A stretch of 64,000 nt of DNA from Ruditapes philippinarum (Eukaryota): positions 1 to 64,000 of the forward strand of contig NW_026856706.1 in NCBI RefSeq assembly GCF_026571515.1, read 5' to 3'. Every line of letters begins with the position of its first letter. Position 1 is the first letter of the stretch. Below the pieces are notes generated by a model that was given only the letters and a program-made list of their open reading frames with translations, was not told the origin of the DNA and did no database searches. A program made the position numbers and the translations under genes. Shown piece by piece: positions 1-64,000 of this stretch.

Positions 1-574
1 TTTTTATTCCTGATTTAGAAATATTCAAATAACGGCCCTAGAGCATGATCGATGCTTATTACCCGCCCGACGAAAGTAGCACAGAATGTGGAATTATTTG
101 CCATTAAAGAAGGAAAATGTAAACAAAGTAGGAGTTTGACTTCCATACAAAAATTCCTGTGAGTGTACTTATTCCAAGAAACAAAAGGCTTTTAAGGTTT
201 TAAGTATTCATTCGTTGCCGTATGATTATATTCCAATGTATGTTTATTTATGAATAGTTAACAAAATATTGCATTCCTTCAAGTGATTAGTACACAGAGC
301 GTTAATTCCGTGCAAGACGAACTTCCATTGATCTGTAGCAATCACACGGTAACAGCAGAAATGCGGATGTCCTATCTGCGACAACCCCCCCCCCCCCCCT
401 TAAAAAGAAAATAAAGTTTATGTAAAGATAGACAACTTCACGAGATATCCGACTATGTGAAAACTCGGGTAAAAGTCGACCTAACTACATGTTTAATCAA
501 ATTTTGATTAGAAGAAAAACAACGATTAAAGGTAAGACGACCGTTATATATATTAGTCCAGTAATTTCGACATT

Positions 575-808
575 TGAGCCGCGTCACGACAAAACCAACA
601 TAATGGGTTTGCGACCAGCATGGATCTAGACCAGCCTGCGCATCCGCGCAGTCTGATCAGAATCCATGCTGTTCGCTTACCAACCCTATAACAAGTAAAG
701 AAACTGATAGCGAACAGCATGGATCCTGATCAGACTGCGCGGAAGCGCAGGCTGGTCTGGATCCATGCTGGTCGCAAACGCACGTTGGTTTTGTCGTGAC
801 ACGGCTCA
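575..808. mobile_element. ~235-bp palindromic MITE (TGAGCCG..CGGCTCA family), copy 1
   Basis: ~100-bp arms are near-perfect reverse complements (gacaaaaccaac..gcgaccagcatggatc..cgcagtctgatcag / ctgatcagactgcg..gatccatgctggtcgc..gttggttttgtc). Two more copies at 41326 and 42042. Confidence 0.85.
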
Positions 809-1259
809 TTTATCAATTTTAACAAAAACCTGCTCATTGGTTATTAACTGGGATGTTTGGACGAATTGTTAAATTACTAATAGCAACCGTTCATGTGATG
901 GATTGAACGCATACAGAATTACAGATACCATTTTATGGTGCAATGAATTCGGATTTTTGATCCGATCTGACTTAGGACTGTTTTTGATCATTTATAAGTA
1001 TAGGAGTCATAAGTTAGGACCTTTTTTAAGACTTTCTTTGAAACGCAAAATTGTCACAATTTTTATCCTAAGACAAACTTAAGACTTAGGACTCTCCATG
1101 AAACGCAGCCCTGAGTTTGATACATACGGAATTTTGCAAAACTAGTGTTGCATCAAAAAATCATTTATGTTCATTTTTATGACAGCCACTCTTTGTCCTC
1201 GCATATCATGGCTACTTCCTTAACAAAGATACTTAAAAAAGAATTTAAAAAAAAAAGTT

Positions 1260-1328
1260 TCCTCGACTGGATTTGAACTCCAGACCTCTCACACACTAAG
1301 CGAGTGCGTTACCCCTGCACCACGGAGA
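1260..1328 (-). pseudogene. tRNA-like sequence (Thr-AGT-like arm); pseudo-tRNA or SINE head
   Basis: Minus strand has an A-box-like GTGGTGCAGGGG, an anticodon arm CTCGC-TTAGTGT-GTGAG and a B-box GAGTTCAAATCC. The acceptor stem pairs poorly. Confidence 0.4.
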
Positions 1329-2169
1329 AGTTATACAAACAATAACTGAATAACATCAAGTCATTCTAAATTTAGAACTTCCATTGCATTTCGGGTTTGT
1401 AATCCTTATTAATTTCGAGTTATTTTGTTCAGGATAAACCTGTTGTTTAAAATTGAAGTAAATAATTTAGCGAAAATCTTCTCGCCCAAACAGTCCGACA
1501 TGTAGAATCTCTATATTCCACTACTCGGTTTGTGTAGTATTCGGTAATCGACATCGCTAAAAATAGTATTTTCATTGATAAAATCATATTCATCCGCGTA
1601 ATTTGTGATTGTGCATTTATTGACAATTCTATAAGCCAACGCTACTTTTAAACTTTGAATGCGTTGTAATTTGTTTGATACTTGTAACAAAATAAAAAAT
1701 ATTTCTTTCTTTTAAAATGCTAGTTTTAAGCTGTTTTGAGAACTACTTGTTGTTAGGCTTGTCGTGAAACTTCTGTGTCAGAGATTGAATGTCCGCTTTG
1801 TAGTTACTTATCTTCGATCAGAAAATACAATTAAACAATATTAGAAATCTTCGACCATTCGGGAATTATTTTGCTTGAAAATTAATGCGTCTGTCTTGAG
1901 CCATCTTTACGCAGTGATCTCCCCTGAATTTTTTGGCGTTAGTGTACATATAAAGGGAAGTAACCGCTTCAAAAAAGCGGACTATTTTCGGCATTTGCAA
2001 TTAACAGCATTAGACTCTGAAATTTCGCTAATTTCTGACGACCCAAACAAATAAAAATCACAAAATTGGAGAATAGTAAACCCAAAGAGCGAGAGCTGGA
2101 AACATCTTCTAGTGAGTGTCTATTATGTTTGTTCAAATAAAAGCCCTGGGGTCAAAATTGGCCCTGCCC

Positions 2170-2860
2170 CGCCTTCTTTATTTCTAAAGGGACCAACGTC
2201 ATTCTTGAAAAATATATGTTCCTTATCATTAACAACGTCTTATGTGACAAGATTCATAACTCAAGCACTAATATTAAAAGAATTATCTCCCCATTTTTAT
2301 ATTTTTTTTACTTGAAAAATGTTATTTTTACTATAACTTCTTTAGTTTTAAAGGTATCTACCTCAAACTTCAAATACATATTTCTTTAACTCTTGAAGCA
2401 ATATTTTCAGACTTGTCTCCCTTTGTGAACTTAGAATTTTCTTTAAAAAAATATTGTAACTTCTTTACTTTTTAAGGTATCAACTTCAAACTTCAAATAT
2501 ATATTTCTTATCATTACACACATGTTGCATGACAAGGTTCATAACTCAAGCCTGACTATTTGCAGAATTATTCCCCTTTGAACTTGGAATTTATGTTAAC
2601 AAATGTTATTTTTTACTATAACTTCTTGTCATATGGAGAAGAGTTGTAAAACGCAAGCTCCTGCATTCCCAGAATTATCTCCATTTAATTTTTTAACTTA
2701 CAATTCATTCTTTAATATTATCTTTGTTATTAAAAATGATATCTACTCTAGACTGATGATAAATAATTGTTCTTTTTCATCACTCACATCATGCATGACA
2801 AGGTTCATAACCATAGCATCTTTTACAAGAGTTATTTTCTCTTTGAACTCATTATTATAC
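2170..2860 (+). repeat. Degenerate array of ~160-bp monomers (gacaaggttcataactc motif), fragment of the same family as 24937-26120
   Basis: Recurrent tcaaacttcaaatatatatttcttatcat..gacaaggttcataactc..ccctttgaacttagaattt blocks are shared with 25080-26010. Confidence 0.7.
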
Positions 2861-2862
2861 TT

Positions 2863-3986
2863 TAAACAAGAGGGCCATGATGGCCCTGGATCGCTCACCT
2901 GACACAACCGCAGCCAAACAATGTCTTAAACAAGCATCATGGCCAAGTTTGATGACAACTGAGTCAAACAAGTGACCTCTAGTGTGTTAAAGATTTTTCC
3001 ATATTGGGGCAATGTGACCTAATTTTTGACCGGACACGACCTATATTCAAACTTGACCTAGAAATCATCAAAACAACCTTCCTAACCAATTTCCAGGAAA
3101 TTTGAATCAAAACTGCAGCCACTAGAGTGTTAAAAAGATTTTTCTATTTTTAGCTCCTGTGACCTAGTTTTTGACCAGATATGACCAATCTTAGCAAGTG
3201 ACCCAGAAATCATCAAAACAACCTTCCTGACAAATTTCCAGAATATTTGAATCAAAACTGCAGCCACTAGAGTGTTAACAAGCTTTTTCTATTTTTAGCT
3301 CCTGTGACGTAGTTTTTGACCTGAGATGACCCATCTTCGATCTTGACCCAGAAATCATCAAAACAACCTTCCTGACAAATTTCCAGAATATTTGAATCAA
3401 TACTGCAGCCACTAGAGTGTTTACAAGCATTTTCTATTTTTAGCTCCTGTGACCTAGTTTTTGACCGGAGATAATCCATCTTTGAACTTGACCTAGAAAT
3501 CATCAAAACAACCTTCCTGACAAATTTCCAGAATATTTGAATCAAAACTGCAGCCACTAGAGTGTTTACAAGCTTTTTCTATTTCTAGCTCCTGTGACCT
3601 AGTTTTTGACCGGAGATAAGCCATCTTCGAACTTGACCTAGAAATCATCAAAACAACCTTCCTGACAAATTTCCAGAATATTTGGATGAAAACTGCAGCC
3701 CCAAATGTGTTAACAAGCTTTTCTATTTTTAGTTCCTGTGACCTAGTTTTTGACCAGAGATGACCCATCTTCAATCTTGACTTAGAAATCATCAAAACAA
3801 CCTTCTTGATAAAATTTCCAGAATATTTAGATGAAAACTGCAGCCACTAGAGTGTTAACAAGCTTTTTCTATTTTTATTGATACAAATATTCTGGAAATT
3901 TGACAGGAAGGTTGTTTTGATGATTTCTAGATCAAGTTCGAAGATGGATCATCTCCGGTTAAAGACTAGGTCACAGGAGCTAAAAT
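2863..3986 (-). mobile_element. Truncated non-autonomous Helentron/HINE-type element with a 145-bp tandem array, ending in an inverted monomer
   Basis: 3' hairpin agggccatgatggccct plus subterminal repeat cgctcacctga at 2869-2902. ctgcagcc recurs at 3113, 3258, 3403, 3548, 3693 and 3838 (period 145). 3884-3986 is a reverse-complement monomer. Confidence 0.78.
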
Positions 3987-5078
3987 TATGCCATTTTTGA
4001 CTTGAGACTTAACCTCTTCATTTTTTAAGTACTGAAAAACATTCTCCTGTCTTGTGCCAGCAGATTTTGTTTCTTTTTTCAAGAACTGATTTAAAGTGAA
4101 CTTACTGATAGCATAACTACTACAAAGCTTCAGGGTACACATAGTGGAAATTTCATTTTAGTGTTGGCTTAACATAACAAAAATGAAAAAGTTGATAAAA
4201 ATGTGACTTAATCTACATTCAAAAAGTTTAACAGCATATTGTTGGAAAAGTGACTATTTACAATACAGTATTGACAGTTTTTGCTGCAGGAGTTACCAGT
4301 ATAGTGTCTTATTAAACGAAGATACAATACATGATGTAGTTACACCTATCTGCTCCCCACATTTTAATACTAGCTTTGTCCAGTAGTTACCTCCCTTCAT
4401 TTTGATATTCTATGAAGCTCTTTTCTCACCAATACATTGTGATAAAGACTTGTTTTCAACTCTGACTCTACATTTAAAGTTGTTCAGACTTCCCTTTGAT
4501 ATAATTTCTTGTAACTCTTAAGTTACCTCCCTTGATGACCAAGTCTAAAAATGTTTAAGTATTTTTAGCAAAACAGGAGAGTTTTCTATTTCTTCTATTT
4601 TTCCCTTGCAAGCTATAGTCTTGCTAACAATCACATATGGTTATACCCAGTAGTCACACCAAGTCAAAATGTTATAAAAACATTTATTAAACATTTCACA
4701 GAATAAGATGCACCATGACATATATTACTGGTAAATGAAAGAACAATAAAAACAATTAAAATCAGCATTTTTGTCCCATTAATTCATTTAAACAATATTC
4801 TGATAAAATTCTGAATGAAAAGCATAAATGGTTCACTATTTGATTATGCAGAAGTGCCTTTTCATTCATCAACAGGTGGGTAATTAATTCTGTATCAGAA
4901 TTTACAGGTTTTCTTGATTAAAAAAACTGACACTCTTACACATCAATACTTTCAGAAAACATCAAATTATACAAAATCCAAATAAAGCTATTAAAAAATA
5001 CACACACATAATTACAAGACAACCCAAAATGCATAAATTAAGATTAGATCAAATTTAAAATAACAATGTGAAAGATAT

Positions 5079-5330
5079 AACAAAAGCTATCTGCAAGACA
5101 GCGTGCTTGACTATTCATGATGCTCGACAGTAAGAAAAGGAGCATAACTCTGTAAAAAGGTAACTAAGAGCTAACGCACAAGTGCAATGCTAGATAATCT
5201 TCTCAAGTGTGTGAAGTTTCAAACCATTTCCTTCAGTAGTTTTGGAGATGCAAAAACATAACAAAAGTGTGATGGTGATGCCAACAGCCAAACCAGGGTG
5301 AGAACAAAGCTCTCCCTATTGTTATAATAG
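5079..5330 (-). mobile_element. Short degenerate HINE-type element related to 24937-26120
   Basis: The ends (caaaagctatctgcaagacagcgtgcttgacta; gagaacaaagctctcc) are degenerate reverse complements of the 24937-26120 termini. Confidence 0.5.
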
Positions 5331-5949
5331 ACAATTTCATTAAAGCATTAATAGGTATTGTTAGATTTCAAATCTAAACTGAGCAAGCTTTTCATTTTAT
5401 AATAATGTTGTGTTGTGTTTGGTGTAGCACCAGTTAACCCTTGTCACTAAATCCTATACAAATAGTAGTGTATTTCAACAAATAAATGAGAACTTCTCTT
5501 TTATATGAATCATGTAATAACAGCTGTGCAAGACTGGAGGATGAATGGAATACATAAAAAAATGTCATCAACCAAATCTTCACAAAAAACAGATGCTTTG
5601 CCCAGTACAACATAGTGAATGCGAGGTCTGTAGACCAAAGTTAACAGTAACTAAATACCAGTAAAGGAATCTGACAAGCTAAACAATATGGATAATCGTT
5701 CTCCAAAATACTATTTAAATTTTAATATTGTGACACTTGTTAAGAAAATAATTTGAACTAGCTGATGACCAACAAAATGTATGCAATATGTTTCACTTAG
5801 CAACAGTTACAAAATTGAAAGTAAGGGAAAATGAACCATGATGCTAATTTATTGTTTATAAGATACCATAACCAGTGCTATTTGAAATACTCATTTGGAT
5901 TAATGTCTCTGTGATCTTCAAATTCTCCATTAATTTGGAAACTATTGAT

Positions 5950-6203
5950 TTAAAGGAACTCAACTGAGGTCTAAAAGCCTAAACATATAAAATTTGAAGT
6001 TGTTACATAAATCAACTGGAGCACTGAGAAAAATATGCAAAAGATAACAAAGAAATACATGTATGCTCTGTATTAAATAAAAAATATTTGTTTTTGCCAT
6101 GAATATTAGCTGGATCTGAATTAAAAGCATTTTTGCATAAATGATGCACAAATCTCAAAAACTATTTCCAGTCCCTTCATGTTAAAACACCTCAGTTGAA
6201 TAC
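5950..6203. mobile_element. TTAA-flanked MITE (AGGAACTC.ACTGAGG TIR), same family as 26955-27318; right end eroded
   Basis: ttaaaggaactcaactgagg..cctcagttga; shares the internal motif atttccagtccc.tcatgt with the 26955 copy. Confidence 0.6.
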
Positions 6204-6464
6204 ACAATATCATATAGTTTGATTACAGAATAAATACACATTAAATGTTTATCTTTTTCATGATTTTGCAAGTTTTATTATATAACCTGGGACAAAAAAT
6301 TTGTCCAAGATATAACTTATGCTTCGTTAACAAACATATACAATGGTAACCATGCCCTGCTTTGAAAATGAACCTGGTAATTGATTAGTATAAATGGGTT
6401 AATGTTAAAAAAGATAAAATTGAGCAACTTTTTTATGTAAGAGAGTCCGGCCATGATTTTTAAT

Positions 6465-7386
6465 AAACAAGAGGGCCAAGATGGCCCTAGATCGCTCACC
6501 TGACCCGTCAAACTCATCCGAACAATTACCTAGACAATTGTTCTGACCAAGTTTCATGACAGGTGTGTCAAAAATGTGACCACTAGTGTTAACAAGGATT
6601 ATCTATATTTGAGCAGTGTGACCTAGTTTTTGACCCCAGGTGACCCATATTCGAGCTTGACATTCGAGCAATTGCCTAGACAAGCATCCTGACCAAGTTT
6701 GATGATAATTGAGTCAAAAATGTGACACTAGAGTGTTCACAAGGTTTTTCTATTTTTAGCTCCTGTGACCTAGTTTTCCATCCGAGATAAATCATGTTCA
6801 AACTTATCCAAGCATCGACTAGACAAGCATTCTGATGATTGGGTCAAAAATGTGACCACTAGACTGTTCGCAAGGTTTTTCTATTTTTAGCTCCTGTGAC
6901 CTAGTTTTCCACCCGAGATGACCCATGTTCGAACTCATCCAAACAATAGACTAAACAAGCATCCTGACAAGGTTTCTTAATAATTGGGTCAAAAATGTGA
7001 CCACTAGAGTGTTCACAAGGTTTTTCTATTTATAGCTCCTGTGACCTAGTTTTCATCGGAGATAAACCATGTGCAAACTCATCAAAGCAATTATCTACAC
7101 AAGCATCCTGACAAAGTTTGATCATGATTAGGTAAAAAATGTGACCACTAGAGTGTTCAAAAGGTTTTTCTATTTTTAGCTCCGCTGACCTAGTTTTCCA
7201 TCCGAAATGACCCAGTTTTGAACTCATCCGAGCAATTGACTAAACAAGCATCCTGACAAAGTTTGATGATGATTGAGTCATAAGTGTGACCACTAGTGTG
7301 TTCACAAGCAATTGTGGACGTACGACGGACGACGGAAATTCACCGATCCTAATAGCTCACCCTGAGCAAGCTCAGGTGAGCTAAAA
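6465..7386 (-). mobile_element. Complete non-autonomous Helentron/HINE (DINE-1-like) element with ~145-bp internal tandem repeats
   Basis: One end has hairpin agggccaagatggccct plus cgctcacctga. The other end has a (gacg)n microsatellite and the palindrome agctcacc..gagcaagctc..ggtgagct followed by an A run. About 5.5 monomers are related to the 2863-3986 array. Confidence 0.82.
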
Positions 7387-8134
7387 AAAACCCAAAAACA
7401 TTGAGTAATATAATTGACAGTTTAAACTTTGTTTACAATAAGAAAATTAAGTAATTACATTACAATTCAAAAATTGGTTTACCTTAAGAAAAATTTGTAA
7501 ATCAATTGACAATTGTTGTGTGACAATGGAAAGAATAACAATTCTTGAACTCGGATTAAAAACATAGTATACAGATATATGAATATATGGTAACAACGTT
7601 CTGCATAATAAGTAAAAACACAATACATAACAACAAATGACAAGGCCATTTTCTTAACAGGAGATTCTTTTCACAACAAACCATCACCATTACTTTAATG
7701 AGAAGAAATCTTACAAACTCTATGATGAGGAATTACATCATTTTACATACATTTCTCTTCTTACAAGTATCATTTAAATTGTTTTAACTTTACAGCTAAG
7801 AATTAAACCTGTCATGAGTTATACAAGTTTAAACTGTCATAAGCCACTTAACCATTCAAAACCATTTCAAGGAAGTTACTTAAACAATCAAAACAACTTC
7901 ATGGAAATTAAAATGATATTTGTCTTTTAAGAGGCTGTTTGTTTCCAGTAATATGTCAAAATATCTCAACTTAAAAACAGCTCACTAAAGATTTTGGCAT
8001 CAATAATTTAGGCTCATGTGTGTATTTTTTTTACATTATTCCTTATTCTTGAATGTTTAACATCAATTATAATAAATAGATTCCTTACATAAAGCAAAAA
8101 GTCTAGTACCTTAGTACAGAAAATACAGTTTAAC

Positions 8135-8489
8135 TTAAAGCTGCATGCCTCCAGATGAACCAAAAATATTTCAAGAAAATCAAACTTGACAAAAATGCAC
8201 TAAGATTTTAAGGAAAGTATAAAGATTTAAGATTCAAGTAATAATCTAGATGTTATCTGCGCTGAATGACTGATTTTGCAGTATTTATCACCATTTTTCT
8301 ACAGTGTGACTAACACAGTTATGCCTTATTTTGATATTTTTACCTACTTTTCATAATTTACGCGGATTGTAAAATAATGTTTGAAATGTGGAAATTACTT
8401 TCTTTGTTCACTTCACAATATTTTACTTTTTTAATACATTTTCAAAATTTTCATGAAATTAGCATGAATCTGGAGGCATGCTGCTTTAA
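8135..8489. mobile_element. TTAA-flanked MITE with AG..CT termini (Kolobok-like)
   Basis: TTAA + agctgcatgcctccaga ... tctggaggcatgctgct + TTAA (17-bp TIR, 1 mismatch). Confidence 0.75.
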
Positions 8490-8842
8490 AATTCAGGGAA
8501 TATTGCACTGTTATGATACATACATAAACAAATATACTAAGTACTAATATAAGTTTAATATCAATATTTTAGTAAAAATACAATTTTGTTCTTTTCTGAA
8601 GACACATTAATTAACATGAAGAATAAAATGTAAATCACAACAATTATAAATTGTGTTCCTCAAAACATTTAGTTACGACAGTATTGTAATGACCTCTCAA
8701 AACTGTCCAAGAATTACCATGTAAGCAGCTCTCCAGTTATAAGTATGTAAGTATATATAGGAGTTAGCTTTCTGTGCCATTAGCTGGACATGCATATTCA
8801 TTATCATTGTATATGCCAGTATTGGCATGACTAGATGATTCT

Positions 8843-11800
8843 TCAGTTAAACTTTTTCTTTGTTGCTGTGTATCTTTCCATATACTGTAACAGAAAAAAT
8901 GTTTGTAATGTATTTAATAACTCTACAACTTCTACAAACATTATTTACAATGATGTTTGTTTAGTTTAAACATATTTTATTTAGCAATTTTACAAGAATG
9001 TATCATACTATCATTTACATCATAATATATATGGATTGGAAATCAAGGATACATGTATATGGATCGGAAAACAAGCATATGTTATATCAATTCCTTTCCA
9101 TAATGGAGTTTCGTCTTCATTATTTGTTTGTTTGTTTAATTGTTTGTTCAAATTACATAATGTGAATTTTAAATGCAATATTCAATCCCCCAACCAAGTG
9201 GTTTAGCTTAAGTAAAATTATAAGAAATGCTGACCACAAGGAAAGATCGTTTGATCTTTAACACATGTATAAGAAAGAAATTTTCAATTTATTTCATGTG
9301 TTTGACCTTTTCAATGATTTCTGCAGTGTTAACATACATGATGTCATAATTCTCATGTTTAAATACTTCTATGACAGGTATGGATTTCCTTATATTTTAA
9401 TATTTCATGCACAAATGTTTATTCTGTTCTTTATAAGGTTGATATTGAACAGTAAAAATACAAAACACTCATGTACCAAATAAAAAGATTTTTATGGTCT
9501 GTACATGGATGTTTCTGATGAAAAGACTTTTTAAGACTTCATTTTAACCCTTTACCCCATGTATATGTGAAACAACGCACTTTCGACCCCCCCCCCCCCT
9601 CTTTAAGGCCTCAAATAGTGAAGAAATGTGCTATTTGGGCCCCAAATACATGTTTTCATTTGAGAAATGTTGCTAAAAAAAGTGAGCACTTTTTCGGCGC
9701 CGCCCCCATCCAAAAGATACATCAGGGGGTTGCCAGAAGAGCGATGTGCCCCCTTCTGTTTGGGGGGTTTGAAGGGGGGCGGTAGTCCCCCTCATCGCCA
9801 AGAAAATTTTGGACTTGTGATAGGCTAAAAATGACTCCAGATCGATCATAAGGTAATGTGTAACCAACCCTGAAAAGCCTTTGACTCCATCTCAATCCCG
9901 TGAGAAGTTGCAGCACTTTGAAATAAATTTTGATGGAAAAAGTCAAGGCAAAATAGTGATTTTTGGCAATTTTGAGACGTCCCCTCGTTGCCATGGTAAC
10001 AGGAAATTTAAGACTGAGCATGTCGTTACAAAGGCAATGGTCCAGTCAACATTTGTGCCAAGTTTGATTAGTATTGAAGGATTTTTCATAGTTTCATAGC
10101 AGTTTGAACTTGTAACAGGAGGCTTTTCAATGAAAACGGCCATTTTTCACAATATGCTCATGAGGGAAAGGGTTAACCAAAAAAAATGAAAAATGTTACA
10201 AAACAACAATTTTCCACCAAAGTTAGGTGAAAGACCACGTTAACTAGATTTTGGGTAATTCCAAAGTTTTTCATCATTTTTTGTTAACCCTTTACCCCAT
10301 ATATACCGTTCTATTTGGGCCCCAAATACATGTTTTTGTTTGAGAAATGTTGCTAAAAAAAGTGAGCTCTTTTTCGACGCCGTCCCCCATCCAAAAGGTA
10401 CATCAGGGGGTTGCCAGAAGGGGGATGTGCCCCCTTCTGTTTTGGGGGTTTGAAGGGGGGCGGTAGTCCCCCTCATCGCCAAGAAAATTTTGGACTTGTG
10501 AGAGGCTAAAAATGACCCCAGATCGATCATTAGGTAATGTGTAACCAACGCTGAAAAGCCTTTGACTCTATCTCAATCCCTTGAGAAGTTGCAGCACTTT
10601 GAAATAAATTTTGATGGAAAAAGTCAAGGAAAAATAGTGATTTTTGGCAATTTTGAGACGTCCCTCGTTGCCATGGTAACAGGAAATTTAAGACTGAGCA
10701 TGTCGTTACAAAGGTAATAGTCCAGTCAACATCTGTGCCAAGTTTTATTAGTATTGAAGGATTTTTCATAGTTTCATAGCAGTTTGAACTTGTAACAGGA
10801 GGCTTTTCAATGAAAACGGCCATTTTTCACAATATGCTCATGAGGGAAAGGGTTAAAAGTCGTTTTTTTAAGTTCCTATGACCTTCTTATGCATCTGACT
10901 TGAGCTACTTTTTACAGAGAGCCACCCAAGGATCACTCTTGTAAAATTTTGTCACAATTGACCCAGTCAGATGTTTAAGAGAAATGATGTTTTAATAATC
11001 TGTTCATTACTACGGAAAATGTGAAATGACAAACCACAGACAAAGTACATGAACCACTCCTTATAACCTACCTGTGAACCCTTTAACAAGCTAAAAATAG
11101 GAACAACTTACATCATCATAACCTTCCAAGTTATTAAATTTTTTCATATCAAACACATTGCCTTCAATAGCTAGGAGTGCTATCTGTGACTGTTTCATTA
11201 TCCTAGGTGTAAGTGCCGTAATCTCTAAACAATTCTCCTCCAGTCTCAACACCTTTAACCTTGGCCATTCCGCAATACAGTCAGGTAAGGTAGATATCTG
11301 AATCATCAAAGCAGTATTTAATGATTATAACAAAGCATGATAAAGAGAAACCAAGCTCACAATATAGAATAATGTCAGTATCTTTTTTACCATTAAGTCT
11401 ATGAAATTAAAGTAACATTTTCAGCAGTATTTTTAAAATATTAAGTGATAACTGGTGGCAAAATATGCTATAGCAAATTAAAAAGCTGTACAGTCATGCT
11501 ACATGTACTTTATTATCTTTATGGTCAAATCCGTGGAGAATTTTAATGAAATCCCTGCTATTGTATTGAATGCAAAAAAAATTGCAATAAATTGCATAAG
11601 AAAACAGATGCAAACAAATATTCTACAGTTTACATCATTACAGACAGCCAAATATTGTTTAATGATACAATAAGGATTTTTCATGACAAAGTATAATTTT
11701 TAAGTAAATTCAATCAATTATATATTGTAATACATGACCACTAGATATAAGATGTCATAATATATATATGCACTTGTTTGGAATATATAGATCTGAAACA

Positions 11801-14074
11801 CAGATATTTATCATCAAATAAAATGTAAGGCATTTCTGCAAATTATCGATAATTGTCTTAATATACTATGAAAATAAAAAACTTATAGCATACCTGATTT
11901 TGATTTAGATTTAATTCAATTGTATGACAAGTTTTAGAATTAGGTTGAATTTCTGTAATTCTATTCTTTGATAAATCTATAGCATCTAGATGTGTTAAAT
12001 CACAAAGTTCCTGTGGAAATGTTTTAAATCCATTACCACTGAGGTTAACAGTTCTGAGGTGTTTCAAGTTAAGGAATGTTCCAGGTAGCTGACGTAACAA
12101 GTTGTTATCTAATGACAAAGTTTCCAATTTCTTCAGATTTCCTATTTCTTGAGGTAATGTCTCTGAAAATAACAAAATAATCTAAATAATATTTTTTTTA
12201 TCATTTAAGACACAAAAGTAAGAAGTTGGATGAAAAATGCTTTTTTGAAAACTTTACAGTGTATTAAATGGCTCTTAATTCCTTATAAAATATTTGTTAT
12301 TACTGTAATAAACGCTGCACTAAGGCTGCCAATAATACAATGTAACTACAGTTGACTTCACACTAAAGGTTACACAAAGTGAACTTGGTGTGCACTACAT
12401 GTGCACTTCAATGTGAACTTGAAAATTTTTTTCCCATTTCAAAGGGCATTTAGACCTTTAAATGCACCATTTTGTTTTAAAAAAAATTATTGAATTTTTT
12501 AAAACATTTAATGGGGCCTTTATTATTAAATAAAAGTATTTACTGTACTTACCTGACAAAGGATGTAATTCTAAGCTGGGTATTTCAATAAATCACAAAT
12601 TTAAACTTTGTTTACATTTAATGATGTCATACCAAAAATCATAGTAATTAATAATTAATGGGGGGAATATAAAGGTACAAACCTATTCTGTTGTTGTTAA
12701 GATTGACAGTTTTAAGTTGTTGGAATGAACCAATAGCAGAAGGTATTGTCTGAATCTTGTTGTCTGAGAAATCAAGAGTTCTCAAATTCTTAGATAATTT
12801 CTGCAAGTTTTCTGGAAACTGAAATATATGAATAAGGAATACAATAAAGTTTATTATACTCAATGTGTGGTAAATGTATCAAAGATTGCTTGTAGCAACT
12901 ATTTACCAATACTATGTTACAACATACATGTACAACAATGGCAAATTGACAAATGGTTGTATTGTTTGACACAAATGCATTAACAAATATATTTGGATCC
13001 ATGTCTCACAATATAAGCTTTTTATTTATTAGTTTTCAATCACATGTATTTACTAACTTCTTAGCAGTTACGTTTTATGTTTATCAAAATCACATTCTAT
13101 TTTGAACGTGAACAGAAATGTGATTGTGAAGAGAAGAATTTGTTTAAGAATAAAGAACCAAGAAGAAATATGGAATATATATCAAAGCACTCAGAGTTAA
13201 GGGTCTTGATTTCAAACTACAGAATTCATTGTTTATGAGCTAAAATATCTAGAATATCTATCATAAATCAATCGTAAGAATTATTTTTGTTTCTGACAAA
13301 TTATTGTTGGAAATGTTTTTTCCTGTCCATAGTCTGTAATAGAAGTAGATCCAGTATACACACATTGACAGTCTCGATATGAACTACGTAAAAAATCGAG
13401 GTTGTTTCCCTTATCTTCAAGTTCAATCGATATCTCTAATGCTAAAAACTACAAATTTAGCTGTTTTTAACTGCTAGTTTGGGGCGATTTACTGTCCAAT
13501 TTTAAAAATTTATTACACCAATGAAAAGCTTGTGATCTTAGCTTCGTCTCAGTATCTATTTCAACATATATTTGACACTGAAGTTATTTAAATCTACCGA
13601 TTTACCACAAGTCAGACCATTTCACATAAATTTTATACAGTGATATACGCAACAACAGTTTATCTTTACTCGCAATTCTACTGATAAGCCTGCTAGTTCG
13701 GAAACTGCCAATCCGGGGTTTTTCTTTTTTGTATGCACCCAAAGTTCATTCTGTAAAGTTTTTTATTTTTTAAATTATTTTTTCTATTATTTTTTTCATT
13801 TTTTATATTATCAAAAAAAAAAAACAAAAATGTTTTAAAAAAAATTTCCGACCCATACGATAAGTGGATTTTACTTTTATATTACATCCCATTTGGTCGG
13901 GAAAAAAAAAAAACGTTTCCCCAAATTTAAATTCGACTTTGCATGTCCGTTTTACTCATACATTTTTCTCAGTTTTTAAAATTTTCTTTACTTCTTTCGA
14001 CCTAGCTTACATAACTGCAACGCACCCGTCTTCTCCGCAGTATCAAGATGTTGCTTCACATTTGAATTACCCAT
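8843..14074 (-). CDS. LRRC57: Leucine-rich repeat-containing protein 57 (5 coding exons; exon 1 appears 1 nt short in this sequence)
   Basis: Exons (minus): 14074-13992 MGNSNVKQHLDTAEKTGALQLCKLG.., 12818-12683 FPENLQKLSKNLRTLDFSDNKIQ.., 12162-11894 ETLPQEIGNLKKLETLSLDNN.., 11297-11112 ISTLPDCIAEWPRLKVLRLEENCLE.., 8884-8843 YMERYTATKKKFN*. All introns are GT-AG and phases match for exons 2-5. The N-terminal MGNS..H.ETA.KTG and C-terminal EGYD.YMER.TATKKKF match the LRRC57 family as I recall it. Confidence 0.93.
9544..10176. mobile_element. piggyBac-like non-autonomous element (TTAA TSD, CCCTTT termini), copy 1, in LRRC57 intron 4
   Basis: ttaaccctttaccccat ... atgagggaaagggttaa; a near-identical second copy follows. 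Confidence 0.8.
10284..10856. mobile_element. piggyBac-like non-autonomous element, copy 2 (about 60 bp deleted near the left end)
   Basis: Same termini and body as 9544-10176, in direct orientation. Confidence 0.8.
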
Positions 14075-14187
14075 TTAAACCTTTGATCTGCTGCAATTTT
14101 AGTGTTGATTGCTAAATTTTGACAATTTTTGTAAACAGGAAGTGACCGGTGCAATAGTAAACATAAGATCAGTTGATTAGTCCTAGC
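14075..14187. promoter_or_regulatory. Very short bidirectional promoter between LRRC57 and NTPCR, with an ETS/GABP-type motif CAGGAAGTG (14136-14144)
   Basis: Divergent ATGs at 14074 (-) and 14188/14218 (+). The GGAAGTG ETS core lies between them, and ETS sites are typical of bidirectional housekeeping promoters. Confidence 0.6.
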
Positions 14188-17100
14188 ATGAGAAAAACTT
14201 TAAATGTTTTGAAAAAAATGGCAGAGGCAATTCAGCTTAATAAAAGTAGACGTCACATTTTGCTAACAGGACAACCAGGTATAATTCTTCTATTTTAATG
14301 TCTCAGATTTGCTTGTCAATCATGAATTAATTGAAATAATGTTAATCTGTTGCAATATAAAATAAAATTCAAAATTGAGAAATTCATAACTAACCACATG
14401 AGGACTTGAATGTCAATGTGAAAGAATGTTGTTTATGGATACATTCTCTATATTTTTTTGACTATCACTGTATGTAAACATGCACTTATAGTTTTGTATA
14501 ATGAGGACAGTTTTGTCACATTAAGCAGCTTTCACTATCCAGTGCAGATCTACAGAGTATAAGATATGAATTTTAGGTGGAAGTTAGGTCACTGTATAGC
14601 GGGCAATGAGCACATTTACATACAATTACATACTTGTCAGTGGCCGAATGGTTAAGGTAGTTGACTTCAAACCACTTGCTCCTCACCGCTACATATGTTC
14701 GAATCCAGGCAGGGACTTTGGATTCTTTCATGCGAGGAATCAATCCAGCTAGCTTACGGAACATCGGTGGTTCTACATGTACTCAGGTGCCCGTTCATGC
14801 CTGAAATAATGCACAGAAGGCACCTGAGGTCTACCTCCACAAGTAAAGCTGGAATGTCGCCATATGACCTAAACTGTATCAGTGTGATGTAAAACCCAAA
14901 CAAACAAGTTGAGGTAGCCCTGATATATGCTATATGTATAATATTATTATGCTGTTGTAATACCAGTAAAGGGCACACAGCCTTTTAAGCTGTCACTTCA
15001 TACCAAGGGATTCCATGTCTTCTCTGCCTACTTCGAAAGGCCACTTTCTTCTGCCTCAGTCAGGACATTGGCAGCTTGGCCACATACAACTTCCTGTTTT
15101 CTTTTTTACGCTGTCACAATTTCTTTTAATCTTCTGCAAATGCACTGTTCTTCTGCGCAACGTACACTTAAAGGTTTAGGGGAAGAAGGGATAGATATTT
15201 GCCATACATATATTACAATAAATTTATACATGTACAAGTATAGTGGTGCAATAAACTTTATTATTTCACACCTTATAAAATATATACCAATGTTCTATCA
15301 GCATTTGCACCACACAATATTCAAATAGAAATCATTATTAGACCCAATCTTATTAATTTAGCCTTGTTTCATTTCTAGAGTCCAAAAAGTCCATATCAAA
15401 TCCATATTACATCTACATCTACATTATACTGCTTAACAATCAATTCTGATTATGACTAGCAGGCGCGTTGTCAGGGAACTGTTAATAAAAGAAATTATTT
15501 ATATGCAAATTAAAAAGTTAAAGAATAAAAGTACTACAAGATTATTAATTTAAAAGACGTAGTGTGCAATTTAGAATTTATAGAATGGGTCAAGCCTCTC
15601 AGTAAAGATGTTTAAACTGGGGCTAGACTGAACAGTTAGAGGAAGGCTATTCCAAAGACGTATGCTCCTAGAAAAGAAAGAATTTTGATGATACTGTGTC
15701 CTTGAGTAGGGTATCAGGTAGTTCAGATTTCTTGTTTGAGTAAGGTGTTGGTGGTCAACAAAAACAATGTTGTTTTGGATTTTATACAAGTAGGTTACAG
15801 CACTGATGTTTCGACGCTGTTCAAGGGTTTGCCAATTTAGATCATTTATCATTTTTGAGACACTACTTGTATAGTCATAATCATTAAAAATGTATCTAGC
15901 AGCTGATCTTTGTACTTGCTCTATCTTATAAATTAAGTATCTGCCAAGGATGCCAAACTATGGAGCAATATTCAACCTGAGGTCTAACATAGGTCTTATA
16001 TGCAGTTTCCTTTGTCTTTTTATTTGGGGTTTTAACATTTCTTCTAATAAATCTGAGGGAGTTATTTGCTTTAGATGTAATGTTGTTTATATGTTTGGTC
16101 CATGAAAGGTCTTGTCTAATAGTGACTCCTAAGTATTTCGCTTCTTGAGTTGAGTTTAGTTGGATGTTATGGAGGGTATAAGGAAATATTACAGGGTTTC
16201 TTTTTCTTGTTATCCTGAGAACTTCACATTTGTCAGGGTTGAACTCCATGGACCAGTCTTTTTTCCATGTTTCTAAAGCACGAAGGTCATCTTGGAGGGT
16301 TTGGGCATCCTGTTTAGATCTGATGGTTAGGTAGACAACAGTATCATCTGCAAAGAGTCTAATCATATCTTATACCCAATCTTTCTAGTTTACTCACAAG
16401 TTTGTGATAGTCCACCTTATCAAATGCCTTACTGAAATCCATGACTATGACATCAGTTTGTTGGCCACTTTCAAGATTGTCATGAATTTCCTGGGAGAAG
16501 CTTACTAACACCCCATATAGCCTTGTTTTAATTTCAAAAGTTCAGAAGGTTCCATATCAATATTGCCTTGTTTTCATTCAAAATTTTTCAATCCAAAATA
16601 TCTTTATCAAATGCATATCATATTCTATCTACATGTAGTTTCATTTTCATTTGAGACTCCAAAATTCATACCAATATTAAGGTCTTATACTCTACTGATA
16701 TTTTAATTTCAGGAGTTGGAAAGACAACTCTTGTTAAGAAGGTTTGTGACAAACTAGAAGATGAGAATTGGCAATGTCAAGGATTCTATACAGAAGAGAA
16801 AAGAGAAGATGGACAGAGGGTTGGCTTTGATGTTGTTACATTTGATGATAAAAGAGGCCCACTGGCAAGAATCATAGACAGGTAACAAACACAACAGAGC
16901 TATATTTAAATGGAGAGGAAGCTATGATGATGTCAGACATTTTAAATCTCTATCCCACAAGTTCACATTCTCGCCAGATTTTCGGAGACCTTGTTTGACA
17001 CAAGAGTATTTACTGATAATTATGTATGCCATAATCTAAAATTTGTCTTGGTAATTCAAAGAAGTAACCAAAAAAATAGAAGTTGCAAAAATGTAAAAAA

Positions 17101-20100
17101 AACAATTAAGTTCAAGGAGATTTAAATTATTCTCAGTTATAGATGAAAATGTAAACACATTTGATTTCGTAAAACAAGATGACGGAAATTTATCAATTCC
17201 AAGGGTCAATGAATGGGTCAGGATGGGGAAAATTTCTTTACAGTGTAACTTCTGAATTCCGGAACTTCTAAAATCCGAAACTTCTGAAAACGGAACTTTT
17301 TTCAGGGTCCTGAAATTTCTCCTTCTGTTTTCTATATAATTAAAACCTCTGAATAACGGAACTTCTAAATTCTGAACGATTTTCTGGTAAAATTAGGGTT
17401 ATATCAATTCAAATTTACTTTCGGAATCCGGAAATGAAAATGTGTGGAGGTATATGATACTTGTGATTGTAAAATCTTCAAAATGTCAGTATCTTCCTAT
17501 TAGCAATTACCAATTATCTTGACACCTATTAGAATCACAACCTGTCAAGCATGTCAAACATTTGATTATGGTGAAATCTGGAAATTATAAGACTGAGAAG
17601 TATAATGGGAAGAAAAACAACAAAGACTTAAGGTTAATTAATATATAGCTGGTACTACATGAAATATACTAAAGGATAAATTGTGATAATTAACATTATG
17701 CTATGGTATTATTTATCAAATTCAGTTCCATACATGTGAACTCTCCCACTTTAAGCGGGAGACTCCCACTTTCTGCATCCAAACTTCCAAAGATTTTTCT
17801 TAAAATAAGGGGTATTTTCACAAATTAAAGAAATCTCCCTATTTTTGATGTCAGAACTTCCTTCTTTGTTTATTGCAAATTCTAAAATCTCCCTCTTTTT
17901 GAAGAAAAATCTCCCACTTGATCATCCAAAAAAGTTCACATGTATGCAGTTATAGATGACAAAGATATTTAATATATATATATTCTGTTTTCAGAAGTTA
18001 CACTGTATTTAGAGCTTCTTATCCCCATGTAATATAAGTCTCTGAAAATACTGGAAATAAGGAAGAAACAAATATCAATGTAATATGCAGTTCAGAAATT
18101 TAAAGATTTTTTGTGTTTATTTGTTACATTGTAAATGATGAAGCTATTAGTAGAAATATTTAAACCTGATTTGTTTAAAATTAGTACTTTTATATTTTAG
18201 GATAGACTGAATGAAGTAAATTATACATGTTCTCACTGGTCCATTGGAATTCGTATTCTATGTTTTGTTTATGAAGACATTAGATTGAATGATCCATTAT
18301 AACTTAGGGGATAGATTGAAAATAATTTTTACAAAGGTATTCCAGTAGTTATTTGAAATGTACTTTGATAGGAATTAAGAAAGCTGATAAGTTTTATAGT
18401 TGTTTTTTGATACAATATCATAGATAATGCATGTGATGTATGTTTACAGGGATAATCCAGTAGCAGGGAGAAGTTATATGGTGGGCAGATACAATGTTTT
18501 ACTACAGTCATTTGAACAGCTTGCATTACCATCATTAGCAATAAAGGTAGGTTATAAGGTCAACCAAGTGTAGAGGACCTGTAGCGGTCACTTAACTTTT
18601 AGTCTGCTGGTGGCAACAAAATTCTGCCCATGTGACTAGTGCAGGCAAATCCATGCCGTTTGATCATAGTCTGCACTCATAGAGAGTTTTTTAAAAAAAG
18701 CTTTGTAAACTTCATATTCAAACTGTAAAATATAATTTTATATACATTATGTTATTTATCATGTAAATAAAAGGTTAACTAATACAAATTATTGTTTAAA
18801 CAAAACTATAGTCTGCACTGTAGTCTGTGCACTTTTCAGTCACTATATATTTTGAAATATTCCCTAAAATGATGAATGGTTTTGTCCAGATTGAAAGATG
18901 GACAAGTCCATTTGAGAAATTCAGCGGATTAGGGGTTAATACTAAGAACACTTATGGAAATAACGATTTGCTTTAAATCACCAGTATAGTACTAACTATA
19001 GCAACATCAAACTTGTCTATATTAATGGCTGCTTGATTTTAGATCTGTAATTGTGATACAGTAAATGTTACCTAGAACTCGGCAAACAAACTAACCTCCT
19101 GGTACAAACAAACTTTTACCATTATAGGCTTTAAAATTACGTCATGTGAAAGATTGATATGGGTCATTCCTTTTATTAATTAATGTTCATTTCAGCCAGG
19201 TGAAAGTGTGTTATTGGTGTAGACACTTTTGTTTACATTTAATGGCTAGAAAATGTATGAGTTTTGTGTTATTTAGATTACAATTACTGAAGTTTTATTG
19301 AAATTCAATATGAGGTGAACTGCTTGAAGCATATGTTAAAATCAAGGGAAGTCACTATAAAAAAAAAAAAAAAAATATGTTGAAATTTTTTGTATTTATT
19401 GTCTCCCTTGAACAAGAGAGGTACAATCAAGAACATTTTTAAACATCATGTATCTTCAGCCATCAGAATACACTAGAGTGATAGTGATAGATGAGATAGG
19501 AAAGATGGAATTGTTCAGCCGGAGTTTTACACAGACGGTAAAAGACATTTTAAAACATCCGAAAACTACAGTATTTGCAACTGTGCCTCTTAAGGCTAAT
19601 CCATTTGTAGAGGAAATAAAGAACAGAGATGATGTACAACTTTATACAGTAAGTAATAAATAGTGTTTACTGGAATAGTTTAATTATAAAGAGGTTGTGT
19701 GGTTAAATGCCCATCTTTTTGTCTCAGTAAGGGGCAGGGTGTACAGCAGTGTAACAGTTTTCTGAAGGTCATGGGTTTGGGTTAAGGCTGCAAAATTTTT
19801 AAACTCTGTAACATTTGGTGCTGTGATTGCACCATTTAAGCATTATTGATAGCCTTGTTTGGGCAATATCCCTTGATTTTGTTCATGTGTCATTAGGCAA
19901 TAGTTGGACAAATTTCTTTCATACAGGCATTTTGGAATTATTCTTTTTCAAAATTCAGTAAACAACTTTATAAACTGCAGGCAGCTGAGATAAATCTTTA
20001 AACATAATCACCTGTTCACTCACTTTATAATACTGCAAATGTGTAACAACACTTTTCATTGGTGAATTGGGACATTTATACAATTGTATAATCTTATAAA

Positions 20101-23100
20101 GATTCTACATGCCTGCTGTCACTTTGTCAAGAAATTTTCATTTTGCTATTAACAATGGACGTTTGGAGTATTATAAATCTATTATAAGAACAAATTTAAG
20201 AATATCACAATTTATTGTGTTGTATGTGAGTATCATATACATGTAGTAAGTAAACATAAATGTTCTCTCCAGATTGGAATAAAAACTGTATCATTTCTAC
20301 TGTGTTCTAGTTTCTTTTATTATCAATATTTAAGCAGTTTTGTTTTAGCATTAGTTTGAGGTTCATGTTTTTTTCAACATGATTGCTGAACAATAACTTA
20401 TATGTACCAAAGGAAAGATTATTGAAGTACATGGTAGTTATATGAAGTAATTAACAGCTTATAATTATTTAATGATGGCTTATCGTGTACAGTTTATTAA
20501 CTCCCTGTTATACAAGCCATTAATAGTACATTATTTAATCTTTAGATTAAGCTACTATATTATGAAAAAGCTAGATATAAATAAGTCAGTTATTTTTTTA
20601 AAATCTTTCAAAACAGAATGATTAACTTGTAGACTTTTCACACCATCGATTATTACCTGTCAAATTAAAATACTAATTTTGATGCTTTCTAAAATGTTTC
20701 CAGTTTGTCGTGTTTCTAGTTCAGTTATATGTACCAGTTTGTCTTGTTTCCAGTTACGCTTGTCTTGTTATAGTTACCTGTTTGTTTTGTTTCCAATTAG
20801 GTTAAAGTTACTAGTTTCTTTTGTTACCAGGTAGGTTATAGTTACCTGTTTGTCTTGTTACCAGTTAGGTTATAGTAATCTGTTTGTTTTGTTTCCAATT
20901 AGGTTAAAGTTACTAGTTTCTTTTGTTTCCAGTTAGGTTATAGTTACCTGTTTTGTCTTGTTACCAGTTAGGTTATAGTTACCTGTTTGTTTTGTTTCCA
21001 ATTAGGTTAAAGTTACTAGTTTCTTTTGTTTCCAGTTGGGTTATAGTTACCTGTTTGTCTTGTTACCAGTTAGGTTATAGTAATCTGTTTGTCTTGTTAC
21101 CAGTTAGGTTATAGTAATCTGTTTGTCTTGTTTCCAGTTAGGTTATAGTAATCTGTTTGTCTTGTTTCCAGTTAGGTTATAGTTACCTGTTTGTCTTGTT
21201 ACCAGTTAGGTTATAGTTACCTGTTTGTCTTGTTACCAGTTAGGTTATAGTTACCTGTTTGTCTTGTTACCAGTTAGGTTATAGTTACCTGTTTGTCTTG
21301 TTACCAGTTAGGTTATAGTTACCTGTTTGTCTTGTTACCAGTTAGGTTATAGTTACCTGTTTGTCTTGTTACCAGTTAGGTTATAGTTACCTGTTTGTCT
21401 TGTTACCAGTTAGGTTATAGTTACCTGTTTGTCTTGTTTCCAGTTAGGTTATAGTTACCTGTTTGTCTTGTTACCAGTTAGGTTATAGTAATCTGTTTGT
21501 CTTGTTACCAGTTAGGTTATAGTTACCTGTTTGTCTTGTTACCAGTTAGGTTATAGTAATCTGTTTTGTTGTTTCCAATTAGGTTAAAGTTACTAGTTAT
21601 CCCCCGCCGATGGAATCGGGAGGGGGATATAGTTTTGGCGTTGTCCATCCTTCCGTCCGTCCGCACTCACAGGAGAGTAATTATGTGGCTAGAGGGACAA
21701 TAGGTAACTGTTCTTTCTCTTTGATGTAATTCATTCCGTAATGCTTTTATGTGGCTATTTTCTTTTGGGTGGCTAAAAAGAACAATAGAGAGAACAATAG
21801 AGTAGCCACATAATTACTGTACTGTGAGAACGTCCGTCCTTCCATCCGTCCCTCCTTCCGTACGTCCGCACTCACAGGAGAGTAATTATGTGGCTAGAGG
21901 GACAATAGGTAACTGTTCTTTCTCTTTGATGTCATTCATTCCGTAATGCTTTTATGTGGCTATTTTCTTTTGTGTGGCTAAAAAGAACAATAGAGAGAAC
22001 GATAGAGTAGCCACATAATTACTGTCGTGTGAGAACTTCCGTCCTTCCGTCCGTCCGAATTTCGTTTCCGGAGTAGTTCTCTGCAACTACTGGCTGGAAT
22101 TCAACGAAATTTTATGGGAATCATCAATATCAAGAGGAGATGCGCATATCGTCGGCTTGTTCCGGTCCGACCCTTTAACTCAGAGTTATGGCCCTTGATT
22201 AGTTATGTAGTATGCATATAGAGTAAAAATCGTTTCCAGAGTAGTTCTCTGCAACTACTGGCTGGAATTCAACGAAACTTTATGGGAATCATCAATATCA
22301 AGAGGAGATGCGCATATCGTCGGCTTGTTCCGGTCAGACACTTTAACTCAGAGTTATGGCCCTTGATTAGTTATGTAGTATGCATATAGAGTAAAAATCG
22401 TTTCCGTACTACTTCTCTGCAACTACTGGCTGGAATTCAACGAAACTTTATGGGAATCATCAATACCAAGAGGAGATGCGCATATCGTCGGCTTGTTCCG
22501 GTCAGACACTTAAACTTAGAGTTATGGCCCTTGATTAGTTATGCAGTATGCATATGGAGTAAAAATTGTTTCCCCGCTACTTCTTTGCAACTACGGGCTG
22601 GAATTCAACGAAACTTTATGGGAACCTTTAATACCAAGAGGAGATGCGCATATCGTCGGCTTGTTCCGGTCAGACACTTTAACTCAGAGTTATGGCCCTT
22701 GATTAGTTATGCAATATGCATATGGAGTAAAAATCGTTTCCGGAGTAGTTCTCTGCAACTACTGGCTGGAATTCAACGAAACTTTATGGGAACCTTCAAT
22801 ACCAAGAGGAGATGCGCATATCGTCGGCTTGTTCCGGTCAGACACTTTAACTCAGAGTTATGGCCCTTGATTAGTTATGCAGTATGCATATGGAGTAAAA
22901 ATCGTTTCCGCGCTACTTCTCTGCAACTACTGGCTGGAATTCAATGAAACTTTATGGCCCTTGATTACTTATGTTACTCTGTTATTGCCCTGAATATTTA
23001 TCAAGTTCAAAGAATATTACTGTTTATGCCATGATTAATATATAAATAAAGCCTTATGTCTTCAGTTGTTGTGTTAATAATAACCAGTACTCGGCGCGGG

Positions 23101-24182
23101 ATATAAATTCAACGAATTTGCTTGTTTCTCTTGTTTCCAATAAGGTTATAGTTACCAGTTTGTCTTATTACAAGTTAGGTTATAATTACCAGTTTGTCTT
23201 GTTACAAGTTAGGTTATAATTACCAGTTTGTCTTGTTACAAGTTAGGTTATAATTACCAATTTGTCTTGTTACAAGTTAGGTTATAATTACCAATTTGTC
23301 TTGTTACAAGTTAGGTTATAATTACCAGTTTGTCTTGTTACAAGTTAGGTTATAGTTACCAGTTTGTCTTGTTACAAGTTAGGTTATAATAACCAATTTG
23401 TCTTGTTACAAGTTAGGTTATAATTACCAGTTTATCTTGTTACAAGTTAGGTTATAGTTACCAATTTGTCTTGTTACCAGTTAGGTTATAATTACCAATT
23501 TGTCTTGTTACCAGTTAGGTTATAGTTACCAATTTATCTTGTTACCAGTTAGGTTATAGTTACCAATTTGTCTTGTTACCAGTTAGGTTATAATTACCAG
23601 TTTGTCTTGTTACCAGTTAGGTTATAGTTACCAGTTTGTCTTGTTACAAGTTAGGTTATAATTACCAGTTTGTCTTGTTACAAGTTAGGTTATAGTTACC
23701 AATTTGTCTTGTTACAAGTTAGGTTATAGTTACCAGTTTGTCTTGTTACAAGTTAGGTTATAATTACCAATTTGTCTTGTTACAAGTTAGGTTATAATTA
23801 CCAGTTTGTCTTGTTACAAGTTAGGTTATAGTTACCAATTTGTCTTGTTACAAGTTAGGTTATAGTTACCAATTTGTCTTGTTACAAGTTAGGTTATAAT
23901 TACCAATTTGTCTTGTTACAAGTTAGGTTATAATTACCAGTTTGTCTTGTTACAAGTTAGGTTATAGTTACCTTTTTGTATTTCAGACCCCAGAAAACGT
24001 AGAATTTTGTTAACTAGCTAGTTGTCTTACACCTTATTGAGCTGAATAAGGTCATTTTAATTTCTTTTACACAATCCTGACTTTACATTTTTATATTTCA
24101 GGTAACCAAGGAAAATAGAAATCAACTTGTCAATGAAGTTATAGATGCCATTAAAGAATCATTAGAATGTTATGGGACGTGA
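14188..24182 (+). CDS. NTPCR: Cancer-related nucleoside-triphosphatase homolog (NTPase_1 / THEP1 family), 5 coding exons
   Basis: Exons: 14188 (or in-frame ATG 14218)-14278 ..[10 protein letters not shown], 16713-16881 [36 protein letters not shown], 18450-18546 ..[17 protein letters not shown], 19460-19648 ..[14 protein letters not shown].., 24102-24182 [13 protein letters not shown]. Walker A is GQPGVGKT and Walker B is VIDEIGKME. All introns are GT-AG with consistent phases. Confidence 0.95.
14636..14907 (+). mobile_element. tRNA-derived SINE (central core resembling the MetaSINE/BivaMeta type), in NTPCR intron 1
   Basis: A box TGGCCGAATGG (14641), B box GTTCGAATCC (14697), core gaggaa..atccagctagcttacggaacatcggtggttctac..caggtgcccg, and an (aaac)n tail. 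A core fragment recurs near 40741-40780. Confidence 0.75.
15408..16510 (-). mobile_element. 5'-truncated LINE (CR1/L2/Jockey-group reverse transcriptase C-terminal half) with an internal deletion, in NTPCR intron 1
   Basis: RT motifs [64 protein letters not shown]. The frame is disrupted, and the 3' tail is (ATGTAG)n at 15408-15424. Confidence 0.9.
17241..18005. mobile_element. Tc1/mariner/pogo-type MITE (TA TSD, CAGTG termini) containing a nested MITE at 17729-17946
   Basis: TA-cagtgtaacttctgaa ... ttcagaagttacactg-TA. The inner element is catacatgtgaact ... agttcacatgtatg, flanked by cagttc/cagtta. Confidence 0.75.
18592..18939. mobile_element. Degenerate TTAA-ended MITE; related fragments near 44270-44413 and 55650-55800
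   Basis: Imperfect TIR ttaacttttagtctgctg / cagcggattaggggttaa. The gatggacaagtccattt block appears inverted near 55668-55683. Confidence 0.45.
20700..21596. repeat. 34-bp minisatellite, left half (gttacctgtttgtcttgttaccagttaggttata)
   Basis: Period 34 (e.g. agttacctg at 21181 and 21215); the unit is built from two gttacc-led subunits of 16 and 18 nt. Confidence 0.92.
21597..23126 (+). mobile_element. Non-autonomous Helentron/HINE-type element with a 168-bp tandem array, inserted into the minisatellite; carries two nested ~170-bp MITEs (21662-21832, 21867-22036)
   Basis: 5' ttatcccccgcc with adjacent inverted repeat and (tccg)n microsatellite. Monomers start at 22063, 22231, 22399, 22567, 22735 and 22903. 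3' ggcgcgggatataa plus hairpin aaattc-aac-gaattt. Inserted in a T run with no TSD. Confidence 0.88.
23127..23972. repeat. 34-bp minisatellite, right half (variant ttacca[g/a]tttgtcttgttacaagttaggttata[a/g])
   Basis: Continuation of the 20700-21596 array after the inserted element. Confidence 0.92.
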
Positions 24183-24936
24183 TATAATTATTATATTATT
24201 ATTTTGATCCAAGGCTATTTAAGTATCACATGATTAAAAGATTAACACTTGAACTGTCTCTGAACATAAAATATGTACAGTTTGTTAAGAAGGAAATTTG
24301 CAGACCACCCAAGTAATCCAGTTAAGTGCCTGGTAATACCTTGTTTGTGAAACATTCTAGTTTAACCAAGTACCAAAAATAAACATACTTATGGTTTGTC
24401 AACCTGAAGATTATGATGATATTTTTTTCAGACCTTTATAGTGCAGGAAGGACAGTGTATGTTTGTTATTTTGTTAGGTCTAATGTCTGCTGGTCAGAAT
24501 AAAGGTTCAGGGGCTCATGTGTGTTCAGTTGCTTTTTTGTTTACTATTTATTGTCATATTCACAGACTGCAAAAGAAAGAAAGTCATGAGCGTGAATTTA
24601 TACATAAAAAATCACATGAACCGTAACTTAACAGCATTCAGCAACAAATTTTCTATTAGTTGCAATAGGGTCTTAATAGTTTTGATATCATTTAAATGTG
24701 TGTGTTAGGGTTACACATTGACATGTAGCAGAATAAAAACTACATAGAAAAGTTATTTAAACTTTGCATGATCTTTGAGAATGATAATAAAAACATATTA
24801 AGTAATTAAAAAATGGAAGTCTCAAGTCATTTGTCCATAATCAGTATTAGTTAGTACTTATTTCTTCTAGTTTTTTTCACAAAGCTGGATTCCTTTCAAA
24901 CTATTATGCAAATTTTCAAGAATAGGAAATGAGTAG

Positions 24937-26120
24937 TTTTTAGCTCGACTATACGAAGTATATGGAGAGCTGTCCTACTCGCCCCGGCGTCGGCGTCCGC
25001 GTCCAGATTTCAGATTAAAGTTTTGGTGCAGTAAAATATTTTTCACTATAACTTTGTCATTTCTGAAGGTATCAACTTCAAATATATGTTCCTTATCATC
25101 AACCACATCTTATGTGACAAGGTTCATAACTCTAGCACCAATATTTTCAGATTTATCTCCCCTTGAACTTAGAATTTTCCTTAAAAAATACTATTTTTTA
25201 CTGTAACTTCTTTATTTCTTAAGGGATCACCCTCATACTTCAAATAAATGTACCTTATCACCATCCCCATCTTATTTGACAAGGTTCATAACTCTAGCAC
25301 CAATATTTTTAAGATTTATCTGCCCTTGAACTTAGAATTTTCCTTAAAAAATAATATTTTTTACTGTTACTTCTTTATTTCTTAAGGGATCACCCTCATA
25401 CTTCAAATATATGTACCTTATCATCATCCCCATCTTATGTGACAAGGTTCGTAACTCTAGCACAAATAATTTCAGATTTATCTCCCCTTGAACTTAGAAT
25501 TTTCCTTTAAAAAATATTTTTTTTTGCTGTAACTTATTTATTTCTAAAGGGATCAACTTCATACTTCAAATATATGTACCTTATCATCATCCATATCTTA
25601 TGTGACACGGTTCATAACTCTAGCACCAATATTGCAAGAATTATCTCCCCATAAACATAGATTTTCTTACTAGAAAACTGTTATTTTTTACTATAACTTT
25701 TTTAGTTTTAAAGGTATCTACTTCAAACTTCAAATACTTATTTCTTATCATCAATTACATTTTATGTGACAATGTTCATAACTCTTGAAGCAATTTTCAC
25801 AGATTTATCTCTCTTTGAACTTAGGATTTTCTCTAAGAAATATTATAACTTCTTTACTTTTTAAGGTATCTACTTCAAACTTCAAATATATATTTCTTAT
25901 CATAACACACATGTTGTGTGACAAGGTTCATAACTCTAGCATGACTATTTCTAGAATTATTTCCCTTGATCTTGGAATTTATGTTAACAAATGTTATTTT
26001 TTTACTATAACTTAATATATATTAATACATAATTGATTTTTCTTTCATAGTTTTGTCCTCCTTACTGTGTCCAGTATTTTATTAGTCGAGCTTGGCTGTC
26101 TTCTGTGACAGCTCTTGTTT
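24937..26120 (+). mobile_element. Non-autonomous Helentron/HINE-type element with ~163-bp internal tandem repeats
   Basis: 5' tttttagctcgacta..gagagct plus (ggcgtc)n; 3' tagtcgagct plus hairpin gctgtc..gacagc followed by tcttgttt. The monomer marker gaca.ggttc occurs at 25116, 25278, 25441, 25604, 25768 and 25920. Confidence 0.85.
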
Positions 26121-26954
26121 ATTTTTACTTCTGCACTTGTAGCTATGCCAATTTCTTAAAAAAAAGATTTATTTTTTATTTTTAAAGAATTTATAGTCTC
26201 TAAAAACAAGATGAATTTAGAGCACACAAATGCTCAATGGAATTTCATGAAATTGTGTATTATGATCAAGAATAAAAAAAAAACATAAACCAAAAGTAAT
26301 AAAAAATGGTTTGTAAGAGTTATGCACAAGTTATCTGCCCTTAAAATTATCTGAAATAACAAGAAAAAAACAACAACAAAAATTCAAGAGCAGATACTTT
26401 GAATCACAGACATATGGGGTTTGGAGCTCAAAACGCCTTTAAAATCCAAATAAAATGCATATTTGTCAATCCCAGCACATGTACTGATCATATATAATAT
26501 ATATAAAAAACTGAATATAAACTGTTTTGAAAACATTTCATATTTCAACATCTATAATAGATGTTGAAATATGAAATTTTTTCAAAACGGCTTATAAGGA
26601 GTGTTTGCTCTGAAGCACGCGATTAAACTGGTTTTTGCCTTAATTCTAATACAATGCCATTTACAAGTTCAAATGTTGTCTTAAACCAGTTTAATTCTTT
26701 CAATGATCTCCGAGATAAAAACAACTATAAATTGAACTTTTAAAGCAGATCTACATTTTTAAAAGTTTCTATATTATAATTAAAATATAAAAAATAATTA
26801 AAAAAAAAACATGTTTGGGTAAGTTATTGAACACTGAAAAATTGCAATCAACCGTATTAGTCTCGAACATGCTGATCTTAAAATCAATCTGCTGTGGATT
26901 TTTATAGAAAAAAATGCTAAATTACAAATTTTTGAAATGTTTTCGTTGATAATA

Positions 26955-27318
26955 TTAAAGGAACTCCACTGAGGTTTATAAGGCTTAAACTATATAATTT
27001 TAATTTTTCACTTAGATCAACATGAGCACTTACAACAAAAATATCAATAAAATATAATTAAGAGATATACAAGAAATGCATTGAAAATCGTATGTTTGTG
27101 CCATTCTCAGTCAGATTTGAGTGAAAAGCGTTTAAACGCTTTTCAATTTTATGTCATTTTCACTATTATAATAATTATTCTGGAAAAACGAAGCCAGCTA
27201 ATGAACTGAAGTTTTGCCAATAAGTTACTAGTATAGATTTACATCAAATGGAGTAATAATCTCAAAAAATTATTTCCAGTCCCGTCATGTCAAAAAATCC
27301 TCAGTGGAGTCCCTTTAA
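26955..27318. mobile_element. TTAA-flanked MITE (Kolobok-like AG..CT termini); a right-end fragment also near 44883-44901
   Basis: TTAA-aggaactccactgagg ... cctcagtggagtccct-TTAA. Confidence 0.78.
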
Positions 27319-27537
27319 ACGGTGCCCAGTAAAATGTGGTTTCCCGGAGGATCGAATTTTCATGTCGCCTTGTTTTTCCGACTGGTGATAAAAAGAAAAA
27401 TGTTGGTCATATTGTAGTGAAACAAGTTTGTTTCGCTATTGAGGTACATGTACCTAATTAATTTTTTTTATAGCTGTACCTTTACCTTCTGCGCTTCTGA
27501 GCAATTAGCTTATATTGTTACTATTTATTGTTGCTAA

Positions 27538-27578
27538 GGTGAACCACGGATTTATGTAATATAAATCCGTGGGTGAAC
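27538..27578. mobile_element. 27-bp CA..TG palindrome between 7-bp direct repeats (GGTGAAC): probable P-superfamily excision footprint
   Basis: ggtgaac|cacggatttat-gtaat-ataaatccgtg|ggtgaac. Confidence 0.6.
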
Positions 27579-28212
27579 AATAAGAAATTTCATATTGTGT
27601 TGTAATGTAAATAACTTCATTGTTGTAGCGAAATACGTCGTTTATTTTTAAGATTTTCGTCATAAAGTAAAACCGCTAAATACTCAACACTCATTACATT
27701 TAACCATAAACACTCCACCCAGGGATATAAACTTTTACGTCATTTACAAGTGTTATTACTAATGGGATTTTTTTGCACTCTTAAAATTTAATCCAGAAAT
27801 ATTAAAGTTTATCTAACAATATTGTTTACAGTAGAGACTTTAAAGCAAGGCCATTGAACCACTTCAGTTGCAGGTGCGTTTGTTTCAATCTGACTTGAGT
27901 ACGTTATTTCCTGCAGGGTTAATTAGGGCTGATTTCAATCAGATTGTTTTTGTTTTTAATAGGTGTGAGGTTTGAAAAACTTTCAATACATTACGTTCCA
28001 ATTTTATGTAACCTTTCATAAACCAACCTAGTCTGGTCCAGGTTGCTCACGTGCAACTGAAGCATCGTTGTCAACACTCCCGATGGAGATTTTTGTGAGG
28101 AGAGCTAGACTATTTGGGATTTTTAATTAAGTGTCACGTGACTAGCAATTTGGTTTCCGGTTTAATCTATTTAAGAGTCAAAAGTACGATAGTCCGGAGT
28201 AAGTCTATTAAA

Positions 28213-28467
28213 ATGTTTGTTTGGTTTCGACGATTGTCATATATTTGCGGTCGATCCACCTTACCGACTTTCCTGGCAAAGTTACCAGTTATTTCTCCGC
28301 AAGTGACTATTAATCACACATAGTTTTTGAATCAGATGTGACAAATGACCATTCGACCCATTTTTTAAATAAATTGTCCCGGAGAAACTTCGGCCTGCCC
28401 TAGGATCAAACCCGTTACTCCTGTATTGCAAACCCGATACCGTCACTATTTTGCCAAGCGGCCGGCC
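28213..28467 (-). mobile_element. Degenerate tRNA-derived SINE
   Basis: Minus strand begins ggccgcttggcaaaatagtg.. with a B-box-like gggtttgatcc and ends in an aaacaaaca tail. Confidence 0.4.
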
Positions 28468-29049
28468 TTTCAATTAACGATGTTAAACTTAATAATACAT
28501 ATATATCCAAGATTAACCTCCATCTAATGATATCACAATGCTCTTGTTTGTGCTTTGTATTTATGTTATTTACTTGTTTATGTTTACGAATGTATAACAT
28601 AATATTGTTCAACTCCTTGTAATGTAAGACAAACAAGAAAGTAGACCTAATTACTGCCCATTGCAAAAAGTAAAATTTAAGCATGATATATTTTTGCCGC
28701 TGTAAAATGACTTGCGATTAATAATGTTAATCTTTTAATATGACAAACAATATGTTAAGGTCGTAATTTGCAGTGAGAAACGGATTAAAGATAACAGATT
28801 ATGATTTAAGTTGATCTGTTTTCACCCGAGCAGTTTATATACCTTTCAGGAGCAAACACTTTCATTTTCATTTTGAAATTAACTGTGTGAGGAAACGGTT
28901 TTATCAAATTAAAGTTTGATCTCGTATTCCCTTGTGAAAGTACAAAAAAATCATTTTGATTAATTTGTGAATTTATATTATAAAAATAAATTATTATTAT
29001 TATCTGCAGTATTTGAGAAACAGATTTTGATAATATCTTAGTTTCTGGA

Positions 29050-30402
29050 ATGCTAGGAACAATGTCGTCTGCGGAGCTGCATGATTATGAAGTTATGTTT
29101 AAGAGGCACGTTCACGACAACCTCTTGTTGAACAATGACCTGAGATTAATGGACGATATGAAAAAAGCAAAGCTGAAGGAGCTGTCGAGGGATAGAGATT
29201 TATTCAAAGCAAAATTTTCGAAATTTCACAAATTGAACTCAAAGCGGCACATGCCCGAAGGACACTATACCAGAAATGCTACACCCAAAGCTTCACACAA
29301 ACCGTCTTTCATTGTTTGTAAAAACTCTCCATGCTCACTAAAGTCTTGGAATAATTTGACAGATTTAACAAAAGAGAAGGTCGATGTTTATAAAACAGAA
29401 GTTTTACAAAGTGACGAGGCAGCAGTGTCATTCCGGCGGAAAAACAAGGACAGTAATTCAAATGCAGACAAAAATTCGATGCAAAGGAAAATAAGTGCTC
29501 TTCCAGACAGGATGCCAAACGGTTTACAATTATGCAGAAGTCAAACAACGCTATCTAAATCTACTGATCTAAGCGAACAAAAGTCCAACTTGGACACAGA
29601 TGATTTCCATCTTCCAGACTTCCGCCGGCGTTCTTCAACTATGCCAAGTTACTGTTTCAGGACGAAATTAAATCTAGGAAACAAAAGATCAAGCCCAGTA
29701 CTGGAAAATAAACCACAATGTGACGTCAATGAATCAAAATGCATTGAAACGTCCACAAAATATAATAACACTCAAAATGCAGATGAACAAAAGAACAAAA
29801 ATGAGTTAGGCAAATCAATACCATGTGTACTAATATCTGATCATAGCAACGAAAATATTGCTAAAGCAACAGACAAAGGGTTAAATGTAACATTTGACCT
29901 TACCGACGACAAAAGTGTTCATGAAGAAATTGAAAGACGGACAGCATTTCCAAAAATTGATAAAAAGTTTCAGAGGGCAAAATCAATGATTATATCTGAT
30001 AATCAGTTACCGGTATCTGCAAATTCTCCAGAAACTTTCCGTAGACGGAGCATGACAGTTGCCTCCATCCGACAAGATAACGTAGATGACCAATTATCTT
30101 TACCGCAGACGTTCCGTAGACGGAGCATGACAGTTGACTATTCCGGGTCACCCATCATACGAAAACTCTTAAACAAGAGAGTAAGCATAGATAAATTCAA
30201 TTTGACGGCGAGAAGACAAAGTTTGTTTGACAAACTCGTAACTGCTTCAATGTCTTCGAGTGAAGATGTTTCAGATTTGGAATATTCGAAATCTGTAGAA
30301 GATTTAGAGGCATGTAGATATCTCAGGAAGCCTGGACAGAATATCCATGGCAGCAAAGAGGAGTTGGATTTAGATGTTATATTTAAACAGGACAGTGAGT
30401 GA
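29050..30402 (+). CDS. 450-aa uncharacterised protein, probably CCDC190-like (N-terminal coiled coil, disordered Ser/Arg-rich middle, C-terminal CRYLR...ELDLDVIF motif)
   Basis: Uninterrupted 1353-nt ORF in very AT-rich DNA. An acceptor (ttatctgcag, ending 29009) just upstream suggests a 5' UTR intron. The terminal motifs resemble CCDC190 from memory only and were not searched. Confidence 0.8.
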   Translation: MLGTMSSAELHDYEVMFKRHVHDNLLLNNDLRLMDDMKKAKLKELSRDRDLFKAKFSKFHKLNSKRHMPEGHYTRNATPKASHKPSFIVCKNSPCSLKSWNNLTDLTKEKVDVYKTEVLQSDEAAVSFRRKNKDSNSNADKNSMQRKISALPDRMPNGLQLCRSQTTLSKSTDLSEQKSNLDTDDFHLPDFRRRSSTMPSYCFRTKLNLGNKRSSPVLENKPQCDVNESKCIETSTKYNNTQNADEQKNKNELGKSIPCVLISDHSNENIAKATDKGLNVTFDLTDDKSVHEEIERRTAFPKIDKKFQRAKSMIISDNQLPVSANSPETFRRRSMTVASIRQDNVDDQLSLPQTFRRRSMTVDYSGSPIIRKLLNKRVSIDKFNLTARRQSLFDKLVTASMSSSEDVSDLEYSKSVEDLEACRYLRKPGQNIHGSKEELDLDVIFKQDSE

Positions 30403-30652
30403 CTCGAAAACAGTATGGAAACTTGCAAATTAAATATTGCTTTTAATCATTAATTTACATATTACAGATATACAAGTATTTGTATAAATTCGTTGAAAAT
30501 CACATGGTTCACAACACTTATTTATTGTTCCATTGTCATGAACAACATGTATGCACTTCTTTGTATAAATTTAAGCGTTCATTAAATGAAAACATGATGT
30601 TTGGTTTTCTTTCATTCCATTTCCATTCTTTTGAAGTTTGGCTAAAAAGTCC

Positions 30653-33600
30653 TCATCTTGACATCTTTTTGACAAATTCTGAAACAAACAATAAAAATGA
30701 TTTGATATCTTTGTATTTAAACTGAAAACAAAAATCCGTCAGCTATGTTTGTTATTCTGAAGAACTTGTATTATAATAGCCATTGCTATGAGTACACGTA
30801 CATGTTTTACTACATGCATGTAATTTACTGTTGTAAAAAACAATATCATACATGTGCTTTTGTTTTCCTGTAAGAATAAAGATTTCCCCGCAAATTCAAT
30901 TTGCCAGTACTATTATCAACATTAGTCTCTTAACTGGGTGTTTTTTTTATATTTATCATGTATTGGCCATTCCAAAATGGAAGGCATCCAGTTTTAATTT
31001 CAAAATTCGCATTTTTATTTGCAAAAACTCCGATTCAAGACAGACAAAATTTACAAGAGTAGAAATTTCTAGTTTCATAAATCCAACAATTGTAAATCTA
31101 TTTCACCACTTGAAATAAAAATGATATGAATTACATGTAATGTATCTAAATCTTCGGAAAGTTTAGAAACATGGTATGTTGCTATTTGAACTTGTTTCAA
31201 TATAACATAATCATGTCAGTTTCAAAAGCGAAGGTTGAATAATACCACATATTCAAGCATATGTGTGCTCTTTTGAGTTCAGCTTAAGGTCTTTATAGCT
31301 AATGCATATTATTGTGATGCATATTATCGTAATTCAATACCAGCAGATTTGTTTCACCTTTTTACTACCAATATTCTACTTATTGGCAAAATACTAATAG
31401 CAAGTGATTTAAGATGTAACATTCGAAATGGAGCACAATGCTTTCCTTAGCTTACCAACATAATTGATTTGTCCTCGCCCGAGTCTATCCCCTTGTCGGA
31501 TTAATTCCTCGATTTCTTTCATGTTCAGTTTTTCCCCAAGACTTGTTAGTACATGTCGCAACTGAAGTGTACTCACAAATCCGTTATTATCATAGTCAAA
31601 CACTCTGAAAAACATTTTTATATACATAACCAGTGTTGAACACACATGGAATTATTACATTACAGTAACACCCTTTCTTAAAACGCAAATCTATGTACAA
31701 TTTTAGGGAAAAAACTATAAATAAAAGTACATATAAATTTATTGACTTTTTATGTTCAAAAATCTGGAAAGAGAGTGTTCCCTCGGAAGCTAACACTTTT
31801 GGAAACTTATTCAGTATATACTCGTACTTATACAAAAACAGCCATCGAACGCATGAGAAAACATACATTTATTTGACCTTCTGAAACAAGATTAAGGAGC
31901 ATATATAATTAATTATTTTATATAGTCTTGCACTCTCGGGCACATGTTTATTGTTCAATATTTCTTAAAACTGTCGGACACTTGCAGTCGGCAATTTTTG
32001 AACACATTCGATATAGTAAAGTGTGATTGTTACATTTTAAAGTTAATCTTTAAATACCTGAATGCGTCAATAAGTTCTTTCTGCGTTTCTGGTGCCTTTA
32101 CTTTTCTTACCATCATTGTCAAGAACTCAGGAAACTCTATTGTTCCACTTTCTGTAAGATATAATTACTTTAGTTTTATGACCCGTTTATTCGTTTGTTT
32201 TAATTTTAGTGGGGACAGATTTTAAGGTACTCAAGTCATGACAATGTATATACCAGCGAGCGTCTACCTACATTTTATCAATAATTAGCGACCAGGAAAA
32301 TCTTTTTGCTCTAATTATTACAGACTTCGAATAAAGCATACGGTGCAGTCAAGACTTGAACTTGCAAATCTGAAGTCCACTGTCCTTGTGCTCTCCCTAC
32401 AGATCGGATGATTTTTGCTCTCGTATAACTTGACACTGTACACACTATACTTATTGCATATCATTGCTCGCTTTCAATGTTTCACAAAACTCGTTTCATA
32501 ATACTTTCCTAGAGTACATCTCGTGTATGACCTAATTATACAGACAAGTTTAGTAAAACATTTCATTGCATCAAATAACATGTCAAACATTATGATGAGT
32601 AAATGGGTTGGACAACAAATTCTTGCAACATTAGATTTAGCTCTTCACAGACAAGGAACTGTAACATTCAACCCAGAATAAAGACTTTTAGGTAAAAATA
32701 ATCTATTCAAACACACGGAGCGAAAAAGGAAAACCATAAACAAAATCATTAGATGTAAAAGAGAATAAAAAAGGAGAGATGAAAAAGGTAAGAATTGATC
32801 AGTTGAAATGTGCAGTTTTCAATGATTTTATTTCTTTATCCTAATGATGGAGATATTTGTCGAATAAATTCAAAATAGGCTGGGCCATTCTTTAATTGGA
32901 AGTCATTTATGAAAATAAACATGATCAACGTAAACATGTTATGTCATTTCATCTGCCAGAATAACAATTTTTTAGTAAATATGTTTACTCCTTTACAACA
33001 AGAACATTACCAATGAGCAAACTATGTTAAGATTAATAAACATGCTTCGATGAACTATTTGATAAATTGGTATTAGATCAAGATTGACCTTTCAAAAGAT
33101 AATCCTGACCTAGATTACTAGGTCAGTATTAGTAATACATATATAGTCTTATATTTTACGGTTGAAATATGAAAAAATAATTTGATGTGACATGAGATTC
33201 AGTTTTTAACAATTAGATAATCCTTTTGGAAGATATTTGTTACAAAAATGTACACGGCAACAATGGTCCATGTATTGACCTTCAATTAATGGCCATTAAC
33301 TTATCAAATGTTGTCATTGAAAACGAGCTGTCATTTAAATAGTAAATGTCCCAGAAAATGGATTTGCAGGAAAAAAGAATTAAAACATGCATCCTTCGCG
33401 TGATAGAAAATTCTTTTTTGGATAATATTTTAAGAAAAGCATTAAATGTTCAACCTCAACCTCTTTATGAAGTAAGCTCCTTAGCCATTTTCTTTTAGCG
33501 AAAATTAAATAGCAAATTTTATCATACATTTTCTTATTTAAATCATCATCAGATTATCTTATTCTCGCCTAATTTAGGTTAATTTATTGCAAATGTAGAG

Positions 33601-35283
33601 ATGAAATCACATTACCCATGTTAACATTGGTAATTTTTATAAATCATATTTTTGTTTTGTTTCCAAGTATAAAATGTCACATTATGTTTATAACATAAAT
33701 ACATAAGTCAAATGCAACCCACTTCTCAAAGGGGAAACATGGTCTTTGACTTTGAAATCTTCAAACCACTGGTAAAGGCCCATCTTGCGGTGAAAGCAGA
33801 TAATAAAATTTCTCTAAATGCTAACATCCTCCGAGCTGGACACACCAAAATTCGCTTTTTGGCACCAAAACAAAACCTCGGCATTGAACCGACAATGACA
33901 GACGAAATGTCAAATGTAGGCTCAACCTTGCCGTTATCTCCCTATGTCCCACTTTTTGAACGGGTGTTCAATTGTCTGTTGCATAAACGGCAACAAAATG
34001 GAACAATAACTATAACAGTACTTCGAAAAAATACTCATTTAAGCCCTTGATCACATACCGTCATCATCTACCTCACGGATCATGTCCCTAAGTTCCTCAT
34101 CTGATGGATTTTTGCCTAGAGAACGTAACACAACCTTCAAGTCATCTACTGTAATACTACCAAGACCCTCGCGGTCGAACAGACCAAACGCTTCCTGAAA
34201 GTCTGCAAAAAAGCAAATGGCGATACAAAAAGGGAAACAACGATTGATAACTTGGCTTTTCATAATGTTAAAAGGTATCTATGTATTACTTTTTTATGAT
34301 CAGGTACAATGTATTTCACAGTCTTACTTTTAATAATGTTAATAGATATAAACTTATTGACCATGCATAATATAGATGTTTTATAGCAATTTAGCCTGAT
34401 TGTCGACGGTAATAGGTAATAAGTTTTGACTTGTTTCTCTTTGGGAGCTTCAAGTTAAACATACATTTCTAAAGGCTATAATTGAGTTGCATGTTGTCTT
34501 GCCATCGGAAGAAAATAGCCAAAGAGCGATCACTGTACTTGTATACGGATACGTTTTGTCCAGAGCAAAATGACACTTTAAGATTTATACTTTAAAACGT
34601 TTTTGCTTTGAAGTTGAGAATAAAATATTACAGTCGGTAATTAGAAAATTTTAAAGCAATCTTTACCTTCGACCTCTTCCTGCGACAGATGAAGATCTCC
34701 GGCTCCAACTTCGTACTAAAATCATTGAAGAGAAAATAATCATAAAGTACTCTTTTTGTCTTATACCCAGCAATAAATCAATAAAAGAAAAACAGTTAAA
34801 GATATACTATGCTAAAATTTGATATTTGAAAATATTGATAATTGCTACACAGTCTCTTTGTAAACATGAAATAAACATGTTTTGACTTCACACAAAGTAG
34901 ATACGTTAGACTTTAATCATACACAATATAGATGGTCACAATATGAATATACAGTGTCATTAAAAAAACTGGCAGTTTTTTAAGAAAGGACCACCTTTAC
35001 TTGACCCGTGGTAAGGATCATAGATTCCCATTCATAGTTTGTACACTATTTTATTCAAATGTACACTATTTTATTCAAATAACACATATTCAGTAAGAAT
35101 TTTATAGATTTCAATAAATTTCTGCGCTTAAAATATTTCACTCAAAGATGAGCATAATATATTTCGCTGACATGACTAAGATATTGATAAATTACAATTA
35201 ATACTAAATAATCTTTTTCATATTTTTAAAATATTTTTTTCTTTTAGAAATACAAGCAAAAGATAAACACATACCATAGACAT
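30653..35283 (-). CDS. Calmodulin-like protein A (156 aa, 6 coding exons, divergent EF-hands)
   Basis: Exons: 35283-35275 MSM, 34715-34667 [16 protein letters not shown], 34202-34059 [21 protein letters not shown].., 32151-32058 [21 protein letters not shown], 31604-31456 [32 protein letters not shown], 30678-30653 EFVKKMSR*. Total 471 nt; GT-AG introns with consistent phases. Confidence 0.9.
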
Positions 35284-35624
35284 GATTGTTTCAGTTGAAC
35301 AGAAGTCTGATAATGTTTATATGATATTTAATGTTTGTAAGATATTGTGTACTCGACTTTACTAAATCCGCATTGTTTTTCAGGTTAAGGCGTTAATTAT
35401 AATCATCTATTGATATAGATTAATCATCAATATTAACAGACGCGTTGGTATCATATTACATTTTAGTCAATAGAAGGGGTAAAAAATATGTATTAAACCT
35501 ACGGTATATAATATGGATATAAGGAATATCATTGTTTACCCCTGTGAAATACCATATATATCTCTTAAACGCACAAATTGTGGTATTTTTACTTCATACA
35601 AAAAAATGCTAAACTGTATTATAC

Positions 35625-35997
35625 TTGTATCATAGTTTGGGGACCTTTCTGTTGAAAATGTGTCAGAGTTAAATCGTATACATATACATGCACAGTGCGT
35701 TAACTGGAGTGCAGGTATTAGTTACCCGCACTCCAGAGCATGCCCGTTGATTGGCTCATTTTTGCTGGGTTTTACTTATTAGGGAAAGCGACAGAAATAT
35801 CATATTCAGATGCTCGTTCATTGGTTACTTTTTCCCGGGGTTTCATATTGTGACAACAGGGAACGTGTTTTTATGTTTGACTATGATACAAAAGAGAAAG
35901 AACATCAAAACACTCGGCAATCTGATTAATACTCGGGGGCTACGCCCCCTCGTACAAATCAGATAGCCTCGTGGTTCGATGCTCTTTCTATTACTAA
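35625..35997 (-). mobile_element. ~370-bp hairpin-ended non-autonomous element, copy 1
   Basis: Reverse complement of 36367-36731. It has a terminal imperfect hairpin centred on gggggc-tac-gccccc and a 12-bp internal inverted repeat ttgtatcatagt/actatgatacaa. Confidence 0.8.
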
Positions 35998-36366
35998 ATG
36001 CCACAATGCAAAAGAAGTAAATGAAGGTTCAGCTATATAATTGTTTGAAATCTGTAATAATGCACCGAAAATAATGATGATTAAAGACATAACAATAACT
36101 CCACTTTTTTTAGGTTAACGGGCCTTTGTTTGCTATAATTATTGCGCAGGGGTTTAACAGGTTTATACATCTACGACATAAGTACATTGTACTGCCATTT
36201 TAGAGCAACCATTTTAAAATTTCTAACCTTTATGTTAATTTGGAAACTTTTACATAAGTAAGAATTTATGTTTTGTATTATTTAGGCACTTTTTCTATTC
36301 AAAACACCCAGTTTACAAGCTTTACAGTTTATCTCCAATCTCTCGAACTGCTGACTGTCCAAATTA

Positions 36367-36731
36367 TTAGTAATAGAAAGAGCATCGAAACACGAGGCTA
36401 TCTGATTTGTACGAGGGGGCGTAGCCCCCGAGTATTAATCAGATTGCCGAGTGTTTTGATGTTCTTTCTCTTTTGTATCATAGTCATGTCACAATATGAA
36501 ACCCCGGGAAAAAGTAACCAATGAACGAGCATCTGAATATGATATTTTTGTCGCTTTCCCTTTCTCTTCCGTCAAAATAAGTAAACCCCAGCAAAAATGA
36601 GCCAATCAATGGACATGCTCTGGAGTGCGGGTAACTAATACCTGCACTCCTGTTAAGGCACTGTGCATGTATATGTATACGATTTAACTCTGACACATTT
36701 TCAACAGAAAGGTCCCCAAACTATGATACAA
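36367..36731 (+). mobile_element. ~365-bp hairpin-ended non-autonomous element, copy 2 (inverted relative to copy 1)
   Basis: Near-identical to 35625-35997 on the opposite strand; each copy has a private deletion. Confidence 0.8.
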
Positions 36732-37134
36732 TTTTACTTTGATGTCTCATTTCCATATCCGGTGTATAGTATGACAATTTACTTAAATCGTGGTCAGTGA
36801 ATTACAGTGTATTTGATGGCTTCTTAATTATTGTAACTTATATTAAATACTTTCTATTCAGATAACTGAAACTAACCAGTTCCGAGTCCTATAAGCAAAC
36901 ATGGTTCTTTCTCAAACAGGACTTGAACCCAAAATCAACAATGGGTTTAGAGACAGGTACCTATGAGGCAAGCACGTATATGACAAGCACTTTTAGGCAG
37001 GCATAAAGAGGTAAACACTTATGCAAATGATAAATGAATGATTTAAAATACATGTAATCGGAGCAATTTGAAGGATCTAGATATATTTAATTCATATTTA
37101 ATGTATATTTTATGTTTTAATATTTATCCTTTTA

Positions 37135-37375
37135 AAATGGCAATAATCTACTTTATGCGTACATGACATAGCAAGTAGCTAAATAAATAAATTCAGGTTT
37201 TTTTATAAAAAATTTCCAATTTTGTTAACCTATAAATAAATTGACAAAATCCTTATAAATGGCAATAATGTACTTTATGCGTACATGACATAGCAAGTAG
37301 CTAAATAAATAAATTCAGGTTTATTTAAAAAAAAACTTCTCCAATTTTGTTAACCTATAAATAAATTGACAAATC
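37135..37375. repeat. ~122-bp tandem duplication downstream of CaML-B
   Basis: aaatggcaataat.tactttatgcgtacatgacatagcaagtagctaaataaataaattcagg at ~37135 and ~37257. Confidence 0.8.
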
Positions 37376-37779
37376 ATATAATTTAGAATAACAAATTATG
37401 TTTCGCTTTTTCAATTGACAAATTCAATAAGCTTATAGCTTTCAATATCGAACTAAAATAAAGCAGTATAAACTAATAAACAAATAAGTAACAAAATACA
37501 TGTATGTAAATATATTTTAACACGACAAACAAACGTTGCCGCTGTGATGCAATAAAAGAAACAAAGGTCAAAGAAACAACAAAAAACGAACTTTTTTTAA
37601 TAGTTTACTGATCATGACAATAGTGTTCATAAATATCAAAATGTATGATATAATGGGATTGTAAAATAATGAAAGACATTTGAAGACAGAGGCCATCAAT
37701 TGCTGTTACAGCACATATTCGGAAACATGGAAATGTGTAAGTATCCTTCGCTTTTATCGTTAATTAATATCCTACCAAA

Positions 37780-39767
37780 CTATCTTCTAACACCACTTGA
37801 CGCTAACATCATGTTTACAAATTCTGGAAACAAATAAGAAAAAATAAAAATAAAACACAGTGGTAAAAAAATAGCTAGTTACTACTAGTTACTACGTATA
37901 TGTAGACTACATGTTTAGTGTAAGACCGGTTTTTTGTTTGTTTTATTTCTAAAATTTATATCAAGTCGGCCACTTATAGTCTAAATGAATATCAAAAGTA
38001 AAGTGCCATAATCATGCTAACGTATTGAGCTTAATGTTTCCATTATATATATATATATTTTTTTTTTGGTTAATGTTTACGTACCACCAAACAGTCAAAC
38101 ATAATAGTCATGCTTAACTGGTGGTACATTATTTCAGGCACTTACGGTTCCAAGATGTCAAATCGTAAATGAATATAACATAAAATTATAACTTAACACT
38201 TACCATCATAATCTATTTCACCATCATTGTTAACATCTGCTTCTCGCATCATCTCGTCCACTTCCTCATCTGTGAGTTTTTCTCCGAGATTTGTCATCAC
38301 GTGACGTAATTCTCCGGCACTTATTTTTCCTGAACCGTCTTTGTCAAAAACTCTAAATGCTGCTTTTAAATCTTCATCCGAATCATTATCACGCATGTGT
38401 CGCACCATCATAGTTAAGAATTCTGGGAATTCAACAGTTCCGCTTCCTGTAACAAACTGATCAGGTTTACTTCCGGATATGCAATTCATTCTTTCTCCGT
38501 CTTATAAATAAACATAATTTTAACACTCATGTTATAATTGTCAAACCAATTAACTTGAAAGAAATCATAGTGAAATAAGACATGGACACAGAGACACGGA
38601 TTCTATTTCCTATTATAGCATGTAACCTTACGTTCAGTGCAACAAAGAAATTACCGGAATGCAAAATGTTAAGTACTGTTTTGTTATAGCCCGATGAAAA
38701 GATTTGGGATAGTAATTAATAATTATGAAGGAATCTTTCTATGTTAAACATATATACATATATGTTGGAATGTCAAAGACCTCTTACCGTCTGCATCAAC
38801 TTCATTGATCATATCCTGTAGTTGAGCCTCGGTTGGGTTTGACCCCAGTGACCTCATCACAGTGCCTAGCTCTGTTGATGTTATGGTACCATCGCCATCT
38901 TTATCAAACAAACTAAACGCCTCTTTAAACTCTGCAAAATATTCACCTTATTTGTTAATACAATGTATACTAGTACATGCATACCCTTTGTTTAAACAAT
39001 ATGCAATATTTTATGAGAAATCAAACCTTTGCTGCAGGCGACTTCCACATACAAACCATGTGAAAAACATCTCTTGCTGGAAATTAATGTTTTATCTCCA
39101 TAATTAAAAGTCTAAAAAAATTACAATAGAGAAAATCTACAAAAAAGAACACAGGTCAATTTATAAAAATATTTGTTTGAAAACAAGATGAATAAAAACC
39201 TTTAACTTGTTGGCAATGAATTATGTATTTTAAAACAATAAAGTTTGTGACTTTAAAAGAATGGCTTTTTAGTAAACAATCTATTGTGAGATAGGACCAG
39301 ACGATAAATGCTATATATGGATGTTAATCTATTAATTTAGAGATAAAATAACAGCCATCATCAAATCTACATATTAATTTCCATTACCTGCAATTTGTTC
39401 ATCTGTTAATTGTGTTTCCTGTAAATGAAATAAATAAAAGGGAAATGACGTATATGCACTTTGTTTAGTTTTTGTAATCAAACTCTGCGTTATCTTTCCA
39501 AATCAGGGAATAGAGCCAGGCTAGCCTTTATATAAACGCCTCTAGATTCGATGGATTTTATACAGTTTGGTGTTCTATTTTATATCTAACTACTAATAAA
39601 AAAACAAGAACAAGAAATGGAAAGTTCATAATGCAATATCTATGAATATGCAATAAAATTACCATTTACACCTCGACTGGTAAACAACAACAGAAAAAAG
39701 TAATATAATATAAAAAATACTTAAAATATCTAACAATATCGAAAACAAACGTCAAAAAGCTTACCAT
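37780..39767 (-). CDS. Calmodulin-like protein B (154 aa, near-canonical calmodulin with 4 intact EF loops and a short C-terminal extension)
   Basis: Exons: 39767-39765 ATG, 39418-39388 [10 protein letters not shown], 38931-38788 [23 protein letters not shown].., 38446-38204 [25 protein letters not shown], 37823-37780 [14 protein letters not shown]. The 3/31/144-nt first exons are the classic calmodulin pattern. Roughly 75-80% identical to canonical animal calmodulin by hand count. Confidence 0.93.
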
Positions 39768-40119
39768 ATTTCTTCTTACTGATTACATAAAATGAATTTA
39801 TAAATGAATATGTATGTTATCCTAATGCACAGTCTTCGTTAAACAACCATGTTAAAACTTGTAACATCTATAAACAAATACCTAACATCATAGTACTGAA
39901 ATATAATATTGAAATGTTGAAATGATCATTAAAAATTATTCAAACTGCGACAGTGCCGCATTGCGGCATATGTTTTTTTCAAAAGCGCGCATTATATACA
40001 GAATAGATTAATATTGGTACCGTATTTTAAAGCTTCAAAATTTGATACTATCATTAATTGTTTTAGAACAATGGGTCAATATTATAAGGGGTATACTGTT
40101 TTGAAGATTTCATCTAATC

Positions 40120-40127
40120 TATAAAAG
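40120..40127 (+). promoter_or_regulatory. Candidate TATA box (TATAAAAG) for CaML-C
   Basis: Consensus TATAAAAG lies ~75 nt upstream of the inferred ATG at 40202. The AT-rich background lowers its specificity. Confidence 0.35.
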
Positions 40128-40201
40128 AGTATGTACTAATGGTCGGGTAGTTTATGAATTTATAAACTTTAAAAAGCTAATGGAGATATGTAAAAAATAA
40201 A

Positions 40202-43200
40202 ATGGTAAGAACTTATATTATTTTTTATTTCAACTATGTTTTGTCATGTTAAAATTTATAAGTGTTCATGTTTTAAAATCAGTTTAAATGTTCTTGCAAA
40301 TTTGCTTTAAATATGACAATAAAGATTAACATAGGAGAGAACCGTTCACGAAAATAGTTTGGAAGACAAATGTCAAGCAACATAAATGTACAAATTTACT
40401 TAGTTTGAAAACAATCAATATATTCATGAGAACAGAAATCAAGTTATTTTCAGGATATCTGAACTGTTATTGATTGTTATCGGCTGAATATAGTAGATAA
40501 ATATTTTAAACAATATTTATAATTTATATAGATATAATATTGATTCACAAATAAGCAAGGCATTTGTATGGTGGCTGATTTCCGCCATCTCATGCGTCCG
40601 TGTCTTAGCCCCTCAAATGAGACACGAATACACGGTTATATGCTCGTTTATCGAGTTTTTACCTTCGACTTTTGAGGGGCGAAGACACGAAGATATTTCC
40701 CTTGTACATTGGCGAAATATTAGTATTAAAATTCGGAAATTCAGCTAGATTAGGAACGTCTGTGGTTCTACTCAGGTGTCTGTGCACGTTTATAATAAAG
40801 TTTGAAGGCTGTATGTAAGTGTTGGNNNNNNNNNNNNNNNNNNNNNNNNNNNNNNNNNNNNNNNNNNNNNNNNNNNNNNNNNNNNNNNNNNNNNNNNNNN
40901 NNNNNNNNNNNNNNNNNNNNNNNNNNNNNNNNNNNNNNNNNNNNNNNNNNNNNNNNNNNNNNNNNNNNNNNNNNTAATATGAAAAACTATGCTATTTTAA
41001 CAGTGTTTAATTGTTTACAGTCTGACGTGTTTACAGAAGAGCAGCTTGAAGGTAAACAATAAATTTTAATGTTCAAAATACAAGAATTTAAAAAGCCACA
41101 ATGCGCGCAGATAATGTAGAATTTAAATACATTATGTATTGTGATTCACAGATGCATCGCAGATTTCCGAAGTCAGTGATTATATTGCAATATATAAGAT
41201 TTGTCTTAGCGTGTTTGACTATGGTGTTAGATTATTTGTCAAAGAAGTCACGTCAGGTAAACTTACGAAAAAGCAGACGAATATTTCTTGTGTGAGTGAT
41301 ACATTATGTTTTCCATTGTTTAAATATATGAGCCGCGTCATGACAAAACCAGCATAATTGGTTTGCGACCAGCATGGATCCAGACCAGCCTGCGCATCCG
41401 CGCAGTCTGATCAGGATCCTTGCTGTTCGCTTACCAACCTATGACAAGTAGTGAAACTGATAGCAAACAGCATGGATCCTGATTAGACTGCGCGGATGCG
41501 CAGGCTGGTCTGGATCCATGCTGGTCGCAAACCCATTATGTTGGTTTTGTCGTGACACGACTCATATGGGTGTGTAACTTTCAGAGTTCAAGGAGACGTT
41601 CAGCTTGTTTGACAAAGAAGGAGATGGTTCTATATCAATAAAGGAACTTGGTACCGTCCTCAGAGCTTTGGGGCAACATCCAACCGAGGCTGACCTTAAT
41701 GACCTCATCGGTAATCTAGAGGTTGAAGGTCAGTTTCTATTTCTTATTTCATTTCCATTTGTGAAAGGACTCAAAGGAGTGATATTTATTTCAAAAATAC
41801 TACATTTGAAAAATGTAGCAATTTCACATAAAAGTACAGTACTTAGTATTAGGATCTGAGTTTGAAATGGGAAAAAGTAATATTTATTTAGAAATATTTA
41901 GAAATAATATTACAATCTATATAACAAATACTGCCTAGTTCATATTGCAAACTCCTTATACATTAAAATTATAATAAACTTACACATTAATTGTGAATGT
42001 CCGGACATATATAGTAACACTTTTATAGTGATCCTGAAATTATATGAGCCGTGTCACGACAAAACCAACATAGTGGGTTTGCGACCAGCATGGATCCAGA
42101 TCCGCGCAGTCTGATCAGGATCCATGCTGTTCGCTTACAAACCCTATAACAAGTAGAGAAACTGATAGCGAACAGCATGGATCCTGATCAGACTGCGCGG
42201 ATGCGCAGGCTGGTCTGGATCCATGCTGGTCGCAAACCTATTATTTTGGTTTTGTCGTGACGCGGCTCATATTGCTTTTGACACCACCTGTATCTTGTAT
42301 ATAATACTTCAGGACACATGACCATTGAGTTTCCAGAGTTTTTGAGTATCCTGGCGAAAATCATCAAAGATACCGATCCAGAGACCGAACTTACCGAAGC
42401 TTTCAAGGTATGATAATAAGGTCAAAAAGATGTTTTTGTTTTTTGTGTGTTTTTCAATATTGTATGTCACCCCATTGCAATGCCAAATGAAATATGAACG
42501 TTGCAAATTTAATAACATTCATAGGGCTACTTACTTTGTCAAAGAGATATTGGTGATATTTCAAATTGCAAAATTATATGTACAGATTATAAATAAAAAT
42601 CGTAAATGCCAAGTTTTAAGAACAACTTCTGCAGTTTCTTGTTAATCGATAACATTTGAAGAAAAATGTCTAGAATGCGGTTTTCATGTGTATAGTTACC
42701 ACTACAATGTATATGGTATTTCATGCCATTTGCACAATTTTCAAGACCTTCGAGATTTAAGTCAAATCGAACCTCGACGCTTATGACTTTACAATTTTAC
42801 TGCATCTTGGAGTAAAATGAAAGCCACGGATAGGAATGAGAAGAAAATCGTAATAGCAACTTATAGGGAACATTCGTACACTAACGAAGACTAAGTAGAA
42901 CATTTGTTTTCCAGAATGCATAGCAGAAAACATTATCAATCTCATAAACAGAATTGCAACATAAAAATCCATTCCCGGTGTTAAGCCATGCGAGGAAATA
43001 CATATTTCATTGTTTCCAGTAATTGGTGTCTTTTCGTTATCAGTGCCAGCCTTTTTGCATGAGCACACAGTCCCAGAATGCATTAGCACCAAATGTTCGT
43101 TATTATGTGTAGATCCTGCGCTAAATATGTGCGGTTTGTACTCGCGTTTATGATTATTGTGATTTTATTCTCGACAATTGGTACAATAATGTTTCATATT

Positions 43201-44015
43201 GTAGCTGATACCTTAAACAAGTTGGATTCAATAGTTGCTCACAAATCAAGCGTTTGAAAACGTCATGGGGAATTCATTTGGCTTAGTGAGACAGGCCATC
43301 AATTAAGACCTGCATTGTGGGAAAATCCCTTAATTTTGCCCATTCAACGTAAATAACATCAAATTACTGTTTCAGATTTTCGACAAAGAAAACACGGGCA
43401 ACATCTCTAACGCCGACTTACGGCGAATTATGACGACGTATGGCGAGGTGTTGAATGACGAAGAGATAGAAGAGATGATCAAAGAAGCCGACACCGACGG
43501 CGACGGCATTGTCGATTATGCTGGTATGATTTACCGTTCTTACTCACTGACTTCAGTTTGTATCACCCCCTTTACGAAATTTATAAGGCGTAGAAATAAC
43601 ACGTTGTGCAAATTGATTCATTTTAAGGAACGAGTTTCATTACGAAAAAGACATTTATGGGATAAAGTGAGAAATTACCTTACAAATTTGGCATCTCTAT
43701 TAACAATGAATATTCATTGGTAGTAAAAAGAACATAAAACAAATTCTGTAAAAGTACTGTACTGTTAAACTTGAGCTATAACTACTCTGAGCAGACATTG
43801 TTTCTTTTCTAAAACACTGCTTTTACCTTTACGTTTTACTCTTGAATAAACACCACTCTTAGAAAAAGACCATATTTTAACACCCCGATAATATTTAAGT
43901 TCCAAAGCATTACGTAAGTAAGTAATAAAAGTAATGTTTTTTTTCTCCATAGACTTGACTTTATTTTCAAATGTTTTATTTTTCAGAGTTTATCTCCATG
44001 GTGATACAACCTTAA
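40202..44015 (+). CDS. Calmodulin-like protein C (149 aa, 6 coding exons)
   Basis: Exons: 40202-40204 ATG (aaaATG|gtaaga), 41021-41051 [10 protein letters not shown], 41585-41728 [21 protein letters not shown].., 42313-42407 [20 protein letters not shown], 43376-43523 [25 protein letters not shown], 43987-44015 EFISMVIQP*. Total 450 nt; AATAAA at 44095. The ATG exon is the least certain because an N gap lies in intron 1. Confidence 0.9.
40826..40974. other. Assembly gap (149 N)
   Basis: Run of N in CaML-C intron 1. Confidence 0.99.
41326..41567. mobile_element. Palindromic MITE copy 2, in CaML-C intron 2
   Basis: Same sequence as 575-808, bounded by ATATGAG..CTCATAT. It ends 17 nt before the exon 3 start. 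Confidence 0.88.
42042..42272. mobile_element. Palindromic MITE copy 3, in CaML-C intron 3
   Basis: Same family with a small deletion in the left arm; bounded by ATATGAG..CTCATAT. Confidence 0.88.
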
Positions 44016-45552
44016 AACGTCACAACTGGTCATTGCAGAGGTCAAAATTCTTCATTTATGGTGTTCTTTCGGTGTTCTTGTATTTTGTGTTGTGAATAAA
44101 TAATTAGAAAAACATTATAGAATATTGTGTTTCATAATACATGTATTTTCTTTCCTCTCAATTGTTGTCGTCTAGACTGTTGCACAGTTATCTCTCTACA
44201 TTGTTGATAAAATGAGTCCGGAAGTTTTAAGATTTCAAGTGCTATAGGTGAAACAGACTTTCCTATGCTACCAGTATAAAGTCAGATCGGCCTGCAAGCT
44301 CGTTTAGTACGATCGGACATTATAGACTGCCTTTTGCTTACAATAAACAATTGACAGATCCGATTTCAATCCAGGGCAAATCCATTATACATGTTAAGCC
44401 ATGCAAAGGTTAATAACCTCGTACAAGCATTGAAGACTACATATATACCCGCAGTTCTCATAAAGGAAATATATTGCCTTGCACGACAAGGCACATACCA
44501 TCATACCAAATGTATTTTTGGCAAACCTGCGTTCCGGACAAGGGAATTTAGCTAATCACCTAAACAGGCAGACGGCAGGGATGTACGTGCACTATGTCTG
44601 CCTGTGAAACACTCGACCAGATTTTAACCAATAGCAGTAAGAGCTATCAGAACTATCAGGCCAATATCATAGAGGTATAATGGGTCTTCACCGAGGTATT
44701 TTGACCTGACAGGACTTTTTTTGACATTTGATGTAGGACTGAAACTTATGTGCATAATTTCGGACAAAGAATAGCACAAAATACGATTTTTTTTTTCAAT
44801 TTATTTCCGAGTATATTTCCTAATTATCTCTTGCATATCTTCCTTTTTAAGTTGATCTTTGTAGGAAATTATATTATTTTTGACCTCAGTGGAGTTCCTT
44901 TGAACTTAATGTCCTTGAATAAAAATAAAAAAAGATTCAAATTAAAGAGGAAATAAGTGCATTCTTCAAATGTAAGAGGAAAAAGAAGATATTTTATGCT
45001 TTTAATTTTTATTATAAAATTACAGCTAGTCCCATTTTACTCCGAACACAAAACCTCTGTAAGTAGTGATATATAAACATTCTTCTATAAAAAAGGAACC
45101 CAAATCGCTTACATATAATTATAATAAAACAAAACACAACTCTGTATCTATCACATTCAAAATAGTGTCATATAGTAAAAAAAACATAGATTCTTTGTTG
45201 GTCATTGTTCTGATTATGTTCTTGGTCAGCTTATTCTTTATTTTGTAAGATCTTATTTTGGCGGGAAAAAATTAGGTATAAAAAGTATCCAAGTTCCTAA
45301 CTCACATTTTTCTATTATGCCTATAAACAAAGTGTAATGCGTAGAAAAACTAGCAGATCTAAGAAAACTTTCATTTCATAAAGTAGTTTCATGATATCTT
45401 ATATACTATCAAAATTCTTTTCTATAAATAAAAATATACAATAACAATGAACAATAAAGCTTTTCCAGACGTTTTTGCAAGCGTTTATGACACACAGTAT
45501 ATATTTATGGAATGGTGATGCCTCATTTTTTTGTTTCCCTCTGTTCGCCTCT

Positions 45553-48500
45553 TCAGTACAGGCACTGGATGGTGCGTACCATTTCTATAAATGGAAAAAG
45601 TAAGGATATAGTAAATAATATTTCCTTTAAAAATTAAAAAGAAAAAAATGGCATCAACAAAAGAATCAAAATTCAAAGAATATGAGCTTCATTTAGTTTC
45701 AGTATCTCACTACCAACAATGTATCATCGATTTACAGACAACAAAAACCCGCTCCACTCCTCCAACACAGTGATTCTCCCCAAAAAAGGACACCAAGAAT
45801 TATAATTGCAACAAAGAAACTTTTTAGGTAGTATTATCTCCCTTTTAACACGAGTGTGCCTCTAAATGCCCCCATACCAATAAATTGTAATAACGGATAT
45901 TAAATCAACTCAATTCTGACAAAACCTCTGGTAAATCTAACATCATATTAAATAACACATTATACGCCAGGGGGAGTTTTATTTTGGCGATCGTTAAACT
46001 AAATTAAGTCCGTACCATAACGATTATTTGGATGAAACATTCCAGGAAGAAATAACTGAAAGTACGTGATCGTGCGTGCCATAAAACAATTATGTCACAT
46101 CTTAATTCATGAGAGATATTAAATGTTCCATAGTGATATTCAGCGTTCATATAAGATTTCACGCTAAACGACACTTGTGTATGTCAAATAAATGTAGTCA
46201 ATTTCAAGATTTTCTTCTTAATATGACAATTTTGTATATGTTAAAGAAGATTAAAACTATAGATGATTTCGTTCATCAACAAAGTACATGTATTGTTTAT
46301 TTTTGACATTTCTTAATAAACTTTGTAAGAATTTTTTAAAGTAAACAGTTCATAGTTCATAATGCGATTTGATGGGAAAAGCTTCCTTTTTAAGACAAAT
46401 TTTATTAAATATAGAACAAAAAAGAATAGTTTTAAAACCGTTTTAGATAATGATCAATATCATAAAATATATAAATACAAATTGCAGACTTTTTTTCGCA
46501 GAAGTGAAAAAATTACCTTCAAAGTTAAATTGGTTATCTCCACTGATTTCTACATCTCGCAACATCTCGTCCACTTGGTCGTCTTTTAGCTTTTCTCCGA
46601 GATGTACAAGCACGTGACGGATTTCCTTGACATCAACATATCCATTACCGTCTTTGTCAAAAATACTGAAAGCCTCCTTCAAGTTTTCTTCTGTCTCAAA
46701 TGGCGGGGCTTTTGTGGCAATTATTGTCTGTATTTCATTTAATGAGAAAAGACGCTCTCCTGGAAAAAAAATCATATCTAAATTTAGAACAAGGATACCG
46801 GAAGTGCTTGAAAACATACAATTACTAAAAACGATTTTCTATCAGTAGTTGACACCAACTTTACGTTTTTGTTTATATAACATTATATCAGTAGCCTTTG
46901 AAAACATACTTCACGGACGGAGTGCATTTCCTGTCAACCGAAATTTTAACGTGTCGAACTGGAAATCAAAGGATATCTAAAGTCCGCCAGGGCAAGCTGT
47001 TGTTTCAACGATCAAGAAAACTTAACGTGTCACCTACTTGTTTTTTTCCAGGAACAGACTCGAAATTGTGTCTGTAAGCTTACAGCTCCCTAAATTAAAT
47101 GAAAATCTTTATAAACTAAACTGGCCGCTGCTGAACCAAAGAGTAAAAAGGATACCGGAAACACAATACTGTTAATCACAAGTACAGTGGAAACAATTGC
47201 AATTGGAATTTACTGCTGCATGACTGATGCATTGTGCTCCTGCATATTGAGTTATTAACACCGAGTGTACATATATAATATGTCTGTTCCCGTGACGACG
47301 AAAAAGATCTTAAGGCTAATATGCACTTAATATATAAATCTTGCAATTTTTATACATGTTTCAACTCTTCCTAATTTCATTTTCCTGAAAATACCATGAT
47401 TGATCATGTGAAAATCAAGGGTTGCATGTAAAAAATGTTTAAAAAACTTACTATCTCCGAGCATACTATTCAGTTCCTCATTGGTTGGACTAAGGGCTAT
47501 ACTCCTGATGACACATGTAGCCTGTTCTCTAGTGACTTTGCCATCTCCGTCACTGTCGTATATGATAAATGCTTCCTTCAATTCTACAACAAATATAGAA
47601 TAAACATTCAGTTGTGCTTCGATTTAATAAAGTGTTTAATAATGATGACAAGCAAATGCAAAACTGACAGTGGCTCAGTTAGATATAAAGGGTCAATATT
47701 GTCACATTCAAAGTAGAGGAACACTTAATCCTATTTACCTATGTTAATTTCATTGCATGTGAAATTACTACAGACACTTTTAGGGATTCAGGTGTTGTTC
47801 TTTTTTTTAAAAACACACTTTTTCCTTCATGATATTATAATTACAATGTATTACTAAATCATGTCGGGCCGGGTCTTTAAAGCAAGTTTTACATATTGCT
47901 TAATTTTTTTTCTCAAATGTTTTATTTGGGGTGAATGGTAAATGTCAAACAAGAACAGATGTCAGAACTCGGTTTTTAAAGAAGACATTTATGACCTATG
48001 TTATAAAAACAGTATGGCTGTTTCTGATACGGATGAATTATTAATGGTGGCAAGCAATCTGATTAAACCAACTTTTTGTAACCAAGACAACAGATTTCTC
48101 CGCATTTTTAACCTTAAATTATATAAATTGCTGAATTTGCTGAACATACAGTATATATTATCGATTTTGGGTAACCAACATAAGCCTTGTCAGACGACAC
48201 AGATGTGCAGGCTGGCCTTGATCTATACTTGTGACAAACCCGTTCCACAGCAAGGTACGGTTAAAAATTACTAAATGACAAATCAATAAGTCTCTTATAT
48301 GTCAAAATAAGTTTACAAATCAAACAGTTGTGTCAATTTCGATTTCCACTTTAACAGTTCTGGAATATAACGAGAAAATTTGCATTTACAGACGTAAATT
48401 ATTATGATTTGAAATATCTTATCATTGGATGCTTGAATACCTCAAATTTGCAATGACCGTCTTGCAAAACGTTGTCTACATATGAAATTGAGCGAAGAAC

Positions 48501-50046
48501 AAAACAAACTTCAAATAGTGTTTATCATAAATGCAGCACTTTAAAATCATGTTTATTTAGTATACTTTTTTTAAATAAGATAATTGGGCAACATGATACA
48601 TTATTCTAAATAATTAAATTCTTTGCTAAAGGTAGAAAACCTGTTTCAATCATAATTGTATAGGTATTTGAAAAGTTGTTAACTACAATGTATTTCTTAT
48701 CTCAAAGAAATGCACTATGTGTCAATAAACAAACAGGCTATACAAACATGAAGTGGTGAATAAACTGTTAGGATTGGTTAATCAAAATATTTCTTCCTGA
48801 TAAACTCCATATCGCCATACATGTATCCTTATTTAATCAATCTCTTGAACGCGTTGACATTTAAATGTCATACATAACTGTTCTATATCCTTATAGCAGG
48901 TCACTAGGATAACTTGCGTGGCTTACTAGATTTCCAAGTTGGGACCAAGAATCTGGATCGAACCAAGTGTGTTGTATACATGTATATGTATGGTTATATG
49001 TAGCTGCCCTCTGTATATCAATTGAGTGATATAGGCAACCAATTATAGTCGAGATTTAATTACATCATTTTCTCTTCAAGTATTTGAAATTATGGTCTTT
49101 CTAAATTAAAGACTATATATATGTGTGTAATGGATTTGATCATCTACTGGTCCATTATAAACTTAGCAGAGCTCAGCAGCTGGGGTTCGAACACGAAAAA
49201 AGCATTAAATGATCAATCTTACATCACTGCCCCCTACCTCGAAATCATGTTGTTTGATGTACAGGGGTATTTTTTGTTTAAAAAAAGGTACTGCAGTGAA
49301 AAAAAAATATTGATAATATAATTAAATTACCTTCCTGTTGTTTTGCGTTCAGTTTAACNNNNNNNNNNNNNNNNNNNNNNNNNNNNNNNNNNNNNNNNNN
49401 NNNNNNNNNNNNNNNNNNNNNNNNNNNNNNNNNNNNNNNNNNNNNNNNNNNNNNNNNNNNNNNNNNNNNNNNNNNNNNNNNNNNNNNNNNNNNNNNNNNN
49501 NGACTGTAGTTTTGAACAAAACATCGACTAATCAACTTGATATTTCAGAAGATTGCGTGTCGGTTTGTATAGTCTTAAGATATCATATATTTTTTCGGTT
49601 CAATATATTTTGTATCAATCAAAACTGACATACGGATTCGAAAATGTTGTTTATTTTCTTGAATTTGACATATTGTGAAATAATGTATCAGTAAGACTGT
49701 AAGAGCACCCCATATGCGGCCTCAATTTGTAAAGAATGCAACACAGATTGTAAGAAGTATACCAGTTATCGACCAAAATTTCCGCCATATAAAACATTCA
49801 AATTTGTATATTTCTAGATAATATCCATGTAAATATATACTATATATAGATTTTAAATATTTGAATTCTTTACTCAACTCAATAGATTCAACAAACAATA
49901 AAATGATACCTGTATAATAAAGGGAAGACAATCCCGAATATGTAAACAAGACACACCTGTTTAGCTTATTTTCAATTTCTTTAAACTTTAGAGAAGTATT
50001 TTGATTAAAATATGTTATATTTATATATAATAATGCTACATACCAT
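45553..50046 (-). CDS. Calmodulin-like protein D (~146 aa, most divergent; EF2 loop shortened by 4 aa)
   Basis: Exons: 50046-50044 ATG (alternative ATG|GTAAGT at 50919-50917), exon 2 ending at 49331 (..VKLNAKQQE, broken by the N gap), 47583-47452 [21 protein letters not shown].., 46759-46517 [40 protein letters not shown], 45584-45553 [10 protein letters not shown]. Confidence 0.82.
49359..49501. other. Assembly gap (143 N)
   Basis: Run of N abutting or interrupting CaML-D exon 2. Confidence 0.99.
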
Positions 50047-52419
50047 ATTTTCCGTAAATTAGTGGATGAAAAAGTTCCAAATTTGAAGATAAATCGTGAT
50101 TAAACTGATGTGTCAAACGCTAAAAATACCACAACATTTAACAACCGGTTTACCCTCTGGTAATTATCGATAACAGAGAGGTTCCGCATGGGGAGTTGAA
50201 TTGTTGGAGCGATACGTTACGACCGTAGGTATAATGGTATATTATGCATCATTTATTTATAATCCTACTATATAGATTTATATGGATCATGCATGATTTA
50301 TTTCGGTATTTCACTAGTGTCTGATCTAAAGAGAATATTTGCCTTTGTCTGTTATGTTATATTATTTATTTACAATTTAATTAGTTGCGCGCAACCTTAT
50401 AAATCGAGTGACATTGCACTTATATACTTATACAGTATATTTATATAAATGAAAACTAAACAGTAATACCGGTTTATCAAATGATTTATCCTAAATAAAA
50501 TATTTGTAAGCTCAGATTTAGTTTGCATTTTCATCTCTAAAATATGATTCTTGAGCGAATTAATAAAAGGCACACTAAGTATTCTTAAGAAAGGGCAAAC
50601 ATGAATTATATAAATGTTTAAATAATGGTTATGCATTTTACCTGAAGAAAGTAGCGATAAATTTGAAATAATTTGTCATAAAAGTAGCAAATTGTAAACA
50701 AAGTATTTTGACTTCTATAGAAATATACTCATTCACTATATCTGTACTTGGTCAACGAGTAAGCTTTTGGAATCTATAAAAGTACACGGACAATAAAAAG
50801 CTTTACAGAAATAAATTTAAAGCATTTCTGAGGCATTATGGGCCTTTAAGGCGTATACATGTTTGACAGTGCTGGAATATAAAACTTAAGATAATAAAGT
50901 TCATCGGTAGACTTACCATCAAGGGATATTCTATATCTCTAACTTAGTATAGTTAAATTGTCAAAGTTAAAAATAAAAGTACTATTTACCCTGAATGCGC
51001 CCAAGAATAATATGGTTTTCTTCAGGCTTCTTATAACAAATTGGTTTATAATCTCACAACCTTCACCTTTCTGACTCAGAGACCCAAACAAATTCAGCAT
51101 CTTCTGTGCTTTGATTTGTAACTGTAACAAGATACCAAACACATTTTTTTGAGAAATAAAAGTGATAGAATTTCTTAGGCATAATGGGCCTTTAACATAT
51201 TTTATTGCTAGTATATACGTAGTGAACAAACAGTACACAGAAACAAAAGGTTTACAAAAATAAAGATAGCAAAAGAGTTGGATACAGCATTAGCTACCGG
51301 CCCTCCCACAAAAATAACACATGTATACATGTATATAAAGCAAACATACATAGAAACACATCAATTGAACACCAGAAAGATAATACATTATCCAATTAAT
51401 AACAAAACCAGAACAAAATTTATCTACTATAGATATTAGGAGCAAAGTAAACAGTACTCCACAACCTGCACAGGTTTTGTTGCTTCTTCACTTCGTAGGG
51501 TTGAAAGAGGAGGTTATTTGAATCACATGCTGGATTTTAGTTTGTCTCTTCAAAACGGCTTCGAAGTTGACACGAAACAGAATGTGATTATATCGTTCTA
51601 GTTTGACAAAGTGTCTTTCTTCATTCCTATTTTACCTCCAGTTTAAGCTAAAATTATGGAAATGTTGTGCACTCGATCATATGTTTTATGTGAAAATGAA
51701 TGGTTTGATAAAATATGTCACACAAAGTGTTTTGGTCGCCTTATTGATTCATATCTTTATAACTGAAAAAATGAATACAGAATACATAAATTCTTCGGAC
51801 AGATAGAAAGATACGACTTTAGGAACGTTTTATCTTAAAAACTTTAGACGTTTCTTGCATACGTAATTGAACTTTAGCTTAAAAGAAACAAAGTTTGACA
51901 CTGAGCAAAATATCTGATAATTGCGTAAAGACCAATATGGTTATATTAAACATGCATGTCAGAATATCTTGACTTTTTCTTGATCAATGTCAGTCCTTTT
52001 CCAGAGACGAAATCGACAGACGTTTGCAAATCCATAATCAGACATCATTTGACAAAACAGTATAGGTTTTGCGTAGTGTAGTTTAACAAATGGCAAATTT
52101 ACAGTAACCACGCACTATTTAAAACGTTTATAGTATTTTAAATCGACTTTGTAAGTTTACCGGAAAGTGTCCATTCATTATATCAGACACGAGCAGGCAA
52201 CAGATATAAGCTTATGCCAACAATTAACTCTAATTAAAGATTTGCTTGGCAAGGGAAGTCTTTGGATATATTATTATACAATTTATGTTTTATCTAGATA
52301 ATTTGGTTAAAATTTGAATAATTTAAATCCTAACGAAACCCCCAAAAACCATAAAAAACAATAACAAAACAAATAACCAGTAACCCAGCCTGCCAGCTAA
52401 CCAATAAAACATACCTGCC

Positions 52420-52560
52420 NNNNNNNNNNNNNNNNNNNNNNNNNNNNNNNNNNNNNNNNNNNNNNNNNNNNNNNNNNNNNNNNNNNNNNNNNNNNNNNNN
52501 NNNNNNNNNNNNNNNNNNNNNNNNNNNNNNNNNNNNNNNNNNNNNNNNNNNNNNNNNNNN
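52420..52560. other. Assembly gap (141 N)
   Basis: Run of N next to simple repeats. Confidence 0.99.
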
Positions 52561-52575
52561 CCAGAAAAGCAAGTA

Positions 52576-52576
<1 letters not shown>

Positions 52577-52607
<31 letters not shown>
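52577..52607. repeat. (CAA)n microsatellite
   Basis: About 10 CAA units next to the N gap. Confidence 0.9.
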
Positions 52608-52609
<2 letters not shown>

Positions 52610-53126
52610 ACAGACAAAACACCACAGACAAACAATAATGTCCAATAACATGCAATAGCACAAAACAAGACAAAAACAACAAAGCCCCGACTAAAATAAA
52701 CTACCTTCTTTGTCAAGTGCAAGACGTCTTCAACTAAATTATGTTAGTCGACAATTAATAACGAGTAGAATATGTCCTTACAACATGTCTTGTGTCAAAA
52801 TGAATGACAGAAGCTAGGGAACATCTTTTGTTATCTCTCTCCTTTGAGGAAATATTGTCAACTTGTATTTTATAATCTAGACTTTTATGTTTAAGCACTA
52901 TTTATCATAGATGTAGTTGTTAAAAGTAGTTAAGATACAAATGAAAACAAATATGGTCTGGCGTATTTTAAAATTTCTTAGACGCCATGTAATATTTTCA
53001 TTTGTAAAATGTTTAATTGCTTTTTGTTCACATTATTGAAATGTATAACTTAACACTATTTGATATATATCAGGTTTTATATACCATGTACTGCTGGTCT
53101 CTCAATTTTGGCTTTTGTTTTTATCA

Positions 53127-53668
53127 AAATACCCTAGAACAATGAAAATGGTATCAGAATGCCCTTTAAAGACTACTTTAAAGACAACGATATAAAACAT
53201 AGAATGATATCAAAATACCTTAGAATGACAATGGTATCAAAAAAACCTTAGGATGACAAATAAATCAAAATACTCCTCAAAGACAATGATATCAAAAACC
53301 CTATGATGACAATTATATAAAAAAAACATAAAATGACTATGGTATCAAAATACCATTGAATGTCAATGATATCAAAATACCACAGAATGACAATGATATC
53401 AAAATACCCGAGACTACAATTATATCAGAATACCACATAATGACAATGATATCAAAAAACCCGAGACTACAATGATATCAAAATACCATAGAATAACAAT
53501 ACAATATAGATAAGATAGAATGACAATGCTATCAAAATATCATATAATGATAATAATATCAAAAGACTAGAATAAAAATAAAATCAAAATACCATAGAAT
53601 GACAATGATATCAAAATACCATAAATGATAACGATAATATCAATATACCCGTGACTAACAATGATACG
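53127..53668. repeat. Degenerate ~27-bp minisatellite (gaatgacaatgatatcaaaataccata)
   Basis: Recurrent aatgatatcaaaatacc units throughout the interval. Confidence 0.8.
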
Positions 53669-56600
53669 ACAGGTCATAATTAAGCTTTTTTTGTGAGTAA
53701 ATTTACAAATTTACGGAATCATAAAACTTAAAACGCATACCATAATTAGTTCGGCAGATCTATATCACTTACACTGTGGGTGATATACTGTGGGTGATAT
53801 GGATTAGCAAACCGAATCAGCGACCCCTGGGTTACTAATCCGATGATCTCCCCATTGAGCCACGTGGTGCCATCTAGTTTTAGGGCAAGCCAGTTTTACT
53901 CTTGAGGTACTAACATAAAGATATATACTATGAGAAAGGATTTTTGACAGATTTACGTGGACAGATCACACGTGAATGAAATCCTGTGTACCATAAAGTT
54001 CGATTAAAGCGATCTCATTTACAACGCTGTAGCCCCATGAAGCTTCTAAATATCTGACGTTTATCTCGAACTCCGCGTATCACTCATATTAAATCATCTC
54101 TATATTTGTTTTTAATACTAAAATAAGAAAGTTCTCTTACATAACTTCGATCCATTACTAAATGAGATGTGGTAAAAACACGTAATTCTTTTTTTTAATC
54201 TCCAAAGTAGGTTTCTTATTACATTAAATAGATAGTAGATTATTTTAGCTATACATGGCATCGCAACGTAATTCAAATGTTGTTTGGTAGATAAAAAAAT
54301 CTTAACTTGTAATACCACTTGTAATATTCTATGTATGAAGATTTTATTTTTCGATGAAATAGAATGATGTGTTTTTTAAGCAACGTGTTCTAAAAACGCA
54401 CAACTATTTGGTAAACAGTCTTTATATGGAACTGTGATTATTTTTAATCGTTTCTACGGATATGCATATGTCATGTTATCAATAATGAATTTCAATTAAT
54501 GATCATAAAATTAAATTACATGAACATTGATGTCGAGTTAATAATGAACTTTTAAAAATAAAAGTAAAAGTATCAAATAAAGAAGAAAAAAACATGTTCC
54601 TGAATGAGTTGCAAGAATTCCTATTGAAATTGCTATTGAAATTCCTATTTACATTGTTGGAAGTATATTAAAAAGTAAGATTTTTCTGTTACCAATATTA
54701 ACTAAATTGTCTGCCGGTTATTTCAGAGATAGTCCAGCTATAATCAAAACGATTTTGTGTACTAAGATGATGAGATTTCTCTTCTTGATGATAGACTAGA
54801 TGAACTTGAACTGTAGATTTATTGTTGAGGTTTCTAAAGTAATTCGTCCTTTATGATTCACATAAATGCTGTGATTTTGATAAGACTGATTTTTTATTGA
54901 TATAAAAATGAACACCACATTGAGTAATGAATTTCAATAAAAATGTTTGATTCGTTTATAAACCCAAATGCTTGGTGATTTCTATTATAAAAAGTACAAT
55001 ATGGCTTATATAGGGGAATTACAATAATAAACGTTATGGTAAAATATTATGCTCTTTGAAATAAAATTGACAAGTGGTGCGACTCGATTGATGTTTTTTT
55101 AATAAAACATATATTACTTTAGTGGTGCTCAAAGTAAAAAGGAATATATTACTGATTTTACATTTGAAAATTGGCATAATTTAGTTTATCATCAACATTA
55201 TAAGTTTATCATATTCAGATAGTTTGTTATTTGTAAACGTCAGATTTATGTAATTTATCATGTAGTGTAAGAATTGAAACTATAATAGCAATGTTACTTT
55301 CTCTCTCATCGAGTACCAAAAAGTGTTACACTATCAATTTATCAATTTTATCTATGTTCTTTATTCTAACTCAATCCCAGCAAATATGACATTCTACTTA
55401 TCATCACTGGATAACATTAAATTTTCCATCACAATACAATATCTACAAGACATGCAATGTAACAATTATAAAATATGTAGGTTGTCAAACAGAGAAAATG
55501 GAGAAAAAGTCAAAAACATTTGTTTGAAGCTTATTAATGTAATATTTTGTCATCTGAAATGAGGGATGAATTGTTTAGCTTATCGTATTCATTAAAAATC
55601 TCAGTTTTTAAGTTTTGCTCGACTTCAGAACATCATTGATGACCATTACCACACTAAATGTCTTAAATAGACTTGTCCATCTTTTAATCTGGGCAAAACC
55701 ATCAGTTAATTATCAGGAAAAATCAAAAGTATTTACTGACTAAAAAGCAAACAATGCAAACCATGATGTGACGAATGATACAGGCAAAGAGTAAAGCGCT
55801 GTAGTCTATTATGCTCCATAAGACCTATTATATCTTCAAGAAATGTTCTACATTGTAACAGTTTATTATGTAGTATATATAACTTCTTTAATACTAACAA
55901 GGTATATTTACTTGCAACTTGTATCCACTCAAAATCCCTGTAATTATGAAACAACCGGACTCAGTTGTAGTTGGTGTGCTTATTTGAGACTATGGCAAAA
56001 TACCACACTTCTTATATTTTCCAGTGTTAGTAATATGTTAAGTTCATACAGGGATTTCCTAGCTTTCATTGATGAAAGAAGACAGGTACTTATCCTTGAA
56101 TGATCAGCAACAAAGTTTGTAACTGTAATTTGACAAAAGTATGTTTTATTTTATCAAGACAGCCTTCTACTCAAATGAAAGAATGCATCTTTGCGTGTGA
56201 AATTTTGATCTACTAGACTGAAGCACAATATATGAAGTCAGTGACTTTATGTCCTTTGATCTTCTAGACAGAAGCACTACATTTGAAGTAAGTGACTTAA
56301 TGTCCTTCCCACACCTTGGCCCAGGGAGTCCTGTTTGGCGTCCGCGCCGAAGCGCGGCGCCTTTTGTGTAATGAAATCAGATTTTGTGAAAGGGCGACAG
56401 CAACTTCTCGAGCCTTTTATAGTTGTTCATAATAAAAGCCGATCATTCCGATCGGTATGAGGGTGCTTGATTATTAATTAGTCGCGATATGTACAATGAA
56501 TGGCGAACTGGAGAAACATTTTCAAATGAAATAACCTTTTCCGTCAATAAATCGCGCTCTTCGGGGTATTTTTGTTTATCATTTTGTAGTACACAGTGGG

Positions 56601-57085
56601 TTATTATGGTATGTTATTCTGAAAGCTGTTTTAATAGAATGATGAGTTGATGACCTAAATATTCCGAAAATCTATTTATAGAGGGAAAATCCTATCGGTA
56701 ATTCCCGGTCTCTCCCGGGATTTACTAGTGACCGGCGAATAGTACCACACGTTTATTGTCCGGTCTCTCCCGGTTTTGGAGTAGATGTTTGATATCGTTA
56801 CAGAACAGAACAAATATTTTACAGATAAATAAGCTTTTTTTTCAAAATGAATGTTTGTCACTTAGTTTGGTTACAATAATTAATAAACACAGATCAACTC
56901 TCAAATTTATTGATTATCATTATACATAAACATAGAATTCGAAAAAAAACCCAACAACACAAATCGCATGTTTTATTTTATCTATGTGAGATAAAAACAA
57001 TAAACATGTACAATAATTGAGAAAGAATGTAAATTTTTATGGCATTGATATGACACCATCAACTTTGAAACATTTTATTTAATTT

Positions 57086-57131
57086 GTTATACCAGAGACA
57101 TAGATAATGTTATCTATGTCTCTGGTTATAC
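57086..57131. mobile_element. 32-bp CA..TG palindrome between 7-bp direct repeats (GTTATAC): probable P-superfamily excision footprint
   Basis: gttatac|cagagacatagataa-tg-ttatctatgtctctg|gttatac. Confidence 0.68.
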
Positions 57132-58459
57132 GTGTTTAGTAAAGATGCCGAGGAATTATTCAAAGTTACGAGTCAGATTTCATGAATTATTCAATTGATT
57201 GATAATCTAAAAAATGATAAAGAAAAATACAAATGTACATGTATATGGTTTAAGAATAAACAATATTATATATTGAAAGATTAACCATGATTTATTGACT
57301 TTTTCCAGTTAAGTTTTGACTTATAATCGTCGGTCAATATGACAATTGAATTTTTAAAATAGTAGTAAACGTAAAAACTCAGCATTAAAATAGCGCATAA
57401 AACACAAAAAAAGGAAAAGAAAACAATATTCATAAAATCTGTATTTTTTTTATTAAAATAGATATTACAATTATTGTATAATAAACAATTATGCTCAACA
57501 TGATCAACATGGTAATATAACAAGTGTCATATTGTTACTAAGTGTGAACAGATACCTTAAGAGGGGGTCTTCGCTAATAGCGATAACATAATAAGGGACA
57601 ATTCCACAAGTATGGTGATGATCATGCGTTAAACATATGGATTATAAATGATTGTATACATGTATATCCGTTGCTATAAATAACCAGGATCATAAAGAAA
57701 TAACAAGTAATATTCTAATTTCTAGCATGCCAATCAAAGTTATAAATAATGAACAATGTCTTTCGTCCGTTCATTCATAAGTGATATACAATTCTGGTAA
57801 AAACCAATGAACCATTGAAAAGTTTATAAGAATATCTTGTCATCATATATCTACTAGTTCATCTGCACATGCTGCATTTCTTGCTTGGACGCCCTTTGAT
57901 GCTTTGCATCAATGCTTTTCTTGTATTACACTAGAATGAAAATTAGTTTCAGGACAATATAGCAAATTAAGACCGAATAGAAAATAATATGATATAGGCC
58001 TCATAAAAAAATGTCGTTGGAGGCAATCAACGAAACTAACAATAAGCCCTGTATATCATGAAAATCTTTGATGATGCTAACTATTTACTGGATTTATCAT
58101 AATGGACGTTTCTAAATAGCTTATTTTGCTTCAAATGTATATTATTTCAGATTGTGATGTAAAACAATTACACAAGAAAATGTAAAATCAGCAAAAAGTA
58201 CGAGGTAATCACAATTATACAAACTATTTAACAGTCTTTATTTAAAATAAAATCATTTCATAAAATGTCATTTCCGTAAACTTATACAATTGCGATTGTT
58301 ATAAGGATGTTTTCCTTCTGTAAGGCTTGGAAAAAGTTTAAAGATTGTATGTAAAATTACTTTAAAGTTAAACATAAAATATGTATTTGTTTCTAATATA
58401 CAACGTGCAGTTTATTGGCGAAACAATGTATTTCATCATACTCATGGTGCATTTTTTTT

Positions 58460-58492
<33 letters not shown>

Positions 58493-61191
58493 ATCAATCA
58501 CCTGAAACAACTTGCCTTAACTTTTTAATCTTATTCAATGCAACCCTGAAATTGCTTTTAGAAGATAACTATTTATATTCCAGAATGTGTTTGATCAATC
58601 AGCAGAAACTTGACAGCCTCTGATCAAGTTCGTGTAAAATCTCATGAACTTTCCAGCAATAACAATAACTCCAATAACAAAATGTATTTTATCAAACGAT
58701 TTTGAGGCATTCTATTTAAGCAGTTAATGTGATGAACCATAAACAAGTTTGATATTTCACATTTTCGGAACAAGTGGGATGATATATGTTTGCTTTTTTG
58801 GTGGCAAAGGTTGTAAAACAATAAACTGTACTTTCGCGTCACTCAGGTAGTTTTAAATTGGTACTGTTAAGATTTTAAGGAAATGTGGGATACAAAATTT
58901 TTGTACTCAACCTATGAACTATGTTATAAAATTATTTTCTTTTATAGTTATAGAACACGATGCACTTTAAATTTCTTAACTTCTTTTCTTTATAAATGGA
59001 CGATTCGACGTGGTCTGTCCCATTATTCGGTGACAAATTGTATATATGATTTTATTGAATGCTAGAACATGATAATTTCATATAGTACTTTAAGATTTAT
59101 ATATGATTATACTTTAGATTAGGTCATTTATAACAATTATTATATTAGCCGTCATTACTTTTAAAAAGTTATCACTATTAAAGACACAAGTCGGCATTTC
59201 CTGTGCACGCGAAATTTTCCGAATAATGCTATCAATAGATCTGGATAAATTATGAAGAATTCAAACATCTGATTAATGAGTGTCTGTCTGCAAAAATGAC
59301 TTTGACGTCTGCTTTCTGCTCATATGACGTCAGCTAAGACAATTGAATTTCATATTTTCAAATGGAAAAAAAATATAAGGAAACATTTCATGTATGTAAT
59401 ATGTAGGAGAAGAAACAAATCTTGTTATACTTAACTTTAAGAATAATGGCAATGTATCATAGAATAAATGGTATTATGTCATCATTATAAATATTAACTT
59501 TAATAATTTGAGCTTCTTGTGAAAATATTGAAATTTCTTCGAAACAGAAAGTAACTTGAATTTATATTATTTATGACAATCGTTTAATAGTTATCTTCTT
59601 ATATTTTTAAAGAAGTACACAAAAAATATACTTTCAAAAGAATCTGTCATTAACTCGATCAGTATGACATGTTACAATTTTTTTAACCTAATGCAATTTA
59701 TAACTTATTGTTACTTTCAATCTATCATTGAAACCCTTACCATGATACTATCCAAATCACTTATTTATATCTTCTGCTCATGCAACTTTCAAATTGCCTG
59801 ATTACTGTCGGAAATTGGACTAAAATCACTAAAGCGAACTTGAGAAGTTTTATAAAATGATTGTTGTGAATGGTAAAATACATTACTTAGAAGATGAATA
59901 TATTGCCTGACTAGATGTTGTCAATGATTTTAATCAGTATCAAAGGAAAAACACATTTATGATTATCTAGAACAATGCTACATGTTCAAGAACAAAAGTG
60001 GAACAATTCGATTTGTAACTTAAAGATTAAAGGCTCTTACAAATGTTAAAAATGTCAACATACAGATACCACACATAGGACCATAACTATCTGAAACCAA
60101 TCTCTAAATTTAATGAAGGATGTGAGCTATAATTAATCATATTTACAAAATACATTTTGTATAAATATGGACAATGTTATCATAACCTAACATTATGAAC
60201 AGTGATTATAAAGTCTAAAGGATTATAGCATAAATTTCTTAAAATAGAGAAATACAGAATCTGTTATGAAGTTTATAGCATCATTTTGCACGAACACCTT
60301 AGCTTTATCTTTTTATGAAGCGTTATAAAATAACTGATTCCTTTACAATATTTGTAGAGAAATATTAGATATTTACATTCATAAATAATTGTTTACATCC
60401 TAGTGAAAGAAGAAACGTTCATTTATAGGCATTGATATAAAACATTACAAAGATAATTTACAGTTATGTTGCAGAGGGTTAGTGAAACAATAATTCTAGA
60501 TTTATCTGTAAATTCGGTAAAACATTCATTACCTTTTCAAAATGATAAAATATGAAATATCTGTTTATAAATTCACAATAGCAAAACGAAAATATATTTG
60601 ATTTGCAGAGAGTTCGAACATTGTACAATTTTTTGTTTAGCTTGTCCAGTGAAAATCGAAGTGCAATAGGACAATTCAGGATATTTTCGTGAATAAATGT
60701 GAAGATTGGATGTTATTGTTCTGTTGACAGATTTATCAAAATAGAGATATTGCTTTGTCATATTTGCAATTTGATGAAAACATTTGCCGAGTTGTATCAA
60801 CTCTGTCATATATTTCTTATAAATTTTACTTATTCTTGGAATATTGAATAAAATGAAAACTTCAGTTTGCAAAACACGAAAAAGAAATAAAAATAGAAAG
60901 AAAATGAACAAAAATAACCCCAAATGACAAAAGAACACATCATATCCATTTATATTATTTACATTGACCTTACAAATATACACATTACTATTACTACATG
61001 TATTAAATCTTTGGTCGTATAATACGTGTTTCTTAACTTAACTTTAGACAAGATTTTTTTTAAATTTTACTTAACTAGGTCATATTACTTTAAAGTATAA
61101 TATTATGAAAAGTACGAATAAATGTACTTCCATTTTAAGAGAAAAAAAAGTTATATTTTTCACGAATAGACAGAAGCCATGTATATTATTA

Positions 61192-61468
61192 GTTATAAAG
61201 ATCGTTGACAGGTTATATGGCCCTATATAAACGGCTATTTGTAAATATAACCCGAGCCGTTAGGCGAGGGTTATATTGCAAACAGCCGTTTATATACGGC
61301 CATATAACCTGTCAACAATCTTTATAACGAATTTATAATACAGCAAGCATCATTTTTAGAGAAAAAAAAAGATTTCCTCATGAATCGACAGCAGCCGTTT
61401 ATATAAAACTATATAAACGTCACGATTATCCAATGAAAAATGACGTTACCAACGTGCAGTATTATAAA
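61192..61468 (+). mobile_element. Hairpin-ended non-autonomous element (~62-bp arms around gagccgttaggcga, then a tail bounded by a 10-bp inverted repeat)
   Basis: gttataaagatcgttgacaggttatatggcc..aaccc pairs with gggtt..ggccatataacctgtcaacaatctttataac. tttataatac (61332) is the inverse of gtattataaa (61459). The tail end is duplicated to ~61530. Confidence 0.72.
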
Positions 61469-63094
61469 AAACGTTATAAACGTCACGATTATCCAATGAT
61501 AAGCGACGTTACAAACGTGCAATATTTTAGAATAAGTTTCATATGTGTAAATGAGAACATGTTTTCTTTAATTATTTTTGTAGAAAGTAGCATTTTTATA
61601 TAAGGAGATTATTGACAATTTGATTACGTATGAGTCTCTTTTGTAAGAAATATCTTGCAAAAATATTTTCTCACAAATGGTATATGGTTTTGTTGAAAAT
61701 GCAATGAACTTTCGAATATGAATTTTCCGAATGAGTGGATTTAATCAAGACTCTTTTACGACCCGGTGAGAGTGTAATTGGTGGTAAATTTTCATTATTA
61801 ACAAATATGAATATTATCAATAGTAACGATGATAGGAATAATGATTTTGCAAGATTGCCAAACGTCTTGTAACTTCCTTTTGCAGATTGATTAAAATTTG
61901 GTCACAAGTCTTGTTGAGAAACAAAATTATGAACAATTATTATGAACACTGCAAGTGGACATAAGAATATAAAAAAGTCCCACAAACAAACACACAAAAA
62001 GAACTTAAATTGTACAAAGGAAAATTATGTGTTAATATCTGAATTCCAGCCATTGCAATACTTCCAATATAATACATTATCTTATTTTATGCTTTTCAGT
62101 GGATTACTGATTTATCCGTGAAAATTATATTTGATAATTTCACAGTGAAAATTATCAAAATATAATTTCACTTTTTTCAATGACGAAACTACTTTTTTAA
62201 GATTTTCCCCATGTGGTACCTCAATTTTATTTTTACTGACAATTCTGACAATATCAGGCTGTTAAAAAAAATAGCAAAGCGGATATAGATAAATAACTTA
62301 AATGTCAAAAGTAATAAAGAGAGAAAACTTACTTCTATTCCTTCAAATTCCAATCACAAAATTTCGTCTCTAAATTGTTTTGTTTCGTTTTTACAGTCTG
62401 AAAAATACATTCCTTCCCCATGCTAAACTGCTCTTGATGACATTTGGGCATATTAAAGTATCCTACGAGCAATAACTGCCGTATGCTTTATGGAAAATTG
62501 AAAAGTATTGACAGCCATCACTCGTAAAATAAGTAAAACAACCCAGCGTTCCTTACAATGCCTTAGCAAGCTTCCAAGTTTTCCATTTTCCTAGCTCCTT
62601 TTCTGAATGTTTTCACTTCTGCCAACACTTATTTTTTGTCTGTTACAATCCTCAAATAAGTTTTCTTTCGTTTAAAAAGGTGTATGACTAACAAATCCAA
62701 ATTATATCCTCCTGAATCTTACACAATTATTTTCCTCCCAAGAAATACACAACTTTAAAAAATGGCTGCCGCTTACATTTTACAAAGCCAGGTCTAATAT
62801 GAATTCGCAGTAAGTAACAGAAAAATGGATGGATGGTTGGACTTTTTCTCCTACAAGAATTGTTTGTTTTTATTATTAAAACAAGCGATCAATCATATTT
62901 TTTTAATAAAATGAATAAATATCACCATCATTTAACCTTGACTGGCGGACTTATTTTTCAGCTCAAGACTTCTTGTTTTTAATGAGAAATTCCCTCTAAA
63001 TGGGGCTCTCAATGGGGGAAACAGATTTTAATATAAACGTTAAAATTATGTAAATTTCGTTTTAACTTGTTTAAAGGCATAAAATAAAAAGAAA

Positions 63095-63218
63095 ATTTGT
63101 CTGTTTGTTGTGTAAGATGAACAACCTCGTGAACTTTAAAAACAGCCACTCGTGAGAATACTGTTTTTAAAGCCCACTCGATGAAATAAAATTTCATCTT
63201 ACACACAAACAAACAAAT
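63095..63218. repeat. Degenerate long hairpin, probably a remnant of a similar hairpin-ended element
   Basis: atttgtctgtttgttgtgtaagatgaa..ctttaaaaacag pairs with ctgtttttaaag..ttcatcttacacacaaacaaacaaat. Confidence 0.55.
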
Positions 63219-64000
63219 ATCCTCTATATCTTATATTTCATTGACAAATAATATCTGAATAACTAAATTTGATAGTTCCCGTCAGTTACATATTTGCAAA
63301 CTTGTTGTATACATGTATCACGAACAATTTAAAAACATATATAACTATATATTATTTTAATACAAACATTAGTTCTTGAAATTATGAATGCTATTTTATG
63401 ATGTCTATCAATGACTGATATTTGCTTCTCTAAGACTTATCTTGTTATATAATTGTAGACGTTTGTGATTTATGATATGCAAGTTTGTTGTGTTGTAGAA
63501 TGCTATTCATATTTCAGATTACTCGGATATCTTTTGACAGTAATTTGTCTTGTCATCATTGCCTCTTTTATTTCATTCCGAGTAGTTCATTGAAACAACT
63601 TCTCCTTATAACGATTCATTTGACCCAGAACTAAAATATAGATGATATATTAGAAACATTTCCAGACTTGATATCTTCTTATACATTAAGTAGGTAAACT
63701 ACAGTTATATGTAGACATCTACAGTTACAAATAGACATTTAGCAAAGCTTGTAGAAGAGATTTTTTAAAAACTTTGACATGATCTTAGGATATAATAATA
63801 TTTTAAGCCTAAGAATAAGTCACCAAGCTCATTTTTTCAATTAGAAAAAAGTTCCGGTCTTTTGTATTTATCAATTTTAATCATAATAATTAATAAATAT
63901 CAAAAACTAACTTAATTTTCTTTTTGTTACAATATGATTTTCAGAAAATCAACTAGATTATATTTGAATAGGTATATTGAACTACTTAATTCCAATTGCT

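What the first reader, a model, noticed from the sequence alone, without database searches (positions are those of the whole stretch)
30653..50046. Four-gene calmodulin-like cluster in which each divergent paralog keeps a different best Ca2+ loop (possible EF-hand code)
Seen: the spliced 12-residue loops are as follows. [13 protein letters not shown] / [12 protein letters not shown] / [12 protein letters not shown] / [12 protein letters not shown] (all canonical). [13 protein letters not shown] / [12 protein letters not shown] / [12 protein letters not shown] / [12 protein letters not shown] (only EF2 canonical). [13 protein letters not shown] / [12 protein letters not shown] / [12 protein letters not shown] / [12 protein letters not shown] (EF4 canonical, EF1 near-canonical, EF3 with D12). 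[13 protein letters not shown] / EF2 loop shortened by 4 aa / [12 protein letters not shown] / [12 protein letters not shown] (only EF3 canonical). Established: ligands at loop positions 1, 3, 5 and a Glu at 12 are needed for high-affinity Ca2+ binding; E12Q cripples a site, and E12D reduces Ca2+-over-Mg2+ selectivity. Inference: all four reading frames and splice sites look intact despite deep divergence. This suggests a maintained, subfunctionalised set of sensors (EF2-, EF3-, EF1/4- and all-site versions), possibly for shell, cilia or sperm Ca2+ signalling, rather than decaying duplicates. This is my best candidate for an undescribed system in the window.
Basis: partly seen in the sequence, partly recalled or inferred. 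Interest (0 to 1): 0.72.

Follow-up and report, generated by a model that had tools for sequence, protein, structure and literature searches.

The report
Conserved clam calmodulin-like gene cluster
Four intact calmodulin-like genes sit together in the Manila clam, with close counterparts in other clams; three have lost most calcium-binding loops and likely work as dedicated partner subunits, a known pattern, and the proposed one-loop-per-gene calcium code does not hold across species for one of the three.

Summary
Four intact GT-AG genes (A, B, C, D) match RefSeq Ruditapes philippinarum calmodulin-like proteins, and the loops read as stated. They are not decaying: Mercenaria orthologs are 77-95% identical, C and D have adjacent-accession orthologs in four other clams, and A is spliced in 2 of 4 runs laid. 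The 'EF-hand code' is only partly supported. C keeps EF4 in 7 of 7 orthologs and A keeps EF2 in 2 of 2. D keeps EF3 in only 3 of 7, and two D orthologs have no canonical loop. Three different loops arise by chance 37.5% of the time, and loop loss is common in this genome's large calmodulin family. Best reading: independently specialised, probably tissue-restricted calmodulin-like subunits tethered to their own targets (IQ-type light-chain mode), with one residual site in A and C and none required in D; B is a four-site sensor. Precedents are androcam and Arabidopsis CML13/14. My paper searches found no description of this cluster; the scan's notes had only a loosely similar Naegleria pair.

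The parts
30653..35283 (-). Gene A, calmodulin-like, 156 aa; coding exons 35275-35283, 34667-34715, 34059-34202, 32058-32151, 31456-31604, 30653-30678; only EF2 canonical (split by the intron, 34068 to 32126); extra phase-2 intron just before the EF3 loop
   Evidence: = XP_060592819; junctions between coding exons 2-6 seen in runs X1 and X4; Mercenaria ortholog 91% over 156 aa; no closer paralog than 56% for the exon searched
37780..39767 (-). Gene B, calmodulin-like, 154 aa; exons 39765-39767, 39388-39418, 38788-38931, 38204-38446, 37780-37823; four canonical loops; 79% identical to the calmodulin reference used
   Evidence: = XP_060592820; Mercenaria ortholog is the first half of the fused model XP_045158262
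40202..44015 (+). Gene C, calmodulin-like, 149 aa; exons 40202-40204, 41021-41051, 41585-41728, 42313-42407, 43376-43523, 43987-44015; only EF4 canonical (43490 to 43988); head-to-head with B, inferred start codons 435 bp apart; extra phase-0 intron one base from A's
   Evidence: = XP_060592824; orthologs in Mercenaria, Mya, Mactra, Dreissena 85-95%; no closer paralog than 60% for the exon searched
45553..50046 (-). Gene D, calmodulin-like, 149 aa; exons 50044-50046, (start under N) to 49331, 47452-47583, 46517-46759, 45553-45584; EF2 loop 4 aa short; EF3 (46658-46623) canonical here but not conserved; tail-to-tail with C
   Evidence: = XP_060592821; orthologs 61-85%; no closer paralog than 46% for the exon searched

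Best explanation
This is a cluster of four intact calmodulin-derived genes, shared at least in part with other clams, whose products likely act as dedicated subunits: B is predicted to be a four-site calcium sensor, while A, C and D would stay bound to their own targets largely without calcium, in the way myosin light chains hold IQ motifs. Inferred mechanism: after duplication each copy specialised on a partner, lost most of the methionine-rich surface that calmodulin opens on calcium binding, and kept the C-lobe surface used by calcium-free calmodulin. A would keep one working site in the N-lobe (EF2) and C one in the C-lobe (EF4); each may tune an already bound partner. D would need no particular site. 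The different surviving loops are then by-products of separate specialisation, not a code read together. Shown: gene structures, orthologs, loop patterns, splicing of A. Inferred: synteny beyond the window (from accession order), calcium binding, partners, tissue.
For: Each gene is its own clade with a long stem and short tips: A, C and D stems are 0.81, 0.35 and 1.21 changes per column, support 99-100 (quick tree), i.e. divergence followed by constraint. Dead loops are conserved too: A's EF1, EF3 and EF4 are 92-100% identical to Mercenaria; Glu3 of C EF1 and Gln12 of D EF1 occur in 7 of 7 orthologs. Methionines drop from 10 in the calmodulin reference to 7 (A), 5 (C) and 4 (D), versus 11 in B. 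C-lobe positions Ala88, Phe89, Gly113 and Glu114 are kept in every A, C and D row, and Glu120 in all but D of Ruditapes (the roles of these positions are recalled, not tested). The Phe/Leu/Met/Met hydrophobic tetrad (recalled) is intact only in the lobe with the live loop for A (N) and C (C), and in neither lobe of D. Precedent: Arabidopsis CML13/14, about 50% identical to calmodulin, with one predicted working EF-hand and gaps in EF2, are calcium-independent myosin light chains (PMC11272076, abstract and passages); androcam is a testis light chain of myosin VI (PMC4914028 passages). The top row for the D model is a chain of a muscle-myosin structure, 2os8_C (Z 10.1, rmsd 5.0, 142 aligned, 28% identity; that it is the light chain is my reading), tied with other EF-hand chains. 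A's exons are covered in 2 of 4 runs and have almost no reads in two raw RNA runs of which 1.1 and 1.9 billion letters were read, which fits restricted expression.
Against: No partner, tissue or calcium measurement is available. The fold matches are tied and rest on models from 8-9 sequences (pTM 0.65 and 0.50). The C model's top row is a troponin C (Z 13.2, rmsd 10.8), so folds do not discriminate. C's EF4 ligands are invariant in 7 of 7, which also fits a true sensor role. Loop sequence can mislead: the degenerate EF1 of scallop essential light chain binds calcium once bound to myosin (PMC4914028). A and B orthologs are known from one other species only. The two runs that show A spliced are contig runs whose RNA status is a guess by the tool. 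The tetrad pattern was noticed after the fact in three genes.
Confidence: 0.5

Rival explanations
1. Lobe-complementary sensor set (a corrected form of the first reader's idea): A senses through the N-lobe, C through the C-lobe, B through both and D through neither; the four are co-expressed and act on the same target or pathway.
For: The live loop and the intact hydrophobic tetrad coincide in A (N-lobe) and C (C-lobe). C's EF4 is canonical in 7 of 7 and A's EF2 in 2 of 2. The cluster appears to be kept together (accession order). B and C are head-to-head. Runs X1 and X4, picked for holding 30-35% of the words of the C/D stretch, also hold spliced A.
Against: Three genes, pattern seen post hoc. 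No shared target is shown. Possible unionid orthologs of C (support 82) have EF3 and EF4 canonical, so C's pattern may have changed over time.
Confidence: 0.17
2. EF-hand code as first proposed: each paralog is a free sensor defined by one particular retained loop (EF2, EF3, EF1/4, all).
For: The pattern exists in this species and is conserved for A and C.
Against: D's EF3 is canonical in 3 of 7 orthologs; EF4 passes the PROSITE-type pattern in 3 of 7 (the strict rule in 1 of 7); two orthologs have no canonical loop. All-different has chance 0.375. Loop loss is common among divergent paralogs: EF1 dead in 6 of 29, EF2 8 of 27, EF3 18 of 28, EF4 8 of 33.
Confidence: 0.08
3. Ordinary calcium-dependent calmodulin-like relays with lowered affinity or magnesium-loaded sites, each with its own soluble targets and no tethering; clustering only reflects old tandem duplication.
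For: Plant CMLs show this kind of loop variation, and Asp12 shifts selectivity to Mg2+ (PMC5983762 section 2.1). The genome has other tandem calmodulin arrays (14 gene-like units rebuilt on contig C15641). Several 'dead' loops keep most acidic ligands (C EF1, A EF3, D EF1).
Against: Methionine loss and altered tetrads in A, C and D; D lacks any conserved canonical loop.
Confidence: 0.17
4. C is a troponin-C-like muscle regulator (invertebrate troponin C works through site IV; recalled, and seen here only as a reference title in PMC5963113).
For: EF4-only pattern in 7 of 7; the top structural row for the C model is a troponin C.
Against: C is 60% identical to calmodulin but 40% to the troponin C in 1a2x and 32% to fly troponin C F1. 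The best 60 of 269 PDB sequence hits for C's EF3-EF4 exon are all calmodulin or calmodulin fusions. No molluscan troponin C was compared directly.
Confidence: 0.05
5. Decaying duplicates with no function.
For: Loss of most calcium ligands.
Against: 77-95% identity to Mercenaria orthologs, intact frames in five species for C and D, spliced A with 3 of 3 coding variants synonymous.
Confidence: 0.02

Closest known systems
Calmodulin (149-aa reference P0128; PDB hits)
   Same: Four-EF-hand layout and length; best PDB sequence hits for D and for C's EF3-EF4 exon; identity B 79, C 60, A 56, D 45%; same exon boundaries as the near-identical calmodulin genes in this genome.
   Different: A, C and D have one canonical loop each and fewer methionines; D has a 4-residue EF2 deletion; A and C have an extra intron before the EF3 loop.
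Arabidopsis CML13/CML14, light chains of class VIII myosins (PMC11272076; abstract and passages read)
   Same: About 50% identity to calmodulin, one predicted working EF-hand, gapped EF2 (as in D).
   Different: Plant proteins with EF1 as the live site; IQ binding is shown for them and untested here; no orthology implied.
Drosophila androcam and its EF-hand gene cluster (PMC4914028 passages; Pavlik et al. 2006 seen only as a reference title in PMC3080363)
   Same: Tissue-restricted calmodulin-related protein with a non-canonical N-lobe, encoded in a cluster of EF-hand genes.
   Different: Androcam keeps two high-affinity C-lobe sites; C keeps one predicted site and A keeps its site in the N-lobe; independent origin assumed, not tested.
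Myosin essential and regulatory light chains (PMC4914028 passages and section 9 part 1)
   Same: Degenerate EF-hands; the D model aligns over full length to myosin-associated chains.
   Different: Only 28-35% identity to those chains versus 42-60% to calmodulin; A, C and D did not group with the one light-chain-like row in the tree (that row has a long branch).

Membership tests
Calmodulin-like proteins (CaM-related, EF-hands only) | EF-hand domains and no other domain | tested here: met
   Pfam hits above cut-off are EF-hand families in all four; only weak side hits otherwise
Calmodulin-like proteins (CaM-related, EF-hands only) | Calmodulin is the nearest characterised relative but identity is well below that of true calmodulins | tested here: met
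   45-79% to the reference; top PDB hits are calmodulin for D and for a C exon
Canonical calmodulin | Four canonical loops and near-identity to calmodulin | tested here: not met
   A, C and D have one canonical loop; B has four but only 79% identity, while 98-100% genes exist on other contigs
Myosin light chain / IQ-bound subunit (works-like claim) | Calcium-independent binding to an IQ motif | not testable with these tools
   No partner known; only residue retention and a tied fold match
Myosin essential or regulatory light chain family | Closer in sequence to light chains than to calmodulin | tested here: not met
   D 28-30% versus 42%; C 33-35% versus 60%
Troponin C (gene C) | Closer to troponin C than to calmodulin | tested here: inconclusive
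   40% and 32% to two non-molluscan troponin Cs versus 60% to calmodulin; no molluscan troponin C compared
   Met for C (7 of 7) and A (2 of 2), not for D (3 of 7)
   needs ITC or native mass spectrometry

The most novel reading that the evidence does not exclude
A clam-wide, co-regulated cassette supplies four lobe-complementary calmodulins (A: N-lobe switch, C: C-lobe switch, B: both, D: none) that load onto successive IQ motifs of one motor or axonemal complex, so that calcium bends the lever or beat machinery at defined positions in sperm or ciliated cells.
Probability: 0.1. Interest if true: 0.7.

Novelty: new member of a known kind. Interest (0 to 1): 0.3.

Why it matters
Bivalve 'calmodulin-like' genes are routinely cited in shell, stress and immune transcriptomes without orthology or loop analysis. 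Here three lineage-specific orthogroups (A, C, D), with no close paralog found in this genome, are defined; C and D are kept across venerid, mactrid and myid/dreissenid clams. That gives a small testable set for asking how calmodulin copies turn into dedicated subunits. It is not a new kind of calcium signalling on present evidence; it would matter much more if the four proteins proved to share one target.

Tried and rejected
dN/dS per EF-hand could not be computed: no ortholog DNA is available in these tools; protein identity and three coding variants were used instead. The search for more A orthologs found none, but one search scored only 4 candidates and (best 150 listed of 40,087 hits) returned generic calmodulins, so absence outside venerids is not shown. 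Tissue labels were not available. Atlas look-alikes for D and A were generic EF-hand clusters. Androcam and molluscan troponin C were not among the 50 rows shown in either fold search, which is not exclusion. The careful tree did not finish; the quick tree leaves the relationships among A, B, C and D unresolved, so common origin by local duplication is not shown. EF4 invariance in C as special evidence was weakened: 110 of 141 columns are invariant and other invariant runs of 12-18 exist. No further calmodulin-like exon was found in the 30 kb after the window. No complex prediction was run because no partner is known. Paper searches (listings only) showed no description of this cluster. PMC9803972 main text has no mention of calmodulin; its supplements were not opened and might list these genes. 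PMC5800059 lists one female-biased calmodulin-like unigene in freshwater mussels (passage), not mapped to these genes. Three androcam papers were not held. Subscription journals are largely outside the library, so prior description cannot be excluded.
Full report
Observation. I read window 30000-51000 and built four gene models by coordinates. All readable intron ends are GT-AG (one acceptor of D lies under N) and all frames are open. A and B lie in tandem on the minus strand, C is on the plus strand head-to-head with B, and D is on the minus strand tail-to-tail with C. Pairwise identities are 31-50%. The models equal RefSeq proteins of Ruditapes philippinarum named 'neo-calmodulin-like' (A, C) and 'calmodulin-A-like' (B, D).

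Genomic background. The window is the start of a 102,619-bp contig in a 1.41-Gb genome. One exon of B gave 109 matches among 150 scored of 242 candidates. I fetched 60 stretches around most of these (five contigs were left unfetched) and rebuilt gene-like units. I dropped 7 (five near-duplicates, one with a stop, one centrin-like) and kept 55. Of these, 34 are at most 66% identical to calmodulin and 23 of the 34 have all four loops callable (EF4 judged on positions 1, 3 and 5 only). Of the 23, 3 have one canonical loop, 5 have two, 11 three and 4 four; EF3 is dead in 18 of 28 callable cases. Loop loss is therefore routine in this family. One-site genes are a minority, so three of them side by side is somewhat unusual, with the caveats of survey bias and possible shared ancestry. 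Three different loops out of four has probability 0.375. Exon searches found no close paralog of A, C or D in the assembly.

Orthologs. D has orthologs in Mactra, Mercenaria, Mya and Dreissena and two unnamed proteins on ~1-kb contigs (61-85%). C has orthologs in the same four genera (85-95%) plus two unnamed ones (79-87%); I left out one apparently mis-spliced protein (P0019) and the extra isoforms of D. In each of the four species the C and D accessions are consecutive or nearly so and share the same longest-contig length, from which I infer adjacency. In Mercenaria a 315-aa model on a contig of that same length is a B ortholog followed by an A ortholog, the same order and strand as here. 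A and B were not found beyond Mercenaria, but those searches were weak. Two unionid proteins group with C at support 82 and have EF3 and EF4 canonical.

Test of the code. C keeps EF4 canonical in 7 of 7; EF1 has Glu at position 3 in 7 of 7, and EF2 and EF3 fail in 7 of 7. A keeps EF2 in 2 of 2, but its dead loops are equally conserved (92-100%). D fails: ligand position 5 of EF3 is Asn in 3 of 7 (Ruditapes, Mya, Dreissena) and Ala in 4 of 7 (Mercenaria, Mactra, two unnamed). EF4 passes the PROSITE-type pattern in 3 of 7, and two orthologs have no canonical loop. What is invariant in D's EF1 is a disabled site (Asp1, Asp3, Asp5, Gln12 in 7 of 7). Selection is thus on the proteins, including their non-canonical loops, not on one complementary loop each.

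Expression. Four runs from four studies were laid on gene A exons 2-6. Two contig runs (RNA by the tool's guess) join all four predicted junctions. Two raw RNA runs (4 and 6 in 100 of each run read) show almost no exon coverage. The three coding variants listed are synonymous. This shows splicing and suggests restricted expression; the tissue is unknown. Full-length 149-151-aa orthologs of C and D on contigs of 914-1155 bp must be spliced if their genes span several kilobases as here, which points to expression in relatives.

Mechanism. Methionine content falls in A, C and D but not B, and net charge is about half that of calmodulin in A and D. C-lobe residues that I recall as facing IQ motifs in calcium-free calmodulin are kept. 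The hydrophobic tetrad is intact only in the lobe carrying the live loop in A and C, and in neither lobe in D. I read this as tethered subunits with one residual regulatory site in A (N-lobe) and C (C-lobe), a structural D and a sensor B. Structure models give the expected two-lobed fold; their matches to myosin-associated chains, troponin C and calmodulin are tied or conformation-dependent and add little. All partner and calcium claims are inference.

Comparison with known systems. One-site calmodulin-like proteins that serve as calcium-independent light chains are documented for Arabidopsis CML13/14 (PMC11272076, abstract and passages). Androcam and several amoebal light chains are reviewed in PMC4914028 (passages and section 9 part 1); a Drosophila cluster of EF-hand genes is known to me here only from a reference title. 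The idea that loop differences diversify calmodulin-like paralogs is stated for plants in PMC5983762 (section 2.1 and passages). Five paper searches (listings only) showed nothing on this clam cluster. The scan's notes held nothing near this place and one loosely similar Naegleria pair.

Verdict. Real, conserved, already annotated genes; a new, apparently undescribed example of a known kind. Interest 0.3; the bolder lobe-complementary cassette reading has about 0.1 probability.

Noticed in passing
window 29017-30402 (+): A 461-codon open frame ends about 250 bp from gene A's stop, on the opposite strand; it has no Pfam hit and contains a short repeated basic, serine-containing stretch. Runs X1 and X4 cover the bin at its 3' end.
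   Followed up: partly
window 31604/32058 (gene A) and 42407/43376 (gene C): A and C each have an extra intron just before the EF3 loop, one base apart (phase 2 versus phase 0): intron sliding or separate gains. Several other paralogs in the genome are split at about the same place.
   Followed up: partly
window 39767-40202: B and C are head-to-head with inferred start codons 435 bp apart; a shared bidirectional promoter is possible.
   Followed up: no
window 35620-36736; 41322-41567; 42038-42272: A 1.1-kb element with long inverted arms between A and B, and two copies of a ~240-bp palindromic element in introns of C; probably miniature transposons.
   Followed up: partly
window 11858-12181 (-); 15571-16369 (-): An exon of a leucine-rich-repeat gene, and a broken reverse-transcriptase (retroelement) fragment.
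   Followed up: partly
G000:C15641 (1-22 kb, 309-368 kb, 500-511 kb): A much larger calmodulin array: 14 gene-like units from 46% to 98% identity to calmodulin, one with a stop in the EF1 exon.
   Followed up: partly
G000:C2180:11880-17297 and G000:C15641:327097-330178: Two other EF4-only calmodulin-like genes elsewhere in the genome; G000:C340:36262 is EF3-only.
   Followed up: partly
proteins P0031 and P0004: Database issues in relatives: the Mercenaria model XP_045158262 appears to fuse the B and A orthologs; the Mactra D ortholog is named as an elongation factor.
   Followed up: yes
window 41210-41256 (+): A 47-nt AG...GT-bounded stretch in intron 2 of C lies within a 44-nt, 70% inverted match to the start of A's EF3 exon; by eye it does not splice in frame, so probably chance.
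   Followed up: partly
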